Source: a virus
IMG/VR virus record: IMGVR_UViG_3300025093_000002
Span: 28,089 to 92,088 of that record
Reading direction: 5' to 3' (one strand)
Length of the DNA stretch: 64,000 nucleotides
Shown: positions 1 to 64,000 of the stretch, in pieces
Layout of the letters: each line of letters begins with the position of its first letter
Numbering within the stretch: the stretch's first letter is position 1
The notes under the pieces: model-generated
What the model was told of the DNA's origin: nothing
Seen by the model: only the letters and a program-made list of their open reading frames with translations
Database searches by the model: none
Translations under genes and position numbers: made by a program

Positions 1-99
1 CGCAGTGCGATAGGTCGCCATGTCCGCCAGTCGATAAGTCTCGCCGCATTTCAGCATCTGCCTTCGCCGCCCTCTTCTTTGCCGCCGCTCTTTGCCTGA

Positions 100-585
100 T
101 TACCGTGCTGGCCGTAGATATCGCCCGTCTGCCGCCCGCCTCTTTCGATGCGCAGCAACGCCGTGCATCACCGTCGTGTGGTCTTTGCCGCCAAGCCGAT
201 GACCGACCTGAGGCAGCGAGAACCGCGTCTGGCGGATGGCCCAATACATGATTGCGTGCCGGGCCTTCACGACCTGTCTGTTGCGCCGCTCGGATATGAT
301 TTCGGCCGGGTGAACTCCGAACACCTTGCAGATGCGGGCCATGATGATGGCAATGCGCTGGTTCTGTGCGCCGTAGCTGAAGCGCTGGAGAACCGCGCTT
401 GCTTGCTGCGCTTCCATGGCCGCCATCTTGCGACGGGCTGCGATGCGCTCCATCTCCGCGACTTCCGAGCGCATCATGACGACGGCCGGCAGCTCGCGCT
501 TGGCGACTGGCTCCATTTCGCGCTGCGGGTTCGATACCTTGAAGCGCGCATTCGCCATGGTCTTGGATGAACTGACTGCGAACAT
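100..585 (-). CDS. DnaA C-terminal-like HTH protein
   Basis: SLPQVGHRLGGKDHTTVMHG motif; near-identical copy at 50865-51350; start MFAVSS. Confidence 0.8.
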   Translation of the reverse strand: MFAVSSSKTMANARFKVSNPQREMEPVAKRELPAVVMMRSEVAEMERIAARRKMAAMEAQQASAVLQRFSYGAQNQRIAIIMARICKVFGVHPAEIISERRNRQVVKARHAIMYWAIRQTRFSLPQVGHRLGGKDHTTVMHGVAAHRKRRAADGRYLRPAR

Positions 586-590
586 ACTCG

Positions 591-959
591 TTACCCCTGT
601 GCTGCTATCGGCCCGAGCAGCTTGCGCACCTGAGCGCGCCGCGCGGCCATCTGTTCTTCGGTGAGTTGTGGAATGTCTTCGGATGCCTCTTTCTCGGCTT
701 CCGTGGGCGGGTTCTTCATGGCGAACTCCTGCCGGCGCGCTTCCTTGGCGAACTCTGCCGTGGAAGGCGCATAGCGGAGCGTATCGCCCGGAACTTCGCC
801 GCGAATGTATCGGCGGCACGTCTCGATGACGGCGCTCTGGTCGATGCCCTTCACTGCGATTTCAAACGCCATGAGCAATCCCTTCGGGTCAGTGTCTTTG
901 GATAGGGGCCGTGAGTTCAAAAGGAGCAGGAGCGCTTTCGCGGCTGTGTCCATAGCCAT
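591..959 (-). CDS. Putative helicase loader/inhibitor-like replication protein
   Basis: Overlaps the end of the initiator-C-terminus gene; AVIETCRRY...APSTAEF pattern; GGAG RBS. Confidence 0.5.
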   Translation of the reverse strand: MAMDTAAKALLLLLNSRPLSKDTDPKGLLMAFEIAVKGIDQSAVIETCRRYIRGEVPGDTLRYAPSTAEFAKEARRQEFAMKNPPTEAEKEASEDIPQLTEEQMAARRAQVRKLLGPIAAQG

Positions 960-1284
960 TCTCCAGAAGGTCGTAGGCGGCGCCGAATACGCCTCGCGGG
1001 CGCTCGCGCTGGGTTGGTTCGGGTTCGTCCTCCCACCGGCCCTGATGCAGCCATGTGCGGGCGTGAGGGATGAATTGAGGGTCTTTGGCAGTGAGCGCCG
1101 GAAGCTGGCGGCGAAGGCCCTGAATGATGTCACTCGGGCTCGTGCCGCGCTTCATTTCCTTCTGCCACTCTGCCAATGCGGCGCGCTTGGCTACCCGGCG
1201 CGGATACAGGCTCCAGAACACGTCGAACGTGGCCTTTGCTTCTGCCTCTGCGTCTTCACGTGCAAATCGCTCGGCAAGTCCCAT
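889..1284 (-). CDS. Stand-alone C-terminal domain of phage replication initiator
   Basis: FDVFWSLYPRRVAK...FIPHARTWLHQGRWEDE signature with no N-terminal HTH. Confidence 0.65.
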   Translation of the reverse strand: MGLAERFAREDAEAEAKATFDVFWSLYPRRVAKRAALAEWQKEMKRGTSPSDIIQGLRRQLPALTAKDPQFIPHARTWLHQGRWEDEPEPTQRERPRGVFGAAYDLLENGYGHSRESAPAPFELTAPIQRH

Positions 1285-1305
1285 TGTTAAGACCTCATTA
1301 TCTGC

Positions 1306-1437
1306 TTAATCATCAATTACGTGGATGAAGGCGTAGAACCCGGCTAGGGCGCCCAACAAGTAGCTTTGGTTGCCGATCAGGATGCCGGAACAGAAGACGA
1401 CTATGGTGAGAGCGGCACGCTCTTTGCGGCGGGTCAT
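1306..1437 (-). CDS. Small membrane protein (43 aa)
   Basis: MTRRKERAALTIVVFCSGILIG...; ATGA-coupled to upstream ORF. Confidence 0.5.
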   Translation of the reverse strand: MTRRKERAALTIVVFCSGILIGNQSYLLGALAGFYAFIHVIDD

Positions 1438-1565
1438 CGAGTACGAGCCGCTTCAGCAAAGGCGTGGATGACCTCGAATGACACCGCCATGCAGGTCCAC
1501 GCGAAAGCGCCGGCCAGACCCAAACAGAACGCACCAATCGCGAACTCAAGGAGCTTGCTTCTCAT
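1434..1565 (-). CDS. Small membrane protein (43 aa)
   Basis: MRSKLLEFAIGAFCLGLAGAFAW...; ATGA-coupled. Confidence 0.5.
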   Translation of the reverse strand: MRSKLLEFAIGAFCLGLAGAFAWTCMAVSFEVIHAFAEAARTR

Positions 1566-1759
1566 CGCGCGCCCCTTTGCCGACGCGCATGGTCGTCGCG
1601 CATAATCTGGTTCAGTTTCTCGACCTGCCTCGCCTCGTCAGGCTCCCATAGAGCGGAGGCTAAGGGCTGGTACCAAGGCCAGTGCCCGTAAAGAGCGCGG
1701 ACCCAACAACATCCGAAAAGAACCGCCGGCGCCGTGATAAGGATAAGCAACCCAATCAT
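1562..1759 (-). CDS. Small membrane protein
   Basis: N-terminal hydrophobic helix; ATGA-coupled. Confidence 0.55.
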   Translation of the reverse strand: MIGLLILITAPAVLFGCCWVRALYGHWPWYQPLASALWEPDEARQVEKLNQIMRDDHARRQRGAR

Positions 1760-1980
1760 CGGCCTGCCTCGTCGTCTGCTAAGAGCGGCGCTCCGGGAGC
1801 GTAGATCGGTGCGCGCTCGACGCTGGCATCGACGACAGCGAACACGACCAGAACCGCGACAATCAACATCCCAAGCAGCATCGGCATGAACATCGCTTCA
1901 GCAGCCTTCTCGGCTCGCTTGCTGCGTTCAAGGCGCTCGATTAGCTCTTGGGTTGTGAGATGGCTTAGATCGGTTCTCAT
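1756..1980 (-). CDS. Small membrane protein
   Basis: Single TM segment; ATGA-coupled. Confidence 0.55.
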   Translation of the reverse strand: MRTDLSHLTTQELIERLERSKRAEKAAEAMFMPMLLGMLIVAVLVVFAVVDASVERAPIYAPGAPLLADDEAGR

Positions 1981-2318
1981 AACGGCGCCTCATCGTCAGG
2001 CGTCATGGGCCGGCGCGGAGCCTTTTCCCAATCAAGGATGAGCTGCGCTCGCTCTTCCCCGGTCATCTTTGAAGAACCGGGCAGCCAATCGAAATGGACG
2101 CGCTGAACACCCTTCTCCAACCACATGTAAGCCACCTTCCGGCCAACAGGCCCGAGCATGTTTCGGAACGCCGTCAGCATGTAATTCAGGTCAGTGATTT
2201 TGCGCCGCAGCATCAACTCTTGCGCTTCGAGTCTTTCAACCTTGAGTTCCAGCCGCTCGATTTCTAAACTCATATCGACAAGCGTATCGACTACCTGGGT
2301 GTTTTGCTCGTAGCTCAT
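1977..2318 (-). CDS. Hypothetical phage protein
   Basis: Coupled ORF in early operon. Confidence 0.6.
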   Translation of the reverse strand: MSYEQNTQVVDTLVDMSLEIERLELKVERLEAQELMLRRKITDLNYMLTAFRNMLGPVGRKVAYMWLEKGVQRVHFDWLPGSSKMTGEERAQLILDWEKAPRRPMTPDDEAPL

Positions 2319-2623
2319 GCCTGCCTCGCTTTAGTCATGGCCGCGTAGACGCGGCGGATGGTTTCTGAGGGTGACGGGTAGTCGGCAAACGGCGTGATGG
2401 CGGTTACGCCATTCTCGCGCATCACGTTCATCGCTTCCTCTAAGCCGGCGAGAACCATCGCGTCGGTCGGCTTGTCATGAAGCGTCGCCGAGATCGGGGC
2501 GAAATCGTAGTAGTGCGCGCTGGGAAGCTGCCCCTTCCTAACGTCGTCCTTGTGTCCGCTGCCGCCACAATACGGGCACGACATGCCGACATCGTTCCCG
2601 TCGGGTGATAGACTGGTTCTCAT
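2315..2623 (-). CDS. Hypothetical protein with CPYCGGSG zinc-finger motif
   Basis: Same motif recurs in 52329-52670. Confidence 0.6.
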   Translation of the reverse strand: MRTSLSPDGNDVGMSCPYCGGSGHKDDVRKGQLPSAHYYDFAPISATLHDKPTDAMVLAGLEEAMNVMRENGVTAITPFADYPSPSETIRRVYAAMTKARQA

Positions 2624-2874
2624 TTTTCGCCCTCAGTAGAGAGAGCCGCGTCGACCATATGGGTGTAGATGCCCGTCCAATCGTCTGCGGTCTTTAACGA
2701 TGCATAGCCGGAAGCAATCATCTCGGACGTGGGCTCGCGCATCGCCTTTATCGCGGCTCGGGCAAGTCGCAACTCAAGGCGTTCATTGCCCTTGAGATGA
2801 TGGGCTAAAGCGCCGAAGTTCTTGCCTTCTTCCAAAATGGCCTTGCCGACCTTCTCAACCATGCCTTGGTTCAT
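2620..2874 (-). CDS. Hypothetical phage protein
   Basis: GKAILEEGKNFGALAHHLKGNERLE shared with 52329-52670. Confidence 0.6.
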   Translation of the reverse strand: MNQGMVEKVGKAILEEGKNFGALAHHLKGNERLELRLARAAIKAMREPTSEMIASGYASLKTADDWTGIYTHMVDAALSTEGEK

Positions 2875-3176
2875 GCCGCCCTCTCCTGCTCTGAAGCCAC
2901 CTGAACGGCCCAATCGATTGCGTCCTGCGCGCTGCGAAGAATGACCACGTCAGGTCCGCGCCATTTGTCCGCGAACGCCTGCTGGTTCTCGTTCAGCTTC
3001 TTCCCGTAGCCTTTGGCGCTCGACTTCACCTCGACAGGCCAGCAGCGGCCACGGAAGCCCACCAAGGCGTCAACAGGCCGGTCCAGCGGCTCGACGCTGA
3101 ACCCGCACTGGCGCAGCGCCGCGAAGACTTCCTTCTCGGCAACGTCACGGCGCTTGGCGTAGCGGTTCAGGCTCAC
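2871..3176 (-). CDS. Small PD-(D/E)xK endonuclease (VRR-NUC/resolvase-like)
   Basis: PVDALVG...VEVK motif; occupies the slot of RusA in prophage B. Confidence 0.65.
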   Translation of the reverse strand: MSLNRYAKRRDVAEKEVFAALRQCGFSVEPLDRPVDALVGFRGRCWPVEVKSSAKGYGKKLNENQQAFADKWRGPDVVILRSAQDAIDWAVQVASEQERAA

Positions 3177-3227
3177 TCGTCGTTCTCCGTCATTTCGGGG
3201 CAGATCCATGCAGCGAGGCCAGCAGCC

Positions 3228-3623
3228 TTATCTCGCAGCCAGATCGCAATCTTCATCCGCCGTTCGACGCTCAAGAAGCGCACGATAACGGGCGGTCTGT
3301 TCAATGAATGCGGCATGGTCTTTCCTCGCTCTTGAGAGTTTCGCGCGATTGGCTTTCGCCACCTCAGCCGCCCTGTGAAGTTCAAGCATTTCCCGAAATT
3401 CGACGTGCGCGGCTTCCTTGTGCCAGAAGCTTCGGACGCGCCGTTCGGTCCATTGTTTCCGTGGGTCATTGCGGTAGGGGAAAAGCTTGGCGAGCAGCTC
3501 GTAAGCCGTGCCGATGGTGGCTTTGACGTTGCCGCCACCGCCGATTTCCCTGACGTATGACCGTGCCATAGCTACGTCGTGCATGTGCTTCTGCTCGTCC
3601 GTAAACGCGGGTGACTTGTCCAT
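3228..3623 (-). CDS. CII-like/HTH transcription regulator
   Basis: WTERRVRSFW helix; positional counterpart at 53937-54311. Confidence 0.45.
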   Translation of the reverse strand: MDKSPAFTDEQKHMHDVAMARSYVREIGGGGNVKATIGTAYELLAKLFPYRNDPRKQWTERRVRSFWHKEAAHVEFREMLELHRAAEVAKANRAKLSRARKDHAAFIEQTARYRALLERRTADEDCDLAAR

Positions 3624-3978
3624 GATTGCGGGCGTCCTTTCGGTCCATGTTGCTGTTCATGAGCAACACGCCTGACGAAAGGAAGACTGACGTGGATACC
3701 TTCGGACGAGACGCGCGAGACCTGCCTGCAAGCGATGACGCGCGCCGTTCCGGTGAAATGGCTGCCGGGGCCATAGAAACGCCGGCTGTAATTCTGGACT
3801 GGCATTACGCCAGATCGCCTTTCGCTATGGAGCTTGCTCGCGAGAGGCTTGGTTTGCTTGGCACCGCCGCGCCGAGCACAGGAGACGGAACCGACATGTG
3901 GTCCCAGTACGGTTCCGTCTCCGCCCCTGCTCCGGTCGCCGCAAACTGCAATAGGCGTCTGTGGGTGGTGCGCTGATG

Positions 3979-4611
3979 TCATGCTGCGACCTCGAACAGG
4001 TCTGCCTTGACGTTGCTGCCCCACTGGTCGGCCATAGCCGCAGCAATGCCGGCGAACGTCTCGGAGCGGAGCTTCTTACGGTCAGCGGAAGGAGGCATAC
4101 GGAAGACACGCTGCTCACGGCCCTCGACAACATTGGTCGGGACGAGCGCCGGAAGATTTTTCAGCCAGAGGCTGGTGGCCTTAGTCTCACCATGACCAAA
4201 CTGCCATGGTTGGATTGTCTGCGTCGGGTCCGGGATGCCAAACAGCCGCTTAGGATGCCCAAGCATGATGGGGTTCTCGACCGCGATGCGCGGGATTGGA
4301 GCGTTCCAGAGCAGCATGAAGAACTGCGCAGCCGCACCCATCTTAGCCCATCGGTCGGCTTCCGGGCCATTGTCCTTGTTCATGCCCGCGTAGAGATGCT
4401 TGGCCCCGCTGTTGGCGAGGTAGGTGCATTCTGGGTGGGCAATCATCAAATCCCAGCGCTGCCCATAGGCAGCGGCTATCGCATCGCCATGAATGTGGAA
4501 CTGGCTGCCGTCATCGGCCGGTTGGATATCGCAGGACCAGGCGTCGTGGCCACGCTCACGAAAAGCGCGGCGGACAGCACCCGAACACTCGCAGGCGACG
4601 AGAACACGCAT
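3979..4611 (-). CDS. Phage DNA cytosine methyltransferase-like protein
   Basis: MRVLVACECSG SAM-binding start, AHPEC catalytic motif, VENP motif. Confidence 0.75.
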   Translation of the reverse strand: MRVLVACECSGAVRRAFRERGHDAWSCDIQPADDGSQFHIHGDAIAAAYGQRWDLMIAHPECTYLANSGAKHLYAGMNKDNGPEADRWAKMGAAAQFFMLLWNAPIPRIAVENPIMLGHPKRLFGIPDPTQTIQPWQFGHGETKATSLWLKNLPALVPTNVVEGREQRVFRMPPSADRKKLRSETFAGIAAAMADQWGSNVKADLFEVAA

Positions 4612-4830
4612 TCAGACAGCCCCCGCCCTACGCGCCACGTCTTCAGGGCTGCGCATGGTGTAGCGAACGGCGTGGTATTCATCGCCGCTGAGCTCGATGT
4701 AGCCGGGACGCGCGCTCTGACGGGGCTTCTTCCAAGCGGTGAACGCCTTGCGGGCTTCCCAGCCAATCATGGCCGCGCCGATAGAAACGCAGACGAGCAA
4801 CCAGACGATTTCGTTGAAGTGCTGTTCCAT
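4612..4830 (-). CDS. Small membrane protein
   Basis: TM helix; C-terminus near-identical to 55381-55629. Confidence 0.6.
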   Translation of the reverse strand: MEQHFNEIVWLLVCVSIGAAMIGWEARKAFTAWKKPRQSARPGYIELSGDEYHAVRYTMRSPEDVARRAGAV

Positions 4831-5094
4831 CTACTCGCCCTCGTTTTCGTAAGGTGCGTTCCAGCCGGGTATCTGGCGGGCTTTGCTGCCGGAGGTGATG
4901 CGTTCGTGCGCGTCTCGGATGTCGCCGTCCCATTCGCGCGATGCTGCGATGATGCTCTCGCACCGGTTGCGCTCTGCCTGGATAGCCTTGGCGATAGCTT
5001 CGAGAACATCGGCCTTGAACGGCGCGCGTTGGGGCATGGCCTCTACAGCGGCAGCAGCGGTTGTCAGGATATCGGCGGGCATGTTCTTGAGCAT
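4831..5094 (-). CDS. Hypothetical phage protein
   Basis: AIAKAIQAERNRC pattern; abutting ORFs. Confidence 0.55.
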   Translation of the reverse strand: MLKNMPADILTTAAAAVEAMPQRAPFKADVLEAIAKAIQAERNRCESIIAASREWDGDIRDAHERITSGSKARQIPGWNAPYENEGE

Positions 5095-5298
5095 CTACTC
5101 GTCCTCGCCTTTGAGCTGCTTGTGAACGCGGTTGCGCTCGGCAAGGATGGCCGCGACGGCAACACGAACCAGAGGCGTCTTATCGTGTCCGCCAAGACGT
5201 ATGCGGTCGTGGGTTTTGAAGTCGTCCGGTGGCGGGCATCCAATGACGGCTTCACGGGCGGCACACAAAACTGCTGCGTCAACTCGTTCGTCGCTCAT
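5095..5298 (-). CDS. Hypothetical phage protein
   Basis: MSDER start shared with the 55633-55812 counterpart. Confidence 0.55.
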   Translation of the reverse strand: MSDERVDAAVLCAAREAVIGCPPPDDFKTHDRIRLGGHDKTPLVRVAVAAILAERNRVHKQLKGEDE

Positions 5299-5534
5299 AT
5301 GGTCGCTCCATGAAGACGGGTCGCGGCACGGACTTGGGGTTGGTTTTCGAGGAACGTCCGAGCCATGCCGCTCATCGAAGGCGCACAGGACGAGAGAAGA
5401 TCGCGCGAGTGTTCACGCCCTTCGATGTTGAGATTTGCGCCCCTGACGACCTGGAGGAGGAAGCCGCCAGGGGCATTCCACGTCGCCGGGAGGAGCGAGC
5501 GCGTGGATGGGTGATTGGTGTGGAGAGGCATGGG

Positions 5535-5831
5535 TCAGCGCTCCCCGGCTTCGGAGAGGATTGCTGCTGCAATGCGCTGGCCATGGCGATACCAGCTTGG
5601 TCCGAATGCATAGGCGTTAGTTTCCGGGCCTACACCCTCGGAGCGCGCTATCTCGGCCGCGCGCTTCATGCCTTCTGCGAAACAGCCGTTCAGATGACCT
5701 GCGATGTAGTCACGCATTTCGGCATGCGACATCGGTGCGCTCAAGACGTGCGCCATTTCACGCGCGAGTTCCGCCCTATCTTTGCTTGGGGTGCCGGTCA
5801 TGCGCTCGTTCCGGTCGGTGTTCTCGCTCAT
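5535..5831 (-). CDS. Hypothetical phage protein
   Basis: Homologous to 56232-56534 (MTGTP.KDRAE, FAEGMKRAAEIA). Confidence 0.6.
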   Translation of the reverse strand: MSENTDRNERMTGTPSKDRAELAREMAHVLSAPMSHAEMRDYIAGHLNGCFAEGMKRAAEIARSEGVGPETNAYAFGPSWYRHGQRIAAAILSEAGER

Positions 5832-6121
5832 GACGAGGCCTGTTCGATGGAGGGGGTATGAGCGGGAGGGGTGGGAAGAGGCATCCAGTGCGTGAATGTG
5901 TCGGCTTCGAAGTTGTCGCCAGCCTCATATGCTTCGGCGTAGCTATCGCGGACGTACGGGTCATAAGTGTCGTCAGGCCACACCCACAACTGCGCCTCAG
6001 CGTTCCATGCGACGAAGACGAGCGGCGACGAAGTGCCGAAAGTGGACGGCTCACGATAGGCCAAGATTGGCGTCCCGTTCTTCGGCGCGGTCTCAATCGG
6101 CTTCCAGGTGTTCTCGCTCAT
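5828..6121 (-). CDS. DUF551-like protein
   Basis: WKPIETAPK...THWMPLP signature. Confidence 0.75.
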   Translation of the reverse strand: MSENTWKPIETAPKNGTPILAYREPSTFGTSSPLVFVAWNAEAQLWVWPDDTYDPYVRDSYAEAYEAGDNFEADTFTHWMPLPTPPAHTPSIEQASS

Positions 6122-6161
6122 GCGATGGCTTCCTTTCCGGTAGTGGTGGGGAGGGAAATGC

Positions 6162-6596
6162 TCATGCGGCGTTCTGCTCAAAATCTTCCGATTGAACCGA
6201 ACCAGACCGATCGACGCCGCTTTCGAAGATCCACTGCCGAAATTGAGAAGGCTCAACGTGGGACTTGATGAACTCAAGCAAAGCGCGATCACGAGCGGAT
6301 TGCAGTTCTTCCCGCCGCGCGCGCTCAATGCGTCCGCGCTTATGGGTGATGAGTTGCAGCGCCGTTCTCTTATATTTGAGCGAACGCCTGGCACGAGCAG
6401 GCCACGTCGGGTCCGAGAAACGGCAGACGCCGAGAGCCTTCAACTCCAGCTCGTACTCAATCTCTGCGACGGCCGACTGGAGATAGGCATAGGCGTCGTT
6501 GCAGTCTTCGACTGTTTCGATTTCATCGACAGACCAACCAGCCGCGATTTCGATGTCGGGGATGAAGATGTCCTCGAGGTGCTGGCTCTCGCTCAT
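6162..6596 (-). CDS. Hypothetical phage protein
   Basis: Coupled ORF; occupies the slot held by the N6A/N4C methyltransferase in B. Confidence 0.6.
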   Translation of the reverse strand: MSESQHLEDIFIPDIEIAAGWSVDEIETVEDCNDAYAYLQSAVAEIEYELELKALGVCRFSDPTWPARARRSLKYKRTALQLITHKRGRIERARREELQSARDRALLEFIKSHVEPSQFRQWIFESGVDRSGSVQSEDFEQNAA

Positions 6597-7123
6597 GCTG
6601 CGGCTTCCCCTTGGCGTGTTGCGCGGGCGGGGTCCTGCTCATGAAGCGAGCTGATGTAATCCGGCAGTTTCCCGTCGCGAAGCAGGCGGCGGAACATCAC
6701 GCGGGCGGCGAGGCCATACCCGGCATGGGTCTGCGCTTTCGCGGAAATCTCGAACGTCTGGAGCGAGCCGTATCCGAGCTCGGCGTATGCACGTTCACGC
6801 CCGCCGAACTCTTCGACAAGCTCATCGAACGGGAGCTTGGGCGACGGGCCTTCGTCCTTCGGCAACCAAAACGGCTGCCGGCGCGATGCGTCGATGATGA
6901 ACTGCCAGATGGGCGGCGAGGACTTGAACCAACCACGCTCAATGCGGATCGGATCGAAGCACTGGAGAAGAATGGCTTCTCCGAGGAAAGCGCCCTTCAA
7001 CTGCAACATCATTTCGATGCCACCGGGAAGCCAAGTCCCCAAGGTCCGCTTGCGGGCATTCACGTCGGCAGATGCGCCGATGCGGATAGGTCCGCCATTC
7101 GTGGGCTGGGCGACGTAAATCAT
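6593..7123 (-). CDS. GIY-YIG/T5orf172-like protein
   Basis: MIYVAQ...PIRIGAS...R...E...GWF pattern. Confidence 0.55.
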   Translation of the reverse strand: MIYVAQPTNGGPIRIGASADVNARKRTLGTWLPGGIEMMLQLKGAFLGEAILLQCFDPIRIERGWFKSSPPIWQFIIDASRRQPFWLPKDEGPSPKLPFDELVEEFGGRERAYAELGYGSLQTFEISAKAQTHAGYGLAARVMFRRLLRDGKLPDYISSLHEQDPARATRQGEAAA

Positions 7124-7353
7124 GCCGCCACCGACCGACGCTTGGCCTCGTCCGCCTCAATCCAGTCCATAACGCGCTGGAAGCTCTCGATGCGAAAATT
7201 CCGGCCGTTCTTCACCTCGGCCAGAAACTTGCTGTCGTTGACGGCTTCTTTCGACATGCCCGAAAAGCTCAGGCCGTATCGACTTGCGTGCGCCTCCGCT
7301 CGTTCAAGGAGCTTCTGGCGGATGAGGTCGGAGGTGATGTGCTTCGTCTTCAT
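7120..7353 (-). CDS. cro: Cro-like repressor (prophage A)
   Basis: Small HTH divergent from cI with operators in between; probably leaderless. Confidence 0.7.
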   Translation of the reverse strand: MKTKHITSDLIRQKLLERAEAHASRYGLSFSGMSKEAVNDSKFLAEVKNGRNFRIESFQRVMDWIEADEAKRRSVAA

Positions 7354-7360
7354 AACCCCA

Positions 7361-7436
7361 TATGGCGGGACGCATCCCGAAAAGTCAAGGGACGCATCCC
7401 GCTACCGTCAAAATATTTTTCATGGGATGGAATCCC
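7361..7436. promoter_or_regulatory. OR-like operators of A and cro promoter
   Basis: GGGACGCATCCC at 7367-7378 and 7389-7400, GGGATGGAATCCC at 7424-7436; minus-strand TTGACT at 7383-7388. Confidence 0.75.
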
Positions 7437-7438
7437 GC

Positions 7439-8110
7439 ATGAATGACGCGATGCACAAACGAATCAAGGAACGGCTTGAAAGCCTTGGGATGTCCGCAGC
7501 GGCGGCTTCAAGGAAGGCCGGCCTGTCGCCCGACTTCATTCGGGACATGATGCGGAAAGGTGCTAGGCCAGGAGCGGAAAACCTCGCCAAGTTGGCGAAG
7601 ACGTTAAAAACGTCGCCCGAATATTTACTCCAAGGTAACGAGCCAACGCGGACCATAGACGTAGTTGGGATGCCGGTGATCGGGGTAATCGAGGCGGGGC
7701 AGTTTCGAGACATCACGCTCATCAATCAGGACGAAGAGTATCCGATGGTGAACGTCGTGCAGGACGATCGCTTTCCGCATGCTCGGCAATACGCGCTGAG
7801 GGTGAGCGGCGATTCGATGAACAAACTATTCCCGGATGGCAGCTACGCGATTTGCGCGGAGTTTGCCGATACTGGCATGCGCCTGAAGGACGGCCTGGTG
7901 CTGCACGTCGAGCGCTACATCGCAGGGACGCACCTCGTGGAGACGACGTTGAAGCAGGTCGAAAGCTCGAACGGAAAGCGCTTCCTTGCGCCGCGAAGCA
8001 CTAATCCTCGTCACAAGCCCGTCGAGATAACCGAAGACACCGACTTGTCCGAACTCAAGGTGCGCGGCCTCGTCATTGGCAGCTACACTCCCCAGCATTT
8101 CGGCTTCTGA
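7439..8110 (+). CDS. cI: CI-like repressor, HTH plus S24 autopeptidase (prophage A)
   Basis: N-terminal HTH; VSGDSM serine and TLKQ lysine dyad. Confidence 0.9.
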   Translation: MNDAMHKRIKERLESLGMSAAAASRKAGLSPDFIRDMMRKGARPGAENLAKLAKTLKTSPEYLLQGNEPTRTIDVVGMPVIGVIEAGQFRDITLINQDEEYPMVNVVQDDRFPHARQYALRVSGDSMNKLFPDGSYAICAEFADTGMRLKDGLVLHVERYIAGTHLVETTLKQVESSNGKRFLAPRSTNPRHKPVEITEDTDLSELKVRGLVIGSYTPQHFGF

Positions 8111-8113
8111 GCA

Positions 8114-8209
8114 TTGCGTCTAATTTTTAGACGGTAGATATACGGTCCTTATCTTTCTTCTCTAAGAGTTAGATATAGAGACCATATATCTTGCGTCTAA
8201 TTTTTAGAC
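8114..8209. repeat. Iteron-like repeats flanking an AT-rich tract (putative ori A)
   Basis: TTGCGTCTAATTTTTAGAC at 8114-8132 and 8191-8209, each internally palindromic. Confidence 0.65.
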
Positions 8210-8589
8210 TCAATGGTTTTGCGAGGGCGCTTCCCGTTCGGCGGGTTCTTTCGCACTTTGGCGACGAACGGCTTCGTCCGCTCTCTCACCCACTTCTCAT
8301 CCCCCATGAACGGCATCGTGTAGATCTGGCTCTCCGCGTGATAGCGGGTGATGAGCAGGAAGCCGGCTTCCTCAAGCTCGACTAGCGCGGTCGCCAGCGT
8401 CGTGCGGCTCATGTGCGCGTGCTTCGTCAACCAGGTGTAGCTGGGCTTCAACTCTTCCCTCGCCTCTGGCTGAAAGAACGTCGCGAATAGCAGGCCGACG
8501 CGCACCGCGCTCGCGCCCACTTCATTGCACCGCGCGAGCTCGTAGAGCCAATCGACGCGGTTCTGGTTCCATCGCTGCACATAATCCAT
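8197..8589 (-). CDS. Winged-HTH protein resembling the N-terminus of phage replication initiators
   Basis: PSYTWLTKHAHMSRTTLATALVELEEAGFL; convergent with cI. Confidence 0.7.
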   Translation of the reverse strand: MDYVQRWNQNRVDWLYELARCNEVGASAVRVGLLFATFFQPEAREELKPSYTWLTKHAHMSRTTLATALVELEEAGFLLITRYHAESQIYTMPFMGDEKWVRERTKPFVAKVRKNPPNGKRPRKTIESKN

Positions 8590-8602
8590 CCCTCGCTTGT
8601 AA

Positions 8603-8676
8603 GGGAACGGTCCCGTTCGCGCAATCCAAATAATCGGGATTGGTCCCTTGACGCGGGATTTGTCCCGTGCTTATCT
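8603..8676 (+). promoter_or_regulatory. OL-like operators and pL-like promoter of A
   Basis: GGGA-N4-TCCC at 8603-8614, 8636-8647 and 8655-8666; TTGACG at 8648-8653. Confidence 0.75.
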
Positions 8677-8738
8677 GTTCTGGACAAAGCGAGCGGCCCC
8701 GACGACTTCCCGCCGCTCTCAACACCGGGAGAACCGAA

Positions 8739-9032
8739 ATGCACGCAGACCTGAATGACCACCCCTTTTCCACGCAGTCCGTCGAAGCAGAAAGCGGCGT
8801 CTGCCACAGCGAGCGTGCATGGCTCCGCTTCTGCGACGAATGCGAGCGCCTTCTGGGCCATAGCCTTGACGGCTGCGACGACTTCACCGCCCGCGCTAAC
8901 AACGTCGGGTGCGGGTACTCGATCGATGAGGCGTTCGTCGCCTTCGAGGGATGCGAAACGGCAGAACAGTACGTCGCCAGTGTCAAGCGCCGCGAGCGCT
9001 ACGACGGCGGAGCATTCGTCCGCGAAGCCTGA
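8739..9032 (+). CDS. Hypothetical early protein
   Basis: GGAG RBS; first ORF after pL. Confidence 0.6.
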   Translation: MHADLNDHPFSTQSVEAESGVCHSERAWLRFCDECERLLGHSLDGCDDFTARANNVGCGYSIDEAFVAFEGCETAEQYVASVKRRERYDGGAFVREA

Positions 9033-9044
9033 GCCTTCCGGTCT

Positions 9045-9064
9045 CCCCTCTTCGGAGGGGTTTC
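9045..9064 (+). terminator. tL1-like hairpin
   Basis: CCCCTC-TTCG-GAGGGG followed by TTT. Confidence 0.45.
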
Positions 9065-9128
9065 CCGAATGCTCCGAGCGGTTCGCCGCTCTCAACACCA
9101 CCGGCCAAGGGCCAGCAGGGAGAACCAG

Positions 9129-9329
9129 ATGACGCCTAAGCACCCCGACATTCATGTTCAACTGACCGGCGAAGATGGCAACGCATTCTTCATCATCAGT
9201 CGTGTGCGCAAAGCACTTAGCCGTGCGGGCGTCGAGCAAGACGAAATCAAGAGCTTCTCTGACGAAGCCATGAGCGGCGACTACGACAACGTTCTTCGCA
9301 CCGCCATGAAGTGGGTGTCGGTCGCCTAG
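9129..9329 (+). CDS. Conserved small phage protein
   Basis: VQLTGEDGNAF...SGDYDNVL pattern; GGAG RBS. Confidence 0.7.
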   Translation: MTPKHPDIHVQLTGEDGNAFFIISRVRKALSRAGVEQDEIKSFSDEAMSGDYDNVLRTAMKWVSVA

Positions 9330-9385
9330 CCGCGCCTTCCAGCGCACCCCCTCACCCAGACAGACGGAAATGGAAGGACAGACAG

Positions 9386-9802
9386 ATGAGCCGTTCTGGA
9401 TATTGCGACGACATAGACGACCAGTGGGCGCACATTCGGTGGCGCGGCGCGGTTTCAAGCGCAATCCGTGGCAAGCGCGGGCAGGCTTTTCTCACTGAAA
9501 TGGCCGAAGCTATGGACGCCCTGCCGGAGAAGAAGCTCGTGGCAATGGAGCTTGAGGCGAACGGCAGCGTCTGCGCTATCGGCGCAGTCGGCAAAGCGCG
9601 CGGCGTCGATATGTCGAAGTTGGACCCTGAGGATTATTCGCGGGTCGCCTACACGTTCGGCATCAGTGACGCGCTGGCCCAAGAAATCGTCTTCATGAAC
9701 GACGAGGCCGGTTTCTACAAAGAGACGGAAGAGCAGCGCTTTGAGCGGATGCGCTCTTGGGTGGCGAGCAATCTTCGCAAGCCTGCCGAAGGTGCCTCAT
9801 GA
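9386..9802 (+). CDS. Conserved phage protein
   Basis: MSRSGYCDD...WRGAVSSAIRGKRGQAFL pattern. Confidence 0.7.
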   Translation: MSRSGYCDDIDDQWAHIRWRGAVSSAIRGKRGQAFLTEMAEAMDALPEKKLVAMELEANGSVCAIGAVGKARGVDMSKLDPEDYSRVAYTFGISDALAQEIVFMNDEAGFYKETEEQRFERMRSWVASNLRKPAEGAS

Positions 9803-9890
9803 GACGCCTTCTTTTCCTCATCGCGGTTGTGGCTATCGGCGTCGGTGCCTTGGACGACATCCCGCACATGCCGAAGACGGAGACGGTTCG

Positions 9891-10169
9891 ATGAAGCCGC
9901 GCCCGCTTGAAGAATGGCACGAGGAAGACGGCGATGTCGTCTGGTGGTGCTGGCAAGACGGCCAGTGGCTTGGTGAGCCCGCCTATATCGGCAGCCCGCT
10001 TTGCCTTGGGCTGACGGTCGAATGCCACACTCAGGCGCAGAACGGCGAAACGCCCGCTGCCCGGTTCGAGGTCGGCGGCTGGCCCGGATACCACACGCAC
10101 TGGACGCCTCACCCGGACTTTCCAGAGCCCCCGCACATGCCTTCCATTCACCCATCAAGCCAGCAGTAG
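9891..10169 (+). CDS. Hypothetical phage protein
   Basis: RPLEEWHEEDGDVVWW...YHTHWTP pattern. Confidence 0.6.
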   Translation: MKPRPLEEWHEEDGDVVWWCWQDGQWLGEPAYIGSPLCLGLTVECHTQAQNGETPAARFEVGGWPGYHTHWTPHPDFPEPPHMPSIHPSSQQ

Positions 10170-10181
10170 GAGACGACGACA

Positions 10182-10517
10182 ATGACCCGTCACATCTTCA
10201 CAGCGCAGATCGTAGACGACCAGTTCGGCGCGATTGTCATCCCCGACATTGAGGCGGAACTGACAGTCGATATCGACCACGGCGACGAGCCGGAAGTCAC
10301 CGTCACGGGCGTCTGGATCGAGGACGCGAAGCGGCGCGGGTTCGTCAATATCACGCGCAGTTCCGACAAGCTGCTTCGTCTCATCGCTGCGGAAATCATC
10401 CGCCAGGCTGACGAGGACGACGCGTGGAAATGCGACGTGCTTAAGGCCGAAGGATATCAGTGGCGCGGGCTTGGGGCAAACGACCCCGACGCCCATTGGC
10501 ATCAGGTGGCGTTCTGA
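10182..10517 (+). CDS. Hypothetical phage protein
   Basis: AGGAG RBS. Confidence 0.6.
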   Translation: MTRHIFTAQIVDDQFGAIVIPDIEAELTVDIDHGDEPEVTVTGVWIEDAKRRGFVNITRSSDKLLRLIAAEIIRQADEDDAWKCDVLKAEGYQWRGLGANDPDAHWHQVAF

Positions 10518-10786
10518 TGTCCGACTTTGACGCCTACGAGTTCGCCAACATCGAAGCCAGCAGAATGAGCGCGAACCCCATCAAGCGGTTTACGTTGCCA
10601 GATAGCGCATCTGACGGTGCAGGCGTCGATTTTGTTCAGATCCACCGCAGCGCCCACCGTGGAGGTGACTATAATCTGGCACTCATTGGCTACGGCTTTG
10701 AAGCTAGCCGCTACCTGACACGCGACGAGATGGAGCAGCTTCGTGACTGGATTGTGATCGCCCTCGCCAATGAGGCCGCGTCATGA
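10517..10786 (+). CDS. Chimeric hypothetical protein
   Basis: First 16 codons resemble the start of the downstream gene family; MSANPIKR follows. Confidence 0.55.
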   Translation: MSDFDAYEFANIEASRMSANPIKRFTLPDSASDGAGVDFVQIHRSAHRGGDYNLALIGYGFEASRYLTRDEMEQLRDWIVIALANEAAS

Positions 10787-10989
10787 GCCCGCTTGATATT
10801 CACGAGCTGTCGACTATCGAAGCCAGCCGCATTGAACGCGAGACGTGGGAACTTCCCGCTGCTGTTCGCGCTCGCTTTGCCGACCATGCCTTGAGCGTTG
10901 GCCGTGCTGATGTCGCCCGCGAATTTCTCACCGAACCCGAGGCTGAGCGCATCGTCGCTGAGGCCAGCAATCAGATGGAGGCCGCGTAG
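10783..10989 (+). CDS. Hypothetical phage protein
   Basis: Near-identical to 61102-61311. Confidence 0.65.
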   Translation: MSPLDIHELSTIEASRIERETWELPAAVRARFADHALSVGRADVAREFLTEPEAERIVAEASNQMEAA

Positions 10990-11292
10990 ATGCCACAGCA
11001 CCGACAACTCGAAGACAAGTTCATTCTGCGCATGCCAGACGGCCTTCGCGAGCAGATTAAAACTGACGCGAAAGCCAACAGCCGAAGCATGAACTCGGAA
11101 ATCCTCGCTCGCCTTTCAGGGCAGCAGCGCACCCTTCGCGACGAGTTCGCCGGGCGCATTGCCGCTGGGTGCGTCTCTAACCCCGACACGCGCGCCGGGA
11201 GCGGAGACCTCAGGGCATTCGACGCTACGATAGCGCGTCGTTCTTACGAAATGGCCGATGCGCTACTCGCTGCACGCGAGGCGAAGCCATGA
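10990..11292 (+). CDS. Arc-family ribbon-helix-helix protein
   Basis: KFILRMPDGLREQIK...RSMNSEILARL. Confidence 0.85.
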   Translation: MPQHRQLEDKFILRMPDGLREQIKTDAKANSRSMNSEILARLSGQQRTLRDEFAGRIAAGCVSNPDTRAGSGDLRAFDATIARRSYEMADALLAAREAKP

Positions 11293-11558
11293 ACATCCGC
11301 GCCCACTTCCCCATTCCCGGCGAACAGCTCGTCTCGGAAGCAAGGCAAGCCCGCTCGGATAGGGCTGCATCCATCATCCGCGACTGCATCACGCTTCTTC
11401 GCAACAGCCATCGCCGCTCGTTCGAATACAAGGCGCAGGCTCTGGATTATCCGGTCGGCTCTGAACCCTTCAATCGCTACCGCAAATGGAGCGACGAGCA
11501 GCGCACCAACATGCGCAGGGCTATCCGCGAAATCCGCATCGAAAGGACGCACCTGTGA
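11289..11558 (+). CDS. Hypothetical phage protein
   Basis: FPIPGEQLVSEARQA shared with 61505-61699. Confidence 0.6.
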   Translation: MNIRAHFPIPGEQLVSEARQARSDRAASIIRDCITLLRNSHRRSFEYKAQALDYPVGSEPFNRYRKWSDEQRTNMRRAIREIRIERTHL

Positions 11559-12058
11559 GCTTTATTCAAGCAGACGCCGCGAACGTGAAGGCAGCGATTG
11601 CCGACATGATGGCGCAGTTCCCCGAACTGGCTGACGACTCCGAGTTGCGGGCCGACATGTTCGAAGGCGAAACCGACCTCAACCGCGTCATCGACAAGGC
11701 CATCCGCGAGAAGTTGGATGCCGACACGATGGCAGCGGCCATCAAGGAACGCGTGTCCGACCTCTCCGAGCGCAAGCGCCGCCAGGAGCGTCGTGCCGAG
11801 GCCATGAAGGGCTTGGTCAAGAGCCTGATGCTCGCCGCCGACTTGCCAAAGGTTGTCCTTCCTGACGCCACGGTGAGCATCACCAAGCCGCGCACGAAGG
11901 TCAACGTCACCGACATTGACGCTCTGCCGCAGGGGTTCTTCGTGACCGAGCGCAAGGCGAAGTCTGCCGAAATCAAGACCGCCTTGGAAGCGGGCGAACA
12001 GATCCCCGGCGCCGAACTCGTGCTGGGCGAAGAGAGCATCATGGTGAGGACGAAATGA
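11555..12058 (+). CDS. Gp157-like (Mu Gam-like) protein
   Basis: EGETDL...coiled coil...IPGAEL; precedes the recombinase. Confidence 0.75.
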   Translation: MSFIQADAANVKAAIADMMAQFPELADDSELRADMFEGETDLNRVIDKAIREKLDADTMAAAIKERVSDLSERKRRQERRAEAMKGLVKSLMLAADLPKVVLPDATVSITKPRTKVNVTDIDALPQGFFVTERKAKSAEIKTALEAGEQIPGAELVLGEESIMVRTK

Positions 12059-12753
12059 CCGAAAACCTCGCACTCTGGGAGAAGCTGGGAAAGACTGACC
12101 CGGCCCATACGAAGGGCTTCAAGCGCGGCGGTGGGTTCACCGGAACCGCTATCAAGCCGATGTGGTCCTACAAGCGCATGACTGAAGAATTCGGGCCGTG
12201 CGGGACTGGCTGGGGCGTGGGCGAGCCATCCTTTCAGGTCGTGCCGGGACCGGAAGGCGAAGTACTTGTCTTCTGCACCGCGTCGATTTGGTACGGCAGG
12301 CCAAACGAAGAGCGCGCGACGGTCTACGGCGTGGGCGGCGACAAGGTTGTCGGCAAGAACAAGTTCGGCCTCAACAGCGACGACGAGGCTTTCAAGAAAG
12401 CCTTTACCGACGCCATCACGAACGCCCTGAAGCTCATCGGCGTGGGCGCTGATGTGCACATGGGCCTGTTTGACGACAGCAAATACGTCAACACGCTCAA
12501 GCAGGAATTCACGGACGAGAAGCCAGCCGATAAGCCGAAGCCAACCAGCGCCGCTGAAATGAAGCGCGGCCTTGAGGCTATCGACCAAGACCTTCTCGAC
12601 TGCCCGACCATCGCGGAAGTGAACAAGTGCGCCAAGATTTGGGCATCAATCATGGACCGCGATGAGTGGACCAAGGACTACCGCGAGATTGCGGCTCCGA
12701 AGTTCAAAGCACGACGCGATGCAATCAACAACGAACAGAAGGAAGTTGCCTGA
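12055..12753 (+). CDS. Sak/Rad52-like single-strand annealing protein
   Basis: MTEEFGPCGTGWG...AFKKAFTDAITNAL...GVGADVHMG. Confidence 0.7.
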   Translation: MTENLALWEKLGKTDPAHTKGFKRGGGFTGTAIKPMWSYKRMTEEFGPCGTGWGVGEPSFQVVPGPEGEVLVFCTASIWYGRPNEERATVYGVGGDKVVGKNKFGLNSDDEAFKKAFTDAITNALKLIGVGADVHMGLFDDSKYVNTLKQEFTDEKPADKPKPTSAAEMKRGLEAIDQDLLDCPTIAEVNKCAKIWASIMDRDEWTKDYREIAAPKFKARRDAINNEQKEVA

Positions 12754-13136
12754 TGAAGGCTATCGTAATCGCCGGCCGTCTCGGCAAGGACTCCGAACTC
12801 CGCAGGACACAGAAGGGCGATGCCGTTCTTGGCTTCTCCGTTGCCGTCGATGATGGCTATGGCGACAGCAAGCGCACGCTCTGGTTCGAATGCAGCTTAT
12901 TCGGCAAGCGCGGACAGTCACTTGAAGGCGCATTGACCAAGGGCAAACAGGTGACCGTCTCGGGCGATTTTTCCACCCGCGAATATGAGGGCAAGACCTT
13001 CATGACCGTGAACGTCAACGACGTGACGCTTCAGGGCGGCGGCAACGAGCGCCAGCAGCAGACGGCGAAGTCATCCTATGACGAACCCGACAACCGTTCG
13101 ACAGCCGAAGCGCTGGACGACGACCTGCCATTTTGA
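12753..13136 (+). CDS. ssb: Single-stranded DNA-binding protein
   Basis: OB-fold start GRLGKD; acidic tail DDDLPF. Confidence 0.9.
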   Translation: MKAIVIAGRLGKDSELRRTQKGDAVLGFSVAVDDGYGDSKRTLWFECSLFGKRGQSLEGALTKGKQVTVSGDFSTREYEGKTFMTVNVNDVTLQGGGNERQQQTAKSSYDEPDNRSTAEALDDDLPF

Positions 13137-13144
13137 GGTGAGCC

Positions 13145-13543
13145 ATGGGCCGCGCGCTTCTCGTCATCAACTCAACCGCCGAACGCCAGAAGGCCGCTGC
13201 TTGGGTGCAGCAAGCCCCCTGGGGAACGCGCATTGAATACAAGGGGCCGAAGCGCACCCTGCCCCAGAACGACCGCCTGTGGGCCATGCTGACGGACGTA
13301 GCCACGCAACTGACGTGGCACGGCGTTCGCCTCACGCCCGACGACTGGAAGCTCATGTTCCTCGATGGCTTGAAGCGCGAACTGCGCATGGTGCCGAACA
13401 TCGAGGGCAACGGGTTCGTGAACTTGGGACGCTCTTCGTCCGACTTGGACAAACAGGAGATGAGCGACCTTTTCATCATCATCGAAGCGTTCGGCGCAAA
13501 GCATGGCGTCACGTTTCACGACCGTCAGGAGCGAGCCGCATGA
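13145..13543 (+). CDS. ninB: NinB-family recombination protein
   Basis: KRTLPQNDRLWAML...SSSDLDKQEMSDL. Confidence 0.85.
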   Translation: MGRALLVINSTAERQKAAAWVQQAPWGTRIEYKGPKRTLPQNDRLWAMLTDVATQLTWHGVRLTPDDWKLMFLDGLKRELRMVPNIEGNGFVNLGRSSSDLDKQEMSDLFIIIEAFGAKHGVTFHDRQERAA

Positions 13544-13724
13544 GCCTCCCCCTCACCGCCCCTAGCTCTGTCCGCCGCTCTAAGAGGCGGTGCGCGCAGT
13601 ATGTCGAGACACACGAGCAGCTTCGACGCGAAGTCGAGATTATGCGCCAGTCCGATGGCCTTGGAGCATGGCTTGCCGATGCCCTTGAGGCTGAGATGGG
13701 CTGCTTTGATGCGGAGGCGGCGGC

Positions 13725-14093
13725 ATGAGCCAGGATGTCGGCACCACGAAGCGTAAGGCCATGTCACCCACGCGGCGGTTGCGCATCTGGGAAGCGCACG
13801 GCGGGCAATGCTGCATCTGTCAGGGCAAGATAGACGGCGTTCGTGAGCGCTGGATTGTCGAGCACGTGCGCCCGCTCGCTCTGGGTGGTGAAGATGCAGA
13901 CACGAATTGCGCGCCGGCTCATGAGGCGTGCGCCTCGTCCAAGACGAAAGCCGACATCGCCCAGATTTCCAAGGCCAAGCGCCAGAAGCAAAAGCATATC
14001 GGCATCAAGGCCAAATCAGGCCTGTCCCACCCATTCCTGAAAAAACGCATGGACGGCACGGTCGTTGACCGCCGCACCGGAGAGGTTTTGTGA
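13725..14093 (+). CDS. HNH endonuclease
   Basis: CCIC...EHVRPLALGGED...NCAPAH. Confidence 0.8.
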   Translation: MSQDVGTTKRKAMSPTRRLRIWEAHGGQCCICQGKIDGVRERWIVEHVRPLALGGEDADTNCAPAHEACASSKTKADIAQISKAKRQKQKHIGIKAKSGLSHPFLKKRMDGTVVDRRTGEVL

Positions 14094-14395
14094 TGACCAC
14101 CCCTGCCCCGAATGACGACCTGGTGCGCGCCGGTCTTGAGGCCGCTTACAAGGCCAGCAGCGACTACGTGATGATCGTGGACGACCGGATGCAGCAAATG
14201 CTCCGTGTCGCCATCCGCGCATATCTCGCGGCGTCTGAGCCAGCCCAAGCCGAAAGGATTTCGGTGCTGGAGCGGGCGCTGGGGCCGTTCGCAGCCGAGG
14301 CTGACGCGCGGAAGAGCAAAGACTTGCGTGGTGCGGTTTGCTTCAACCAGTCGCTGCTCATCGCCGCCCGCGCAGCCCTGAAAGGAGCCCGCTAA
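14090..14395 (+). CDS. Hypothetical phage protein
   Basis: Coupled ORF. Confidence 0.55.
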   Translation: MMTTPAPNDDLVRAGLEAAYKASSDYVMIVDDRMQQMLRVAIRAYLAASEPAQAERISVLERALGPFAAEADARKSKDLRGAVCFNQSLLIAARAALKGAR

Positions 14396-15147
14396 TGGAC
14401 AGCATCGAACAGGCGCGGGAAGCGCTGACGAAGGCCAAGAAGGTGCTTGGGCAAATCCCCGGCGACGTGGACAGCTTCGCAGCATTCGATGCCGTTGATA
14501 CTGCCCTCGCCGCCCTCTCCCGTCAGGTGGAGGGGGAGCCGGTCGAGTGCCCGACTTGCAACGGCACCGGAAACGAAGGGCGAAACTCACTATGTCGGGA
14601 TTGTGATGACCCATTCGCCGCCCCGCCCGTCGCTGATAGCGAAGCACTGCGGGAGCGGGTGGACGAGGACGACGCCGAAATGACATGGCGCGATCTTGCC
14701 TTGCAGTTTGACGGCCAGCGGACGCAGGCGATGCAAATACTGCGCGCGATCCGCGACGGCCACGACATGAAAGACATGGTTGCCGAGTTCGTCGCCGCAC
14801 CGCCGTTGTTAGGCGAGGAAGTCCTCGCTGCTCGCATAGCCCGTCTCGCACAAGCCGGGTGCGGGCCAGCGTCGGATTATCAAAACCCCATTCGCAACGA
14901 TAAGGGCGACATCGTCGCTTACCGAGACGAAGCAGGAAACGTCGGGTGGGTCGGAACGCTTAAGGCCGAGGGCGGGCCAGCGGTGACGGAAGCGCGCGAC
15001 AAGGTGTTGGCTACCTTCACCTACAAGATGGCCGTCGAAACGCGCGCGTCCACGAATTACGCCGTACAATTCTGCGCAGCTTTCGCGTCTGCCCTCGAAG
15101 CCGCCCTCCATCCCCAATCGGCGGCAGGGGAGGAAGGGAAGCCATGA
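14395..15147 (+). CDS. Mosaic hypothetical protein with CxxCxGxG motif
   Basis: GGAG RBS; CPTCNGTG. Confidence 0.55.
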   Translation: MDSIEQAREALTKAKKVLGQIPGDVDSFAAFDAVDTALAALSRQVEGEPVECPTCNGTGNEGRNSLCRDCDDPFAAPPVADSEALRERVDEDDAEMTWRDLALQFDGQRTQAMQILRAIRDGHDMKDMVAEFVAAPPLLGEEVLAARIARLAQAGCGPASDYQNPIRNDKGDIVAYRDEAGNVGWVGTLKAEGGPAVTEARDKVLATFTYKMAVETRASTNYAVQFCAAFASALEAALHPQSAAGEEGKP

Positions 15148-15368
15148 AGCGCGTCGTTTTCACCAGCGAAGCGAGCGCTGCACTGTGCAAGGCGCTTCGC
15201 ATCCACACGTGGATTGACACCACGTCCTACACCTCGTTGTTCGGCATTCAGGCACGGCTTGCCCCAAGGCAGTGGGCGCATGTAGCCGCCAATGGTGCGC
15301 CGCTGCTATTCGACACAGAAGCCGAAGCGCGCCGCAAGATGGGCGACCTGTTGGAGCGCCAGCCATGA
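15144..15368 (+). CDS. Hypothetical phage protein
   Basis: ATGA-coupled. Confidence 0.5.
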   Translation: MKRVVFTSEASAALCKALRIHTWIDTTSYTSLFGIQARLAPRQWAHVAANGAPLLFDTEAEARRKMGDLLERQP

Positions 15369-15673
15369 AGACGGCAAGGGAGATAATCGCGGTCACGGTG
15401 GACCGAACGAACGGAGAATGGTGGGCCGACGCCATCATCGCCGCTCTCGCTGCCGAGGGGTTCAGCATCGTGGAGACAGGACGCGACCCGGTGACGATTG
15501 AGGCGTGCGCAGAGATTGCCGAGGGCGGTGTCGTGTTCGGCAACCAGAACGAGGTCTACGCCTGTGGCGATATGATGGACGCATGGGAGATGGGCGCTGA
15601 CGACGCTGGCTCTTCCGTCGCCAAGGCCATCCGCTCCCTCTCCCGCTCTACAAGGGAGGGGAAGACAGAATGA
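15365..15673 (+). CDS. Hypothetical phage protein
   Basis: ATGA-coupled; IEACAEIAE pattern. Confidence 0.5.
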   Translation: MKTAREIIAVTVDRTNGEWWADAIIAALAAEGFSIVETGRDPVTIEACAEIAEGGVVFGNQNEVYACGDMMDAWEMGADDAGSSVAKAIRSLSRSTREGKTE

Positions 15674-15873
15674 GCCGCGTAAGAGCATTCACGCGCTCGG
15701 AAATCATGGACGCTGCACGTGCCGCCGCAGAGAACGGCATGTGTGCCCGCCTGACGCCCGATGGAGAAATTGAGTTCACGCCAGAGCCTCGGAAGCGCAG
15801 TATGCCGAAACCGACGCCGGAAGAGCTGCTGGAGGGGTTTCTGAATGGAAGGCAAGTTGGTGGGCGTGCATAG
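15670..15873 (+). CDS. Putative excisionase/recombination directionality factor
   Basis: Small ORF overlapping the int start. Confidence 0.5.
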   Translation: MSRVRAFTRSEIMDAARAAAENGMCARLTPDGEIEFTPEPRKRSMPKPTPEELLEGFLNGRQVGGRA

Positions 15874-16855
15874 GGTCAAGGCCAAGCTTAAGGATGGAAC
15901 CGAGGTCGAATACCACTACGCCTGGCGCGGTGGACCTCGGATGCGTTCACGGCCTGGAACGAAAGCCTTCAGCCAGGAATTCGTGCGACTGACACGCGAC
16001 CGGCCTCAGAAAGTCTTGGAAGCGTCGTTCGGATGGCTGATAGACGACTATCTCAAGAGCGCGCATTACCAGAAGCTGCGGCCTAGCACCAAGCGCGATT
16101 ATGACCGTATCATCGGCGCTATCAAGCTTCGGTTCTCTCCCATGCCTATCGGTGCAATAGAGGCGCGTGGCGCGCGCAAGGCGTTCAGCGACTGGCGAGA
16201 CACTATGCGGGACACGCCGCGCTCTGCCGACATGCACATGGCCGTTCTGGCGCGCATTCTGTCTTGGGCGAAAGACCGCGAACTCATATCGAAGAACCCG
16301 CTAGAGCGGATATCGAAGCTCCACAGCGGCAGCCGGAAGGATGTCATCTGGACGCCCTCCCAGATCGCCGCAATCATGAAGGCCTCGCCTCACATCGTTG
16401 ACGTGGTGAAGATTGCGCTCTGGACTATGCAGCGGCAAGGCGACGTTCTGACCATGCCGACGCTGGCGCATTCTGACGACATGCTCTGGATTGTGCAGGG
16501 AAAGACCGGAGCACGCGTTCGCGTCCGGCCGGCAGATGAATTACAGCCGATCCTGACGCGGGCGAAGGAAGCCAACCGCCAGCGCGTCCTCGTGAACAGC
16601 TACGGGCAGAATTGGACTTCAAGCGGCTTTCGCGCGTCGTGGCGGAAGGAGCTGGCTCGCCTCAAGATTGAAGGCGTGACGTTCCACGATTTGCGTGGAA
16701 CCGGCATCAGTTACGCATATGCTGGGGGGATGGATATCGAGCGGATCGCTGAGATATCAGGGCACTCTAAGGGCGAGTGCGAAGCGATAATCCGCAAGAA
16801 CTACCTGGCGGGCGGCGACGTGATCGAGGCGATCAGAGCAGGAACAAGAGTGTAA
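15845..16855 (+). CDS. int: Tyrosine integrase
   Basis: TMQRQGD (R), FHDLRGT (HxxR), SGH and NYL catalytic residues; adjacent to att. Confidence 0.92.
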   Translation: MEGKLVGVHRVKAKLKDGTEVEYHYAWRGGPRMRSRPGTKAFSQEFVRLTRDRPQKVLEASFGWLIDDYLKSAHYQKLRPSTKRDYDRIIGAIKLRFSPMPIGAIEARGARKAFSDWRDTMRDTPRSADMHMAVLARILSWAKDRELISKNPLERISKLHSGSRKDVIWTPSQIAAIMKASPHIVDVVKIALWTMQRQGDVLTMPTLAHSDDMLWIVQGKTGARVRVRPADELQPILTRAKEANRQRVLVNSYGQNWTSSGFRASWRKELARLKIEGVTFHDLRGTGISYAYAGGMDIERIAEISGHSKGECEAIIRKNYLAGGDVIEAIRAGTRV

Positions 16856-17064
16856 AATGACGGAAGTCTGTAAAACGGCTTTCTGGAAATGACCCGCAAA
16901 GCCTTGAAAATGGTGGGTGATGTAGGGATCGAACCTACGACCCGCTGATTAAGAGTCCCCGCGCAAGTGCAATGTTTTCCGCGCGTTGATATGCTGATGG
17001 GTGTAAAATGTCGGCCAGAAAGACTCAACGAAATCAGTGGTGCCCGAATCAAATTGTAAAACGG
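16850..17064 (+). repeat. Integrase arm-type sites TGTAAAA(T/C)G
   Basis: Copies at 16851, 16869, 17002 and 17055, two on each side of the core. Confidence 0.7.
16911..16957 (-). other. att core equal to the 3' 47 nt of tRNA-Lys(CTT), including CCA
   Basis: Reverse complement GACTCTTAATCAGCGGGTCGTAGGTTCGATCCCTACATCACCCACCA; no 5' tRNA half upstream. Confidence 0.9.
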
Positions 17065-17097
17065 GAAGCCCTTCCCCTTGCCTATAGGAGAGCGCTG

Positions 17098-17343
17098 ATG
17101 AGAGATTACACAGTCGCTGAAATCGAAGAGCTGCGCACTGCTCTCGCCAATAAAATGCTTTGGGGCCGATATGCGCTTGGCGTCATTGGTGCGTCAGGCG
17201 AGCACACAATGAATAGGGTGAACCCTGTTGCGGTCGAGGCTCAAGTTCAGACGCACATGATGGCGGGCCATACGGCGGAAACCCTTCTGAGTGAAGAACG
17301 CCAAGCTCAAGCCGCGTGGGAAGCGCAATTTGCGCAGGCTTGA
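17098..17343 (+). CDS. Hypothetical protein
   Basis: AGGAG RBS before ATG. Confidence 0.55.
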   Translation: MRDYTVAEIEELRTALANKMLWGRYALGVIGASGEHTMNRVNPVAVEAQVQTHMMAGHTAETLLSEERQAQAAWEAQFAQA

Positions 17344-17421
17344 ACGCCACGGCACCCTCGTCCTCTTCGCTGCCCTTATCGTCGCTCTATGGGCAGTGGG
17401 AGAGTGGGTGCTGGGGCTGCT

Positions 17422-17580
17422 CTAGTCCCGCTTGTCCCAGCGCAGCGTCGAGACGGCGTTCATCGCCAGTTCCATCGTCTCAATCCATGACAGGTCGCAG
17501 ATCGTCTTGCCGTCCACGACCAGCTCACGCCGGCACACTTTGCCGTCCAGCATCGTCACGCGAATATGCGCCTTCGTCAT
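17422..17580 (-). CDS. Small hypothetical protein (52 aa)
   Basis: MTKAHIRVTMLDGKVCRRELVVDGK...; purine-rich RBS. Confidence 0.45.
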   Translation of the reverse strand: MTKAHIRVTMLDGKVCRRELVVDGKTICDLSWIETMELAMNAVSTLRWDKRD

Positions 17581-17643
17581 GGCCTTCTCTTTCTAAGGTA
17601 GTAGCGCGCGACACGCCAGCGAATGAAGATGGAGATGAGCCGG

Positions 17644-18864
17644 TCAAGCATTGACCGCCACCCGCTGAATTTCGCCACGGAACTTGTGATAGGTAATCGC
17701 CTGCATCTGCGCTCGGGCGCTGTAGGCATGGCTCACGGCGTAAGCATCGCGCTCCGCTACGGCGCGCAACTGCTCCCATTTCATGCCGCCGATGTCCTGG
17801 CTCTTGTGGTGGTGGAGGTGTCCGGTGAACAGGAAGCGATGCTTCGTGCGGCCCCAGATTTCCGAATACTCGTCGGCCACGAAATGAACGAGCCGGTCGG
17901 CCTTGGCCTTGTCGCCGTGATGGCCGGCAATCATCACCTTTCCGAACTCATGGACGAAGAATTCGCCAGGCTTCTTGTGGACGATGACTCGTGGGTTATC
18001 CCGGTAGCGCTCGGCTATCGAAAACAGGATCGCGAGGTAGATCGTGGAATTGTGGTTTCCGGGAAGAACGACGACGCGGACTTCCTGGTGCTTTGTCAAA
18101 GCGCTTTCAACGGCTGAAGCGAGAGTGGCAACGCCGATTTCCAGCGTGCGGAACATGCGCGTATCGACATCCAGAACATGCTTCGAGGTAGGCGTCTGGT
18201 TCGTGTCGTCATTGGCATGGAAGTAGTCGCCCACGTCCATGATGATGCCCGTATGAGCCGCAGGAGAGGCCGCTACGCATTGCGCGACCCAATCCTTCAC
18301 CCGCTCAGCGGCAAGGTCCGTGTCGTAGCTGGAGCCCGTTTCATGGTGCCAGGAACGCAGGCCGATATGGGCGTCGGCAATCCCGTAGACCGTGCATAGC
18401 TCGCCAAGGACGATTGCGGGCGCTTCGACAGGTGTAGCAGGGACGATGTCCGCAAGGGCTGCTTTGATGCGCTCGACAATCTCAAGCGGGTCGGGTTCGC
18501 CCTGCTTCGTCTTGACCCATTGAGCTGAGACGTTGCCGTTCGCGTCGAGTAGTGCGGAGACACCCTTGACGGTGTGCCCTTCAGGAAGGCTGAACGGGCC
18601 ACGGTCTTCTGCCGGCTTCTGCCTGACGTATTCGCGGGTAAGATTGCCGTGCGGGTCCAGAACGGACGTTGTGGCGACAATCTCGAAACCGGGCATGACC
18701 GGCTTGCGGTTCACCAGCCCGCGTGCGGTTGCCATCATGAGATGGCGGCGAAGGGTGGCTTCCGATTTGCCGGTTGCACGAGCAGCATACGAGGCGGTGC
18801 CGTGCTGCTGGATGATGTCCACGCTCTCAAGGAGCGCTTCGTCTGTCATTGGCGGTGTCGGCAT
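17644..18864 (-). CDS. HTH plus calcineurin-like metallophosphoesterase
   Basis: DAH, GDYFH, GNHN, HHGD and GHLHH motifs. Confidence 0.85.
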   Translation of the reverse strand: MPTPPMTDEALLESVDIIQQHGTASYAARATGKSEATLRRHLMMATARGLVNRKPVMPGFEIVATTSVLDPHGNLTREYVRQKPAEDRGPFSLPEGHTVKGVSALLDANGNVSAQWVKTKQGEPDPLEIVERIKAALADIVPATPVEAPAIVLGELCTVYGIADAHIGLRSWHHETGSSYDTDLAAERVKDWVAQCVAASPAAHTGIIMDVGDYFHANDDTNQTPTSKHVLDVDTRMFRTLEIGVATLASAVESALTKHQEVRVVVLPGNHNSTIYLAILFSIAERYRDNPRVIVHKKPGEFFVHEFGKVMIAGHHGDKAKADRLVHFVADEYSEIWGRTKHRFLFTGHLHHHKSQDIGGMKWEQLRAVAERDAYAVSHAYSARAQMQAITYHKFRGEIQRVAVNA

Positions 18865-19509
18865 TCAGACACCACGCGCCATCAGGTCGCAGATGACCGA
18901 GGACGGAACGCCGAAGCTCATCCCGACATAGGAACCGCCCATTCCGACCGGAGCGATGCGGGCGCCAACGAAGATGGCGATGACGCGGTTCTTGGCGTCG
19001 TAGACCGGGCCACCGGAAATGCCAGGGCCACCCGAGATGTCCATGACGACGACCGACTTCCACGGCCCCATGGAGCGCGTCTTGCCTGATAGCCAGCCCC
19101 GGAACGAGATGAACTCGACACCGAGCGGGCTGCCGCGCGCAACGAGGCTCGTCCCCTCGGGAATGTCGCCACAGGCAAGCGGAGAAAAGGACAGGCGGCT
19201 GGTGCGCTCGATACGCACGAGGGCCACGTCATAGACCGTATTGACCCAGAGCACTTCGCCCTTGCGGGTGATGCCTCGATCGTCCACAATCTTCGCCGTG
19301 GTTTCCTTGCCGATGACATGGGCGGCGGTGAGAATGTAGCCCCGCCCGATGTGGACGCCGGAACCTTGGCCCATCTGCATCGTTACACGCACGACAGGGC
19401 CGGCCTGCGTCAATGGGACGTCGATGGTCTTGTTCACCGCCACATAGGCAGCGAACGCGGCAAATAGGACGAGGCCGCACAGCATCGCCATGGCGCGCAT
19501 GTTTTTCAT
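18865..19509 (-). CDS. Exported trypsin-like serine protease
   Basis: Signal/TM segment; LTAAH, DVAL and GISGGP triad. Confidence 0.88.
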   Translation of the reverse strand: MKNMRAMAMLCGLVLFAAFAAYVAVNKTIDVPLTQAGPVVRVTMQMGQGSGVHIGRGYILTAAHVIGKETTAKIVDDRGITRKGEVLWVNTVYDVALVRIERTSRLSFSPLACGDIPEGTSLVARGSPLGVEFISFRGWLSGKTRSMGPWKSVVVMDISGGPGISGGPVYDAKNRVIAIFVGARIAPVGMGGSYVGMSFGVPSSVICDLMARGV

Positions 19510-19547
19510 GGCGCTTTCCTTTTCTGGAACGAGGGAAAGGGTCGTGT

Positions 19548-19865
19548 CTAGGACCGGGGATTTGGGCGCTTGGGAGAGTGGTCGAATGCCCGGTCCAGTC
19601 GCTCATTGAGGCGGTTGATGGCCTCAAGGATTTGCTCGGTGCTTTCGCGATGGCCTGATTTGGAGACGTAGGTTTCCGCAACATGCACACGAAAAGCGCT
19701 TAGTTCTTCACGAGCTAGGGAAGCGCTCGCTTGAGCCGCAGAAGCCAAGACGGCGCTGTCCTTCTTCGCCGTGTCCACCTTGCTCTCAATCCTCCACCAG
19801 ATGCCCCAAAGGGTGCCTGAGACGAGAATGAAAAAGCCGATCGCGGCCATGAGTTCGTTGGTCAT
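19548..19865 (-). CDS. Membrane protein with coiled coil (lysis cassette)
   Basis: N-terminal TM then helical periplasmic region. Confidence 0.6.
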   Translation of the reverse strand: MTNELMAAIGFFILVSGTLWGIWWRIESKVDTAKKDSAVLASAAQASASLAREELSAFRVHVAETYVSKSGHRESTEQILEAINRLNERLDRAFDHSPKRPNPRS

Positions 19866-20269
19866 TTGCGCCCCCGAATTGCCGACGCAATCGCAGTGAC
19901 GCTTTGCCCAACTACCTGAACGCCGAAGAAGGAAAGAAGGATTGCCCCCTGCCAATCATCGAAGGGAGCCGGGAATGCCGGTATGCGCCAGCCAAGCTTG
20001 AAGCACGTGTCGAGCGTGACCAGCAGGAGATGAAACGAGAAGCAGCCGGCGATGATGAAGGTGACCAGCCGCATTTCCCAGAAACCCGCCGTTGCCATGC
20101 GGATTTCCGTTGCCTGCTTTCTCGCCTCTATCTTCGCCTCGATGTCCTTGGCGACCAGATCCGCGACAAGCCGTTGCCCGTCGTTCCTGGCCGATAGCCG
20201 CGCCTCGTATGCCTTGGTGAGTTGCCCGACCAGATCACCTGTGATCCATCGGATTATCGCGCCCCACAC
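19862..20269 (-). CDS. Holin-like membrane protein
   Basis: Two C-terminal TM segments, ILLSFFG; next to the endolysin. Confidence 0.6.
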   Translation of the reverse strand: MWGAIIRWITGDLVGQLTKAYEARLSARNDGQRLVADLVAKDIEAKIEARKQATEIRMATAGFWEMRLVTFIIAGCFSFHLLLVTLDTCFKLGWRIPAFPAPFDDWQGAILLSFFGVQVVGQSVTAIASAIRGRK

Positions 20270-20272
20270 GGT

Positions 20273-20443
20273 TCAGACGCTTTCGTTCCGAACGCCATAG
20301 ACGCCCGCAGCAGTGAGGGCCGAAACGACCAGTTCGAGCACGACCGTATCGAGGCCGAGGATTTCGATTTCCAGATAGCGCAGTGCCATCAGGGCAGAGA
20401 CGCCCGCCAGTGCAGCCACGAATTTCCGATATGGAGCGAGCAT
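20273..20443 (-). CDS. Small two-TM holin-like protein (56 aa)
   Basis: MLAPYRKFVAALAG...TAAGVYGVRN; TGATG-coupled to the endolysin. Confidence 0.6.
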   Translation of the reverse strand: MLAPYRKFVAALAGVSALMALRYLEIEILGLDTVVLELVVSALTAAGVYGVRNESV

Positions 20444-21033
20444 CAGCGTTCCTTTCCGAACAGCTTGAGGATTGCGGCGATGATTGAGGCCCAGAAACCG
20501 CCACGCGGGGCTGCTGGAGCGGGTTTCGGGGTTGGACGGGCTGGCGTGTCCACGCCGTAGCCTTCGGCCTTCAGGAGGGCGTCGTAGCGCTTGGCGATGT
20601 CGGCAATCTCGGCCGCCTTGTCCTTGCCGTTGATGATGCGGCGCGCGTTGACGAAATCGGACTTCTGAAGCGTCATGTAGTCGGACAGCTTCTTGCCGGT
20701 GAACCAGCCGTCCCGAGAGCCGACAACGAGGATTTCCGCCGCATACTTCGGCTCAAGCAGCTTCTTCGGGTTGTTGACGAAATCGACGCCCAACTCGCGG
20801 GTGGCGCGCTTGTAGTTCTCCAGCCAGGTTAGCTGGGCGTAGCCCATCCCGACGTAGGGGTAGTATTTCTTCGACCGCAGATACTTTTCGCCGCCATACT
20901 CGCGAACCGGCTTCATGGTTCGGGCGGTTTCCCACGCGGTTGTAGCCAAAACATATGCGGCTTGGTTTCTTAGAAGGCCATGCTTCTTGCAGGCGTCAAT
21001 AATCAGCCGAGTGTCGCCAATCTCTAGGTTCAA
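20443..21033 (-). CDS. Endolysin, GH19/chitinase-like
   Basis: AYVLAT.AWETARTMKPVRE...GMGYAQLTW..NY; TTG start with AGGAG RBS. Confidence 0.85.
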   Translation of the reverse strand: MNLEIGDTRLIIDACKKHGLLRNQAAYVLATTAWETARTMKPVREYGGEKYLRSKKYYPYVGMGYAQLTWLENYKRATRELGVDFVNNPKKLLEPKYAAEILVVGSRDGWFTGKKLSDYMTLQKSDFVNARRIINGKDKAAEIADIAKRYDALLKAEGYGVDTPARPTPKPAPAAPRGGFWASIIAAILKLFGKER

Positions 21034-21083
21034 AAATCCGTCTCCTATTGATGCTGTCGCCCAACTCTGATAAGCATCTTCGG

Positions 21084-21575
21084 ATGAAGACGATAGAAGA
21101 GCGCCTGTGGGCGAAAGTTGAAGTGCGAGGTGAGGACGAATGCTGGCCTTGGTTAGGCTACAAGCATGCCAATAGTGGACATGGACAAATTGGTCGGGGC
21201 CGTCGAGGCGAAGGCCAAACCTACGTCCACATCGTTTCATGGGAGGTAGCGAACGGTGCCAAGGTTCCGGAAGGCATGTGCGTTTGCCATAGTTGCGACC
21301 ACCCGCCATGCGTGAACCCGAAGCATCTGTTTCTTGGTTCGAAAGCGGACAACACGGCAGATATGGTGAAGAAGCGGCGTCATAAGTTTGGGCAAGACGC
21401 GCCTTGGGCTAGGCTTACCGATAGTGACATCCTTGCTATCCACCATCGTTACGAACAGAAGGCGACCCAGCAGGAAATCGCCCGCGAATTTAAGGTCTCT
21501 CGGTCCCTTGTGGGACTAATCCTTCAAGGGAAGCGCTGGCCACATTTAGCAGTCGCGAGGACGTATGCCGCCTGA
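21084..21575 (+). CDS. HNH homing endonuclease with C-terminal HTH
   Basis: ECWPW...CHSCDHPPCVNPKHL...N; inserted in the endolysin gene. Confidence 0.9.
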   Translation: MKTIEERLWAKVEVRGEDECWPWLGYKHANSGHGQIGRGRRGEGQTYVHIVSWEVANGAKVPEGMCVCHSCDHPPCVNPKHLFLGSKADNTADMVKKRRHKFGQDAPWARLTDSDILAIHHRYEQKATQQEIAREFKVSRSLVGLILQGKRWPHLAVARTYAA

Positions 21576-21643
21576 TTGCGCAGGAGCCCATGCCGCTTGC
21601 AGCATTCGATGATCAGGCGTGTGTCGCCGAGCGCCAGGTTCAT
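21524..21643 (-). pseudogene. Original 5' end of the endolysin, truncated by the HNH insertion
   Basis: MNLALGDTRLIIECCKRHGLLRNQAAYVLATA with AAGGA RBS; duplicates the endolysin N-terminus. Confidence 0.85.
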
Positions 21644-21739
21644 AGGCACTTCCTTTTTCAGTTGTGGGAGAAGCGCGTCAGCTTTTGGGTTGTCGTTAAA
21701 AGAATGACGGCCTAAGAGTTCTCCAAACGGAGAATTCAG

Positions 21740-22915
21740 ATGAAGAAGCTCGCAGCGGTGTTCGCCACCGTTATCGCCATTGTTGCTCTCGCGGGCTTCG
21801 CGAAACCTCAAATCATCAATGCCGGCGACTTTCTGGTTCGCCAGCCGCTTCTCAGCATCCGCGCCGAAATGGCAGCGATTACATCCGAGGTTTCGACCCT
21901 TCGAGCCGAGATGGCGGTTGCATTGGCCCCACCTCCGCCACCCGCCCCTATGCAAGTGCAAGAGGTTGCCGAACCGGCCGTGAGCGATGGGTGGGAACTG
22001 GTCACTGATGACGCCCCATTCCGCCCCCGCGATGGGTCTTTCGTCGCGTCCTTCAAGGGCTACCTTTGGCTTGGCAATGGCTGGCCGGGTTCTTCCGACA
22101 ACATGCCGACTTCAATCTGGCGTTCCCGCGACGGCAAGGATTGGGAGCGTGTCGTTGACAATGCCCCGTGGAAGGGCCGGCACATCGGCAACTTTGTCGT
22201 CCTCAATGACCGCATGTACATGTACGGCGGCGACAACATGACCGACGTCTGGTCATCCGCCGATGGGATTAACTGGCAGCTCGAAATAGCAGAGGCACCG
22301 TGGGGCAAGCGCTATAACCCCTACATGGGCGCGTTCAACGGCAAGCTCTGGCTGATGGGCGGGCAGAACGAACACTGGACCGGCGCCTATAATGATGTCT
22401 GGTCTTCTGTGGATGGCAAGACGTGGGTGCGCGAGGTTGAGAACGCGCCGTGGCCGCGTCGTAGCCTAGTCTCCGGGTTCGCGGTTCACGACGGGCACAT
22501 GTGGGTTATGGGCGGCGGAAGGAAGATACCCGACCCGCGCTGCAATGGATGCGGCCAGACCATCTATGACCTGAACGATGTCTGGAAATCCGCAAACGGC
22601 GTCGATTGGGAACTCGTCATTCCCCGCGCTGAATGGGCACCCCGAACGCATATGAGTGTGGTCGGCTACGACGGCAATCTTATCGTGACCGATGGCTCTG
22701 TCGGTACGCAGGCGGGCATGTCGAGCGAAGCATGGTTCTCGAAAGACGGTATCGAGTGGCACCCTATCGGCGGCATCCCTGACCAGAAGTTCAGCCCCCG
22801 CCATGCATCAACGCTGGTTGAGCACGACGGGACGCTGTTTATGGTGACGGGCTATCTTCGCAACGATGTCTGGAAGCTGAACCCGGAAGCTCTTACCGTG
22901 CCTCCAACGCAGTGA
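21740..22915 (+). CDS. Exported Kelch-like beta-propeller protein (moron)
   Basis: Signal peptide; about six repeats of W..V...APW..R...WxxGG...DVW.S.DG. Confidence 0.75.
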   Translation: MKKLAAVFATVIAIVALAGFAKPQIINAGDFLVRQPLLSIRAEMAAITSEVSTLRAEMAVALAPPPPPAPMQVQEVAEPAVSDGWELVTDDAPFRPRDGSFVASFKGYLWLGNGWPGSSDNMPTSIWRSRDGKDWERVVDNAPWKGRHIGNFVVLNDRMYMYGGDNMTDVWSSADGINWQLEIAEAPWGKRYNPYMGAFNGKLWLMGGQNEHWTGAYNDVWSSVDGKTWVREVENAPWPRRSLVSGFAVHDGHMWVMGGGRKIPDPRCNGCGQTIYDLNDVWKSANGVDWELVIPRAEWAPRTHMSVVGYDGNLIVTDGSVGTQAGMSSEAWFSKDGIEWHPIGGIPDQKFSPRHASTLVEHDGTLFMVTGYLRNDVWKLNPEALTVPPTQ

Positions 22916-25214
22916 GGCGTTTGCGCACGTTCCGTGCCTCGTGCATCAGCACGGCAACGATGCGCTCGTACATCAGGCCTTCTATGTTTTCCTTCTTGAA
23001 CGAACCATCTCCGCCATAGTGGACGAGGAAGTGCAGGCCGGCGTCATGGAAATGGTCAGCCGCCAAGCCGATGTAGAGCCGCCTCGTCTCGTCGTTCTTG
23101 GCGCTATAGATGAAGCCAACCATCCCAAGCACGGCATCGACTATCTCGTCTGTGATTTCGCCCTCGACGTTCTTGTGTTTCAGCGCCGAGGTCGAGCGGG
23201 CAAGCAGGCCGTCAGTCCCCACGAACACGTTTGCGGCGGCAGCGGTCGTTTGGCTATAAACGATAGGAGAATAGAACACGCCGTCGTGCCTGATCTCGAC
23301 CATCTTCGTCCCGGCGCTATTTTGCCAGATCGTGGATGTGCTGCCCGAGCTACCGCTCAACTGGATAACATTGGGGATACGGTCGGGATAGCGCGCCGTG
23401 ACGTTCAAATTAGTGTCAACAAGCAGACAGTTTCGCGTCGTGATCTTGGAAACACCCGCCCCTGTGAACCCAAGGCTCACATTGTCCGAGAGCCGCACGC
23501 TGTCGAAATCGGACGCGACGACATTCGAGAACAACTCCACATGCCGCCAAATGCCGTTGATGAACTTCTGCCCCTGTCCGCCCAGGGAGGCCGACGGGCT
23601 GGAGCTGGACGACTGCGAACGGCAATTGATCCATGTCGTCCCATTGCCCTGGTCGGACACGTCGCGGGTGCTGTTCGCCTCCATCCAGACGGAGATAAAG
23701 CAGATGTTATCGCAATCCGCGCTGACGAAGATGCCTTCGTTCACGGCCTCCGGCGTACCGCCCATGAACTGACAACCGCGCGCGTTTTTGCAGTAGTAGC
23801 CGGTCCCGTTGAAGCCTTCCATGATGGCGTTGATGAACGTGCAGTCCGCCGTGTAGTAGGCCGCATCGCCATCATTATCGAGCGTCAGGCCATAGCTCGG
23901 CTCGGTCGTGAATGCGCCGTAGTTGTCGGAACAAACGAGGTTGTTGAAGACTGCGGCCACGCAGTAGCGAACATGGATTGCGTACTGCGTGCATTCCCGC
24001 GCTTCGATGTGGTCAATCCAGCAGCCCTGCGCCAGGCCGCGCAACTCAACGGCGGTCGTGATGGTCGGGCTACCGATGACGCGGACCTTGCCCATCGTCT
24101 TGAAGTCGCGGATGACGGCACCAGCCGTTTCAATCGGCGTCGACAGCTTCAAACCAACGCCGGACCCGACAAGCTGAATAACCGGCTTGCCGACGAACTG
24201 GACAGTAAGGCCATTCGCACCGAGGTTCGTATTGGCGTTGACTGGATATGCGCCCGCACCTTCCGCCATGATGATGTGCTTTGCGCCATACCCAGCGAGC
24301 GCGAGTGAGCGAGCAGCAAGAAGCGCCGTCGTGGTGGCCGAAGCATCGCCCGTATCACCGGAGGCCAGCGCGCCAAACCAACGCACGTCAAAGCCCTGAA
24401 TAGCCCATGAGCCGACGCGCACCCACGCTCCAGCCGAAGCCGCAATTGCGTCAGCCTTGATGAACACGCCTTCCTGCGGGTCAGCGGTGATGTGGGCGCT
24501 ATAGTCGCCAGCGCGCCAGACGAACTGCCCTTCGCGGCCAGTCTCGTGCAGGAAGGCAAACATGTCCTTTGTCGTATCGAGCGCCTTGAGAGCCGTCCGC
24601 GTCGCGATATAAACGGGTGTGTCGAGCCTGTCGCGCACGTCGTCGTAGCCTAAAGGTTCGAAGGCAGTGCCTGCTGAATTGCGATGCAGGAACCGGCTTG
24701 CCGTCGTCGGCAGGGTTTCGGCACCGTCAGACACAGCCGCATTCTCGATCCCATTCGCGTTGGCGTTCCAGCGCAGCACTTTCCCTGCCTCGGGGTCCGG
24801 GTAGGTCAGGCTCGAAAGCGAGGACGACTCCTTGAACAGGATGGCACGGTTCAGCCTTTCCTCGCGCCGCTGGATCAGCATCGTCAGCTTGTCGAGCGCG
24901 CGTTCATGGCTGGAGGCCGGGAACGGGTCCTGGTTGTTGTAGGCCGTCAACTGCGTGGTTGGCGGGTCACGAACAATAACGACGGTCGTACCGCTTGCCG
25001 GGGCCGTAACGAACGTCACCGTGCCGCCATTTGGGTTCCCCGCTCCCGAAACGGTGTAGTGCGTCCCCAGCGTCTGCACCGTATCGACGCCGGCCGAACT
25101 GCGGACGATCACGCGCAGATCGCCATTGACGAGGAAGTAGAAATTGACGCTGAACGCGGTGGTCGTGCCGTCGCCGGAATAGCTGATGCGCGAGACGCTG
25201 GATTGAACCGTCAT
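22893..25214 (-). CDS. Tail spike/fibre: T7 gp17-like N-terminus, beta-helix depolymerase, C-terminal chaperone-like domain
   Basis: YSGDGTTTAFSVNFYF...HERALDKLTM; DVRWFGA; STSALKHK...YERIVAVL. Confidence 0.85.
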   Translation of the reverse strand: MTVQSSVSRISYSGDGTTTAFSVNFYFLVNGDLRVIVRSSAGVDTVQTLGTHYTVSGAGNPNGGTVTFVTAPASGTTVVIVRDPPTTQLTAYNNQDPFPASSHERALDKLTMLIQRREERLNRAILFKESSSLSSLTYPDPEAGKVLRWNANANGIENAAVSDGAETLPTTASRFLHRNSAGTAFEPLGYDDVRDRLDTPVYIATRTALKALDTTKDMFAFLHETGREGQFVWRAGDYSAHITADPQEGVFIKADAIAASAGAWVRVGSWAIQGFDVRWFGALASGDTGDASATTTALLAARSLALAGYGAKHIIMAEGAGAYPVNANTNLGANGLTVQFVGKPVIQLVGSGVGLKLSTPIETAGAVIRDFKTMGKVRVIGSPTITTAVELRGLAQGCWIDHIEARECTQYAIHVRYCVAAVFNNLVCSDNYGAFTTEPSYGLTLDNDGDAAYYTADCTFINAIMEGFNGTGYYCKNARGCQFMGGTPEAVNEGIFVSADCDNICFISVWMEANSTRDVSDQGNGTTWINCRSQSSSSSPSASLGGQGQKFINGIWRHVELFSNVVASDFDSVRLSDNVSLGFTGAGVSKITTRNCLLVDTNLNVTARYPDRIPNVIQLSGSSGSTSTIWQNSAGTKMVEIRHDGVFYSPIVYSQTTAAAANVFVGTDGLLARSTSALKHKNVEGEITDEIVDAVLGMVGFIYSAKNDETRRLYIGLAADHFHDAGLHFLVHYGGDGSFKKENIEGLMYERIVAVLMHEARNVRKRLTALEAR

Positions 25215-25231
25215 TTAGGGATGCTCCATAG

Positions 25232-25256
25232 AAAAAGCCGCCTCAAAGGGCGGCTT
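25232..25256 (-). terminator. Intrinsic terminator upstream of the tail spike gene
   Basis: AAGCCGCC-loop-GGCGGCTT followed by a U-tract on the minus strand. Confidence 0.7.
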
Positions 25257-25313
25257 GCGGTCAGTCGATTTTGATGATGCTATTGGGACGGGGATTTTGG
25301 AGGGCTAAGCGAA

Positions 25314-25679
25314 ATGAAGACGATTATTGCCTTGTTGGGCGTCGGGATTGCATTGGCAGGATGCGGTTCAATTACCGTGCCGGTAGCGGTCATATCCGCC
25401 AATGGCGATGTCATGCGGGGAACCGCAACGGCCGCCATGTCCGGGGGTGAATTCCGGGCCGCCGGGGCGCTGAATGGGAGGCCGACGACCTGTGCCGGAA
25501 CCTATGACGCGATGAGCACGTCGCTGACAATTTCAATGCCTGTGCTTTGCAACGATGGGCGAAAGGGCTTCGTGATCGCTACGCGCGAGTCGAACGGGGT
25601 AGATGGATCAGGCCGCGTCCGTCTCGATGACGGCACGGAGGCCGATTTCGTATTCGGCAAAGCGGCGGCTGCGTTTTGA
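25314..25679 (+). CDS. Lipoprotein moron (possible superinfection exclusion)
   Basis: Lipobox LAGC; opposite strand within the tail module. Confidence 0.7.
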   Translation: MKTIIALLGVGIALAGCGSITVPVAVISANGDVMRGTATAAMSGGEFRAAGALNGRPTTCAGTYDAMSTSLTISMPVLCNDGRKGFVIATRESNGVDGSGRVRLDDGTEADFVFGKAAAAF

Positions 25680-25939
25680 AAGACTTTCTCCGCTTCATCA
25701 TTTCCATAATGGTCTGGGCAGTCATCGGCCGGTTTGTCCTCCAAACCGGCATCGCTCACCCAATGGCAATCGGTATCGTCTGGATCGTCGGCTTTGTCTG
25801 GATCACGGGATGGGTCGCAGGCGGCGACGTGAGCTACGGCGACGAGCAGCTTAAGGTGACACTGATTGGCTTTGGTGGCGCGCTTGGCTTTGGCGCTGTT
25901 GTTGTGTCCTTTGTCGAACTTTGGAAGTTCGTTACCTGA
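25676..25939 (+). CDS. Three-TM membrane protein moron
   Basis: Hydrophobic segments; coupled to the lipoprotein gene. Confidence 0.6.
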   Translation: MKDFLRFIISIMVWAVIGRFVLQTGIAHPMAIGIVWIVGFVWITGWVAGGDVSYGDEQLKVTLIGFGGALGFGAVVVSFVELWKFVT

Positions 25940-28565
25940 ACCAGCCCGGAAGGCCGGGGAACGCCTGCCGATCGACAAAGCTTTCCTGCCCGTAATCCGA
26001 ACGGCGACGCGACTCTTGCCGGCTGAGATAGCCGGGGCTTGCCGCCTCGCGCAGCGAATTGAGAAACAAGTAATCCAGTGCCGGACGGGCATAAAACAGG
26101 TTCGCCCAAGGCGTGTTTTGCAGCCCGTAGGATAGTGCTGACGCGGCCGTCGCATCGCCATCGCGAAGCTTCAGGACGAGTTCCAATCCGTCCAGCGTCG
26201 TGCCGATGGTCGGACCGATCACCGTTTCCGCCAACCCGCCGCCAAAGCGGTTCGTCTGCGCGAACAAGAAGTCGCCATAGATGCCGAATGCACCGCCCTG
26301 CACCATGGCCGCGCCCCAAGTCTTCGGGTCAGACGGATCGCGCGGCGGCCAGTATCCGCGCGCCATGTCCTTCAACGTCATCGACGCGTATCCCGCCATC
26401 GTCATGCCGGCAACCAGCGCGCCGATATGGCCGGTCTTCTCCAAATAGGAAGCGTCTTTCCGATGCCCGAACAAGGCGCGCCCAAGCACCCGTTGCGTGA
26501 ACGAAAACGGGAAGCCCTTGAACTGGCCGATGAACCGGATCGCCTCGCCGGCCACCGTGCCGGGTCGCAAGCCCAGCGTCATGGTGCGGCGGGTGCGGGC
26601 ATCGACCTCAACCATGCCGTAGCTCGTCTCATCGGCCACGAACCGAAGCACGGACAATTCCAGATCGCGACGGCCATCTTCCATAATCGCCGCGCGCTTT
26701 TCTTCAAAATCGGTTTCGCGCTTGGCTCGCGTCGCATCCGACTTGGCCTCGTCCAGCTTGCTCGCCTTGCGCGCCAGTGCGATGCGCTCGCGCACCAGTG
26801 GCTCGATCGCATCGTCCGGCAATTCCCTGATCCGGTCCGGCGTGACATAGGCGGTGTCATTGACCTCCCGGAACTGCGCCTTGCGGATTGCGTCCCATTT
26901 CGTCGCGTCGATACCGTGCAGGCCCAGCACATGCCGGTAATTCGCCGGCAGCGCGCCATAGTCCGACTTAGCCCGCATTCCCATTTCCGCAGCGATGACG
27001 CGCCCCGCCGTTGCGCGATGTACGTCCGTCCACCACGACAGGCCATTCCAGCGGAAAAACTTCTCCTGAAGCCCTGCCATGCGCCCGACAGGGCCGTCTA
27101 CAGCGGCGGCCGGGGCAACGATATGGCCGACCAGCCCGTCAAATCCCTCGCCCAGGATGAACGAGATTTCCGCGACCTCACCCTTGGGCCGCCCGCGTCG
27201 AAGTCCGTCAAGCTGTGCCGTCAATCCTTTGAAATACCCGCCGCCGCGAAACATCGAAGCCGCTGCCGCCGTCAGATTGTCGGACACGGATGACAAGACC
27301 GCCCCGCCCAGCTTCGCCATGGACTGCCATGCGCGAATGTCCGCTCCGATCTTTGCCGCCGTGACGCTGACCGGGCGCGATGACATGCCGGTTGCGATAT
27401 CGAGCGCCTGCCGCAAGGCCCCGGCGTCCGTCTCAAGACCGGCCTGGCGCTTGATCTTTTCCTGGGGCGACAGTTTCGCGTCGTCACGAATGCGGCGCTT
27501 GATGCCATCCACCAGCGATCCGAACATCAATTCCGGGTTCGGGCCGAGCGCTTCCATGTTGGCCGCTACGCGCGCCGCTCGGCGCAAATGTGCGACCATG
27601 CCGGAAACTGTATTGCCAAAGCCGAACTCGCTGCGATAGGCAAGCGCGGCTTCCGGGTCGCGGAAATGCAGCACCCGGCTCTTGCCGAGCGATCGGGCCA
27701 TGTTCGCCGGGTTGATACGCTGGCCCTTTTCCTTCGGTGTCGTGCGGTTCGGCATTCCGGTGATGATCGTGTCGTAAACATCGCCCAGGATCGATACGAC
27801 CTCGCTTTCGTCCGCCGCATCCGGGAACGTCCGCTCCATGTCCAGCTTCGGCATGACCGACGCGATCCAGTTGTCCTTGCCGGCCGCGATCATCCTGATG
27901 TCGTCGTGCGTCTGAGCGCCGGCCCAGCCGTCGAGCTTTCCGATCGATGCCCCGAGCTTGTTCAGGTCCGTGCGGCTCATTTCAGCATAGGACGCGAAAA
28001 TCTTCGCCACGTCCTGCGCATCGCGATTGCCGGTAATCCCGGGCCTGCCGCCTTCCTTCAGTTCGCTCATCTCGCGCATGATGTCGGCGTCGAGTCGGGG
28101 ATCGCGGATCGCATGAACGAGATGTGGCTTGGTCGCCTGCAATTCGCTGAACAGTCCGCCGAGATAACGCGCCTCATAGGCAAGGTTGAGCGCGGCGACC
28201 GAATTGCGGCCGCCCTCCACTCCGCGCTGTGTGCCTTCCAAAACAGCCAGAAGCGCCTTCTTTGGCGTCATGCCGTCCCGCATGAAGCCGTCAACGGCCT
28301 GATCCAGCCGATCCCGCACCAAAATGTTCAGCGCGGCGTGGCGGCGCTGCATGGCGGCGGCAATCTTGGTACGCTCGGCTTCACGCTCGGCAAAGTCGCG
28401 CAGGCGCTCGCCCATGCCGTCGATCTTGCCTTCGGCTTGAAGCTTCTGCTTGTAATCAGACACGCGCTGGAATGCGGCGTTGATTTCCTCGCGGTTGAGA
28501 CGCCCCTTGGATGCGGTATTGGCGGCGTTGAAGCAATCGGCATCAGGCGTGTATTTACGGCTCAT
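25932..28565 (-). CDS. Internal virion (ejection) protein
   Basis: Large helical protein with QFKGFP motif; position in module. Confidence 0.75.
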   Translation of the reverse strand: MSRKYTPDADCFNAANTASKGRLNREEINAAFQRVSDYKQKLQAEGKIDGMGERLRDFAEREAERTKIAAAMQRRHAALNILVRDRLDQAVDGFMRDGMTPKKALLAVLEGTQRGVEGGRNSVAALNLAYEARYLGGLFSELQATKPHLVHAIRDPRLDADIMREMSELKEGGRPGITGNRDAQDVAKIFASYAEMSRTDLNKLGASIGKLDGWAGAQTHDDIRMIAAGKDNWIASVMPKLDMERTFPDAADESEVVSILGDVYDTIITGMPNRTTPKEKGQRINPANMARSLGKSRVLHFRDPEAALAYRSEFGFGNTVSGMVAHLRRAARVAANMEALGPNPELMFGSLVDGIKRRIRDDAKLSPQEKIKRQAGLETDAGALRQALDIATGMSSRPVSVTAAKIGADIRAWQSMAKLGGAVLSSVSDNLTAAAASMFRGGGYFKGLTAQLDGLRRGRPKGEVAEISFILGEGFDGLVGHIVAPAAAVDGPVGRMAGLQEKFFRWNGLSWWTDVHRATAGRVIAAEMGMRAKSDYGALPANYRHVLGLHGIDATKWDAIRKAQFREVNDTAYVTPDRIRELPDDAIEPLVRERIALARKASKLDEAKSDATRAKRETDFEEKRAAIMEDGRRDLELSVLRFVADETSYGMVEVDARTRRTMTLGLRPGTVAGEAIRFIGQFKGFPFSFTQRVLGRALFGHRKDASYLEKTGHIGALVAGMTMAGYASMTLKDMARGYWPPRDPSDPKTWGAAMVQGGAFGIYGDFLFAQTNRFGGGLAETVIGPTIGTTLDGLELVLKLRDGDATAASALSYGLQNTPWANLFYARPALDYLFLNSLREAASPGYLSRQESRRRSDYGQESFVDRQAFPGLPGWFR

Positions 28566-28575
28566 CCAGCGGCCC

Positions 28576-30207
28576 CTAGATCATGCACGCGACGGCGGCA
28601 CGCATTGCCTCACCGTAGGCCGCGCCGTCTTCATAGCCCCGCGTGGCGACATCCAGTTCGATACGGTCGTCGTCGGTCAGGCGGCCCTCGGCTTCCAATT
28701 GCTGCAATTCGGCTTCCTCGATAAACGACCCCGTTTCGGGATCGACGCGGTATTGCTGTGCGATGGCGCGATAGTCGTCGGCGCGGGCGATGCGAATTTC
28801 CGCGTCCGCCCTGCCCTCCGGGATCGGATCGGGACGCGGCGGCGTCGCATCGACCTTCACGCGCGACTTGCCCTTGCGGCCTCTGGTACGACGCGCCTCT
28901 GGTTCCGCCACGACATCTCTGGCCATGCGGGCTTCATAGTCTGAACGCCATGCATCAAACTCTGCCTTCTGGTCCAGGCTGGGGATTTCAAGTTTGGCCT
29001 GCACCGAACGAACAATTTGTTCGGGCGCGCGCGCCACCGCCGTACCCTCTATCTCGTCAAGCGGCCGGACGACTGACTGAAGCCGCTCGCCCATGTCCTC
29101 GATAATCTGATTGGGGGTACGTCCCTGGGCCGTCAGTGCCTCGATTTCGTTCACGACCTGCGCTTGATTGGCAATGCGCCAGTCGGCTTCGATCTCTTGC
29201 TGGTCGGGCGCAAGCGTTGCGAATGTCGGATCATCGGCATTAAGGACAGGCGGACGCTTTGCGGCCTCCGTCTCAAGCTTTTCAGCAATCCTTGCCATCG
29301 GTTCGGTGGCGTTGGGCGACAGTCGCACCTCGCCGTCATGGACAAGGCCGGCCACCGCCTCATTGAGCGCGATGCGGGCTTCCTGCGTCGTCTGAAGCGT
29401 CGCCAGCCGCTGCTCCTGTTCCGCCTTGACCTTTTCCAGCCGTTGTACGGAACGGCGGCCGAGGACGCCTGCAACGGTTCCGAACGCGCCGCCGATCATC
29501 GCCGCCGTGGCGATTTCCGACACGGTTGCCTGCCAGGATACGTTATCGCCAAACCGGGCGCGCGCATCGCGGGTGGCAATGCCGAACACCGCCGTGTTCG
29601 CCGCCGCGTCGAGCGCTGCCGTGGTCGCCGTGCCTTTCACGGTGCCAAAGCGGGCAATGTTGGCCGCCCTGACCGCTGGCCCTGCAATCGGGATATAGTT
29701 GATCGGATCGAGCGCCTGCCCGGCCAGATTGCCGACGATCGACGTAAACGGGCGCTTGACCCCGAAGTGATCGCGAACAGCTCGCACATCATACTGGGTC
29801 GCGAGCGCCGCCGCGCGGTCCTCGGTCATCGCCGCATCCCACGGAATGTTGTCGCGGAAGAACGGCGATGCTTCCCATCCCTCTTTCGTCATCGCGGGCG
29901 CGGTCGGTTCCGGCCGGTCGATGACGCCGAACCGTTCGAGAAGAGCGCGCCCCGAGGCGATGGGGTTCGGTAATGTTCCGCTTTGGCGCTGGATTCGTTC
30001 CGGCTCCGGCAAAGCCTCTAAATTGCCTTCGGGTATACGGGAACTGCGAATGGCCGTGCCGAGGCCGTAGCTTTGCACCGCCCCGCCTATGGTCTGGTCG
30101 AGCAACGTTGCGCCCATGCCCATCGGCATATCCATCGCGGCTTCAAACCTGCGCTGCGGCGACGACGCCCGATAGGTTGGGCCGCGCCCTAGACCGTGCG
30201 TTCTCAC
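28576..30207 (-). CDS. Internal virion protein
   Basis: ALDPINYIP motif; position in module. Confidence 0.7.
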   Translation of the reverse strand: MRTHGLGRGPTYRASSPQRRFEAAMDMPMGMGATLLDQTIGGAVQSYGLGTAIRSSRIPEGNLEALPEPERIQRQSGTLPNPIASGRALLERFGVIDRPEPTAPAMTKEGWEASPFFRDNIPWDAAMTEDRAAALATQYDVRAVRDHFGVKRPFTSIVGNLAGQALDPINYIPIAGPAVRAANIARFGTVKGTATTAALDAAANTAVFGIATRDARARFGDNVSWQATVSEIATAAMIGGAFGTVAGVLGRRSVQRLEKVKAEQEQRLATLQTTQEARIALNEAVAGLVHDGEVRLSPNATEPMARIAEKLETEAAKRPPVLNADDPTFATLAPDQQEIEADWRIANQAQVVNEIEALTAQGRTPNQIIEDMGERLQSVVRPLDEIEGTAVARAPEQIVRSVQAKLEIPSLDQKAEFDAWRSDYEARMARDVVAEPEARRTRGRKGKSRVKVDATPPRPDPIPEGRADAEIRIARADDYRAIAQQYRVDPETGSFIEEAELQQLEAEGRLTDDDRIELDVATRGYEDGAAYGEAMRAAVACMI

Positions 30208-32924
30208 TGGCCGCCACCCATGACGCCGAAGGACGCACGGTCCTCAATGAGCCGTTGTTCAAGGTCTTCGTCCGTTACTCCAATCGGGCGCTCTTGTGCG
30301 GGCGCATCTTCGATCATGAACACGAGCGGTTCACCATCGCCGCCCTCCAGCGCCTCTCCGTCCTTGGGCAGAATGAACACAAACCCCTCATCCGCATTAC
30401 GGAAGTAGCCTTCCGACAACGCCTCTTCGATGTAGTTCTGTCGTGCCGCCTCAATGACAGCGCGCGTCCCGTCATGAACCGGTGCGTCGGGCGGTGTGAA
30501 TGGCGACGCTTCAAGAGCCTTGCGCACACCCGGCAACTGCCGCTCAAGCCCGCCCAGAATGGCGGCTTCATCTGCCTCCTGTGGGATCAGGATTTGCGCA
30601 TTGACGGACCAGTTGCCCGACGACACGCGGACATCGCCGTAAAGGTCTTTTGCCACTGCATCGATCGCACTCGACAATCCTTCGCCCGCCCGAAGCCGAA
30701 GATGGACCGCATTGCTGATCAGCTTTTGGTCGCGTTGAGCGCGGACGAAGTTCTCGGCCGTGCCATCGGAAAGGCCGTAATAGACATCGCCGATCTGACC
30801 CACATCCATCAGGCGCGCCTGCACGGCCGCGTCGATGTTCGCGGGTGTTTCGGGTGATTTGCCGGGGAGTTTTGACGGGTCGACCATCGCCGCCTGGAAC
30901 AAGCGCCGCGCTGCTGCCTCGTCGCCCCGTGCCGCCGCGTCGACCGCCCCTTCGGTGATGTCCGGCAAGCCGGCCTCGACCAGTTGGTCGAACACCGCCT
31001 TTTGCTGGTCGGGATCGTCTGTGCTGAAAATCACGCGCATCATGGCGTCAACGCGCTCGGCTTCCGGTGCCTCTTCATTCTTGAAGCGCTCCACCAGATT
31101 GTCGGCCACGACGGTCGGCATCAGGCGCAGGTTTTTAATACCAAGTTGCGCTTGTGCATCCGCAGTGGCCGCCAGTGCCTCGCGATGGTTGCCGTCCTCG
31201 GAAGGCGTCTGCCATGCCTTGTCGACATGCGGGAACACCTGACGCGTATAGGCGACAGGATCGGCCTCTCGTGCCGTGATGGTTGCTTCGGCGGCTTTGC
31301 TCAGCGTCTCATAACGCTGCTGATCGAGGACGGCCGTGTCGCCCGATGCCGTAGGCTGGGCATTCCGGACAACATCCTGGATCGCATCTGCCGGCATGGT
31401 GCGGAAATCGTACGCCTGGCGGCTGACCTCGACATTGCTCTGGAACTGCGCATAGCGGGAAGCGCCTTCGACGGAGCCATAGGCGTCGAGAAACTGTTCT
31501 GCCGTGGGCAGTTCGTTTTCATATCGGCCCGTGTTCATGATCGCGGTCGGCGCATTGTCGGTCGCGATCTGGATCGACGCGCGGGTTTCGGCGTTGCGCT
31601 GGTTTCGCGCCGTGTCGATGGCCGAATAATTCTGGCTGGCCGCGTCCGCGTCGGGCATCAGCGCCGCGACGCGCGTGCCGCCTGACGAACCTCCGCCGGT
31701 TCCCATCTTGGCATAGGCGAGAAGCGTCGTGCCGTTGGCGTCGGCAGCATTGACCCTTCCGCCGCTCTTGAGCGCACGGGCGGCCCCACCGGCCCCGCCA
31801 AGGTGCATCATCGCATGGATGCCGTCGCGCGTGATCTGCACGCCGCCAACTGTCTGCCCGATAAACCCTTCAAGGCCCTGCCGCGTGATCTCCTGATCCA
31901 TGCGCGCGCGGTGGATTTCGAATGCCTTGCGCTGCGCCGCCGGGTTGGCGAGGAAGTCCGCCAGTTTCCTGACTTCCGGGAAACCGGGGATGTTGAACGT
32001 CCCGGTCCATTTGCCCTGCGCGCCGGCTCGCTTGCTCCACCCCGACAAATTCTCGTTGCCGGGGTCATAGAGACCAAGGTCAGCCATACGCGGCGCGCCG
32101 AACTGGTAAAGGCCGGCATAGCCCCATTTGTTGACGACGCCGGGACGGCCGCCGCTCTCGCGCTGGACAAGAGCGGCCTCAAACCCCTCGCCAACGGCCT
32201 GCGGCTTGGCCCCGAAGAACCTGGCCGTCATCGCCTCGGCTTCCTCGACGCGGCCCGCCTCTGTTAGTCCGTTGATGGCGCCTTGCACGATCGCGCGTTC
32301 GGCTTCCTTCTGCGCCTCGGCGAGACCGGCTTCCGGGATGATGCCGCGATAGGCTTCCGAGCTTGTCCGCAGGCTGGCAAGCGTCTGTTCGGGATCGCCG
32401 CTCGAATAGGCTTCCTGAGCTAGAAGTTGCGCCTGCTCGGAGTACTGCGTCCCAAGAAATTCGATGCGGGCGTTGTGCTCATAGGTCATCGCCCGCGTGG
32501 CAAAATCAGCACGGCGGCGAAGGACGTTCGCCTCGGCCGCTTCACGCGCCGAACGGGACATGTTCAGCCCGCGCTGTTCAAGCCTGCCCATGACGTTCGC
32601 CGACATGTCGGACAGTTGCTTGTCGACGCCGGCCTGAAAGCCCTCCCCGCCGGCGGGAGCCGCAGCCTGGGCGTCAAGGTATGCCTGCTGCGCATCGCGC
32701 GTGTATTCGAAATCAAACGTATTCAGCGCGACCTTGTCTTCGGCCTCGCGGCGCTGATCGGCAAGCCGCGCGCCGATCTCGGCGACGTTCTGGATCGCGG
32801 CCCCTGCCTGCTGTTGCGCACGGCCGATCTGGGCGCCGAACGCATCCGCGTCGGCCCGCACACCGGGGTCGCGCGTCACGCCAACGGATGCGATATCGTC
32901 TATGCCGGGAAGCCGGATTGCCAT
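30204..32924 (-). CDS. Internal virion protein with lytic transglycosylase-like domain
   Basis: QRESGG...N.WGYAGLYQFG lysozyme-fold motif. Confidence 0.75.
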   Translation of the reverse strand: MAIRLPGIDDIASVGVTRDPGVRADADAFGAQIGRAQQQAGAAIQNVAEIGARLADQRREAEDKVALNTFDFEYTRDAQQAYLDAQAAAPAGGEGFQAGVDKQLSDMSANVMGRLEQRGLNMSRSAREAAEANVLRRRADFATRAMTYEHNARIEFLGTQYSEQAQLLAQEAYSSGDPEQTLASLRTSSEAYRGIIPEAGLAEAQKEAERAIVQGAINGLTEAGRVEEAEAMTARFFGAKPQAVGEGFEAALVQRESGGRPGVVNKWGYAGLYQFGAPRMADLGLYDPGNENLSGWSKRAGAQGKWTGTFNIPGFPEVRKLADFLANPAAQRKAFEIHRARMDQEITRQGLEGFIGQTVGGVQITRDGIHAMMHLGGAGGAARALKSGGRVNAADANGTTLLAYAKMGTGGGSSGGTRVAALMPDADAASQNYSAIDTARNQRNAETRASIQIATDNAPTAIMNTGRYENELPTAEQFLDAYGSVEGASRYAQFQSNVEVSRQAYDFRTMPADAIQDVVRNAQPTASGDTAVLDQQRYETLSKAAEATITAREADPVAYTRQVFPHVDKAWQTPSEDGNHREALAATADAQAQLGIKNLRLMPTVVADNLVERFKNEEAPEAERVDAMMRVIFSTDDPDQQKAVFDQLVEAGLPDITEGAVDAAARGDEAAARRLFQAAMVDPSKLPGKSPETPANIDAAVQARLMDVGQIGDVYYGLSDGTAENFVRAQRDQKLISNAVHLRLRAGEGLSSAIDAVAKDLYGDVRVSSGNWSVNAQILIPQEADEAAILGGLERQLPGVRKALEASPFTPPDAPVHDGTRAVIEAARQNYIEEALSEGYFRNADEGFVFILPKDGEALEGGDGEPLVFMIEDAPAQERPIGVTDEDLEQRLIEDRASFGVMGGGQ

Positions 32925-32925
32925 A

Positions 32926-33447
32926 TCAGCCCCAAACCTTTGCGGCCGTACCGAACGCATTGCCGAAGCCGGTCAGGAGTGTCGCCCCCGCCGCGCGAGG
33001 ACCAGCCTCGCGCGCATTGCCGGCGCGCATCGTGTCGAGGGTAGCCGAATCTTCGAGGCGGCTTTCGCGCACGAAGCCCTGATGGCCGATGCGGGACGTG
33101 CCGAGCGCGATTTCGCGCAACATGGATTCTTCGACCAGAAGCGGCGACCCTGCATTTGTGATACCGGATGCACCGCCCGCCGCTCGACGCTCGGCCATGA
33201 TGCGGCTTTGGCGGCGCTGATAGTCCTCGGCTTCCGCGCCGGCCGCGTCACGCTCCGACTCGGCCTGCTGGCGCGTGGCCTTGGCGTTGAACTCGTTGGC
33301 CTGTGCATCGGCCTCGGCCGCACGGCGCTGCCCGGACGCTTGCACGGCGCTGCCGATAAGGCCCACGGCCCCGGACGCGAGCGAAAGCGCACCTGATGCG
33401 CCAATGCCCTTGACGAGGCCGGCGACTGCCGGAACGATAAAGCTCAT
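32926..33447 (-). CDS. Internal virion protein (T7 gp14-like)
   Basis: Gly/Ala-rich N-terminus; ASGI...GSPL. Confidence 0.7.
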   Translation of the reverse strand: MSFIVPAVAGLVKGIGASGALSLASGAVGLIGSAVQASGQRRAAEADAQANEFNAKATRQQAESERDAAGAEAEDYQRRQSRIMAERRAAGGASGITNAGSPLLVEESMLREIALGTSRIGHQGFVRESRLEDSATLDTMRAGNAREAGPRAAGATLLTGFGNAFGTAAKVWG

Positions 33448-33884
33448 CGATGTTTCCCCAGGAAGATCATGCGCACGAAGATTGTCCGGCCCAGAAGGAC
33501 GGTCGGGTTGTCGGCGTCCATTTCGAAACCGAGCACGCGGCACCAACGCAAGGAGCGGTGAAAGCCGGCCTCGACAAAAGTTTCAATCCGCGCGAAGCGG
33601 TTGTTTCGCAGTTGCGCCAGATACGTCTTGTGCATCGCCACCATGCATTCTGCGGGAACCAGCGTCAGCGCGGCCCACGCATAGGCCAAGCCATCTCCCT
33701 GGTCCGTCAGCCCGCCGCTTGCGACCGGAACGCCGTCGACTTCCATCGTCATGGCGTGCGGGTCCTGCTCCAGATGATCGAGGCCGTCCGCTTCGAACCA
33801 GTCGCGCGCGAAAGTCTCGACGGCTCGTTCGCGATAGACTGCAAGATCGGAAAGGCGAAACCGCCTGACCTCAAAGCCGCTCAT
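33444..33884 (-). CDS. GNAT-like virion assembly protein (T7 gp13-like)
   Basis: RWCRVLGFE motif; position after the nozzle gene. Confidence 0.65.
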   Translation of the reverse strand: MSGFEVRRFRLSDLAVYRERAVETFARDWFEADGLDHLEQDPHAMTMEVDGVPVASGGLTDQGDGLAYAWAALTLVPAECMVAMHKTYLAQLRNNRFARIETFVEAGFHRSLRWCRVLGFEMDADNPTVLLGRTIFVRMIFLGKHR

Positions 33885-36825
33885 TGGTCCTCATATCGGG
33901 GGCGATCGCCAGGAGCGTGAATGGCAAAGGCAGATTGCCGCGCATGATCAACCTCGGGTCCGTATCGTACCCGCCGTCCATATCGAGAATTGTTTCCCCG
34001 GTGAACAACGGCACGGCCTCCCCCATCGGAACAGCGGCGTTGCGGAATGATTTGGCCCGAAGCGAGACCTTGTTGCCGACCTCGACGCCATAATCGAAAC
34101 TGGCCGAGTCCAGAAGGGTCAGACCAATCCGCGTCACGGTCTTGGTTTTCGCCACCGCCGTACCGGCCTGCGCGCCATAGGGCAGCTTCATGCCCCTCAG
34201 CACCCATTCATAGCCAAGTCCGACATGCGCGGTCATCGTCGCCCCAAGCCCGGCCTGATCGAGTGTGATCGACCCGCCCGTGACCACCTTGTCCTGCTGG
34301 ACCGCGCCGTCGACCACAACCTTGACCGTCTGGCCTTCGAGATGGCTAAGTCCGGTCAGCGTCGAGGTTGACGCGCCCTTATAGGTCAGCCCGCTATCGA
34401 CATAGAATGCGTCCGCCTGGCTTTCCCGCATATCGGTCAGAAACAGATCATGATCGAGATAGCGCGCCCGGTTCGGTCCTTCGAAGATGCCTTCCATCAT
34501 TTCAATGTAATGCACGGTATTCCCGTTGATGGTGCGGCGCACCACAAGCCACACTTCGTCGCGGCTGGTTGAGTCGTACACCTGCCCCGATGCGGCCGAC
34601 CCGCCCGGAATGACCGCCATCGACGTGACAAAGCCCGCACCGCCAAGCGTCCGCGTTGTCCAGCCTACCACGCCTTGCGAGCGCTTGTAGGTCATGCAGG
34701 CAAGGCTACCGTCGTTCAGCCGGCACCAGGCCGTTGACAGGGGTTCGGCCTGATACTCTATCTGCTCGATGCCGAGCGTGTTCATGTGCTCCGACAGGAT
34801 CGTCAGGTCAGATGCCCGGAAGCCTTCGATCTCGTAGGAGAACCCGATGTCATAGAGCGACCGTTTGGCGCGATGGACGTAAATGCCAACGTCATCGATC
34901 TGGATCGCTTCGATATCGGCACAGTCGACCGACGTGTGCTGCGCGGCGGAAATATCCGTTGGCGACAGCGCCGCGCCCTGACTGGAAAATGCCCAGTTGC
35001 CCGACGATGTGCCGACGACAAGTCGTCGGGTGCCGACGATCCACTGGATCGGGCTGATGCGTTTGGCCGCAAGCGTGGCGTTGATCGCGTCATCGGCCTC
35101 GACCGTAACTGCTCCCGCCTGCCACGAGTCAGGCCGCATGTTTTCGAAGCCGCGCGTTTGCGTTGCCCAGATGGTCTGCGGCGAAGCGCCCGTCCCGCCC
35201 ATCCACAAGCGCTGCTGAAAGAACGTTCCTGATTTCGGATAGCCGGTCGTCCCGGAGAAGGCTCCAAGCCGCCAGCTTTCAGTCGGCGTCGTTTCCGGCA
35301 ACTCGCGGAGCACCTGAACGGTGACGATGTGGGTGGTCGTGACCGCCGTGATCATCCCGTATCCCGGCTCGCGCCCAGGCCATTCCAGCCGGATCAGTCG
35401 TCCGACATCTGTGGACCTGAACACATCGGAAACACTGCCGGTCACGGACAGCGTGATCGACCCGGTTTTCGCGCTCGGGGCAAGCAGCCGTGACTGCGCC
35501 TGATAGCAGTAGCAGGCCCCGACGCCGCCGATGATCTCAAGGTCCTGATCGCCGGTGAAGCGCACGAAGAAGGTCGAAACGTCAGGCGTGAACGAGATGG
35601 AGTACCACCCTGCGCCATAGGTCGCCGCCGCTACGATTTCAGCGCCCGTGGCCGTGCTGCCAATGGCAAGCCGTATCTCGCCGCCGCCGACGATCTGGAA
35701 ATGCAGGACATGGACCGCGCCGGAATTGGCCGTCGAAGTCTGGTGCCGGATTTCCGCCGTACCGGCGTAATCGGCAGCCGAGGTCGGACTGATCGGAGAG
35801 CGGCGACGAAGAAACACAACACGCTGCGCCCGGTCATAATCGACATATCCGGTCCCGGTCACAACCTTGGTCCAGCCCGCAGCGCCGCTTTCGAAATTGA
35901 AGTTCGAAATGAGATTGGCTTCGCCCAGATTTACGCCGGGGTTGATGCCACCATAGGGGCCGTCCTCGAAAAAGACCTCGACCAAAGACCACGCCGCGTC
36001 GCCGCGCCGCTGAAGCTTGTGGACCGGCTTGTCCTCATGGAAAAGATACATCACGTCGAAGGACTGCGACGCCCGCAGTTTCTGCGCCTGATCGACAGTG
36101 TAGGGCGAGGCGATCTCGACCGGGACGTTCGACAGGAACATCACGTCATCAAAATAGACGGTGAACGCTTCCGCGTTGCGGAATTCGATGTGGACCGTTC
36201 CGGTTCCGGGGGTAAAGGCCACGGTATGCCAGCCGACGCCAAGTTCGGTCGCCACAGCAAGATCGGAAGTTCCGGCTGTCGTCCCGACGCGACAGGAGGC
36301 GCTGGCAAAGCTGTTGCCGAGCAGGCGGAAGCGCAGGACATGCACCGCGCCCTGAAACGACGCGCCGATGCTGATGGACTGACGCAGGGCCGAATAGCCG
36401 GACGATGTGCCGTTGAGCTGCGCGGCGGCTCGGGTGGAGTCCCATGCGACGGCACCGCCCCCTGTCGAGGCGTTCGTCCAGCCGGAAATGTCGGCGTTGA
36501 ACGTGCCGTTCGTGACCACGGCATCGGTCGTCGCGGCGACGATCTGGCCCTGGTTCTTGAAAAACCGCAGATAGCTTGTGCCGGCCTCGATGACATAGGA
36601 GCTTTCGGCGACTGGCTCAAAGCCGATCAGGCGCGCATTGCCGCTCTTGGTCTGGGCGATGTAGCGCGTTCCTGGTGCCGTCGTCAGGCCACCCTGCGGC
36701 AGGCAGATCAGGTTTTGCGCCCGCGAGACGGCCGCGCCGTACTTGTCGAAATCAACGCGCGCGTCCATGCGCGGCGACAGTTCCCCTGCGTTGAAAACAT
36801 TCTGAAGCGGTGAGGCGCGCGTCAT
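33871..36825 (-). CDS. Tail tubular protein B/nozzle (T7 gp12-like)
   Basis: FNAGELSP.M..R.D...PQGG...PGT; FFQQRL; PLPFTLLAI. Confidence 0.85.
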   Translation of the reverse strand: MTRASPLQNVFNAGELSPRMDARVDFDKYGAAVSRAQNLICLPQGGLTTAPGTRYIAQTKSGNARLIGFEPVAESSYVIEAGTSYLRFFKNQGQIVAATTDAVVTNGTFNADISGWTNASTGGGAVAWDSTRAAAQLNGTSSGYSALRQSISIGASFQGAVHVLRFRLLGNSFASASCRVGTTAGTSDLAVATELGVGWHTVAFTPGTGTVHIEFRNAEAFTVYFDDVMFLSNVPVEIASPYTVDQAQKLRASQSFDVMYLFHEDKPVHKLQRRGDAAWSLVEVFFEDGPYGGINPGVNLGEANLISNFNFESGAAGWTKVVTGTGYVDYDRAQRVVFLRRRSPISPTSAADYAGTAEIRHQTSTANSGAVHVLHFQIVGGGEIRLAIGSTATGAEIVAAATYGAGWYSISFTPDVSTFFVRFTGDQDLEIIGGVGACYCYQAQSRLLAPSAKTGSITLSVTGSVSDVFRSTDVGRLIRLEWPGREPGYGMITAVTTTHIVTVQVLRELPETTPTESWRLGAFSGTTGYPKSGTFFQQRLWMGGTGASPQTIWATQTRGFENMRPDSWQAGAVTVEADDAINATLAAKRISPIQWIVGTRRLVVGTSSGNWAFSSQGAALSPTDISAAQHTSVDCADIEAIQIDDVGIYVHRAKRSLYDIGFSYEIEGFRASDLTILSEHMNTLGIEQIEYQAEPLSTAWCRLNDGSLACMTYKRSQGVVGWTTRTLGGAGFVTSMAVIPGGSAASGQVYDSTSRDEVWLVVRRTINGNTVHYIEMMEGIFEGPNRARYLDHDLFLTDMRESQADAFYVDSGLTYKGASTSTLTGLSHLEGQTVKVVVDGAVQQDKVVTGGSITLDQAGLGATMTAHVGLGYEWVLRGMKLPYGAQAGTAVAKTKTVTRIGLTLLDSASFDYGVEVGNKVSLRAKSFRNAAVPMGEAVPLFTGETILDMDGGYDTDPRLIMRGNLPLPFTLLAIAPDMRTNERL

Positions 36826-37442
36826 TGGCGGTTGCCCCCGTGGTCACCGCCTCGGCTCATGGCCCACGAGCCGTCAGGCAGGCGCTCCGGATAGTCCTCG
36901 ACGCCGTCAATCGACCGGGCATGGCGCATCGCCTCCTTCAACTCGCCATCGACCAATTGATAGAGGCTGTTGGAATTGGCGGATGCCGTCGCGAAGACCT
37001 TTGCCAGACGCAGGATCAGCACCTGCCGGAAGCCCGGCCCCATCAGGTTCACGTCGGTCACCTGACGAACATAGCGCAGCCATAGATCGGGCGAATTGCA
37101 CAGGATCGCCGCGACATAGCCGTCCGTCTGGGCAAGGCTTTCCGCCTTGTACCGAACCGACCCGTGGCCGCCGTCATTGTCGTGGACGGAGACGATGCGC
37201 ATACAGTCGGATGGGGTCGTGAAGGCGTATTCGAACTCGAAGGGAGGCGCGTCGGACAGACGGGACAGCTTGCGCCGGGTGATGGCGAAGTTCCAGTTGT
37301 GCGAGCGCAGAAGATAATCGCGCTCCTGCGTCAGAACGTCGGACGCAATGCCCGCACTCGGAACCTCGTCGGCAATGTCGAGGATGCGCTGAGCGCCGAT
37401 CTTGCGCAGGGCGCTGTTCACGAGTTCGGTTTCGGTCGCCAT
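36822..37442 (-). CDS. Tail tubular protein A/adaptor (T7 gp11-like)
   Basis: N.AL..IG...HNWNFA...PSDC. Confidence 0.85.
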   Translation of the reverse strand: MATETELVNSALRKIGAQRILDIADEVPSAGIASDVLTQERDYLLRSHNWNFAITRRKLSRLSDAPPFEFEYAFTTPSDCMRIVSVHDNDGGHGSVRYKAESLAQTDGYVAAILCNSPDLWLRYVRQVTDVNLMGPGFRQVLILRLAKVFATASANSNSLYQLVDGELKEAMRHARSIDGVEDYPERLPDGSWAMSRGGDHGGNRQ

Positions 37443-37446
37443 TTGG

Positions 37447-37902
37447 TCAGGCCGCCTTGCCGTTGAACTGGGCCGCGAATTCTTCCGCCTCGGCCTTCGT
37501 CTTCAGTTGCTCAATGACGTTTCCGGCCGCGTCCTCGACCGCGAAGCCGCCGCCGAACTGCTTGCGCACGACATAGCCGGCAGAAGTCGCGGCGGTCGAC
37601 TTCTGCTCTTCGTAATCAACCATGACGATGTCGCCGACACGGACGATCTTGACCGCATCCGGGGCGCTTGACGCCACGCGGAGGGTGACAAAGGCGAGAA
37701 GCTTGGCCCCGCGCGCATCAAACTTGTCGAACTGGCAGACGGTGATGGAGTCGCCGGCGCGCAGCATCGACTGCACGCTGCGAAAGAAGTCGTCATTGAC
37801 GACATCCGCGATCGGCAGACACGTCCGGTACTGCCACGACTGCTGCCATGGCATCGCGTCGGACATGCACAGATCACCGGATTTCGCGCGGAAGTCGCTC
37901 AT
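37447..37902 (-). CDS. Hypothetical virion-region protein
   Basis: FFRSVQSMLRAGD motif; coupled ORF. Confidence 0.6.
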   Translation of the reverse strand: MSDFRAKSGDLCMSDAMPWQQSWQYRTCLPIADVVNDDFFRSVQSMLRAGDSITVCQFDKFDARGAKLLAFVTLRVASSAPDAVKIVRVGDIVMVDYEEQKSTAATSAGYVVRKQFGGGFAVEDAAGNVIEQLKTKAEAEEFAAQFNGKAA

Positions 37903-38207
37903 GCATCGTCTCTTTTCTTGATCTCAGCCCGGATGACGGCTTCCGCCACCTTGGCGTTGCGAATGGGTTTGTCGGAAAGGGATGCGGCAAGGGACCGCTT
38001 GGCATTGCCGTCCAGCGCTTCCCAATCGTTCGGGATGGCGACGGCTTCCTGGTCCTCGCGCGGCTCGACCGTGTTGAGCGTCGGGAGCTTCGCGTGAATG
38101 AATTCGAGTTCTTCGGGGGTAGCGGGCGTGATCAACTTGCCGCACCACACGAACAGCTCGTCCGTCGAGCGCTGTTGAAACACGCGATCAGCATCTACAG
38201 GCTGCAT
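37899..38207 (-). CDS. Hypothetical protein
   Basis: GGAG RBS; IPNDW motif. Confidence 0.55.
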   Translation of the reverse strand: MQPVDADRVFQQRSTDELFVWCGKLITPATPEELEFIHAKLPTLNTVEPREDQEAVAIPNDWEALDGNAKRSLAASLSDKPIRNAKVAEAVIRAEIKKRDDA

Positions 38208-38234
38208 GGCGGGACTCCGCTTAATGGCAAAGGG

Positions 38235-38261
38235 AAAAAGGGCGAGGCCGAAGCCCCGCCC
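38235..38261 (-). terminator. Intrinsic terminator after the capsid genes
   Basis: GGGCGGGGC-TTCG-GCCTCGCCC followed by TTTTT. Confidence 0.8.
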
Positions 38262-38269
38262 CTGTCGTG

Positions 38270-38683
38270 TCAGTCCTGGGCGTAAAGGAAGGTCAGCGCC
38301 ATCGTGCCGGACGCCGGGAGGGCAGCCGTGCCGATGGTGATGTAGACTTCCTCTTCGGCCGTGGTGGCGACATTCATCGCCGCCGTTTCGCCGAACACTT
38401 CCGGGACGGTCGTGGTCTTGGCGGCAGCAGCGCGATACTTGCCGGTTGAGCCGGCAACACCGATCGCCACCGTTGCGGTCGCAGTCGAGGCGCTGTTGTT
38501 GATCACGCCGCCAAGGAAGATCGAACCCTTCGGACGCTTCCACACGACGATGGTGTCGGCGGTGGTCTGCCCGGCGAAGGTGACGATCTCGGTGTGAACG
38601 CGAACCGTGCCGGCGGTCTTGCCGGGGGCCAGCGTGGTCCCGGCGTTGAGCGCCGTCTGGTTGACGCCGTAGAGAACAGCCAT
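38270..38683 (-). CDS. Capsid cement/decoration protein
   Basis: Thr/Ala-rich beta protein directly after the major capsid gene. Confidence 0.65.
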   Translation of the reverse strand: MAVLYGVNQTALNAGTTLAPGKTAGTVRVHTEIVTFAGQTTADTIVVWKRPKGSIFLGGVINNSASTATATVAIGVAGSTGKYRAAAAKTTTVPEVFGETAAMNVATTAEEEVYITIGTAALPASGTMALTFLYAQD

Positions 38684-38695
38684 GGTTCAGCTCCT

Positions 38696-39583
38696 TTACG
38701 AGGTCGGAAGGGCGGCGGTGTCGTCCACCGTGCCTTCAATGACGCCAGTGTCATCGATCAGTTTCGATCCACCAGACATCATATGGTTGACGAAGTGCGC
38801 GGCGCGGTCGCCGTGCCAAGTGATGTCCGCAGACACGGCCTGGTTCTGCGCCGCGTTGCCCGCATGGGCGCCGGTGGCGTAGCCAACGGACATCTTGTGC
38901 CATGCGAACACCTTGGCCGTGGCAGTGCCGCGACCGGGGCAGCCGCTATGGACCGTCCACAGAACGCCGAGCCAGTTCTTGAACCGACCGATCGGCGCGC
39001 CTTCCGAGAAAGGAAGACCCGTTGACCCGACATAGTCGGCGCTGGCGAAAGACTCGACCTTCATCGCGAAAGCCCATGCCTTCGGCGTCAATGCGCCGTA
39101 GCGCATTCCGTCGTTCGGCACGTCATTGGCGTCGAGGGCCTGCACCATGTTGAGAAGCGCGTTCTCGATGGCAGCCTTCGACGTGACGGTCCAGGCAATC
39201 GCCGTCTGCGCGGTGGCGTCCAGTTCGGTGAAGATCTGGTCGTCAACCTTGCGGCCGAGAGCCGCAGCGCCGCCCATGGCGATCGCCATGCGCTCATCGA
39301 TGTTGGTCTTGGCCTCGTCCAGCTTGTCGACCCAATCGCCGGCGTAGAAGTCGGCGAGCGTGCATTCAAGCGCGGTGTGGTCCTGGTTCATCGGCGTGAT
39401 GACGCCGTGACGGGCCTTGGTCGTCGCCGCACCCTTGCCGACCTTCTGGAAGGTGGTGGACTTGCCGACAACGTTGTCCTTCACGCGGACGGTCGGACGC
39501 AGGAAGCTGCCCTGCCTCTGGAATACCGCGTGGGTTTCCTGTTCGTATTGCCGCACAAAGGCGGCATCAATGCTCGTGCTCAT
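38696..39583 (-). CDS. Major capsid protein
   Basis: MSTSIDAAFVRQY...FQ..GS..R; ALGRKVD; strong AAGGAG RBS. Confidence 0.88.
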   Translation of the reverse strand: MSTSIDAAFVRQYEQETHAVFQRQGSFLRPTVRVKDNVVGKSTTFQKVGKGAATTKARHGVITPMNQDHTALECTLADFYAGDWVDKLDEAKTNIDERMAIAMGGAAALGRKVDDQIFTELDATAQTAIAWTVTSKAAIENALLNMVQALDANDVPNDGMRYGALTPKAWAFAMKVESFASADYVGSTGLPFSEGAPIGRFKNWLGVLWTVHSGCPGRGTATAKVFAWHKMSVGYATGAHAGNAAQNQAVSADITWHGDRAAHFVNHMMSGGSKLIDDTGVIEGTVDDTAALPTS

Positions 39584-39789
39584 CTCTTATCTCCTTGGTT
39601 GAGCAGGAGTGATCGGGATGGCAAAGCGTCAGTGGGCCGCCGCGCGGGGCACAGTGGGCCGCCTTGGGGCGGGTTGTGCCGTCGCTCGTCAGGGTGTCGC
39701 TGTGCTGGTGGGGGATGGCCTTCGCCGGGGCGCCGTTGAGGCGGTGGGCCGGCTACGGCCAGAAACTATCCGTCACGCGGACGGAATTC

Positions 39790-40218
39790 TTATTGCAGGA
39801 CGCAGGCGGCGACGGTGGCCGTGACTGCCGGCGTGGTGCCGCCGATGACACTGATGACGCGCCATGAGCGCGGCAGAACGTTGTTGGCGACGACGTTGGC
39901 CGCCGCCGTCAGGCCGGGATAGATCGTAAGCACCGTCGTTCCCACAGCCGTCAGCGCGGCACTGGCGAGCAGCGTGTAATATTTGCCAGACACCGGGTCC
40001 TTGCCCTGAATGGTCACGGTCAACGTCGGGCTGGTGCCGGTGATCGCGGTAATGTCGATCACGAGAGCCATCCCGCGCCCGCGCCTGTTGGTCTGATCCG
40101 ACCCGTTGACGCCGGCAGAGGCCGCCGAATGCGCGATCAGCGCAGTGGTCTCGACATGCCATGTCGGAAGAACCGTGCCATCTGCCTCGCACGATACGGA
40201 CTGCGGGAACACTGTCAT
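39790..40218 (-). CDS. Putative head decoration/virion protein
   Basis: Thr/Ala-rich beta-sandwich between scaffold and capsid. Confidence 0.55.
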   Translation of the reverse strand: MTVFPQSVSCEADGTVLPTWHVETTALIAHSAASAGVNGSDQTNRRGRGMALVIDITAITGTSPTLTVTIQGKDPVSGKYYTLLASAALTAVGTTVLTIYPGLTAAANVVANNVLPRSWRVISVIGGTTPAVTATVAACVLQ

Positions 40219-40230
40219 GGCGCGCTTTCC

Positions 40231-41232
40231 TTATACGCTGCGGCCAGCGGCGCCGACGATGGCCCCGTTGCCGTGAAGTTTCTCGCTCAGGTCGCGAATG
40301 CGTTTCTGGACGCCCGGATCGCGGTATTTCTCCGTTCCGGGCGGGTTGGCGCGCATGATCTCGTTGATCTGCTCCTGGATGGACGACCGTTCGTCCGCAG
40401 ACGCCGCGCCGATAAAGCCGCTCTCGTCCATGCGCCGCCCCAGATTGCCAAACATGCGGATCAGGTCAGGGTGATCCCCGAGCTTCTGTCCGTTGACAAT
40501 GGTGTTTTCCAGAAGGTTGATGAAGTCGGGCGAGGCATGGGATTTCACGACACGGCCGGCCAGATTGAAATTGGCGTCGTAATCCGCCCCCCATTCCTTG
40601 CGCAGTGTGGCCTGCGATGCCTCGCGGGCCGATGTGGCGACACGCTCGGCTTCGGCGGTGGCCTCGGCCGCAAGGTCGTTCCATGCCTTGTTCAGGGCCT
40701 TCGCCTGGGACGCAGGAACGCCGGTCTCGTGCATGATCGCCGCCATGCGGTCCTGAAACGCCTTGTCGGCCTCCGTCGCCTCGACGCCTTCGGGCATTTC
40801 GAACTGGTAGCCGGTCTTGTCGTCGGGTACGCCGAGCGCTTTGCGGAACGCGGCCTTTTCCTCGTCGGACGATCCCTCGCCGGGAGGCTGGACGCCCTTG
40901 GACAGCTTCTGCCGGAACTCGAACGCGGCTTTGGTCAGATCGGCGGCTGAGGCGAACTTGCCCGCGAACTCGCGCAGCTTCTCGTCCTCAATGCTGGCGC
41001 GCCAGTCCTGTTCCTGCGTCTTGCCAGCGTCGCCAGAGCCTTGACCCGCCTGGGATGCAGCCTCGCCCGTTTTCCCTTCGTCCGCCTTTCCGGCGTCCGT
41101 ATTGGCCGCGTCGCCGGAACCTGCATCCCCGCCACCGCCCGCACCGTCTTCAGGGGCGAATACAATTCGCGGTCCTACGGTTGCGGACGCAAGCCACGCC
41201 AATGAACCGCTCTGCTTGAGCTTTTCCGTCAT
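40231..41232 (-). CDS. Capsid scaffolding protein
   Basis: Acidic N-terminus; ALGVPD; LRKEWGADY; GDHPDLI. Confidence 0.8.
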   Translation of the reverse strand: MTEKLKQSGSLAWLASATVGPRIVFAPEDGAGGGGDAGSGDAANTDAGKADEGKTGEAASQAGQGSGDAGKTQEQDWRASIEDEKLREFAGKFASAADLTKAAFEFRQKLSKGVQPPGEGSSDEEKAAFRKALGVPDDKTGYQFEMPEGVEATEADKAFQDRMAAIMHETGVPASQAKALNKAWNDLAAEATAEAERVATSAREASQATLRKEWGADYDANFNLAGRVVKSHASPDFINLLENTIVNGQKLGDHPDLIRMFGNLGRRMDESGFIGAASADERSSIQEQINEIMRANPPGTEKYRDPGVQKRIRDLSEKLHGNGAIVGAAGRSV

Positions 41233-41531
41233 GTGTCACCATTTGGTTGATCGGAGTCTTCGGGCGGCGGGACAGCGGCCCACGCCGATATGATTGCACC
41301 CACGCGACGCATCCCGGCCCGGAAGGCCAGTTTCGCGTGGCTCTCTGCGTCCATCTCCGAAAGCAGCCCGCCTTCGGAATAGTCGATGATCTGCGAAAGC
41401 ACCCGCTTGCCCTGCTCGGAGCCGAACACGGCCCGGAAGTCTCGGTAGCGGTCGAGACGGGTATAGCCGCCGCGTCCAACCCTGACCGGACGCAGCGCCT
41501 CGATGAAATCGGCGATGTCCTGGTCGTTCAC
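41229..41531 (-). CDS. Bbp19-like head protein
   Basis: VFGSEQGKRVL...AFRAGMR. Confidence 0.7.
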   Translation of the reverse strand: MNDQDIADFIEALRPVRVGRGGYTRLDRYRDFRAVFGSEQGKRVLSQIIDYSEGGLLSEMDAESHAKLAFRAGMRRVGAIISAWAAVPPPEDSDQPNGDT

Positions 41532-43171
41532 TGCGCCGCCGCCATGGAGATGTTCTTGTCCATTTCACTCAGCGTCTTGCCGGTTTGCGCCATCTGCCCA
41601 ACACCCGCCATGCCTGCCGCCTGCGCCTGCGCCTCTGCTCTCTGCTGGCGAAACGCCTCGACCTGATCTCGCGGCTTCAGCCATTTGTTCGGCGTCGAGA
41701 ACATGTCGGGAAGATCGCGCACGATTTCGTCGGCGTCGAAATTATCATAGACGGACGGGTCAATCGCTCCGATGGGGGCGATGAACTCAAGGCTTCGCGC
41801 CAACGCCGCCGCCTCGATCTGCTTGCGGGCCTGCTGGATCGGACTCATATATTCGAAAGCCACGTCCTGCCCCTGCAAAGCTTTCGGAACGGGCGGCAGC
41901 GCGCCGGCGCGGAGCATGATGCCGAAGACGCGCTCGACCGTATGGCCGATATAGCTCGCCTCCAACTGCCCCATGACAGGGCCGATGGTACGCAGGAATT
42001 CTTCCTTGCGCTCCATCACTTCGGTCGCCGTCATCTGACGACCCTCGACCGGCAGATTGAATACATTCTTGAAGAACGCCGCCTCGACCATCGAGCGGTA
42101 GTCCATCTGCATGTCGCGGCCGATCGGGATGTTGGCCCCTACGTCAAGCTGTCCCATGGGTCGCCCGCCCGTCTGGCGAACGATCTCCGAGTCAACCACG
42201 GTCAAGCCGCCTGGAAAGGTGCGAACGGCCGACAGGACGCCATCATCGGCAATCCAGATCGGCGGATCGACGGCGCGTTGACCGCCGACGAGAAGCGTAT
42301 GCCCCATCGCCTGAAGCGTGCGCGCATCGGGCAGCGCGATCATGGCCGGTGAACGGGGGTAGATTTCGCCCGGCGCGAGTTCCCATCGCGGCGTTGAAAT
42401 GGGCAATTCGTCAAAGCCGCCGGTCTCGACAATCTCCTGGTCCTCGACGGAAACAATCTTCGAGGCGAAGCGCTTGTTCGGCTGATCCTTCTTGCGCGGG
42501 TCATATTCGTGGCGCGGGGAAATGCACTGCACGAACTCGAATGTCTTCGGCGCGTTGCCCGCCTTGGCCGGGTTCTTGAGTTCCTCCGCGACCTTGGCCG
42601 GGAGTTGGTCGCCGAAACGCTGCTGCGCCTGACGCGCGGTAAAGCGCCGGGTCAGCGTATAGGTATCGACCAGGCCGTCCGAATTCTCATCGAACGCCAC
42701 ATCGCCAATGAACAGCGCCTTGAAGGTCAGCCCGTTGCGGGCCGCGTTTTCCACAATCCACAAGTGACCGAGACCGAACGTCGCAAGGTCGCTGTCCACG
42801 GCCCCGGATGCTTCGATGAACCGGGCGCGCGGGTTGTAGATCGCCCGCCACATGCGGTCCTGCACGTCATCGAACCACGTCTTGACCTCATCAAGGTCGT
42901 TCAACCTTTCATCGCCGGCAGCCATCCAGAACCAGCGCGTGGTGGACGGCTTCAACAGCCCGTCGATCGCAGTCGCCAGTCCGCGACGCGCCTGCATCGG
43001 CGTGGTGTCGTAAAGCTCGCGCGACGACTCCCTGCCCGGAACCATCGGCATGGTGAACTGCGCCTGGTTCGGCAGGAATATCTGAGCCAATTCCTGCCAC
43101 AGCGGCCGCCACTGGTCACGGCGCGCGGCAAGGCTCTTGTGGCGGTCCAGGATGTCAATCGCTTCGGACAA
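41528..43171 (-). CDS. Portal (head-tail connector, T7 gp8-like)
   Basis: LYDTT; EIYPRSPAM; MTATEVMER. Confidence 0.9.
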   Translation of the reverse strand: MSEAIDILDRHKSLAARRDQWRPLWQELAQIFLPNQAQFTMPMVPGRESSRELYDTTPMQARRGLATAIDGLLKPSTTRWFWMAAGDERLNDLDEVKTWFDDVQDRMWRAIYNPRARFIEASGAVDSDLATFGLGHLWIVENAARNGLTFKALFIGDVAFDENSDGLVDTYTLTRRFTARQAQQRFGDQLPAKVAEELKNPAKAGNAPKTFEFVQCISPRHEYDPRKKDQPNKRFASKIVSVEDQEIVETGGFDELPISTPRWELAPGEIYPRSPAMIALPDARTLQAMGHTLLVGGQRAVDPPIWIADDGVLSAVRTFPGGLTVVDSEIVRQTGGRPMGQLDVGANIPIGRDMQMDYRSMVEAAFFKNVFNLPVEGRQMTATEVMERKEEFLRTIGPVMGQLEASYIGHTVERVFGIMLRAGALPPVPKALQGQDVAFEYMSPIQQARKQIEAAALARSLEFIAPIGAIDPSVYDNFDADEIVRDLPDMFSTPNKWLKPRDQVEAFRQQRAEAQAQAAGMAGVGQMAQTGKTLSEMDKNISMAAAQ

Positions 43172-43238
43172 GGGCGCTCACCATGCAAAAAGGCCCCGCG
43201 TGAAACGGAGCCTTGGGAAGTTCAGGAAAGATCGGGCT

Positions 43239-43472
43239 TTAGCTGCTGGCCGAACCGAGCAGTGTGGATCGCTTGACGGAGCCGGATTGCGAACCGACCG
43301 CGCCGAGGCCGGTCAGCATCGTGTCGTCTTCGCCATTGGGCGAGCGGCGGCGGCGTTCCTCGCGCACCATGGTTTCGCCGGCGCCGTCACTGACGCGGGG
43401 CGTTGCCGGGGTCGCTCGCGGCATGAACTGCGGGCGTTTGGCGGCAGAACCGCCTCCGAACATGAAGCTCAT
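43239..43472 (-). CDS. Small virion protein preceding the portal
   Basis: Ends ...TMLTG...STLLG. Confidence 0.6.
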   Translation of the reverse strand: MSFMFGGGSAAKRPQFMPRATPATPRVSDGAGETMVREERRRRSPNGEDDTMLTGLGAVGSQSGSVKRSTLLGSASS

Positions 43473-43661
43473 GATGTCATCTCCAATAGCGATGGGGATT
43501 GTGCTGCAAGGTGTTTTCAATGCGGGGCAGTTGCCGGGGCCGCGTCCATTCCGTCACGACGTTGCCGCCGACAAAGGGCGTCGCCTCGTCGCGTTCGGCC
43601 CGGTAGCTGTCCAGAGAGTAACCGTCCCAGCCGTTGGCGCGTTCCTCGCGGGTCACGTCCA

Positions 43662-44138
43662 TCAGTGAACGGTCGCCTCACGAACGGCACGCATCGCAGC
43701 CTCGGGACCGATTTGGTTGATGATGCGGTCGCACTCGTCGTCCGTCAGAAGACCGCCATTATTGGCCTTGGCCCATACACGCCGCGTCACCTTGCGCAGC
43801 ATGGCCAAGTCCTTCGGTTCCAGATCGAGCAGGAAGGACGACCCATTCCCGTCAAGACTGCGAAGGGCAACCACCGTCGCCTCCGCTAACATCAGACGCA
43901 CGTCCGACCCTGAAACGTGGTCCGGCACCTGCGGCACACGATCCTCGCCCGGGCGCTTGATGGTGAACACAATCGGCCCGACCAGAACATCCTTGTCCGA
44001 CGCCGCCTTGTTGAGCGAGTTCGGGCAGTCGACATCCTGCCAGCGCTTCACATGCTCTTCGCTCTCGGTTCCGGTCAGCCAGATCGCGCATTCGAGAACG
44101 TCGCCTACTTTGACATCAGCCACGGAAAGCTCCTGCAT
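43662..44138 (-). CDS. Hypothetical protein
   Basis: Overlaps the end of terL. Confidence 0.55.
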   Translation of the reverse strand: MQELSVADVKVGDVLECAIWLTGTESEEHVKRWQDVDCPNSLNKAASDKDVLVGPIVFTIKRPGEDRVPQVPDHVSGSDVRLMLAEATVVALRSLDGNGSSFLLDLEPKDLAMLRKVTRRVWAKANNGGLLTDDECDRIINQIGPEAAMRAVREATVH

Positions 44139-45504
44139 GGGGGTGATAGCCGCCGGCGTTCTGGTGGACGACCGCCTTGCCCGAATTGGACTTCTTCGTC
44201 ATCTGCGGGAAGAGCTGGGTCAAAGCCCATACCAGAGCATCGACATGGTCCGGGGATGCATCCCCAGCCATCCCATTCGGGCCGAACATCACCATTTCAT
44301 CTTCAAGCGCCGGGAAGGAACCGACATGGCTCACCCGGCCCTGCTCATAGAGCGCGGCAATCGGCTCGGCGCGAACCCATTTGCCTCGGCTTGCCGTAAC
44401 CTCGCGGAACGGCACCGAAGGCCGCACCGAACGGATCGTCGCCTCGATCATATCGCCGCCATTGTTCGTCTCACCGACAATGCAATCCGCGTCATACCTG
44501 TCGAAGCACGCTATGGCCCGGCGCGCCCAGCCGTTCGGGCTTTCCCGGCATGTCGCATCATCGAGGACATAACCCCGGCCATCTTCGCCGACCCCGGCAA
44601 CGACGATACCTGTTGCAGCACCATCCTCGGCCATTTCGTTCTTCTTGGCGGCGGGGTCGATGGCGACAACAACGCGGCGCAGCGTCGGGATTTCCCCTGC
44701 CTTGCGCCGGTGCTGGTCGATGCCGGCACGCGTCCACAGAGCGTCCGGCACATCGTCCAAGATTTCGGCGGACAATTCCTGCCGGCCAAGTCGCGTCCCT
44801 TCATATTTCGCAACGATCTGCGTCAGAAAGGACGGCGCCAGATTGGCCGCGTTTTCAAACGTCGATCCTTTCGTCGGCACCGTAGTCGGCGAGGCCAGTA
44901 TCTCTTTCAGGACAGGGATCGGACGCGGCGTTGTCGTGACGACCTGCCTGGGGTCCTCGCCAAGACGAAGCCCGAATTGAAGCTGATCCCATGTCTCTCG
45001 CGCATAGCGCCATTTCGCCAATTCGTCGCACAAGGCCGCGTCATGTTGCGGCCCGCGCAACTGGTCCGGCTCGACCGCGTTGTAGAGCGTGCCGACCGCG
45101 CCGTTCGGCCAAGCCAGCCGACGCTTCGATGGCTCGTACTGCGGCCGGAACTCAGGCGGGTGAACAGCAAGAATGCCGCTCTCCCCCTCAACCAGAACAT
45201 CACGCGCGTCTGCCGCCGTTTCGGCGACAATGGCGATGCGACGATGGCTCCCTGCCGCCAATGGTGTCGGGCCGCAGGCGATCGAACGGACCCACTCCGC
45301 GCCGGCCCGGGTCTTGCCGAACCCACGGCCCGCGAGCACCAGCCATGTCAGCCATTGGCCTTCTGGCGGCAATTGATTTGGACGCGCCCAGAACCGCCAG
45401 TCCCACAGAAGCGACGCCGCCTGGGTCTCTGAGAGAGACGCTAGAGCCTCATCCCTTTCGTGCTCGGGCAGCAAGGCCAGCGATGCGGCCAGCGATAAGT
45501 TCAC
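44116..45504 (-). CDS. terL: Terminase large subunit
   Basis: Walker A AGRGFGKT; LRGPQ; CDE; AIDP; SPDHVDAL. Confidence 0.93.
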
Positions 45505-45973
45505 GTGCGCTCACCTCTACCTTAACCGGATCGCCGTCCTTGCCGGTCAGTTCCGATCTGTCGGCAAGGCCCAGATCGCGGGCAATAATGTTGGCGTTCA
45601 GCAGGTCGGCGGCCGCGCCGGAGAACTTCTGGTCGCGGATGACTTCCTCCGCCCGCGTGACGACTGGGGTAAAATCGGGACGCTTGCCGTACTCAACCCA
45701 CGTCTTGCGGTCGATATCGAGGAAGATGCACAGCCCCGAAATGGTCATGGCGCGCATCTTGGCGATAGTCGCCCTTACGATACCGTCCTTGCCGTTGAAG
45801 ACCTTTTCCTCGCGAAGCGGGTTGGCCTCGGCCCAATCGAAATACTCGACACAGGCGGTCCACAGATCGTCAGGCGCTGCGAAGATGGGATTGCGGCCAT
45901 GCGACGAGCGCGCTTCCCAGAACCTGTTACCGGGGAGAAACTGCCCCGTGCCTTCGTCGCGTCCCTCACCCAT
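45449..45973 (-). CDS. terS: Terminase small subunit (P22 gp3-like)
   Basis: [14 protein letters not shown]...[11 protein letters not shown]...[11 protein letters not shown]. Confidence 0.88.
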
Positions 45974-46193
45974 GACGATCCCCAAACACGATCTTCTCTT
46001 TGGCTCGTTCCATCAAGACGAGTGTCTCGCCACCGTTGGCATTACCAGCGATGTAGATCCCGCCGTCCACATATTCTGCGATGATTGCGAGCGTGACGAA
46101 CTCAGCACCCTTTGCATCTTCGAGGATTTCGTCTGCGTCGAACCGATAGCCGTCACCTACGATTTCGGGCTTGAGTTTGTGGACTTCTGCCAT
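45966..46193 (-). CDS. Hypothetical protein
   Basis: GGAG RBS. Confidence 0.55.
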
Positions 46194-46256
46194 CTCTCTC
46201 CCCGCGTGTCTGATGCGCGCTGGATTGCGAGCGCGTCGGTATCTGCACGGATAATT

Positions 46257-46308
46257 CGTCAGATAATCTGACATTAGCGCTTGCATAATGTCCGATGGTC
46301 TGACATAT
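46257..46308 (+). promoter_or_regulatory. Promoter with twin palindromic operators (moron)
   Basis: GTCAGA-N3-TCTGAC and TGTCCGA-N3-TCTGACA; TTGCAT-17-CATATT. Confidence 0.6.
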
Positions 46309-46335
46309 TGGTCTCAACAACAAAGGAGACCGGAC

Positions 46336-46536
46336 ATGAACGCCACCGACCTGAACACTATTCGCAACGCTTTCGGAAACCTGACCACCATGGACCCTGA
46401 CGGCCCCGTCTATAAGAAGCTGTGCGAATTGCTCGACCGTTGCGATGATGAGGCTATCGTCGCCGCAAAAGACGCTGGCATCAAGTTCGTCTCGTCCTTG
46501 GCACTTAACCGATGCATCCGCAGGGGCCTCGTCTGA
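46336..46536 (+). CDS. Hypothetical moron protein
   Basis: AAGGAG RBS. Confidence 0.65.
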   Translation: MNATDLNTIRNAFGNLTTMDPDGPVYKKLCELLDRCDDEAIVAAKDAGIKFVSSLALNRCIRRGLV

Positions 46537-46558
46537 GGCTCCCACAAGGAGAAGCTGA

Positions 46559-46774
46559 ATGACCCCCGAACAATTCGCTCGCTGCCTCGCTGACCTTAAG
46601 TCGGCGGGGCGCATCCGCGACGGACACGGTGCGCACACAGACCTTGCCAACGCTCTCGGCGTGTCCCGGGACACTATTTACCGCTTCGAGCTGGACGGCA
46701 CCAAATCAATCGCCACTGACCTTGCCCTCGCCGGCCTCTTGGCTGGCCTTCCTCCTTATGGAGTTGCCAAATGA
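46559..46774 (+). CDS. XRE-like HTH regulator
   Basis: LANALGVSRDTIYRFE. Confidence 0.75.
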   Translation: MTPEQFARCLADLKSAGRIRDGHGAHTDLANALGVSRDTIYRFELDGTKSIATDLALAGLLAGLPPYGVAK

Positions 46775-47034
46775 ACGACAGTGATCAGGAGAAGTTTGCG
46801 CGACTAGTGGCGTTGTCCGCCATCCAGACCGCGCAGATAAAGGCAAACCCGCTTCCATTCTTAAATGAGGTGGCAGCGGAAAATCACCGCCTTCGCAAAT
46901 GCATCCAAGATGCGGCCATGGTCCTTAGTGGGGCTGACAATTTTGCGGCCTTATGTAGCAAAAGCACCAACCGCTTTTCGCTGCATTTGAGCCGGTCCTA
47001 AAGAAAGGACCGATTTATGTCGCGCTATCTGAAA

Positions 47035-48039
47035 CTAGCTTTCCTCGCGGTCGTAGTTGTATTCCTCACCGCCCCATCGGCTGTAGTTGCCGCCCCATGC
47101 CGCGCTTGGTCTGAAGGCAAAGCCGAGCTTTCGCCTCTTGCCGAGAGGGTCAAGGTAAATGATCTCGCCAATGATTGGCGGGACGTTATGCCGGAGCGCC
47201 TTTCTCTCCTGCATTTCCATTCCGTTGAGCATGATAACCCCGAGGCGGGCGTAGTTGTGGCCGTTCAAACTAGGGGCCCCGGGGATGTCGGGGAGCCGTC
47301 TCTGATCGTGTGTCGGGGGGTTGGGATAGAAGGTATCTCCCCTTGTAAGGACCTCAAAAACTTCGGCGCCACCCCAGCCTCTGATTCCATGCAAACCGAC
47401 TTCGCACCTTCGTATAGTCGCGGGCATGTCGCTAAAATTGGTGACTTCAATGGTGGCGAGAACCATCACCATCTTTACGGCGGGGTCGCTCAACCCTTGA
47501 ACGTCGCGTTGCTCCAAGTAGGGGCCGCTGATCTTTACCAGCAGCCAGGGCTTGAACCCGGCTTCAAATTGTCTCGCGGCGATCTTGTTGGCGGCATGAG
47601 CGGCTTGAGCGCCGACCATAGCAGCGGCAGTGCCCTTAGCCGCTTCGCGGACCGCACTTTGGGTCGCGACCAGCGTTTCGCGAATGTAAAGAATGCCGAT
47701 TACCGTCGCCACCAAGGCAGCGAGGGCTATTACAGCCATCAGCAGGGCATAGACCGCCATATCTTCTTGGGCGGCAAGATCGCGTTCGGCACGCTTCTGC
47801 TCGTTTGTGGCCTGTATTATCTCATAAACACATTCCGCCTCAGCGGGCGGGTCCATCCCGATACAGGTGCTTTGTATGTCGGATTGTGCGCGCTCGGAAT
47901 AGCTGGCGGACCTATAATCATCGTACTTAGCTTGCTGGGATTTTGAAGCGGCAACGAAGGCGAATACCGTAAATAACGAAAGCCCTACCGCTACGATTAT
48001 CCAAGGTGCAAAGTCTGAGAATCGATAGCTTTTAGACAT
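47035..48039 (-). CDS. Membrane-anchored passenger protein of unknown function
   Basis: Two TM segments, a coiled coil and a C-terminal beta domain. Confidence 0.6.
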   Translation of the reverse strand: MSKSYRFSDFAPWIIVAVGLSLFTVFAFVAASKSQQAKYDDYRSASYSERAQSDIQSTCIGMDPPAEAECVYEIIQATNEQKRAERDLAAQEDMAVYALLMAVIALAALVATVIGILYIRETLVATQSAVREAAKGTAAAMVGAQAAHAANKIAARQFEAGFKPWLLVKISGPYLEQRDVQGLSDPAVKMVMVLATIEVTNFSDMPATIRRCEVGLHGIRGWGGAEVFEVLTRGDTFYPNPPTHDQRRLPDIPGAPSLNGHNYARLGVIMLNGMEMQERKALRHNVPPIIGEIIYLDPLGKRRKLGFAFRPSAAWGGNYSRWGGEEYNYDREES

Positions 48040-48344
48040 TGAAGGAAGAACGCCGCCGTGAATTTGCCCCGAGAGAGCTTATTACGGATATTCACTTCCT
48101 TCTCGTCAACGCCTATTGCCGTTAGCCGCTCGACAAGCTGCGCGTAGGTGACGCCCTTCCGCTTCAACTGAAAGCGGTCGGCCGGTTGGCACCCGTACTG
48201 AGTACCCCTACCATGCTGTTGAGAAGTCGTTTTTGCTACTACCGATATCCCCTCATGGGAGCCAAGAACGATGAAAAGTTTCTCCCCCGTCTCCCCATCA
48301 TGAAAGACAAAATCCTCATCGAAAAATACCGACCCCGGGTTCAT
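47997..48344 (-). pseudogene. Fusion of a toxin-like N-terminus and a DUF6471-like C-terminus (deletion junction)
   Basis: KLFIVLG...TTSQ joined to LKRKGVTYAQLVERL...NKLSRGKFTAAF. Confidence 0.55.
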
Positions 48345-48894
48345 TCGGAATGCTCTCTAGCAATTCGCGACGCTCATTAGCGACTCGCATTATAGTTTCT
48401 CGCTCGTCTGTTCTAGCCGCAAGATCGTATGGAATTTCTTCCTGCTTCCTGCCCTCTTTGTTGTAAACCTGATCCCAAGGCAAATTCTCCAGGTGCGTCG
48501 CCTCAACCATCTCGTCAGCCGTTGCGTTTCGGTATTCTTTTGCCAACGAAGCTAAGAGGGCCAGTTCACGTTTAGAGAAAAATTTTGCAGAAAACTCCCG
48601 CCTGGGACGGACAACATACATCGTTCCGTTCTTGATCTCGGTTTCGTTGATCTCAACCGCTGATGCCAAGTCAGCTGCCGGTGCAGGCACTTCGTTGTGC
48701 AGAGCGACGGGCACAGGTCCCATCGGCCAAGCATAATACCTTAGGCCGGTTACGCTGCGTCCTGTGGCTTTAAAATGTTCAAAATCGAGAAAATACAGAA
48801 GCTTGAATAGCTTCGTTTTACCCAATTTCCGAGTGTTGTGCGCGAAATAAGAAATCGCCTCGACCAACTTTTCTCGGTCATGGTTTATCAACAT
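48316..48894 (-). CDS. Panacea (DUF4065/SocA-like) antitoxin
   Basis: KTKLFKLLYFLD...AWPMGPVP...TH...PW. Confidence 0.85.
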   Translation of the reverse strand: MLINHDREKLVEAISYFAHNTRKLGKTKLFKLLYFLDFEHFKATGRSVTGLRYYAWPMGPVPVALHNEVPAPAADLASAVEINETEIKNGTMYVVRPRREFSAKFFSKRELALLASLAKEYRNATADEMVEATHLENLPWDQVYNKEGRKQEEIPYDLAARTDERETIMRVANERRELLESIPNEPGVGIFR

Positions 48895-48990
48895 TCCGGT
48901 TGTCCTTCCCCCAAGCACCCGGCTCGAATCAGCCTAGCACGCTGCCACGAGTACTGGAAACATTGCCTTAAGAGCGGAAAATAGGGCGGC

Positions 48991-49437
48991 TTATCGACAG
49001 CACCACGATATACAACCTTTTTCATCAATTGTGCTTCGGACTGTTCCGTGATCCCGCATCGCGCGCAACGCCTTGCTCACACGCTTCGTGAGTTCGGACA
49101 GGTACTTCCTGTCCCGCGCGTCGTTACCTTGCATGGTAACAATCTCTCTCGCGATATCGCGGCTTGATACAGGCGCTGTAGCGGTGCGCAATTCGGCATA
49201 GATGGCTTTCGATAGCTCGCCACGTCCGAATAGCACTTCGCGCTTCTGGCGTGGCATGGCCGCGTCCAGATCGCCGCTGTAGCCCAGCACGTTCAACGTG
49301 CGGTCCATCGCGCCTATGTCGTTCTTTATCTCGGCAAGCCTGTCACGAATGCGCTCGGCTTCGTTGAACAGGTCGGCGCGCTTCTTAAGCAAGCCGGAAA
49401 TGGTGTGATCGAAAGTCTCTGTGCGGGCTGGTCTCAT
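48991..49437 (-). CDS. Coiled-coil/wHTH passenger protein typical of IS1595-type elements
   Basis: ISGLLKKRADL...LFGRGEL; adjacent to the TIR. Confidence 0.65.
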   Translation of the reverse strand: MRPARTETFDHTISGLLKKRADLFNEAERIRDRLAEIKNDIGAMDRTLNVLGYSGDLDAAMPRQKREVLFGRGELSKAIYAELRTATAPVSSRDIAREIVTMQGNDARDRKYLSELTKRVSKALRAMRDHGTVRSTIDEKGCISWCCR

Positions 49438-49721
49438 CGATATGGCTCATTCACAATGATAATGCGCCATATCATAATGAAATCAGCGCCTTAGCGCCTA
49501 CAAGAAGTTGGTGCTTTTGCTACATAAGGCCGCAATTTTGATATCGCCCGAGACATTGCCCCAAGGCTTCAGCCCTCAATTGTGGAAACTGCAACGGCTA
49601 GGAACGGGAAGGCTTACGACATTCTGAAGGCCGCGAAGGTCTAGCCAGCTAATGGCTGCTTGTGTTGGGGGTTAGCGGTTTGGTGGTGAGATTGAGCCCG
49701 AGACGCTGACAGATGCGGCGA

Positions 49722-50115
49722 AGCGACGAATATGCCGTCTTGCGCTTGCGTGGCGGGGCTTTCGAGGGACCGCGAAGACCGGGGCCTGTCCTTGCTGGCT
49801 TTCCATCCTTCGCCACGGCTCTCGCCTCTCTGTTGCCCTTGTGGGGTGGAACGGGTCGGACAGGACGGCCTTCGCTCCATCAAGGATACCACGTCAATTC
49901 GTGGTTCGTCGCTGTTCTGCTTTGCCCTGATAGGGGCTGTGAAAGGTGCAAGCTACTGGCTAGGACCGACATGCGGGTCAGTTTTCGCTCGCCACGAGGA
50001 ACGGCCAGGAACGAACCCCAACCTTCACGACATTGCTGCCGCCTCGCATGTAGTTCCCACCAGTGTCCCGCTAGAAGCTAAGATGCTCGGCTGTGTGTCG
50101 GGTGGTGGGGTTCGT
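49722..50115 (-). ncRNA. Candidate structured RNA(s) in the late leader
   Basis: Long-range stems 49722-49730/49905-49913 and 50011-50020/50106-50115; no convincing ORF. Confidence 0.4.
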
Positions 50116-50123
50116 GAAATTCG

Positions 50124-50264
50124 TTACCGGATCGTCCACACCCAAGGACCGCATTTGAACGTCTTGCCCTTGATAGCGTAGTAACGGCGAAGCTTCTGTT
50201 CGGCTGCGAAAGCCTGCTCTTGAGCGTGTCGGCTGAAGAAGCCAAACATTCTTCGAAACCTCAT
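50124..50264 (-). CDS. Small ORF (46 aa) after the late promoter
   Basis: MRFRRMFGFFSRHAQEQ...WVWTIR. Confidence 0.35.
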   Translation of the reverse strand: MRFRRMFGFFSRHAQEQAFAAEQKLRRYYAIKGKTFKCGPWVWTIR

Positions 50265-50284
50265 AGGCGCAATGCGCCACATAC

Positions 50285-50317
50285 AAATCAACTATGGGTG
50301 TTCGCGCTGAAAGTCAA
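50285..50317 (-). promoter_or_regulatory. pR'-like late promoter
   Basis: TTGACT -35 at 50312-50317 directly after the Q-like gene. Confidence 0.5.
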
Positions 50318-50324
50318 CGGCCGA

Positions 50325-50822
50325 TTACCCTCTATTCCCAAGGTAATGGAAATGATGCGCACAGGCCACGAGGTCCGCATTCAGCACGGGTGCCATGTCC
50401 CGTTCCGCTATTCCAAACCTGTCGGCAATCTCGCGTGACGTGCGGCCTTCGACGCAGTAGGCCACGAGACGAACCGTCACCATCTTGCCGAGGTCGCGCA
50501 TGGCGCTGCGGAGGTCGTCCAGCGCCACGACACGGCCATCAGGCATACCCTTCCATCCGCCATTACTGACGAACTCCATGCCCGGGGAATTGGCCGCTGA
50601 CGTACCCGCCTTCTCCCACAGGCCGGCGAAGTGGACACCTGCGTGATAGAGCGCCGTATTCGCCTTGTCGCGGTTGTAGCGCCACTCAAAGCTACCCGGC
50701 AGGCCTCGAACCTGTCGCTGCTCTTGACGCGTCGTGGATATCCGAACGCGGGTTTCCCACGTCTCTGCCCCGCTGTAGCCGGGGTGACGTTCCTGCGCTC
50801 GCTTCTTTGCCGCTTTGCCCAT
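50325..50822 (-). CDS. Putative late-gene activator/antiterminator
   Basis: C-terminal HTH (CVEGRTSREIA); last early gene before the late region. Confidence 0.6.
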   Translation of the reverse strand: MGKAAKKRAQERHPGYSGAETWETRVRISTTRQEQRQVRGLPGSFEWRYNRDKANTALYHAGVHFAGLWEKAGTSAANSPGMEFVSNGGWKGMPDGRVVALDDLRSAMRDLGKMVTVRLVAYCVEGRTSREIADRFGIAERDMAPVLNADLVACAHHFHYLGNRG

Positions 50823-50864
50823 CTTGGTTCGCCGCCCTCTTCTTTGCCGCCGCTCTTTGCCTGA

Positions 50865-51350
50865 TTACCGTGCAGGCCGTAGATATCGCCCGTCTGCCGC
50901 CCGTCGCTTCGCATGAGCCCTAACGCCGTGCATCACCGTCGTGTGGTCCTTGCCGCCAAGCCGATGACCGACCTGGGGCAGCGAGAACCGCGTCTGGCGG
51001 ATGGCCCAATACATGATTGCGTGACGGGCCTTCACGACCTGCTTGTTGCGCCGCTCGGATATGATTTCGGCCGGATGGACGCCGAAAACTTTGCAGATCC
51101 GGGCCATGATGATGGCGATACGCTGGTTCTGCGCGCCATAGCTGAAGCGCTGGAGAACCGCGCTGGCTTGCTGCGCTTCCATAGCTGCCATCTTGCGACG
51201 GGCCGCGATGCGCTCCATCTCCGCGACTTCCGAGCGCATCATGACGACGGCCGGCAGCTCGCGCTTGGCGACTGGCTCCAATTCGCGCTGCGGGTTCGAT
51301 ACCTTGAACCGCGCATTCGCCATGGTCTTGGATGAACTGACTGCGAACAT
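50865..51350 (-). CDS. DnaA C-terminal-like HTH protein (copy B)
   Basis: Near-identical to 100-585. Confidence 0.8.
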   Translation of the reverse strand: MFAVSSSKTMANARFKVSNPQRELEPVAKRELPAVVMMRSEVAEMERIAARRKMAAMEAQQASAVLQRFSYGAQNQRIAIIMARICKVFGVHPAEIISERRNKQVVKARHAIMYWAIRQTRFSLPQVGHRLGGKDHTTVMHGVRAHAKRRAADGRYLRPAR

Positions 51351-51352
51351 AC

Positions 51353-51769
51353 TCAATGCCTCTGTGCTGCGAGCGAGATGCCGTACTCTTCCGCCACGCT
51401 CTGGATGGTTCTTTTGCCCGCGAGGGCGTCGGCTAGTGCCTGCACCTTTTCGGGCGGGCACGGTGGGCTGTCGTCGGTTTCTGTCTTGTGCTCGATGCGC
51501 GGCCGGCGCGAATATTCGAGCGCCTTCTGCATGTCCCGGCACACGCTCACGAAGCGAGGAACAGCCGGCGCTTTGTCCAGGCTCTGCCCCTTAACGTCGC
51601 CAGCAGTAAACGCTTGGCAGGCGCGAACAATCGCTTCGTCCTCAAGTCCCTGTACGTCGCGCTCTATCGTGGCCATAAGCACGTCGTGGTCAGTGCCTGG
51701 AAATTGCGGGAAGGCGTTGAAACAGGCCGCTATCTCTGCTCTGGTCCTGTCTTGCATGGGATACCTCAA
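51353..51769 (-). CDS. Putative helicase loader/inhibitor-like protein
   Basis: AIVRACQAF..GDV.G...AP; same slot as 591-959. Confidence 0.5.
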   Translation of the reverse strand: MRYPMQDRTRAEIAACFNAFPQFPGTDHDVLMATIERDVQGLEDEAIVRACQAFTAGDVKGQSLDKAPAVPRFVSVCRDMQKALEYSRRPRIEHKTETDDSPPCPPEKVQALADALAGKRTIQSVAEEYGISLAAQRH

Positions 51770-52052
51770 TCATGCGCTGTGCGGCTCCGGTGATGCCGGG
51801 GCGGTGTGTTCCATTGGTGCGGGCAATCCATTCGGGCTTTACGGCCGTCCAGCCGCGAAGCATCATCTCGTCAGCCGCAGCTACAGGGTTCGGGCAGGCA
51901 GCGAGGTTCTTCGCCAGCATCCCGGCAGCACGAGGCGTCAGGACGAACCGCTTGCCCATGCGCTTGCGGTAGTCGATGATTTCGAGGGCGGTTTCCTCGT
52001 CTACGGCTGTCATAAGGGCGTCGAGGATGGCGTGTTTCTCAGCGAGGCCCAT
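51690..52052 (-). CDS. Stand-alone replication-initiator C-terminal domain (B type)
   Basis: IIDYRK...LTPRAA...CPNP.AAADEM..RGW...KPEW; starts MGLAE like the A counterpart. Confidence 0.6.
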   Translation of the reverse strand: MGLAEKHAILDALMTAVDEETALEIIDYRKRMGKRFVLTPRAAGMLAKNLAACPNPVAAADEMMLRGWTAVKPEWIARTNGTHRPGITGAAQRMIEVSHARQDQSRDSGLFQRLPAISRH

Positions 52053-52336
52053 TACTCGCCTCCCTCAGAGAGAGCGGCGTCGATCATGGCGCAAAACACA
52101 GCCCCCAGAACTGCCCCGTGCCGGTTCTCGGGCGCATGGAGTGCCACCCTCCCCGCTTCCAGCATCTCGTCCGTTACTTGGTCTTCATCGCGCATCGCCT
52201 TGATAGCTGCGCGGGCACTTGCCCGATACAAATGCCACACAGGCGTCGAGTCCTCATCGTTAGAGACGGCGTCTGGGTGCATCCCGTCTTCAAGGCTCAA
52301 TGCCTTTGCCACGCGCTCTATCATCGTCTCAGCCAT
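52052..52336 (-). CDS. Hypothetical phage protein
   Basis: MIERVAKAL...ARAAIKAMR pattern. Confidence 0.6.
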   Translation of the reverse strand: MAETMIERVAKALSLEDGMHPDAVSNDEDSTPVWHLYRASARAAIKAMRDEDQVTDEMLEAGRVALHAPENRHGAVLGAVFCAMIDAALSEGGE

Positions 52337-52670
52337 TGGTAGGCTCTCCCTTGTCTTGTGAGGTGCGGGCGACGTCATCGATATGGCCGGAGCCGCCGCA
52401 GTATGGGCACGCGAGGTCAGCATCATTGCCGTGCAGGTTCTCGCCTCGGTTCAGGAAGCCGTCGCGCTTGCCGCTGTCGATTTCCTCGATAAGCTGGCGA
52501 ACATTGATTTGCGGCTTGCGCGGGCGCATTGCGTTGAGGGCAGCACGCGCCAACCGCGTCTCAAGGCGCTCGTTGCCTTTAAGGTGATGGGCCAAAGCGC
52601 CGAAGTTCTTGCCTTCGTCCAGAATGGCTTTCCCCACACGCTCTAGTTCTTCGACGCTATATGCGCTCAT
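52329..52670 (-). CDS. Hypothetical protein (fusion of modules seen at 2315-2874)
   Basis: Shared motifs with two prophage A genes. Confidence 0.6.
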   Translation of the reverse strand: MSAYSVEELERVGKAILDEGKNFGALAHHLKGNERLETRLARAALNAMRPRKPQINVRQLIEEIDSGKRDGFLNRGENLHGNDADLACPYCGGSGHIDDVARTSQDKGEPTNG

Positions 52671-52809
52671 GCTTGCTCCTTCTTCGCCTTCGCGGCGTAA
52701 GCTAGGCTCGCCTGCTCTAGGACGGATAGGTTGGTGGTCTGCGTCTCGACTTCATGCGCCGGACGCTTGCTGCCATGGTCGCGAAGCCACTGCGCTGAGG
52801 CGGGGAACG

Positions 52810-53448
52810 TCATGCGGCCCTCGCTTCACGTGCCGATCGCGCCATGGAAATCAGAAGCTGGCGAAACTCCGGCGGCGTGCCGATGCGTGGCGAGCTGTCA
52901 GTGCCACCACCGCGCGCGCCGACTTCCCCGAGGCGTTTGGCACGCTGGAGCCCCATGCGTTCGACAACGGCCGGGTCCAGGTTGGCGCGACGAAAGCCCC
53001 ATCGCAGGGTGGGAAGTTCGCACCCGAAGGCATAGAGAAGCGTCGGCTTGCGAGCATAGTGACCGTACTGGCCCTGCTCGACACAACACGTCCATCCGCC
53101 AAGGAAGTCGGCCATTATCCAGCCGCCGGCACGATCCGGCGTCGTCAGCCCGAAGTGCGGCCACGCAAAGCTGCCCCATGGGTGTTCAATGACACCGCCC
53201 CATGTTCGAACGGCATTCAACGCCGCCTCGAAGCACCCGCCGTCATCGCCCTTCTTCTTGCGCTCTCCTGTGCGCTTGATATGCAGCGGTTGGCCAGCCC
53301 ACAGCTTGCCCCATCGAGGGCACGGCGGGTGAGCGACAACAGGGTGCGGGCCGGCATACTTTCGAGCGTCCCTTGCCTCGTCCCATGGGTCCACGCCAGA
53401 CAAGCCGTAGTATGCGCCGTCTGTCTCGACATAAAGGGCGGCAATCAT
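52810..53448 (-). CDS. Phage cytosine-methyltransferase-like protein
   Basis: VVAHPPC and IEHP motifs. Confidence 0.6.
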   Translation of the reverse strand: MIAALYVETDGAYYGLSGVDPWDEARDARKYAGPHPVVAHPPCPRWGKLWAGQPLHIKRTGERKKKGDDGGCFEAALNAVRTWGGVIEHPWGSFAWPHFGLTTPDRAGGWIMADFLGGWTCCVEQGQYGHYARKPTLLYAFGCELPTLRWGFRRANLDPAVVERMGLQRAKRLGEVGARGGGTDSSPRIGTPPEFRQLLISMARSAREARAA

Positions 53449-53807
53449 GCGGCCACCTGCTCAATGCTCTGGATAGCCACGACACAGGGCGGGCCATCGT
53501 CATGCCATTCGTATGTGAGCTTGCGGACGTAGCGATTGCTGTCGTCCTCGATGAGGCTGGCCTTGACCAAGATGTCACCAACCGCCTTGTCTAGATTTCC
53601 TGCGTCCCTCGCCCGCTTGTCCGGCGCGACGAGGCGCACATAGACAGTCACGCGCCCCAGGACGGGCTTCACGCGTTGCGCGGCAATCATCCACAGCGCT
53701 TCCTTCTGCCATGCCTTGTAGGCCGGCGTAGGGACGCGGCCCCTGCCCTTCACGTTGGTGAAGCAGGCCGATAGCGTTGGCGGGAAAGGAAGCTCGACGC
53801 GGGTCAT
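53445..53807 (-). CDS. rusA: RusA-family Holliday junction resolvase
   Basis: LPFPPT...RDAGNLDKAVGDIL...IEDDS. Confidence 0.85.
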   Translation of the reverse strand: MTRVELPFPPTLSACFTNVKGRGRVPTPAYKAWQKEALWMIAAQRVKPVLGRVTVYVRLVAPDKRARDAGNLDKAVGDILVKASLIEDDSNRYVRKLTYEWHDDGPPCVVAIQSIEQVAA

Positions 53808-53936
53808 CGCAGCACCCACACGCCCAGCGCTGACAGTGCAGCGAGACCAATCCAGATAGCGAATGCCGCGCCTGCCTCGCTGCGCTCCGCCTTGAATATG
53901 AGCGCGCCACCTAGAGCCTGGAACCGCCCGCCCAGC

Positions 53937-54311
53937 TTAACGAGCGCCCTGCCCGCTTCGACCAGCGTCCAATGCGCTAAGCCGCGCCAGAAGGACCGCG
54001 TTGGCTTGTTGGGCGACGAATAATTCGTGTTTGGCACGGGCCAATCCTTCCTCGTTGTGACGCTCGACCGCCTCGCGGATGGCGTCTGCAATGTCTGCCG
54101 GGACGCGCTTCACCTTCTTCCAGCGAAGCCGCTCGATAGTGGTTGCCGACAGCTTCGCCGCACGAGCTGCCCGCATGATTTGCTCCTTTGCGGAGCCGTT
54201 CCCACCAAGAAACCGGACGGCCGTAGCCATCTCGTCTTGGATTAGTTGAGCCCTAAGCATTTCCGCCTCGCGCCGTGACTTTTCCGGCTTGCGCCGTGGG
54301 TTTGTCGCCAT
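53937..54311 (-). CDS. CII-like/HTH regulator
   Basis: AARAAKLSATTIERLRW; same slot as 3228-3623. Confidence 0.45.
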   Translation of the reverse strand: MATNPRRKPEKSRREAEMLRAQLIQDEMATAVRFLGGNGSAKEQIMRAARAAKLSATTIERLRWKKVKRVPADIADAIREAVERHNEEGLARAKHELFVAQQANAVLLARLSALDAGRSGQGAR

Positions 54312-54654
54312 CTGGAATCCCTGCCGTGTTCAATTGCTCCTGCAACGCAAGAGCAACCACGGAAGGAAATGACGTGACTGCCTTCGGACGAGACGCGCGA
54401 GACCTGCCTGCAAGCGATGACGCGCGCCGTTCCGGTGAAATGGCTGCCGGGTGCCTTCAAACGCCGGCTGTAATTCTGGACTGGCATTACGCCGCCAGCC
54501 CCTTTGCGACTGAATTGCTCGCGTCTCGCCGCGCCGAGCATGGGGAGAGCGAAGCCGATGAGTTCCCCGAGTGGCTTTGCTCTCCCCGTCCTGCCCAGGT
54601 TCGCGGCTGGGAGGCCGCAAACTGCAATAGGCGTCTGTGGGTGGTGCGCTGATG

Positions 54655-55377
54655 TCATGCCGCCACCACCCTGTCGCGCTCGATGAAAGCCGCGACCAAC
54701 TCCGACGCTACTCGGGGGTCGATGGCGTTCCCATACCCGCGCATTCGTCCCACTCGGTCGGGAAGCCCATGAGCCACGCGACCCAAGGCGGGTTCGGAGG
54801 GCCACCGAGTTGCGTACTCAGCGATGTCCCGCCTTGCGGGAATTTCGACTTCCTCCAGCCCGTTTCGCTCGCCAGCGGCGTAGGAAACAAACCAGAGTCG
54901 TTCTCTCTTATGCTTGGCGCGGACACTGCTAGCCGGGGCAATGAGCGCTGCGCAGGCGTAGTCACACGACTCCAGGTCTCCGGCCACAATGTCCCACCAG
55001 CCTCGACCCGCCGCTGTTGGAACCTGTTCGCCCATGACGACTGCAGGCCGGCACTCTCGGATGAGTTCGAACCAAGCTGGCCACAAATGCTTATCGGAAG
55101 CCTCGCCTTCAGACCTGCCGGCTTTGCTCCATGGCTGACATGGGCAACTCCCTGTCCAGACGGGACGTTCGTCTCGCCACCCAGCCAGTCGAAGAGCGTA
55201 GGACCATCCACCGATGCCCGCGAAGAAATGGCATTGCGTGTAGCCTCTGAGGTCATCTGGTCGGACATCGACAATGCTCCGCTCGTCTACGTCGCCTGGC
55301 GCGATATGGCCGGCGCTGATGAGATTGCGCAGCCATTGCGCAGCGAATGGGTCGAGCTCGTTGTAGTAAGCGGCCAT
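54655..55377 (-). CDS. C5 cytosine methyltransferase, alpha chain
   Basis: FFAGIGG, SCPCQP, GEQV, RERLW and YGNAI motifs. Confidence 0.88.
   Translation of the reverse strand: MAAYYNELDPFAAQWLRNLISAGHIAPGDVDERSIVDVRPDDLRGYTQCHFFAGIGGWSYALRLAGWRDERPVWTGSCPCQPWSKAGRSEGEASDKHLWPAWFELIRECRPAVVMGEQVPTAAGRGWWDIVAGDLESCDYACAALIAPASSVRAKHKRERLWFVSYAAGERNGLEEVEIPARRDIAEYATRWPSEPALGRVAHGLPDRVGRMRGYGNAIDPRVASELVAAFIERDRVVAA
54708..55274 (-). CDS. Nested alternative-frame methyltransferase beta chain (true start uncertain)
   Basis: LFPTPLAS...NPPWVAWLMGFPTEW, motif IX-like. Confidence 0.65.
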   Translation of the reverse strand: MSMSDQMTSEATRNAISSRASVDGPTLFDWLGGETNVPSGQGVAHVSHGAKPAGLKARLPISICGQLGSNSSESAGLQSSWANRFQQRRVEAGGTLWPETWSRVTTPAQRSLPRLAVSAPSIRENDSGLFPTPLASETGWRKSKFPQGGTSLSTQLGGPPNPPWVAWLMGFPTEWDECAGMGTPSTPE

Positions 55378-55380
55378 GGC

Positions 55381-55629
55381 TCAGACAGCCCCCGCCCTAC
55401 GCGCCACGTCTTCAGGGCTGCGCATGGTGCAGCGGACGGCGTGGTATTCATCGCCGCTGAGTTCTATGTAGCCGGGACGCGCGCTCTGACGGGGCTCGCT
55501 GAACATGCCCTTCCAGACAGTGCCCGCGCAGAAACCGGCATTGAACAGAAGCCAGCCGCCAATGAGCGCCATGCCGAGGACTTCGTAGCCAGTGAAAGAG
55601 CCGTTGAGGTAGGTGGTGATGGTTTCCAT
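55381..55629 (-). CDS. Small membrane protein
   Basis: C-terminus shared with 4612-4830. Confidence 0.6.
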   Translation of the reverse strand: METITTYLNGSFTGYEVLGMALIGGWLLFNAGFCAGTVWKGMFSEPRQSARPGYIELSGDEYHAVRCTMRSPEDVARRAGAV

Positions 55630-55632
55630 GGC

Positions 55633-55812
55633 CTATGCGTCCAGGTTGCGAACTGCGTCGAAGCGCTCGTCAGCCAGAACCTTCGCCATCGCCTCAACAG
55701 CGGCGTTGCGGTGGTCCTGCATGTAATGGCGCAGATGGGTGCCGAGCGGCCTGAGAACGTCGTTCAGAGCCTCTTCGGCGCGCTTGGCGCGGCTGATGCG
55801 TTCGTCGCTCAT
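55633..55812 (-). CDS. Hypothetical phage protein
   Basis: MSDER start; GGAG RBS. Confidence 0.5.
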   Translation of the reverse strand: MSDERISRAKRAEEALNDVLRPLGTHLRHYMQDHRNAAVEAMAKVLADERFDAVRNLDA

Positions 55813-56231
55813 AGCGTGGCTCCGTGAAGGCGGGTCGCGGCATGGGCTTGAGAGGGGTTTGCGTAGGAAACTGCCCGCCAAGCCGCTGGCGATGGAGTGT
55901 GTCGGCAGTCAAAAGAGCGCGTCGCGGGACGCCCATCGCTATTGGTCGCCGTGCGGGCTTTCCGTTTCAGTTGCCCTGCCAAGAACAAGTTGAGGTTTTT
56001 GATAGGCTCACTGGCCGCACGGCTGGCCAAGGAAGAACAGTGAGCAGGGAAGAACGCGCGGGTGCGCTCCTTGGCGATGTGAAAGGGTGCTGGCCGAGCC
56101 GGGAGGACAACCCGGCCAGCGTCGTCGTCGGCTTGGGAGGAAGCGACGGACGATTGCTGAATAAAGGCACCAGCATTTGCGCTGGTGAGGTGGCGGCGGT
56201 TGCCGCTGGGAGGAGGAGTGTGCGGGGCCAT

Positions 56232-56534
56232 TTATTTGGCCTCCGAGATTTCTGCGAGAATGGCGTCGGAAATAGCCTTGCGACGTTGACGCCACAGGCC
56301 AACATTGCCCTTGCGGTGCATCAGGGGTGGATGCGCTATCTCAGCCGCGCGCTTCATGCCTTCTGCGAAACCGGTGAAATGGGCATTCGCCAAATCAGTA
56401 GCCATAATGTCTACGAGACGGTCGTAATCCTTCATCGTCCTAAAGACGGCGGTGCTTCGGGAAATGGCGAGACGAGCATCGTCGCGAAATTCACGGTACG
56501 CTTCCGCCCTGTCTTTGATTGGGGTGCCGGTCAT
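56232..56534 (-). CDS. Hypothetical phage protein
   Basis: Homologous to 5535-5831. Confidence 0.6.
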   Translation of the reverse strand: MTGTPIKDRAEAYREFRDDARLAISRSTAVFRTMKDYDRLVDIMATDLANAHFTGFAEGMKRAAEIAHPPLMHRKGNVGLWRQRRKAISDAILAEISEAK

Positions 56535-56881
56535 GCGCCGTCCCTCTCTTGGGAGGTGGGGGTGTGAGACGGTGGGCTGGGGAGAGGCATCCAGTGCGTT
56601 GGGTTCGCAGCTTCCTCGAACTCACTCCCGACGCGGAACCACCAGTCGGGCCAGGTCAGCGTCTTTCCGGACCATTCGTCGTAGTCGCTGTCAGACCCAC
56701 CCCAGACGAGAACATGTGCGCCGTCCTGAACCCTCCCCAGAGCCTCAACCCAGCATCCGTAGTCGGTAAGACGGTCAGACTGTTCGTCGTGGTACGGGTT
56801 TGCCTCGTGAACGCACCATCCAACGATATGCGTCCCATCCTTCGGCGCTGTCTCAATCGGCTGCCAGTCGTGCGCGCTCAT
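56531..56881 (-). CDS. DUF551-like protein
   Basis: WQPIETAPKDG...PTHWMPLP. Confidence 0.75.
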   Translation of the reverse strand: MSAHDWQPIETAPKDGTHIVGWCVHEANPYHDEQSDRLTDYGCWVEALGRVQDGAHVLVWGGSDSDYDEWSGKTLTWPDWWFRVGSEFEEAANPTHWMPLPSPPSHTPTSQERDGA

Positions 56882-56915
56882 TGGTTTGCTCCAGTAGTGG
56901 TGGGGAGGGAAATGC

Positions 56916-57701
56916 TCATGCGGCGTCCTCTCCAAAAAGGGGCTCTTGAACGGGATGCTTGACCGGGGGCGCGACGAACATGTCGGGCTGCGCATAGGCT
57001 TTGCGGATGCGTTCGCAGGCGATTTCGAAGTATCTCTCGTCAATCTCGATGCCGATGAAGCTGCGGCCTGTCTTCGCGCACGCCACGCCTGTCGACCCGC
57101 TGCCCATGAAGGGGTCAAGGATCGTTCCCGGCACCTTCCTGCAGAGGTTCTTCATCAAGTCGACGGGCTTCTCAGTCGGGTGAAGGCGACCGTTCTTCGC
57201 CATGCTCTGGACCGGGGGGCAGTAGAGAACGGAGCCGCTGTCCCGCGTCCCAATGAAGCCCTTACCCAGCACGTAGATTTCTTCGTGGTCTGGCTTCCAC
57301 GGGAGAGAGAGGTCGCCCATCCCAAGAGCGCCGCCCTTGTTCCATATGAGAACCATCTTGGTCCCCTTTGGACGGTTCACCTTCCACGATCCAAACAACA
57401 GAATGGGGATATTGCCTGCCGCCCAAGCAACTACGGCATCGCGCGACATGAGGTTTTCGTCGGAATTGATCGTTCGCGCTGCACCCCAAAGTGCGTCAGT
57501 CGCATAGCCGCTTTTGTACGCAATTCCATAAGGGGGGTCGCTTACAACGCTGCCAACAATCTGACCGCCTTGAAAGTGGCGCTCGGTCATTTCGGCATAG
57601 GCATCAAGGGCTCGGAGTGTCGGCAGCACATCAAGGCAATCGCCCAGAATGAGCCTGCAATCGCCTATCGTGACCTCGCGCTTGATGGGGTTGGCGCTCA
57701 T
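56916..57701 (-). CDS. N6-adenine/N4-cytosine DNA methyltransferase (beta class)
   Basis: DPPY, HPTEKP and LDPFMGSGSTG. Confidence 0.9.
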   Translation of the reverse strand: MSANPIKREVTIGDCRLILGDCLDVLPTLRALDAYAEMTERHFQGGQIVGSVVSDPPYGIAYKSGYATDALWGAARTINSDENLMSRDAVVAWAAGNIPILLFGSWKVNRPKGTKMVLIWNKGGALGMGDLSLPWKPDHEEIYVLGKGFIGTRDSGSVLYCPPVQSMAKNGRLHPTEKPVDLMKNLCRKVPGTILDPFMGSGSTGVACAKTGRSFIGIEIDERYFEIACERIRKAYAQPDMFVAPPVKHPVQEPLFGEDAA

Positions 57702-58078
57702 GCTGCGGCTTCCCCTTGGCGTGTTGCGCGGGCGATGTATCGCGGAGACGCCGCCGTATCGGATGGGTCTGGGATCGCACCGAAGGCGCTGGCTACGTCT
57801 TCGCCAGCCTTGACACGCTCGATGCGGGCCATGAGGTCGGGCGTCGGGAAGAACCACTCGCTATGACTGCGAGAGTCCGCATATTTCCGATGCAGGAAGC
57901 GCTCAAGCTGGTGAGTGCCCTCGCCTTCTGCGATCAGTTCCAACGGGAATGGCGACCACTGCGAGACGGCATTCAACCGATCTTCTGGAAACGACGAGCA
58001 GCCAATCTTGATTGGGCTCATCATGCCGCGAGGGCGCATGAAATAGACGACCTTGAACCTGTCTGCCCATTCGCTCAT
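57698..58078 (-). CDS. GIY-YIG/T5orf172-like protein
   Basis: VYF...IKIGCS..PE.R...E..LH......SEWF. Confidence 0.7.
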   Translation of the reverse strand: MSEWADRFKVVYFMRPRGMMSPIKIGCSSFPEDRLNAVSQWSPFPLELIAEGEGTHQLERFLHRKYADSRSHSEWFFPTPDLMARIERVKAGEDVASAFGAIPDPSDTAASPRYIARATRQGEAAA

Positions 58079-58305
58079 GACGCCACCTTCTGGTCGTCGC
58101 CCGCGCGGTGTTCGCGCTGCTGCTCAAGCCAGTCGTTGAACTTCACCTTCCCGCCCGTAGCCGCTTCGATGGCCGCGATGATTTCCGGCTTCGGAAAGCG
58201 GTCGTTGTTGAGGTATCGGTGCATTGCGGGCTGGCTAACGCCGACTTTTTCAGCGAATGCCGTGGCCGTAATCTTCCGGGCGGTGAGGAAATCAATGAGC
58301 TTCAT
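58075..58305 (-). CDS. cro: Cro-like repressor (prophage B)
   Basis: FAEKVGVSQPAMHRY...IEAATGGKV. Confidence 0.85.
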   Translation of the reverse strand: MKLIDFLTARKITATAFAEKVGVSQPAMHRYLNNDRFPKPEIIAAIEAATGGKVKFNDWLEQQREHRAGDDQKVAS

Positions 58306-58309
58306 AACC

Positions 58310-58365
58310 GCCATCATACCGATTTGGTATCGACGTTCAAGCGCTAATTTATACCGTTATGGTTT
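58310..58365. promoter_or_regulatory. OR-like operators of B and cro promoter
   Basis: ATACC-N5-GGTAT at 58316-58330, variant at 58351-58365; minus-strand TTGAAC-16-TATGAT. Confidence 0.75.
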
Positions 58366-58401
58366 TTGTGCGCTGCGGGCCGTGGAATTATGATCCCGGA
58401 C

Positions 58402-59046
58402 ATGAACCAGCTACGGGTATTGCGCGAGAAAGCGGGACTGTCGCAGTCGGCCTTGGCCGAGCGCGCCGGCACGTCTCAACCGCAAATCCGTCGCCTGGAA
58501 GCCAGCCAGCGAAAATTAACCAAGCAGTGGGCCGAACGGTTAGCGCCTCATTTACAGGCCAGCGCCCAAGACCTACTCTTCTCGGATTCTGAAGGGACGA
58601 CACGAGAGGTTATCGGCCTGCCCGTTCTCGGCAAGAGCAGGGCGGGCGACTGGCTGGATATTTCGATTATGGATGATTGGCACGAGCCGGAAGTAATTCA
58701 CGTCGCGCGCGATCCTCGTTACCCGCACGCAAAGCAGTATGCTCTCAGGGCCGAGGGCGATTCCATGTCGGAGCTTTTCCCGGATGGATGCTATGTGACG
58801 GTCGTCAATTTTGCCGAGAGCGGTTTGGGCTTTCGACCTGGCATGGTCGTCCATGTCGAGCAGCGAATGGGCGGCACCTCGCTCGTCGAGACGACCATCA
58901 AGCAAATCAGCGACGACCTGAAATGGCTCCTGCCCCGGAGCAAAAACCCCGTTCACAAGCCTTTGCCGATCGAAGGCAGTGCCGCGACCGAAATTGAGGT
59001 CAAAGGCATCGTGACGGGCAAGTGGGAACCAATCAGTTTCGATTGA
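58402..59046 (+). CDS. cI: CI-like repressor, HTH plus S24 (prophage B)
   Basis: LSQSALAERAGTSQPQIRRLE; EGDSM; TIKQ. Confidence 0.9.
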   Translation: MNQLRVLREKAGLSQSALAERAGTSQPQIRRLEASQRKLTKQWAERLAPHLQASAQDLLFSDSEGTTREVIGLPVLGKSRAGDWLDISIMDDWHEPEVIHVARDPRYPHAKQYALRAEGDSMSELFPDGCYVTVVNFAESGLGFRPGMVVHVEQRMGGTSLVETTIKQISDDLKWLLPRSKNPVHKPLPIEGSAATEIEVKGIVTGKWEPISFD

Positions 59047-59172
59047 ACGGCTAGAGATACAACCTTCTATCTCAGAGCCACTACACCTAAGAGCTAAACC
59101 TTTTAGGAATTTGCCTTTACCTATTCGGCGGCAACATCTTGCCGGGGTAGGTATGCAACATCTTGCCGGGGT
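59047..59172. repeat. Iteron-like repeats plus AT-rich tract (putative ori B)
   Basis: GCAACATCTTGCCGGGGT at 59131-59148 and 59155-59172. Confidence 0.65.
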
Positions 59173-59525
59173 CACATAAACGGGGCGTGCAGGAAGTAGC
59201 AGCTTTGCTTCCCCGGTTCTTCGACAACGATTAGCACGTTTCGGGCTCGCAGCTCGGCAATTCCATAGCGAACGGTTCGCACGTTCTTGCCCATGCGATC
59301 CGCAATCCCCTTCACTGAATACCAGCAGCATTTGTCCTCGCCGTTCATCCGGCGTGACAGCCAGTAGCCGACGCGAAAAGCGCGGTCGCTGAGGTCTGGC
59401 ATGGTCACCAGATACTCAGCCCACTTCCTCCGATTTTCATAGAAGGCGGCGGCGTCATCGCCGTTGTCGTTCGCTTGCCGAATCGCTGGCAGGATTTTCG
59501 GTCGAAAAGATTTTTTTGCGCTCAT
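59172..59525 (-). CDS. Winged-HTH protein resembling an initiator N-terminus
   Basis: LSDRAFRV...CWYSVKGIADRMGKNVRTVRYGIAEL. Confidence 0.75.
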   Translation of the reverse strand: MSAKKSFRPKILPAIRQANDNGDDAAAFYENRRKWAEYLVTMPDLSDRAFRVGYWLSRRMNGEDKCCWYSVKGIADRMGKNVRTVRYGIAELRARNVLIVVEEPGKQSCYFLHAPFM

Positions 59526-59535
59526 GCCCTCATCT

Positions 59536-59577
59536 ATACCGATTTGGTATTGACGCGCAATGCCAAGATGGTATGTT
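59536..59577 (+). promoter_or_regulatory. OL-like operators and pL-like promoter of B
   Basis: ATACCGATTTGGTAT at 59536-59550, ATGCCAAGATGGTAT at 59560-59574; TTGACG-16-TATGTT. Confidence 0.75.
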
Positions 59578-59640
59578 CGTTCTCACACCCCCGGTGCAGA
59601 CGGTTCGCCTGAGCCCGCACCACAAACCGGAGACGAGACG

Positions 59641-59988
59641 ATGGCAATCAGCCCGAATGGATACACCGACGATTTCGGTCCGAACGTTTCGGCCATCCTC
59701 GTTGGCGGCACCCGCGTCATTCGTGGCCCCATCCCGGCGCGGGTTCGCAAGGAACTCGCTGCGGCTGTGAAAGCTGGCGTTCTTGGCCGCCTCGCGAAGG
59801 ACGGCCTCAAGCCGGAAATCTTCTTCCACCCGAGCCACAAGAATGGGGCCATCGAGCGCCAGAAGAGCGAGGCACTTTATGCGGCAAAGTGCATCGCCGG
59901 CGTCGTCGCCAGCCCCGCCGATGTGCGCGCTGGCATCGAGGCTCAGGGCGGGGATGTCCTCGCCTATGCCCTTAACGAGCGCGCCTAA
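59641..59988 (+). CDS. Hypothetical early protein
   Basis: GGAG RBS; first ORF after pL. Confidence 0.65.
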   Translation: MAISPNGYTDDFGPNVSAILVGGTRVIRGPIPARVRKELAAAVKAGVLGRLAKDGLKPEIFFHPSHKNGAIERQKSEALYAAKCIAGVVASPADVRAGIEAQGGDVLAYALNERA

Positions 59989-60032
59989 CCCTCCCCCACC
60001 CCATCCGATAGCCCGCAGACAGGAGACGAGAC

Positions 60033-60212
60033 ATGAGCCAGGAAGTGAAGCATACGCCGGTTACCCGCGAGGATGCCATCCGCTTTCTGGAAGGCGCATG
60101 CCGCAACTGGTCGAACGTCCCGCCTCTTTCCGAGGACGATATTGGCGACGTTGCCTCCGAGCTTTTGCGCTTCGCCATCAAGCGCTCGCAAGCCTCATCG
60201 GGTGCCGCATGA
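60033..60212 (+). CDS. Small hypothetical protein
   Basis: AGGAG RBS. Confidence 0.5.
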   Translation: MSQEVKHTPVTREDAIRFLEGACRNWSNVPPLSEDDIGDVASELLRFAIKRSQASSGAA

Positions 60213-60520
60213 CTTCCCGCATCTTCGCCGCCGCTCTCGTTGCCATCCTGTTCGCAGGGGCAATCGAGACGCCCGCTCACAGCCAGACCAACGCAGTCGA
60301 GCGCGCTGGAATGATGGTGGTGATGGCTACCGTCTGTGATCACGCCGTCCCTGACGATGTGTTCATGCCGGAACTGGTTGCCGTTGCAGTCGAGAACGAA
60401 ACCGACGTGACGACGGCGCGCAACCTTGTTCGGGCTCAAGCCCAACTCTTCGCCCGTCGCCTGCTGGACAACGACACGGTGGCCAGCTTCTGCGCCGAAA
60501 CGCAGCGCATCAAGTTCTAG
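60209..60520 (+). CDS. Exported hypothetical protein
   Basis: Signal peptide; two Cys residues. Confidence 0.55.
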   Translation: MTSRIFAAALVAILFAGAIETPAHSQTNAVERAGMMVVMATVCDHAVPDDVFMPELVAVAVENETDVTTARNLVRAQAQLFARRLLDNDTVASFCAETQRIKF

Positions 60521-60530
60521 GAGAACCGAC

Positions 60531-60842
60531 ATGGGACGTGCAGTTCATGACTTTCCCACCGCTCTGGACGTGCAGCAATACGTCCTCACCGGGCGCGACC
60601 TTGAGACGGTTGTCTCGACCTCGTGGGATGAAATCGACCGCAACATTCGCAGCGCTGATTTCGGCGACGGGCCGGGGCCGTTCACGGTGGTCGAGTTCAA
60701 CGTCGTGGAGGGCTGGGCGCGCGATGTGAGCGACGAGTTCGAGCCTGTCGAGGAAGACGAACAGACGATTTACAACGCGCTGCACGACCGTCTCTCCAGC
60801 CAAGCCGACGCTGATTACCAGGCGCGGAAGGAGGCGTTCTGA
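60531..60842 (+). CDS. Acidic hypothetical protein
   Basis: AGGAG RBS. Confidence 0.6.
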   Translation: MGRAVHDFPTALDVQQYVLTGRDLETVVSTSWDEIDRNIRSADFGDGPGPFTVVEFNVVEGWARDVSDEFEPVEEDEQTIYNALHDRLSSQADADYQARKEAF

Positions 60843-61105
60843 TGGCGACCGACCAGCAATACCCAAGCCGGTTAGCCGAGCGGTTCCAGGTTCGCCTGTC
60901 AGACGGCCTGCGGGACCGGATACGAGACGCAGCGAAGCATTCCGGCCGCTCGATGAATTCTGAAATCCTGCACCGTTTGGAAACGTCGTTCGACCCGGCT
61001 CTTGAGTTGGCGCCGGCTATCACGAGCTTCTTGGAGCAGAGGATTGAGCAGGAAGTCAATGCTCGACTGCGCGAAATTGCGTCGAAGATTGGCGGCGCGT
61101 CATGA
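60842..61105 (+). CDS. Arc-family ribbon-helix-helix protein
   Basis: RFQVRLSDGLRDRI...RSMNSEILHRL. Confidence 0.85.
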   Translation: MATDQQYPSRLAERFQVRLSDGLRDRIRDAAKHSGRSMNSEILHRLETSFDPALELAPAITSFLEQRIEQEVNARLREIASKIGGAS

Positions 61106-61311
61106 GCCCGCTGGACGCTTACGAGTTCGCCAACATCGAAGCCAGCCGCATTGAACGCGAGACGTGGGAACTTCCCGCTGCTGTTCGCGCTCGCTTTGCC
61201 GGCCATGCCTTGAGCGTTGGCTGTGCTGATGTCGCCCGCGAATTCCTCACCGAACCCGAGGTTGTGCGCATCGTCGCTGAGGCCAGCAATCAGATGGAGA
61301 AGGCAGCATGA
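61102..61311 (+). CDS. Hypothetical phage protein
   Basis: Near-identical to 10783-10989. Confidence 0.65.
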   Translation: MSPLDAYEFANIEASRIERETWELPAAVRARFAGHALSVGCADVAREFLTEPEVVRIVAEASNQMEKAA

Positions 61312-61508
61312 GCGCCGAATTGAACGGGCATCACATCCGCTGCGACCGATGCGGCGGGCATGGAATGATTACCTCTTGGCAATTTGGCGTCAAGGAGCCC
61401 GACGAATGCCCAGACTGCGGCGGGAGTGGGAAGCTCTGGCGCTATAGCAAGGGTGCAATTGCGTCCTACTACGGCGGGCCGCTGCTTGGTCGCGAGGCTC
61501 AGCGATGA
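61308..61508 (+). CDS. Small zinc-finger protein
   Basis: CDRCGGHG and CPDCGGSG. Confidence 0.6.
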   Translation: MSAELNGHHIRCDRCGGHGMITSWQFGVKEPDECPDCGGSGKLWRYSKGAIASYYGGPLLGREAQR

Positions 61509-61695
61509 ACGCTCACCACCGTTTCCCCATTCCCGGCGAACAGCTCGTCTCGGAAGCAAGGCAAGCCCACACAGACGGACATGCCGAATACCGCGCCCGC
61601 CGATTGGTGCGTGAGCTGCGGAAGCTCTTCGGCGATGGCGGCACCCGCGAACTGCTCGAACGCCTTCAAGACGACATGGACGAAAGGGTGGGACG

Positions 61696-62217
61696 ATGAA
61701 CGATGCCAGCCACACCCTGCGTCGTGAAACTGAGGCCGCGCGCCGTCTGCTATCGCATCTCCGCGACCAAGGCGTGGACGACGACGCAGAACTCGCAGCC
61801 GACGCAATCGAAGGCGAAACCAATCTACACGAAGCCATCGCCGCCGTCATCGAACAGATTGACGAGTGCGAGGTCCACGAAATCGGCCTGAAGGCGAAGG
61901 AAGAGGCGTTTGCTGACCGTCGCGCGGCCATCACGGCGCGCAAGGAGCGCCTGTCAGCGGCAATCGAACAAGCCTTGATAGCTGCCGAGCAGGACAAGGT
62001 GATGCTGCCGACCGCCACCGTCTTCATTTCAAAGCGCAAGGCCAAGCTCATCGTCCAGAACGAAGCGGACATCCCGTCCGAGTTCTTCGCGGAGCAAGAG
62101 CGCCCTGCACCCAAACTCGACAAGCGCGCCCTCACCGCCGCCCTGACCGATGGGCGCGAGGTTCCTGGCGCGATCCTCGACAACGGCACTGTTTCATTGA
62201 CCATAAGGAGGAAGTGA
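61696..62217 (+). CDS. Gp157-like protein
   Basis: EGETNL...LPTATV...VPGAILDNG. Confidence 0.75.
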   Translation: MNDASHTLRRETEAARRLLSHLRDQGVDDDAELAADAIEGETNLHEAIAAVIEQIDECEVHEIGLKAKEEAFADRRAAITARKERLSAAIEQALIAAEQDKVMLPTATVFISKRKAKLIVQNEADIPSEFFAEQERPAPKLDKRALTAALTDGREVPGAILDNGTVSLTIRRK

Positions 62218-63170
62218 TGAACGCCATCGCTCACCGTTCGCTGACCCCGCGCCAGATCGCGCTTATCAAGCACACCGTCGCCAAGGATACCAACGACGAC
62301 GAGTTCAACCTGTTCGTTGAAGTCGCCCGCGCCAAGGGTCTGGACCCGTTCCTGGGTCAGATTATCCCGATGGTGTTCAACAAGAACGCCAGGGACGAGT
62401 CCAAGCGCAAGCTGACCATCATCATCAGCCGTGACGGACAGCGTGTCATTGCGCAGCGCTGCGGCGACTATCGCCCCGCGAACAAGCCGCCCGTCTACGA
62501 AACGGATACGGAGTTGAAAAGCCCGCTCAACCCGCAGGGCATCGTGTCCGCGACGGTCATGCTGTGGAAGCAGGACCAGAAGAGCGGTGAATGGTTTGAG
62601 GTTGCCGGTCAGGCGTTCTGGGAAGAGTTCGCCCCAATCAAGGACGAATGGGCCGAAAACGATGACGGCAAGCGTCGTCCGACCGGCAAGCAGACGTTGG
62701 ACACGTCAGGCAATTGGGCACGCATGCCCCGTCTAATGATAGCCAAGTGCGCAGAGATGCAGGCCCTTCGCGCCGGTTGGCCCGAGCAGTTCACCGGCCT
62801 TTACGACGAAGCCGAGATGGACCGCGCCAAGGTGCAGGACATGGCGGCGTCCGAGATTGTCGAACACGAGCGCACCGAAACCCGACTGAAGGCCATCGCC
62901 GGCAATGACGCCATCACCGTGACATGGGGCGACGGCTGGGCATTGGAAAACGTGCCGACCGGCCAGTTCATGGACCGCGCCCTTGAGTTCATCCGCGAAA
63001 GCGACGGCCTCACAGTGAAAAAGTGGGCAGATGCAAACCGCGCGGGGCTTCAGACCTTCTGGGCGCGTCACCCGGCCGATGCGCTCGACTTAAAGAAGCA
63101 AATCGAGAAGGCGAGCGCCAAGGTGGCTCCTGCCAAAGAACCCCAACTCATTCATGCAGGAGCAAACTGA
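62214..63170 (+). CDS. recT: RecT/Redbeta-family recombinase
   Basis: GLDPF...[20 protein letters not shown]...GLYDEAEM. Confidence 0.85.
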
Positions 63171-63583
63171 TGTCAGGCAGCATCAACAAGGTCATTCTTG
63201 TGGGCCATCTTGGATCCGACCCAGAGGTTCGTCGTCTCAATGATGGTTCCCCCGTCGTCAACCTTCGCCTCGCCACGTCCGAAAGCTGGCGCGATAAGAA
63301 TTCAGGCGAGCGCAAAGAGAAGACCGAATGGCACCAGATTGTCATCTTCAACGAGGCGCTGGCCAAGGTCGCGGAGCAATACGCTCGCAAGGGCATGAAG
63401 GTCTACGTCGAAGGCTCCATCCAGACCCGCAAATGGGAGAAGGATGGCGTCGAGCGCTACACCACGGAAATCGTTCTGCAGAAGTTCCGGGGCGAACTCC
63501 AGATGCTTGACACGAAGGGTGAAGGCCAGCGCGACGACAACCGTTCGCCGGCACCCGCCGCTGACGACGAAATTCCCTGGTAG
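63170..63583 (+). CDS. ssb: Single-stranded DNA-binding protein
   Basis: [16 protein letters not shown]...TEWH; DDEIPW tail. Confidence 0.92.
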
Positions 63584-63589
63584 GTCGCC

Positions 63590-63988
63590 ATGGGGCGCGC
63601 TCTCGTCATCATCAATTCGGACGCCGAACGCCACAAGGCCATGTCTTGGCTGCGTCAAGCGCCGTGGAACACCCGCGTCGAGTTCAAGGGGCCAAAGCGC
63701 ACCTTACCCCAGAACGACCGCCTCTGGGCCATGCTGACGGACGTATCCACTCAACTGACGTGGCACGGCGTGCGGCTTTCGCCCGACGACTGGAAGCTCA
63801 TGTTCCTCGACGGCTTAAAGCGCGAATTGCGCGTGGTGCCGAATATCGAGGGCAACGGCTTCGTGAACCTGGGCCGCTCGTCGTCCGACTTGGACAAACA
63901 GGAGATGAGCGACCTTTTCATCATCATCGAAGCGTTCGGCGCAAAGCATGGCGTCACGTTTCACGACCGTCAGGAGCGAGCCGCATGA
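63590..63988 (+). CDS. ninB: NinB-family protein
   Basis: Near-identical to 13145-13543. Confidence 0.85.
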   Translation: MGRALVIINSDAERHKAMSWLRQAPWNTRVEFKGPKRTLPQNDRLWAMLTDVSTQLTWHGVRLSPDDWKLMFLDGLKRELRVVPNIEGNGFVNLGRSSSDLDKQEMSDLFIIIEAFGAKHGVTFHDRQERAA

Positions 63989-64000
63989 GCCTCCCCCTCA

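Follow-up and report, generated by a model that had tools for sequence, protein, structure and literature searches.

Phage A, one of two phages (A and B) in a 92-kb viral record of which we analysed a 64-kb stretch (the window), probably replicates with an initiator of the lambda-O type that was split where its internal origin lies. Reasoning from sequence, we put the probability of this reading at about 60%. Both putative initiator halves are present in A and in B, and these rhizobial-type temperate phages appear to carry a lambda-O-like initiator gene that was cut in two at the origin inside it. A preliminary description had proposed a two-protein initiator with a relocated origin, and this interpretation survives all of the in silico tests that were run; the features it had listed were all found in place (Table 1). 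Its view of A and B as tandem prophages was not borne out. The record was assembled as a circle in which two phage genomes are probably merged, and A and B may each be a circular phage genome, joined to the other in assembly.

Table 1. Features of the initiator modules in phages A and B (window coordinates)
Feature	Position	Strand	Basis
Phage A small conserved partner gene after the C-half, start about 953-959	591-959	-	phrog_18745
Phage A C-half, stand-alone middle/C-terminal domain of phrog_270-type initiators, 131 aa	889-1284	-	Profile match
Phage A cI-type repressor, HTH_3 + Peptidase_S24, convergent on the N-half gene	7439-8110	+	Domain matches
Phage A putative origin, two-fold symmetric: outer palindrome, inner inverted repeat, AT-rich centre, inner inverted repeat, outer palindrome	8108-8216	.	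Sequence, conservation
Phage A outer site P, cI side, 19 bp, dyad GTCTAA-ttt-TTAGAC, iteron-like	8114-8132	.	Repeat search
Phage A inner inverted repeat, left arm, AGATATACGGTCC	8136-8148	+	Near-invariant in 10 loci
Phage A inner inverted repeat, right arm, AGATATATGGTCT on the minus strand	8179-8191	-	Near-invariant in 10 loci
Phage A outer site P, gene side, overlapping the last codons and stop of the N-half gene	8191-8209	.	Repeat search
Phage A N-half, stand-alone winged-helix (HTH_36-like) putative origin-binding domain, 130 aa	8197-8589	-	ORF, AF2, family profiles
Phage A OL-type operators GGGA-N4/5-TCCC, three copies (8603-8615, 8636-8647, 8655-8667)	8603-8667	.	Read from sequence
Phage A rightward early promoter, CTTGAC (8647-8652), N17, CTTATC (8670-8675)	8647-8675		Read from sequence
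Phage B C-half, 120 aa	51690-52052	-	phrog_678 positions 221-296 of 346, E = 6.5e-10
Phage B cI	about 58390-59046	+	Position
Phage B putative origin: AT-rich tract (59047-59130), then iterons, at the 3′ end of the N-half gene	59047-59172	.	Sequence
Phage B N-half, second-type winged-helix gene, 117 aa	59172-59525	-	phrog_678 match

The two putative initiator halves of phage A

Both reading frames align to the N- and C-terminal parts of known initiators, through phrog_270 and the winged-helix family profiles, in a comparison fixed beforehand as a test that could refute the reading. The C-half carries the motif F..FW.LYPRR...FIPHARTWLHQGRWEDE and matches positions 170-258 of the 383 in phrog_270 (‘replication initiation protein’, E = 7e-22), as well as phrog_9327 (‘primosomal protein’, E = 1e-19). 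Its identity to the matching stretch of gp45 from Arthrobacter phage Leona is 44%, and stand-alone C-halves form 58 clusters. The AF2 model contains a helical domain across residues 1-80 (pLDDT about 88). When compared to the DnaD-like structure 2zc2_B, the model’s score (Z = 4.9, rmsd 2.8 Å, 66 of 75 residues, 18% identity) is tied with those of unrelated helical proteins, and the top Foldseek row is also DnaD, at a score that is not significant. We found no clear solved structural relative of the C-half fold in the PDB comparison and no HMM match between the C-half and the solved DnaD domains in the PDB.

The C-half gene is located in the cro-side early operon, on the same strand as the N-half gene and about 7 kb (6.9 kb) downstream of it, and the two genes encode separate polypeptides. 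A longer ORF (591-1133) overlaps the C-half ORF and had been labeled loader-like. This label found no support, as the ORF has no Pfam match at E ≤ 0.1 and its sole PHROG match is to phrog_18745, a function-unassigned family. The real start of this partner gene is probably near 953-959. The phrog_18745 family also follows the C-half in RHph_Y25, and homologs of the partner gene occur in locus L006 and in phage B. We found no other replication genes in the gene lists of the record and of RHph_Y25, and phage A has no gene for a helicase, a loader or a primase.

The N-half gene has a GC3 of 0.82, and the AF2 model of its product is a winged helix (pLDDT 88.6). As first described, the gene converges on cI and stops within a repeat; its TAG codon (8197-8199) lies inside the second 19-bp copy. 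Taken alone, the window’s N-half yields weak PHROG matches (E from 1e-3 to 3e-3) and scores 15.4 bits against Pfam HTH_36 (PF13730), below the cut-off of 25. The case for an initiator rests on the whole family of 15 members, where phrog_270 is matched by 14, the O-like phrog_391 by 11, phrog_678 by 10 and phrog_186 (‘DnaD-like helicase loader’) by five. In the phrog_270/phrog_391 family comparison, the matched positions of the window’s protein are 63-108. The named PHROG families that are matched all concern replication, except for one ‘DNA binding protein’ family with a single matching member, and none of the 15 members matches a transcription-regulator PHROG family. HTH_36 is detected at E ≤ 0.05 in nine of the 15 (best E = 9.6e-9), and one homolog has a precomputed PF13730 assignment. 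In a BFVD structure search, the best matches are phage HTH, replication-protein-O and replisome-organizer proteins, 200-400 aa long. The N-half’s own length is kept among its relatives, with all 15 near-length homologs and all nine cluster representatives (among 1.8 billion) falling between 92 and 143 aa. Its C-terminal ...ESKN is also retained, because the gene-side outer site encodes those codons.

The putative origin

The candidate origin is mostly intergenic, and its overlap with a reading frame is limited to the last codons and stop of the N-half gene within the gene-side site. Its outer sites are two exact copies of a 19-bp repeat, TTGCGTCTAATTTTTAGAC, each containing the palindrome GTCTAA-ttt-TTAGAC; across 100 shuffles, no copy pair of this kind is expected. 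The AT-rich tract was said to be bounded by inverted repeats, and this is the case: GATATACGGTC (8137-8147) and GACCATATATC (8180-8190) are alike at 10 of 11 positions, with an AT-rich centre of 32 bp between the inner repeats. We found no further copies of the outer repeat or the inner motif elsewhere in the 64-kb window, and no iterons within or near the C-half gene. Positions 8121-8220 have the highest AT content of any 100 bp in the 92-kb record (0.69). When folded as single-stranded DNA, the element forms one long hairpin (-24.3 kcal/mol, z = -7.06).

The same two-fold symmetric element, about 105 bp long, directly follows the winged-helix gene in 10 independent loci, one of which is an integrated prophage on a 266-kb Nitratireductor contig. 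All 10 have the AT-rich centre, and the inner inverted repeat is near-invariant across them even though the winged-helix proteins are between 40 and 98% identical. Among the relatives, changes in the inner arm of the outer palindrome go along with changes in the recognition helix, in its SRxT stretch, as in the two SRAT proteins, which both have GTTCAA.

This layout is close to that of known origins, with differences. In DnaD-type organisers, an N-terminal winged helix is joined to a C-terminal DDBH2 domain, and five members of the N-half family match phrog_186; however, the C-half’s structural score does not rise above the noise for helical bundles and there is no sequence-level match. In the origins of SaPIs and PICIs, the rep gene is immediately followed by an AT-rich region with iteron sets on both sides, and the SaPI Rep is a large primase-helicase fusion. 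Phage A has the same order of gene 3′ end, repeat, AT-rich tract and repeat, but the gene adjoining its origin encodes only a 130-aa DNA-binding domain. In ori-lambda, dyad-symmetric iterons of about 19 bp and then an AT-rich tract come right after the N-domain coding part (PMC3349717, PMC3610622). Phage A would share with lambda O the N-terminal winged-helix origin-binding domain, the C-terminal domain that recruits, and the placing of iterons and an AT-rich tract right behind the sequence that encodes the N-domain. In contrast to lambda, its putative initiator is divided between two distant genes, and its candidate origin is separate from the C-half gene and, but for the last N-half codons, intergenic. 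This candidate also has its place between cI and the operon on the OL side, not in the operon on the cro side, two inverted sites flank the AT-rich centre where lambda has four tandem iterons on one side, and the phage has no P-like loader gene.

Phage B and other relatives

The module was described as mirrored in phage B. The arrangement is indeed mirrored, but the sequence is not, as tblastn finds the A and B genes dissimilar. The B pair is therefore analogous to the A pair without being identical to it, and both of its proteins match the O-like phrog_678: the N-half at positions 44-120 of 346 (E = 2e-7), and the C-half with phrog_678 as the only family matched. The B N-half is 35% identical to EVC10_049 of RHph_Y25 and 85% identical to the Mae-JY35 gene. 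In the B origin candidate, the iterons are an 18-bp repeat, GCAACATCTTGCCGGGGT, present in two exact tandem copies (59131 and 59155), each with a dyad, and its AT-rich tract ranks third among the AT-richest 100 bp of the record.

The cultured phages RHph_Y25 and Mae-JY35 carry, in this order, an HTH gene, two dyad iterons, an AT-rich tract and a convergent repressor; the RHph_Y25 iterons are in tandem, like those of B. Both halves are present in all eight loci with enough downstream DNA, on the same strand and 5.4-7.5 kb apart; in locus L009, which is a fragment, no C-half was found within 10 kb. The halves are mixed between phages and not co-inherited, as in RHph_Y25, where a B-type N-half is paired with an A-type C-half. 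Therefore, a specific contact between N-half and C-half is not implied. The complete genome of RHph_N2 contains a phrog_678-type C-half and, at E ≤ 0.1, no N-half. We found no use of this module by plasmids.

Fused forms of the C-half also exist (P0081, P0060, P0082 and P0083). In P0081, a protein of 249 aa, a winged helix is followed by a C-domain that is 53% identical to the C-half of phage A. A profile search of 401 genomes from the Nitratireductor host’s order returned 17 matches, of which 16 lie in ORFs of 196-405 aa, and two loci from the same bacterial order (L031 and L029) have both domains in one ORF. In the five fused genes that were examined, 3-5 iterons are always located at the junction, where the sequence encoding the winged helix has just ended; in L031, the iterons are followed by an AT-rich tract and then by the C-domain coding part. 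One-piece relatives in Hyphomicrobiales-type genomes have exactly the ori-lambda layout. Since the fused relatives carry their iterons right after the winged-helix part, the split genes look like the products of a fission at the origin linker.

Control, proposed mechanism and rival explanations

The OL operators sit between the start of the winged-helix gene and the rightward early promoter, and the same GGGA-N4/5-TCCC word is found twice at OR (7367-7379 and 7389-7401). In six of the eight loci compared, operator-like words that also occur at OR precede the N-half start by 10-30 nt. Judged from these sites, it is plausible that the N-half and the origin are controlled from the OL side.

In the mechanism that we propose, the iterons and AT-rich tract of the ancestral linker-coding region would now directly follow the N-half gene, wedged against the 3′ end of cI (8108-8216). 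Once the repressor is lost, the promoter beside the OL operators would make the N-half and transcribe into the origin. N-half dimers would bind to the outer palindromes, an inverted pair with the AT-rich centre between them, and the C-half, with or without its partner, would supply the function of the C-terminal part of a one-piece initiator, which is to recruit the host helicase and primosome. Here, we infer DNA binding by the N-half, the firing of the origin, contact between the halves and the timing of expression. It is also possible, at slightly under even odds in our estimation, that the phage has a working two-protein initiator whose origin and binding domain have joined the immunity cassette, which the repressor gates directly at OL and which is exchangeable independently of the recruiting half. 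If so, origin specificity and immunity specificity would travel together, and the half that recruits the helicase would be generic and swappable. The origin of the A type would be symmetric, with two inverted sites around an unwinding centre and an extra, invariant inner repeat that is bound by a further factor.

The module’s position in the immunity region beside cI, where lambdoid phages keep exclusion genes, would also suit an origin remnant kept for replication control or exclusion, with lytic replication starting elsewhere or otherwise. Initiation would then be silenced or titrated by the truncated origin-binding domain together with its sites, perhaps in the prophage copy of the phage itself or in a superinfecting relative that has the same type of origin. 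There is a precedent in lambda, where plasmids with part of ori-lambda (iterons ITN3-4) and oop block rep-lambda phages (PMC3349717). The shuffling of N- and C-half types between phages is what one expects of a specificity cassette, and RHph_N2 does without any N-half. However, our searches of these phages turned up neither a one-piece, full-length initiator nor another repeat that resembles an origin. The repressor-type operators upstream of the N-half start point to repression in the lysogen, not to lysogenic expression, and a decoy needs no AT-rich centre of the unwinding type, yet this centre is kept in every one of the 10 loci. We consider such a remnant unlikely.

The split-initiator reading must also be weighed against an ordinary transcription factor whose element is an operator, a bidirectional terminator or a roadblock, unrelated to replication. 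The N-half’s PDB fold matches are only to generic regulators of the ArsR, MarR and CodY types, the MarR and GntR models of Pfam give weak hits with several family members, and the element, which is capable of folding into a long hairpin, separates two convergent genes. This explanation is distinctly improbable when set against the family’s named PHROG matches, which are to replication and not to regulator families, save for the single-member ‘DNA binding protein’. The sites lie 3′ of the gene and coincide with no promoter, with their motifs absent elsewhere in the 64 kb; the hairpins are not followed by a T-run; and the fused relatives place equivalent iterons between the winged helix and the initiator C-domain. 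As a long, AT-rich palindrome with protein-sized inverted repeats, the element could further be taken for an attP, a telomere-resolution site or a plasmid-prophage centromere, a reading that is largely refuted and that we regard as very improbable. An early gene for ParA, ParB or a protein of protelomerase size was not seen in the gene list, and the element is intact inside the prophage integrated in the 266-kb bacterial contig. The integrase-like ORFs (15845-16855 in the window and 2485-3582 in the record), called by sequence motif and position alone, occupy the distal end of the other early operon, and the annotated integrase of RHph_Y25 is likewise far from the element.

The putative origin beside cI

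The early region of phage A, one of the two phages (A and B) in the record, is a lambdoid immunity region in mirror image. Its cro-side operon runs leftward and reaches the window edge, and on the opposite side of cI lies a stand-alone winged-helix gene that we call the N-half; a separate gene for the middle and C-terminal initiator domain is called the C-half. OR and OL denote the operator regions on the cro side and the N-half side of cI, and the palindromes beyond the N-half gene are of the same kind as two at OR (7367-7401). A sigma-70 scan with an E. coli-type consensus found no promoter; alphaproteobacterial-type promoters are a by-eye reading.

Positions of the genes and sites of the two phages and related loci (window coordinates unless a locus is named)
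Feature	Position	Strand	Remarks
DnaA domain IV-like gene	100-819 (A), 50865-51542 (B)	minus	Bac_DnaA_C, E 3e-20
Small conserved gene, phrog_18745	591-959	minus	after C-half of A
C-half gene of A	889-1284	minus	
cro-like gene	7120-7353	minus	diverges from cI
cI-type repressor	7439-8110	plus	HTH_3 + Peptidase_S24
Putative origin element of A	8108-8216		
N-half gene of A, 130 aa	8197-8589	minus	right of cI, convergent with cI
Three GGGA-N4/5-TCCC palindromes	8603-8667		beyond N-half gene
Promoter-like site CTTGAC-N17-CTTATC	overlapped by palindromes 8603-8667	rightward	read from sequence by eye
phrog_18745-type gene	51353-51769	minus	after C-half of B
C-half gene of B	51690-52052	minus	
N-half gene of B	59172-59525	minus	
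phrog_18745-type gene	L006 16643-17044; L019 38312-38671		after C-half

Where the N-half gene meets cI, the preliminary description had reported a pair of 19-bp repeats around inverted repeats and an AT-rich tract, with a stop codon inside one repeat, and these features are borne out in the sequence. The 19-bp repeat has two exact, palindromic copies (8114 and 8191) and no others, and the 130-aa gene terminates within the second copy, where its stop codon lies. The two copies enclose a 32-bp AT-rich centre together with the inverted repeats GATATACGGTC and GACCATATATC; 8121-8220 is the 100 bp with the highest AT content in the whole 92-kb record, and the element strand folds into a single long hairpin (z = -7.06). 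Neither the 19-bp repeat nor the inner motif occurs again in the window. Consequently, the earlier observation is confirmed. The C-half gene was rejected as the origin's location, since no iterons were found inside or beside it.

A terminator-like hairpin, CCCGTTCGGCGGG then TTCTTTCG, lies at 8233-8245 (+), on the cI strand and within the N-half gene towards its 3' end. If this is the terminator of cI, the cI transcript crosses the entire putative origin in lysogens.

The N-half and C-half proteins

The two ORFs had been proposed to correspond to the halves of a phage initiator, and profile searches place them accordingly. ORF 889-1284 aligns with positions 170-258 of the 383 in phrog_270 'replication initiation protein' (E 7e-22) and also matches phrog_9327 'primosomal protein', with no Pfam match. 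The 130-aa N-half protein, a winged helix by confident structure prediction (pLDDT 88.6), matches initiator PHROGs weakly when searched alone; within its 15-member family, 14/15 match phrog_270, 11/15 the O-like phrog_391 and 10/15 the O-like phrog_678, and no transcription-regulator PHROG family is matched. Phage B, said to mirror A, has the same arrangement in different sequences: cI, an AT-rich tract, two exact 18-bp repeats and a convergent 117-aa winged-helix gene. This 117-aa protein has its best match in phrog_678 (positions 44-120), and the 120-aa ORF in the C-half position matches phrog_678 only (positions 221-296). From these match patterns, in both phages an N-part adjoins cI while a C-part belongs to the early operon.

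In predicted viral structures, the N-half's best neighbours are phage proteins of 200-400 aa that carry the names HTH-domain protein, replication protein O, replicon initiation protein or replisome organizer; among solved structures it resembles only the generic winged helices of ArsR, MarR and CodY. Its family is small and uniformly short, with 15 near-length clusters and nine representatives among 1.8 billion, all of 92-143 aa; no homolog of either N-half type occurs in the plasmid collection. The C-half forms 58 stand-alone clusters and is also found fused behind assorted N-terminal DNA-binding domains. One such relative, P0081 (249 aa), joins a winged helix to a C-domain 53% identical to 889-1284; other fused forms are P0060, P0082, P0083, which has a DUF1376 N-part, and Arthrobacter phage Leona gp45 (260 aa). 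The C-half is predicted to fold as a small helical domain, for which Foldseek and structural alignment gave no clear solved relative (a DnaD-like domain scores Z 4.9, within noise). PDB sequence searches with both halves gave nothing useful, and in hhalign the N-half profile aligned only weakly to single fused proteins.

The phrog_18745 gene always follows the C-half, often overlapping its 3' end by about 70 nt, and may be a third member of the replication module. The label 'loader-like', attached earlier to 591-1133, is unsupported.

Split and one-piece relatives

Relatives of the A-type N-half were found in five viral contigs, five further metagenome contigs and one bacterial genome. After duplicate contigs and a near-identical copy of locus L011 were dropped, ten distinct versions remained, including the window, and all ten carry the same two-fold symmetric element of about 105 bp 3' of the N-half gene: CGTTGAGT-CTAA-AAA-TTAGAC, AGATATAYGGTCY, AT-rich DNA, AAAGACCRTATATCT and GTCTAA-AAA-TTAGAC-TCAACG. 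The inner repeat AGATATAYGGTCY/AAAGACCRTATATCT (window 8136-8148, 8179-8191) is near-invariant across loci L005-L016, with N-half proteins 40-98% identical, and is missing from B-type origins. Within the outer palindrome, the inner arm takes different forms (CTAA, TCAA, ACAG, GTGTAAA) that co-vary with an SRxT stretch where the recognition helix begins, GTTCAA occurring in the loci of both SRAT proteins. The adjoining repressor differs between loci, being a short XRE-type or an S24-type, so the N-half and element form a cassette whose location, flanked by the repressor gene and the OL-side operon, does not change. The element is probably derived from an origin and bound by the N-half, and this AT-rich palindromic unit offers a compact candidate origin cassette for Hyphomicrobiales genetics.

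Cultured phages share the arrangement. Rhizobium phage RHph_Y25 has an HTH gene, two dyad repeats CACGCAGTGAGTGCGTG, an AT-rich tract and a convergent 'repressor protein C'; its N-half, annotated 'HTH family transcriptional regulator' (101 aa), is 35% identical to B's. 'Microcystis phage' Mae-JY35 (PP438426) carries B's N-half version at 85% identity with the same iterons, and its gene order is that of phage B and the rhizobiophages. Small HMMs made from C-halves found a C-half in every sufficiently long locus (A, B, L005, L006, L007, L010, RHph_Y25, Mae-JY35), in these eight always 5.4-7.5 kb downstream of the N-half on the same strand. Phages A and B suggested strict co-variation of N- and C-half types, but in RHph_Y25 the N-half is B-type and the C-half A-type. 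The halves are thus mixed and matched, and a specific contact between them is not implied.

The recorded host of Mae-JY35 is Microcystis aeruginosa, and the closest bacterial locus is in a Nitratireductor from a cyanobacterial culture; its true host may be an associated alphaproteobacterium. The complete genome of Rhizobium phage RHph_N2 (MN988533) encodes a phrog_678-type C-half (EVC05_069) and no N-half; the place of the N-half gene in relatives is taken by a 770-bp unannotated stretch (3089-3858) with no convincing ORF. A strong hairpin lies near 3240-3275 in RHph_N2, followed by a 69-aa signal-peptide-like gene.

We also ran the N-half profile against 401 genomes from the order to which the Nitratireductor host belongs. 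Sixteen of 17 matches lie in open frames of 196-405 aa, making the one-piece form the rule in that order, and the C-terminal parts of two such proteins, L031 (274 aa) and L029 (405 aa), also match the C-half HMM. All five long genes examined have three to five iterons just 3' of the winged-helix coding part. In L031, a single reading frame holds the winged helix, five CAGACCGGACA repeats, several of which complete a dyad (for example GGACACCCATGTCC), an AT-rich stretch and the C-domain, which is the layout described for lambda O (PMC3349717, PMC3610622). In the split form, the first iteron contains the end of the N-half, next comes the AT-rich tract, and the C-half is a separate gene; to judge from the sequences, the window's split genes look like a one-piece gene cut at its origin. 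The Bartonella run-off-replication locus, an ordinary O-plus-helicase module with its origin within the gene (PMC3610622), was rejected as a homolog and serves as a reference for the one-piece layout only.

A proposed two-protein initiator and its rivals

Classical lambdoid genetics assigned origin specificity to the N-part of O and partner specificity to its C-part. Here, these parts seem to be physically separated and the origin moved into the immunity region. In A, B, L005, L007, L008 and Mae-JY35, operator-like words that also occur at OR are present 10-30 nt upstream of the start codon of the N-half, so the N-half gene is probably silent in the lysogen and on after repressor loss. Upon that loss, transcription of the gene would continue directly into the element; dimers of the N-half would occupy both inverted outer palindromes and melt the AT-rich centre, and the C-half, perhaps with the phrog_18745 gene product, would recruit the host helicase. 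We give this full two-protein model a probability of about 60%. The reading of an O-type initiator with an internal origin, split here with its N-half and origin relocated, is supported by every computational test run.

The chief alternative holds that the cassette is part of an origin, kept for replication control or exclusion, as do plasmid-borne ori-lambda fragments in E. coli (PMC3349717). The operator positions speak against it, as does the failure to find another initiator: the gene lists of the record and RHph_Y25 contain no visible helicase, loader, primase or one-piece initiator. The winged-helix protein could instead be a plain transcription factor, which its PDB fold matches would allow, but the PHROG profile, the site positions and the fused relatives contradict this. 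As for recombination, one locus is an integrated prophage within a 266-kb Nitratireductor contig; its element is intact, which rules out attP, and integrase-like ORFs, recognized by sequence motif and position only, lie elsewhere. The DnaA-domain-IV protein (100-819) is an unlikely origin binder, since it is 95% identical between A and B and their putative origins have no common sequence.

If the two-protein model is right, these phages are a natural system for studying each half of an O-type initiator alone, and a group of temperate phages (rhizobial, Nitratireductor and 'Microcystis'-associated), several of them cultured, gains a precise, testable origin. Their current annotation reads only 'HTH regulator' and 'hypothetical protein'; it would be corrected, because the small HTH gene by the repressor is then probably no transcription regulator.

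The 92,088-bp IMG/VR record, of which the window forms the final 64 kb, has a terminal overlap of 99 bp (window 63902-64000), and its start coincides with a 148-bp exact repeat recurring at record position 41545 (window 13457). Two related circular phage genomes (about 41.5 and 50.4 kb) have therefore probably been merged in this record via the shared repeat, in a figure-of-eight assembly path; A and B, taken before for tandem prophages, are probably not such a pair. The DnaA domain IV-like gene immediately precedes the late region, where a 312-aa ORF is followed by terminase; in Mae-JY35 it is annotated 'chromosomal replication initiator protein DnaA'. In position and type of homology it is like GafY, a homolog of DnaA domain IV that activates gene transfer agents (PMC9632790), and by this analogy more likely resembles GafY than a replication protein.

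A repeated 16-nt word, CGCCGCTCTCAACACC, precedes each of the first two genes in the OL-side operon (8711-8726 and 9084-9099, +). It is conserved in Mae-JY35 (about 8395-8440), adjoining a GAGCGGC...GCCGCTC hairpin, and could be a leader or nut-like RNA element.

Follow-up and report, generated by a model that had tools for sequence, protein, structure and literature searches.

The endolysin gene of the phage genome analyzed here very probably carries a composite homing element that moves without splicing, made up of a gene for an endonuclease with an HNH_3 domain and a probable helix-turn-helix domain and of a foreign, presumably resistance-conferring version of the first 33 lysin codons with its own ribosome-binding site and start codon. 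The cassette sits at codon 32/33 of a GH19-like endolysin gene. The virus record is 92,088 bp long, has direct terminal repeats and a completeness score of 100%; the window, a stretch of 64,000 nucleotides, corresponds to its bases 28089-92088, and positions below are those of the window unless a contig is named. The GC content of the phage genome is 0.61, and the nearest named relatives of the lysin belong to alphaproteobacteria of the Rhizobiales type and to marine and soil metagenomes. Across the whole 92-kb genome, the duplication of the lysin start was the only local direct repeat at the protein level, and the HNH_3 gene at 21048-21575 was the only HNH gene of its family.

The anatomy of the locus was as described in the initial annotation, in which the original lysin start is cut off by an antisense HNH gene (Table 1). 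From its ATG the orphan ORF reads through 32 lysin codons and then through 7 codons that are unrelated to lysin and correspond to the antisense of the HNH 3′ end, before reaching a stop. Conversely, the last codons and stop of the HNH gene were also correctly traced to the antisense of the old endolysin sequence: the final 8 codons and TGA of the HNH ORF (21549-21575) are the antisense of orphan-copy lysin codons 24-32. On the far side of the HNH gene, an AGGAG sequence (21042-21046) and a TTG at 21033 open a 196-codon ORF that ends at 20443 and repeats the lysin start.

Table 1. Features of the interrupted lysin locus in window coordinates, with the evidence for each
Feature	Position	Strand	Evidence
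Native leader with ribosome-binding site before the orphan start	21644-21676	-	21676-21549 vs L125, 91.4%; 21671-21548 vs L126, 93.5%
Orphan stub ORF (39 codons; ATG 21643, stop 21524-21526)	21524-21643	-	Read from sequence
Native lysin codons 1-32 within the stub	21643-21548	-	Agrees with the N-terminus of P0001
Inserted cassette, 613 bp (HNH gene, spacer with ribosome-binding site, foreign lysin codons 1-33)	20935-21547		Four-way alignment with HNH-free alleles
HNH_3 + putative helix-turn-helix endonuclease gene (ORF of 175 aa), antisense to lysin	21048-21575	+	Pfam and PHROG matches
Spacer with AGGAG ribosome-binding site (21042-21046), 8 nt before TTG	21034-21047	-	Read from sequence
Foreign replacement copy of lysin codons 1-33, TTG start 21033	20935-21033	-	Diverged from L125/L126; low GC3
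Native lysin body, codons 34-196 and stop	20443-20934	-	92-93% nt identity to L125/L126

The two copies of the lysin start were compared with each other and with the rest of the locus. Of the 32 codons, 8 are the same in both copies, 17 show synonymous differences and 7 encode a different amino acid (counting the start codon), for a nucleotide identity of 69%; the replacement copy retains 26 of 32 residues, or 25 of 31 when the start codon is set aside, with no change in the conserved stretch of residues 18 to 31. BLASTP between the two flanks of the HNH gene gave E values of about 1e-14 to 1e-19, which is not chance. The codon pairs listed in the initial annotation were correct, and the in-frame copy is AT-richer at third positions, with a GC3 of 0.53 vs 0.78 in the orphan copy; GC3 was 0.81 in the lysin body and 0.585 in the HNH gene. 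Overall GC content is 0.49-0.55 in the cassette, vs about 0.58-0.62 in its flanks.

HNH-free alleles, for which a search had been proposed with the initial annotation, were found. A protein search returned a 196-aa HNH-free lysin (P0001) that is 92% identical and whose N-terminus resembles the orphan copy, unlike the in-frame copy. The contig encoding it (L125) and a second one from a metagenome scan (L126) have no insert, are continuous across the site and carry no HNH gene near the lysin; L126 and the window have flanking genes in common, at 81-92% nucleotide identity. In a four-way alignment with these alleles, the orphan copy tracks the native sequence from about 30 nt before its ATG as far as codon 32, the third base of which is 21548, and then gives way to the HNH 3′ end. 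The in-frame copy shows no relationship upstream, remains divergent up to and including codon 33 (20935) and resembles the native sequence from codon 34 onward. Both junctions lie at the same codon, and the insert is therefore 20935-21547 (613 bp). Identity to L125 and L126 is 91-93.5% for the orphan copy and leader, 66-69% for the in-frame copy and 92-93% for the gene body. Among 46 allele pairs with a body identity of at least 0.80, every pair other than that of the window has a 5′ identity of 0.80-1.00, and comparison of 5′ and body identities among HNH-free alleles gave no clear earlier replacement besides the window. The orphan copy is native and the in-frame copy is foreign.

When the stub was compared with L125 over 32 codons, 22 were identical, 9 differed synonymously and 1 non-synonymously, with no frameshift; the insertion therefore seems to be recent compared with the divergence from these relatives. 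The pattern of identity and GC3 indicates that the replacement start came with the endonuclease gene from a source of lower GC content. The second copy had been called recoded, but "foreign" is the better word for a segment with the composition of the HNH gene rather than that of the phage. It has the appearance of a divergent allele brought along by the element, and not of a copy respelled in place. The best match to the replacement 5′ end in any fetched locus was 77-78% (BLASTN). No donor of the cassette was found: identities reached at most 46% in viral contigs, for which the HNH protein and an HNH alignment served as queries, and at most 46% in genome contigs.

Several other features of the region were recorded. 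ATG 21309 opens a 288-codon ORF (20443-21309, -) that shares the lysin frame and extends across the complement of the HNH gene. The interval separating the tail-fibre gene (22893-25214) from the lysin contains, on the opposite strand, a gene for a 391-aa Kelch-repeat (beta-propeller) protein (21740-22915, +); this gene looks like a swapped module, because L126 has a non-homologous 434-aa opposite-strand ORF at the same position. Small overlapping ORFs follow the lysin gene, and directly 3′ of these small lysis-cassette ORFs lies a trypsin-like serine peptidase ORF (18865-19509, -; Pfam Trypsin_2, 3e-20), which has a hydrophobic segment at its N-terminus and is kept in L126 and in a further locus described below (L129). 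A sub-threshold Rfam match to a CRISPR repeat inside the HNH gene (21497-21521, +; 24.8 bits, gathering score 36, E 0.04) is present as a single copy and is probably due to chance. A promoter scan gave no sigma-70-like site for the HNH gene or the lysin, and a terminator scan gave one terminator-like site, which is below the number in shuffled sequence.

The assignment of the interrupted gene rests on several matches. The 196-aa lysin, including the replacement start, matched PHROG 181 (endolysin) at 5e-31, and its closest annotated phage matches are endolysins. Against Pfam Glyco_hydro_19 it scored 18.4 bits, below the cut-off of 25.5, and among PDB sequences it weakly matched GH19 chitinases and the endolysin 4ok7 (E 5e-4 to 2e-3). 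Codon positions 1 and 2 at the insertion site are conserved at 0.91-1.00 across 46 unique alleles, and the site lies just before an invariant glutamate, which we take to be catalytic from general knowledge of GH19 enzymes. Homing endonucleases typically target conserved, functionally critical coding sequence.

The HNH gene is an intact ORF that looks functional, and nuclease activity is predicted for its product. It matched Pfam HNH_3 at 36.8 bits (cut-off 24.8), with helix-turn-helix matches just below their cut-offs (Sigma70_r4, 22.2 vs 24.1), and the conserved His, Cys and Asn columns were all present in alignments of 10 and 14 relatives. In an AlphaFold model (pLDDT 84), the nuclease domain aligned best with I-PpoI (1a73; Z 7.8, rmsd 4.3 over 97 residues) and I-HmuI (1u3e; Z 7.5, rmsd 3.0 over 88 residues), and residues 113-175, the C-terminal domain, aligned with the helix-turn-helix domains of resolvases and transposases (Z about 6). 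These Z values are middling, and the model only agrees with the Pfam result. A sequence search of the PDB with the HNH protein gave no match, and Foldseek matches were weak. The closest HNH protein in the protein search was 61% identical. Close homologues of 159-163 aa begin at a residue matching ATG 21084, which is therefore the likely HNH start, although the start is uncertain; homologues also end right after a W-x-H-L/I motif, so the 8 extra C-terminal residues come from the stub. Three relatives (P0123, P0127 and P0131) end in an A-R/S-T-stop tail that is the antisense coding of the lysin motif.

The splicing-free homing strategy put forward in the initial annotation is supported by the HNH-free alleles, the precise insert, the lack of an intron family match, the antisense nuclease, the cassette's own start signals and the recurrence of the layout. 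In the cycle that we propose, the endonuclease would, during mixed infection, nick or cut an HNH-free lysin allele within the conserved motif-coding stretch, codons 26-35. The break would be repaired using the element-bearing genome as template, with one side pairing through the orphan native 5′ end and its leader, which is probably the left homology arm, and the other side pairing through the lysin body, so that the entire cassette would be copied into the empty allele. After insertion, the lysin would be translated from the TTG of the cassette, and the old start would persist as the 39-codon stub that provides the last codons and stop of the HNH gene. The carrier should be immune to its own nuclease, because the uninterrupted native site is restored at neither junction.

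This cycle also suggests a rationale for a position inside a gene. Upstream of the leader of about 30 nt, the window cannot be aligned with its relatives, so that an intergenic element would often have no left arm; the intragenic position would guarantee homology on both sides. The low identity of the two copies of the lysin start should limit deletion of the element by recombination between them.

The same layout was found at the same site in other contigs. In a 56-kb contig (L129), a stub ending after about codon 30 is followed by an antisense gene for a 226-aa HNH protein (56% amino acid identity), whose last codons and stop likewise come from the antisense of the stub, and by a full lysin (69% identical). 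The two lysin-start copies of L129 are 63% identical, with 16 synonymous differences, and its lysin and stub proteins (the stub as P0248/P0250) are recorded on 6-7 contigs. In an AT-rich contig (L154), a stub ending after about codon 34-35 is followed by a sense-strand ORF of 152 aa and then by a full lysin, whose ATG overlaps the stop of that ORF. The 152-aa product matched PHROG 3322 ("endonuclease", 5e-34) and an endonuclease VII family and is unrelated to the HNH protein. Short database proteins resembling lysin residues 1-40 provided further stubs: P0256 breaks at the L129-type point in a different allele, P0246 and P0254 are of the L154 type and P0255 is window-like. Stub ends thus vary (after codon 32 in the window, about 30 in L129 and about 34-35 in L154), and the presumed cut site and the insertion point may therefore not coincide exactly. 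When phages in GenBank were queried with the lysin, the HNH protein and the 37-residue N-terminus, no record with two copies of the N-terminus was found; the closest lysin of a cultured phage there is 56% identical.

A search for HNH genes flanked by duplicated gene starts had also been proposed initially. The flanks of 237 loci with relatives of the window HNH were screened for duplications, with filters for strand, identity and entropy. In addition to the window and to L129, which shares its layout, four HNH_3 loci with duplicated gene ends were obtained. At L104 (1611-3498), a Dda/RecD-like helicase ORF (1611-2996) that ends in a conserved helicase motif is followed by a same-strand HNH_3 relative (2998-3444), the ribosome-binding site of which lies within the last codons of the helicase; directly after the HNH gene, at 3448-3498, lies an orphan, synonymously respelled copy of the last ~15 codons of the helicase. 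L104 is a mirror-image case of the window layout. At L214 (742-2039), a small transglycosylase-like gene (742-1263) and an HNH relative (1294-1872) precede an orphan copy of the gene's last ~54 residues (61% identity), which ends at 2039. The remaining two loci, L348 (2114-3917) and L321 (2150-2975), are in actinobacterial genomes and have an HNH relative at the catalytic-tyrosine motif of a tyrosine integrase, the C-terminal segment of which is duplicated; in L321 the HNH ORF continues in frame into the orphan copy, and in L348 an antisense HNH gene overlaps the orphan copy beside a tRNA-like region.

This recurrence bears on the reading of the locus as a one-off scar, according to which the free-standing HNH gene of a donor, located upstream of its lysin, was captured by one-sided illegitimate repair of a break, the duplication being accidental and without a role in mobility. 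Illegitimate repair is plausible as the origin of the first such element, the junctions shift by a few codons between cases and no donor with the same cassette was found. Against these points, the layout is seen again in several diverged alleles and with two nuclease families that are not related to each other, both junctions in the window lie at the same codon and, among the loci examined, none had an HNH gene immediately upstream of an unduplicated lysin. We therefore regard a scar as unlikely.

There is little to recommend the idea that the lysin was inactivated by the insertion and is decaying, with host lysis achieved by other means. TTG is a weaker start than ATG, but the ribosome-binding site is strong and the ORF is full length, its 196 aa being the same as in the HNH-free P0001. 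Over 150 codons of the body compared with L125, 116 are identical, 26 differ synonymously and 8 non-synonymously, and the body is, on these codon counts, under purifying selection. The replacement copy has kept its 26 of 32 residues, with none of residues 18 to 31 changed, and the record is 100% complete with terminal repeats.

It is highly improbable that assembly joined two lysin alleles of a mixed population: the record is a metagenome-derived virus genome, but a chimera of two alleles would not have an intact, precisely bounded HNH gene separating its two copies, and the same layout was assembled independently in L129 (with its proteins on 6-7 contigs) and in L154.

In favor of splicing, endolysin genes of some Staphylococcus phages contain group I introns encoding HNH endonucleases. 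Were the interval a self-splicing intron, or its product joined at the protein level, the orphan start would still be the real lysin start. A ribozyme core and joinable exons, the features of a group I intron, were not found: a search of Rfam over 20300-22000 gave no intron family at E values up to 1 and only two sub-threshold chance matches, the would-be exons repeat the same 32 codons, the nuclease is antisense, the orphan ORF stops after its 7 unrelated codons and the downstream copy has a ribosome-binding site and start of its own, all of which leaves this explanation hardly credible.

The homing element that we favor in place of these alternatives was compared with known systems. WHO elements, which occur at FBA1 in Torulaspora and Lachancea yeasts, consist of a nuclease gene and a resistance-conferring gene end, with an orphan fragment as recombination site (Coughlan et al., 2020; PMC7282813). 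As in our reading of the window, one end of an essential gene is replaced, the orphan native end is a homology arm, no splicing is involved and the replaced end has an evolutionary history at odds with that of the remaining gene. WHO elements differ in replacing the 3′ end, for which no new start signals are needed, in encoding an intein-like LAGLIDADG and zinc finger nuclease and in inhabiting a meiotic eukaryote, whereas the window element replaces the 5′ end, supplies a ribosome-binding site and start codon, encodes an antisense HNH nuclease and resides in a phage genome.

Mitochondrial mORFs (Allomyces atp6; Glomus atp6, atp9, cox2 and nad3) have native C-termini that are 91-98% identical to relatives and inserted ones that are 64-81% identical (Beaudet et al., 2013; PMC3630166), values nearly the same as those in the window (91-93.5% for the native against 66-69% for the inserted copy). 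Here too, an endonuclease ORF lies in a coding region, accompanied by an in-frame duplicate of foreign origin and by an orphan copy that is native. Unlike the N-terminal window element with its antisense HNH gene, mORFs affect C-terminal ends, lie on the same strand, are often fused in frame and encode a different nuclease family. The nucleases of these gene-end-replacing elements, WHO elements and mORFs, are of the LAGLIDADG, GIY-YIG or WHO type; the window element would work like them but is not a member of either group by descent.

Among phages, the Seg and Mob genes, mobE and the MobA / gene 60 cassette of T4-like phages are free-standing HNH or GIY-YIG genes (PMC2988022; PMC2790892; bioRxiv 10.1101/2022.08.31.505936). 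They resemble the window element in spreading by break repair with diverged flanking sequence, and MobA lies in a topoisomerase gene as part of a cassette. They differ in being intergenic or in splitting the host gene into two translated pieces, and in the texts examined, no duplicated, replaced gene end is described for them. The His-Me finger enzymes I-HmuI and I-PpoI share with the window HNH protein, by alignment of its model, the HNH_3 domain, a zinc-binding loop and a putative DNA-binding tail; they are intron-encoded, with a sequence identity of 12-18%. Full-text literature searches and the texts examined on phage homing did not yield a phage example in which a gene end is duplicated and replaced, whereas published examples of the design exist for yeast and for fungal mitochondria.

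The arrangement would represent a third route by which a homing endonuclease can reside in an essential phage gene, with neither an intron nor an intein, by bringing a spare, differently spelled start of the gene. That the same solution has been reached in yeast and in fungal mitochondria at the other gene end points to convergent evolution. The native and replacement sequences are a ready pair of presumed sensitive and resistant targets with which the specificity of an uncharacterized HNH family can be examined. The layout accounts for the presence of short orphan ORFs, for TTG starts that would not be expected and for gene ends of discordant ancestry, and it is a warning for annotation, as gene callers could pick the 288-codon ORF from ATG 21309 over the 196-codon lysin from TTG 21033, or report a truncated gene. 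Taking the loci together, we lean toward the view that they represent an undescribed and widespread class of phage homing elements that insert near either end of a gene and bring a diverged replacement end, with start signals if that end is the 5′ one, and for which the active-site motif of GH19-like endolysins is a hotspot used by at least two unrelated nuclease families. If so, phage genomes would regularly acquire chimeric gene ends and short orphan ORFs from elements of this kind.

Follow-up and report, generated by a model that had tools for sequence, protein, structure and literature searches.

The window, i.e., the whole stretch of 64,000 nucleotides that was analysed, carries in its prophage B region a small gene for a stand-alone winged-helix protein (wHTH_B), which is followed by two short repeats and an AT-rich block before the repressor gene is reached (Table 1). 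A sequence-only reading of this DNA had described the gene as convergent with cI, its stop codon as abutting two 18-bp repeats with a 24-bp period and GCAA-N4-TTGC arms, and the repeats as being followed by an AT-rich tract, all of which was borne out by the computational analysis.

Table 1. Positions, in the window, of the genes and sequence elements discussed in the text.
Feature	Position	Strand	Description
wHTH_B	59172-59525	-	117 aa, stand-alone winged-helix protein; candidate origin-binding protein
Proximal repeat (iteron)	59155-59172		perfect 18-mer GCAACATCTTGCCGGGGT; 1-nt overlap with the wHTH_B stop codon
Second repeat (iteron)	59131-59148		perfect 18-mer GCAACATCTTGCCGGGGT; 24 bp from the first; dyad GCAA-N4-TTGC
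AT-rich block	59098-59129		two 13-14-mers, minus strand GAATAGGTAAAG and CAAATTCCTAAAAG; candidate DNA-unwinding element
Imperfect inverted repeat	59049-59079		carries the conserved GCTCTGAG box, plus-strand CTCAGAGCC at 59071-59079
cI-type repressor	58390-59046	+	LexA-like; HTH_31/HTH_3 and Peptidase_S24 (Pfam)
cro-like HTH gene	58075-58317	-	start overlapped by a pR-like promoter and the OR operator (58316-58330)
Left operator OL	59536-59550		palindrome ATACCGATTTGGTAT; identical 15-mer at OR 58316-58330
Candidate pL promoter	59550-59577		TTGACG-16-TATGTT
Putative wHTH_B promoter	59533-59560	-	TTGCGC, 16 nt with OL inside, TATAGA, 7 nt to ATG
Cdom_B	51690-52052	-	stand-alone homologue of the O-like initiator C-terminal domain; candidate helicase-loader adaptor
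Loader-like gene	51353-51757	-	overlaps the end of Cdom_B; homologous to prophage A gene 591-~989
DnaA domain IV-only protein	50865-51350	-	161 aa; Bac_DnaA_C 73.4 bits (cut-off 31.5)
wHTH_A and repeats	8114-8589	-	wHTH_A 8197-8589; palindromic repeats 8191-8209 and 8114-8132 flank a conserved AT-rich core

The dyad arms of the repeats read GCAA-CATC-TTGC, and the final T of the proximal copy opens the TCA at 59172-59174, i.e., of the TGA stop codon on the minus strand. When up to three mismatches are allowed, 0.05 matches to the 18-mer are expected by chance per window, and three matches were obtained in none of 100 shuffles; no other repeat cluster was found in the cro-side replication module. 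The AT-rich tract at 59046-59130 has ~60-65% A+T, against 39% for the window, and, among the 50-bp duplexes of the 64 kb, holds the one that ranks fifth from the bottom in stability, the lowest of all being located at the equivalent spot of prophage A (8138). Neither an Rfam match nor a conserved RNA fold was found for the AT block, and this block, together with the GCTCTGAG box, could serve as a set of sites for something besides unwinding.

The putative promoter of wHTH_B is weak by consensus, and the mRNA that it would produce is possibly leaderless. The same arrangement of promoter and operator, with no Shine-Dalgarno sequence, is found upstream of the HTH gene of phage Mae-JY35, and in many relatives operator-like words of the stretch that precedes the HTH gene recur between the repressor and cro. 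Given that the -10 hexamer showed no statistical enrichment at the leaderless offset across the relatives, this promoter is counted as inferred.

Conservation of the gene, its repeats and the AT-rich block

The wHTH_B protein matches the Pfam family HTH_36 (PF13730) with 35.4 bits, above the gathering threshold of 25, and its six PHROG matches, all of them to replication-initiator families, are confined to the N-terminal DNA-binding part. It aligns to positions 44-120 of 346 in phrog_678 and 39-104 of 383 in phrog_270, and the matches to phrog_678, 391 and 345 (“replication initiation O-like”) cover N-terminal positions only, with E values of 1.9e-7 to 6e-4. The AlphaFold2 model (pLDDT 87) presents a winged-HTH fold, for which the best PDB matches returned by Foldseek are MarR, ArsR and CodY regulators (E 3e-4 to 1e-2, TM ~0.45-0.53), a likeness that is generic for winged HTHs. 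The 61 homologues of this protein are stand-alone, with ~102-117 aa and a conserved C-terminus, and every relative keeps a stop codon at this point, where the first repeat lies.

The small DNA-binding gene, the repeats and the AT stretch, hereafter the cassette, adjoin the repressor gene here and in ~40 relatives. Conservation of the repeats and the AT block was counted only in the 31 related loci that reach beyond the wHTH stop codon. In all 31 of these B-family loci, phage Mae-JY35 among them, two or three dyad-symmetric repeats in a fixed 24-bp register lie at the stop codon, followed by two or three 13-14-mers of the form GAATnTnTAAAG, and then by the GCTCTGAG box. The AT block retains this form, with 2-3 copies and invariant columns, in all of the relatives aligned, and it lies 44-51 nt from the stop codon, with the exception of L034 (34 nt) and L001 (70 nt), the latter of which has a third repeat. 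The GCTCTGAG box is almost invariant in alignment A2 and is still discernible in Rhizobium phage RHph_N3_2, in which the protein is 38% identical.

The repeats evolve in concert within a locus, where the two copies have a mean identity of 0.83, and diverge between loci, with a mean identity of 0.53, whereas the AT block reaches 0.75 between loci. Whenever the recognition helix and wing switch, the repeat sequence switches as well, in a statistic that ignores kinship and that deals with a gene and repeats which are physically linked. This co-variation and the concerted evolution, together with the position of the repeats, point indirectly to the binding of wHTH_B to them.

A counterpart exists in prophage A, where wHTH_A scores only 15.4 bits against HTH_36, below the cut-off of 25, and belongs to a stand-alone family with a weak relation to the B family (profile E 9e-5). 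Palindromic copies flank the conserved core in all six A-family loci (L042-L047), a layout analogous to that of the B family, with different sequences. The claim that the layout is conserved and selected, rather than a product of decay, found support in the 61 stand-alone homologues, the presence of the repeats in 31/31 loci and their co-variation with the recognition helix.

Genes of the cro-side replication module

The sequence-only reading had also placed a stand-alone C-terminal-type domain ~7 kb away from the wHTH gene, and this assignment was confirmed by the alignment of Cdom_B to positions 221-296 of 346 in phrog_678 (“replication initiation O-like”). In other words, wHTH_B and Cdom_B correspond to the N- and C-terminal parts of one single-chain initiator family, and in phrog_270 the N-terminal part is matched by wHTH_A and the middle part by Cdom_A. 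There are 581 relatives of Cdom_B, many of which have the domain at the C-terminus of proteins of 190-380 aa; the closest relatives are stand-alone proteins, and in the remote ones the domain is preceded, in the same chain, by DUF1376, HTH_36 or HNH. The AlphaFold2 model of Cdom_B (pLDDT 81) is a helical bundle, with no convincing match in the PDB. The MGLAE that was said to open both stand-alone genes is indeed present, at 1284 and 52052, and, as its codons differ between the two genes, it does not represent a recent shared DNA junction.

The description of the gene at 51353-51757 as loader-like is tentative, given that the only lead came from language-model features in the ESM Atlas, with similarities of 0.89 to G39P_N (PF11417) and 0.88 to lambda P (PF06992) clusters, a minority of whose members carry those domains, and that no match was found in Pfam, PHROG or NCBIfam. 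The product of the gene at 50865-51350, which has an almost identical counterpart in prophage A (100-~585), was rejected as a full DnaA, since domain IV is present and the AAA+ domain III is absent, and it matches TIGR00362 at positions 317-423 only, with 71.5 bits, below the cut-off of 343.9. This gene occurs with both Cdom-type and DnaB-type modules in the relatives, and it could be its protein, conserved in the cro-side module, that in fact binds the origin, at some site that has escaped recognition; DnaA boxes occur at chance level only.

Interpretation of the cassette and its helicase modules

On balance, the segment at 59049-59560 is probably an initiator-origin cassette of the lambda O/ori type, complete in itself and under the direct control of the repressor, which is embedded in the immunity region and combines with different helicase-delivery modules. 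Once the repressor leaves OL, the leftward promoter that holds this operator in its spacer would fire, and the 117-aa winged-helix protein would be made, possibly from a leaderless mRNA, and would bind, probably as dimers, to the two 18-bp dyad repeats that start at its own stop codon. Transcription into the repeats and the bound protein may then, on the model of lambda and the iteron plasmids, help to melt the adjacent AT-rich 13-14-mers, after which the delivery of the helicase would fall to the module present in the cro-side operon of the respective phage. In the window, this module would consist of the O-C-terminal-like protein and the loader-like protein, presumably bringing host DnaB, and in approximately half of the relatives it would be a phage-encoded DnaB. 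Origin recognition and helicase recruitment, which are fused in lambda O, would here be divided between separate genes ~7 kb apart, with the recognition half and the origin travelling together with the immunity region.

Apart from the cassette protein, no initiator-like DNA-binding protein was found in its own record or in the 31 related ones. Each of these 31 records has one N-terminal-type initiator match, and the N- and C-terminal matches are never contiguous. Full-length initiators alongside the HTH genes, or repeats that are not conserved with them, had been named beforehand as evidence against a split architecture; no full-length or fused initiator was found in the 92-kb record itself or in the 31 related records, of which 16 have a completeness of 90% or more, and the repeats are present in 31/31 loci.

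In its strict form, a split initiator would have the winged-helix protein and the stand-alone C-terminal domain as obligate subunits, which must associate non-covalently for the origin to fire, a possible but rather doubtful arrangement. The parts of the single-chain families (phrog_678 in B, phrog_270 in A) that are matched by the two proteins complement each other, both families are stand-alone with conserved ends, the loader-like gene overlaps the C-terminal-domain gene, and the cassette and this gene occur together twice in the window and in 7/16 near-complete relatives. On the other hand, the cassette occurs without any C-terminal-domain gene in nine of these 16 records, and cassette loci that lack this gene mostly encode a phage DnaB helicase, while the complete provirus G026 has a stand-alone C-terminal domain and a loader-like gene with no HTH_36 gene and no convergent gene at the repressor. 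In addition, HTH genes of the B family are accompanied by C-terminal domains of the A or the B type, and therefore give no sign of partner specificity, relatives of the C-terminal domain are fused to unrelated N-terminal domains (e.g., DUF1376 or HNH), and a word-based search, which is weak evidence in this respect, found neither longer nor fused relatives of wHTH_B. The split initiator thus holds as regards the complementary parts of one family, and not as an obligate pair; given that the pairing is not obligatory, the term describes homology only, and an autonomous HTH-plus-repeats cassette, combined with exchangeable helicase-delivery modules, is the better description of the functional unit.

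Two further explanations were considered. It is unlikely that wHTH_B is a transcription factor of the lysis-lysogeny switch, serving, when bound to the repeats, as a roadblock or terminator between the two convergent genes or controlling a so far unrecognised promoter of the AT block, with replication depending on some other site. The gene does lie inside the immunity region, adjoining the operators, its fold matches regulators of the MarR/ArsR type, the annotated database records label proteins of this type as transcriptional regulators, and in three relatives a same-strand gene after the AT block could be driven from it. However, the sequence profiles point to initiator families only, the predicted binding sites are at the 3' end of the gene rather than in a promoter, and no sigma-70 promoter was detected in the AT block. 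Tandem repeats of the same orientation and in a fixed register, followed by repeated AT-rich 13-mers, are the anatomy of an origin, for which, as for an initiator, the complete genomes offered no other candidate. The form of the cassette is also unchanged whichever gene follows (the repressor, same-strand lipoprotein or membrane-protein genes, and others), which makes it improbable that its role is linked to the 3' end of the repressor gene. Far less credible still is a decoy for exclusion, in which the initiator DNA-binding domain made by the prophage would occupy the origins of superinfecting relatives, through shared repeats, and block their replication. Lambdoid prophages have genes for exclusion and defence, such as rexAB and sieB, between the repressor and the left operator. 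Another such gene is BstA (PMC8585504). wHTH_B, at the same position, is a DNA-binding domain of the initiator type that lacks an effector domain. Even so, the only promoter that is plausible holds the operator in its spacer, so that repression in the lysogen is to be expected, the conserved AT block beside the repeats would be superfluous for a decoy, and the gene is universal and syntenic within the related phage group, unlike sporadic accessory prophage genes.

Comparison with known replication systems

The lambdoid origins have type-specific repeats beside a conserved AT-rich part. In lambda, the origin is found inside gene O, where four 18-bp iterons are joined to a 38-bp AT-rich sequence, and transcription in cis is needed (PMC3349717). 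In the proposed initiator-origin cassette, as in this system, the winged-helix coding part leads directly into 18-bp dyad repeats in tandem, separated by short spacers, and then into an AT-rich tract (PMC3349717), and transcription under repressor control is predicted to run into the origin. The alternative modules, i.e., a C-terminal-type domain plus loader or a phage DnaB-type helicase, recall lambda and P22 (gene 18, helicase gene 12), respectively. Unlike lambda O, a single polypeptide with the recruiting domain was not encountered, given that Cdom is either a separate gene ~7 kb away or absent, and the conserved stop ends the cassette protein at the first repeat, so that the cassette origin would be intergenic. 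The cassette family has two or three repeats (two here) rather than four, and its similarity to the O-like families is at the profile level only. It also lies beyond cI, beside OL, reading toward cI and divergent from pL, whereas lambda O is in the pR operon, after cro and cII.

In the iteron plasmids (RK2 oriV/TrfA, P1 oriR/RepA and pPS10 RepA), iterons bound by winged-helix proteins adjoin AT-rich repeated 13-mers, a layout that is shared by the cassette, with wHTH_B as the predicted binder. TrfA and RepE make sequence-specific contacts with the 13-mers, and contacts of this type would result in the conservation of the AT block per protein family. The plasmid Rep has two winged-helix domains, whereas the cassette encodes a single small protein and has no DnaA boxes, and no relative of wHTH_B was found among 72,556 plasmids, autonomous replication of the cassette thus being without natural precedent.

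The SaPI and PLE satellites (Rep or RepA plus iterons) have the origin adjacent to, or directly 3' of, the initiator gene, as is proposed for the cassette, with repeats that flank or adjoin an AT-rich core, which is closest to the layout of prophage A. Their initiator carries a helicase or RepA_N domain, whereas the cassette has a bare winged helix of ~100 aa in the immunity region of a temperate phage. Finally, the G38P/G39P/G40P system of SPP1 has the origin binder, the loader and the helicase on separate polypeptides, as would be the case here, and the weak lead of the loader-like gene is to G39P_N; unlike SPP1, however, wHTH_B has no sequence relation to G38P, the genes are not adjacent, and the assignment of the loader is putative.

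Immunity region of prophage B

The window covers bases 28089-92088 of an IMG/VR virus record that is 92,088 bp long and has direct terminal repeats at its ends, and it carries two lambdoid early regions, one in prophage A and one in prophage B. In the latter, a promoter scan of 58000-59800 returned two sigma-70-like sites only, a pR-like site overlapping the first copy of a 15-bp palindrome and a pL-like site overlapping the second. Given the positions of these palindromes and promoters, the gene of the winged-helix protein wHTH_B lies within the immunity region, with the 3' end of cI on one side of it and the left operator (OL) on the other.

Features of the prophage B immunity region and of associated genes in both prophages
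Feature	Position	Strand	Remarks
DnaA-domain-IV protein gene, prophage A	100-585		
T5orf172/MUG113 (GIY-YIG-like) domain gene, prophage A	6593-7123		directly 3' of cro
Winged-helix gene wHTH_A	8197-8589		
DnaA-domain-IV protein gene, prophage B	50865-51350		
Loader-like gene	51353-51757		
Stand-alone C-terminal-type gene Cdom_B	51690-52052	-	
T5orf172/MUG113 (GIY-YIG-like) domain gene, prophage B	57698-58078		directly 3' of cro
cro-like gene	58075-58317	-	
15-bp palindrome, first copy	58316-58330		ATACCGATTTGGTAT
cI	58390-59046	+	HTH_31/HTH_3 and Peptidase_S24 domains
18-mer, one perfect copy	59131-59148		GCAACATCTTGCCGGGGT
18-mer, second perfect copy	59155-59172		shares one base with the wHTH_B stop codon
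Winged-helix gene wHTH_B	59172-59525	-	
15-bp palindrome, second copy	59536-59550		identical to the first
pL-like site	59550-59577		TTGACG-16-TATGTT
Rightward operon			beyond the second palindrome; Gp157-like gene, RecT, SSB, NinB

In the phage of the window and in its relative Mae-JY35 (PP438426), OL fills the 16-nt spacer of TTGCGC/TATAGA, 7 nt before the ATG, and operator-like words found upstream of the wHTH gene reappear at the repressor/cro junction in many relatives; on these sequence grounds, expression of the wHTH_B gene is probably under repressor control. A leaderless wHTH_B mRNA is suggested tentatively for these two phages alone, given that the test across relatives was not significant: a -10-like hexamer has its end 4-9 nt before the start codon in 11 of 24 loci, which does not exceed the control offsets, and a leaderless mRNA was thus rejected for the relatives at large.

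On the cro side, the first two ATG codons of the ORF as annotated share bases with the pR-like -10 TATGAT (58318-58313, minus strand), so that the true start may be the third ATG (58305-58303, MKLIDF...); the cro mRNA may also be leaderless. The T5orf172/MUG113 gene that follows cro is found in several relatives too. Among relatives, the slot between the cassette (the wHTH gene with the elements at its stop codon) and the repressor is a hot spot for additional genes (L009, 10625-11520; L029, 10434-12174; L006, from about 10440 onwards), which encode a lipoprotein, a small membrane protein, a 442-aa protein and two unknowns, one of them matching phrog_5737, and which look like prophage accessory or defence genes.

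Repeats and AT block at the end of the winged-helix gene

With up to three mismatches allowed, 0.05 matches to the 18-mer would be expected per window. The AT-rich 125-nt spacer that leads up to cI is one of the segments with the lowest duplex stability in the window, and the corresponding spacer of prophage A has the lowest of all.

Related loci numbered 34, taken from three bacterial genomes (Fulvimarina, Aureimonas and Rhizobium) and 31 IMG/VR contigs; three of the 34 stop at or just beyond the wHTH stop codon, and the layout was judged on the other 31, in all of which it is kept directly 3' of that codon. It consists of two internally dyad-symmetric repeats (three in L001), each about 18-22 bp long, at a period of 24 bp (23 bp in L032), two or three AT-rich 13-14-mers of consensus GAATnTnTAAAG, and, after some 20 variable bases, a near-invariant GCTCTGAG box. 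The distance from stop codon to AT block is 44-51 nt; L034 has 34 nt, and a third repeat brings the distance to 70 nt. Mean identity of the repeats is 0.83 inside one locus versus 0.53 across loci, and the AT block, whose sequence is strictly conserved, has an identity of 0.75 across loci.

When the loci are grouped by repeat type, the recognition helices and wings of their proteins fall into the same groups: S-E/Q-D-K-V-I/L-R-A plus H-R-K-P/S-N is paired with the repeat GGGTCGCAAATCTGCGGGTC, x-R-Y/T-V-R/Q-Y plus K-G-K is paired with CCCCGGCAAGATCGTGC, and each of four single variants has its own repeat. Such co-variation, uncorrected for phylogeny and seen in a gene linked to the sites, is the pattern that would be expected from a protein and its cognate sites.

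Other roles for the intergenic block were considered and rejected. A structured RNA or sRNA finds no Rfam match at the gathering threshold in the whole window (locally just noise, E>1), nor any consensus fold or covarying pair over 19 loci. No sigma-70 promoter was detected within the AT block, the sites of the scan being only those at the operators, and the candidate terminator is a lone weak hairpin (59086-59107) that has no T-run and is not kept in relatives.

The prophage A counterpart, wHTH_A, is distantly related (E 9e-5 in the comparison with the B-family profile) and has a stand-alone group of its own, comprising 15 proteins, one of them from Nitratireductor; its loci were missed by single-sequence locus search and were found by an alignment-based one. 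In the window and six related loci, the A-family stop codon lies in or beside a palindromic site, of which an exact copy is found 73-81 bp on in five of the six, the second copy having diverged in L045; between the palindromes lies a conserved core made up of AGATATATGGTC, an AT-rich stretch and then GACCATATATCT. With variable palindromes at the gene end that flank a conserved AT-rich core, the A loci bear out the sequence-only reading that one layout recurs with different sequences. Elsewhere in prophage A, an intergenic stretch of about 70% A+T (1285-1330) immediately upstream of Cdom_A, the equivalent of Cdom_B, may be an internal promoter; there is no such stretch in prophage B, because Cdom_B abuts the preceding gene.

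Stand-alone families and their distribution

A search among 5.8 billion proteins yielded 61 homologues of wHTH_B, from sources that include Aurantimonas and Fulvimarina, all of 80-131 aa, most with HTH_36, and with a C-terminus conserved right up to the stop codon. A word-based search of longer proteins, which is weak evidence, gave no fused relatives, and no plasmid relatives were found. For Cdom_B, an O-C-terminal-like protein, a set of 1.84 billion representatives yielded 581 relatives; the nearest are stand-alone proteins of 107-144 aa, and in many others the domain forms the C-terminus of 190-380 aa proteins with DUF1376, HTH_36, HNH or unknown N-termini. Since both stand-alone families keep their lengths and ends, decay to pseudogenes is rejected for them, and the earlier claim of a selected layout stands.

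Genomic contexts were read in IMG/VR contigs, in three genomes and in GenBank phages. Depositors of the sequenced phage records label the wHTH_B-type gene as a transcriptional regulator, DNA-binding protein or hypothetical protein. Mae-JY35 has an 85% identical winged-helix protein, its operator, repeats and AT block being those of the window, and in Rhizobium phage RHph_N3_2 (38% identical) short repeats and a TTGCTCTGAG box are still visible 3' of the gene. The former (PP438426.1, 'Microcystis phage Mae-JY35') also shares its early-gene order with the window and is assigned to the cyanobacterium Microcystis aeruginosa; all other relatives are from Hyphomicrobiales (Aurantimonas, Fulvimarina, Aureimonas, Rhizobium, Nitratireductor), and the Microcystis assignment may stem from a heterotroph present in a culture that was not axenic.

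The idea of a split initiator is upheld in terms of homology, given that wHTH_B and Cdom_B match complementary parts of phrog_678 'replication initiation O-like' (positions 44-120 and 221-296), as the prophage A pair does for phrog_270 (63-108 and 170-258). No full-length initiator was found in the 92-kb record, and each of 31 related records has one clear N-terminal-type match, on the repressor side (with an extra weak one in two), which is never contiguous with a C-terminal-type match; intact initiators alongside cI-adjacent HTH genes, which would have spoken against the split, are thus lacking in all of these.

Obligate pairing is not sustained. Among related records at least 90% complete, a C-terminal-domain gene lies 5-7 kb away in 7 of 16 and is absent from nine, and the cassette loci that lack it mostly have another early module in its place, with a RuvC-like resolvase, a phrog_26995 protein and a phage DnaB helicase. 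B-family winged-helix genes occur with A-type C-terminal domains in six loci (L004, L012, L016, L022, L027, L032) and with B-type domains in two (L019, L021), and G026, a complete provirus, has the loader-like gene next to a stand-alone domain of B type, with no HTH_36 match and no gene convergent on the repressor. The distribution says that the winged-helix and C-terminal-domain genes are not an obligate pair.

The loader-like gene is linked to G39P_N and lambda P clusters by a language-model lead and matches no profile library, which leaves its proposed role tentative. Both stand-alone C-terminal-type genes do begin with MGLAE, as had been remarked, and their codons differ, so that a recombination junction at this point is rejected. 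Foldseek gave no PDB match for the Cdom_B fold, and the best VIA-align hit was an unrelated helical protein (Z 5.8), the DnaD domain (Z 3.9) being within noise. The stand-alone Cdom_B family (alignment A5) ends in a variable linker and a conserved '...P-x-h-x...R-H', and the Cdom_B tail (51690-51769) is coded where the loader-like ORF overlaps by 80 nt.

The genes of the DnaA domain IV-only protein are near-identical in both prophages and are kept in relatives with either replication module type. DnaA boxes were rejected as its targets in the window (four unclustered near-matches against 4.7 expected), and the lack of a cluster there suggests that the protein may act on the host, either at its origin or at its DnaA-regulated genes. 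No convincing second iteron cluster was detected in the cro-side replication module (49400-53500).

A candidate origin in comparison with lambda and P22

The cassette is best read, with modest confidence, as an initiator gene joined to its origin, given its likeness to the first third of lambda gene O with ori-lambda, in which the end of a DNA-binding coding sequence is also followed by 18-bp dyad repeats and an AT-rich tract. Lambda O starts at 38686, so that its iterons begin after about 116 codons, against the 117 of wHTH_B. Ori-lambda, at 39034-39160 within that gene, is made up of four iterons of 18 bp and an adjoining AT-rich sequence of 38 bp, and it needs pR transcription in cis (PMC3349717). 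Short repeat spacers and transcription entering from the gene are likewise features of the cassette, whose AT-rich 13-mers resemble the unwinding elements of oriC and iteron plasmids. By this anatomy, wHTH_B would bind the repeats, the AT block would melt and replication would initiate at the cassette.

A regulator or roadblock protein would also suit the position in the immunity region and the generic fold: the AlphaFold2 model of wHTH_B (pLDDT 87) is an ordinary winged HTH with MarR, ArsR and CodY regulators as PDB neighbours, and the fold therefore cannot tell an initiator from a regulator. This explanation is considered rather improbable, and a prophage-expressed decoy is possible but unlikely.

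On the initiator-origin reading, the cassette would be an origin with its own recognition protein, used with any helicase-delivery module that the phage carries. A wider proposal is put forward tentatively, as one that may well not hold: in a broad group of Hyphomicrobiales (Rhizobiales) temperate phages, origin recognition would have been split from helicase recruitment and relocated to the immunity region, where the left operator would directly switch the origin and its specificity protein, both inherited with the repressor type, with delivery genes (O-C-terminal-like adaptor and loader, or phage DnaB) swapped independently. If so, replication specificity would be part of the immunity cassette and physically tied to immunity type, and heteroimmune prophages residing together, A and B being an example, would be unable to fire each other's origins, a point relevant to the way in which tandem or co-resident prophages escape cross-activation. 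Literature searches found no published description of such an arrangement.

Replication genes are unannotated in most alphaproteobacterial temperate phages, and the cassette, if an origin, would account for the replication start site in these phages and provide a compact (about 0.5 kb), repressor-controlled, type-specific Rhizobiales replicon, as well as a natural lambda-O-like initiator acting as separate recognition and recruitment proteins. Because a single recognition family is already combined in nature with each of three delivery modules, the cassette also makes it possible to test a general question, namely how a winged-helix protein bound at an origin can hand over to helicase loaders of different kinds. 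On this reading the cassette and its helicase-delivery module have parallels in lambda (O with P) and in P22 (gene 18 with the helicase gene 12); unlike in those phages, recognition and recruitment would here be placed on separate genes.
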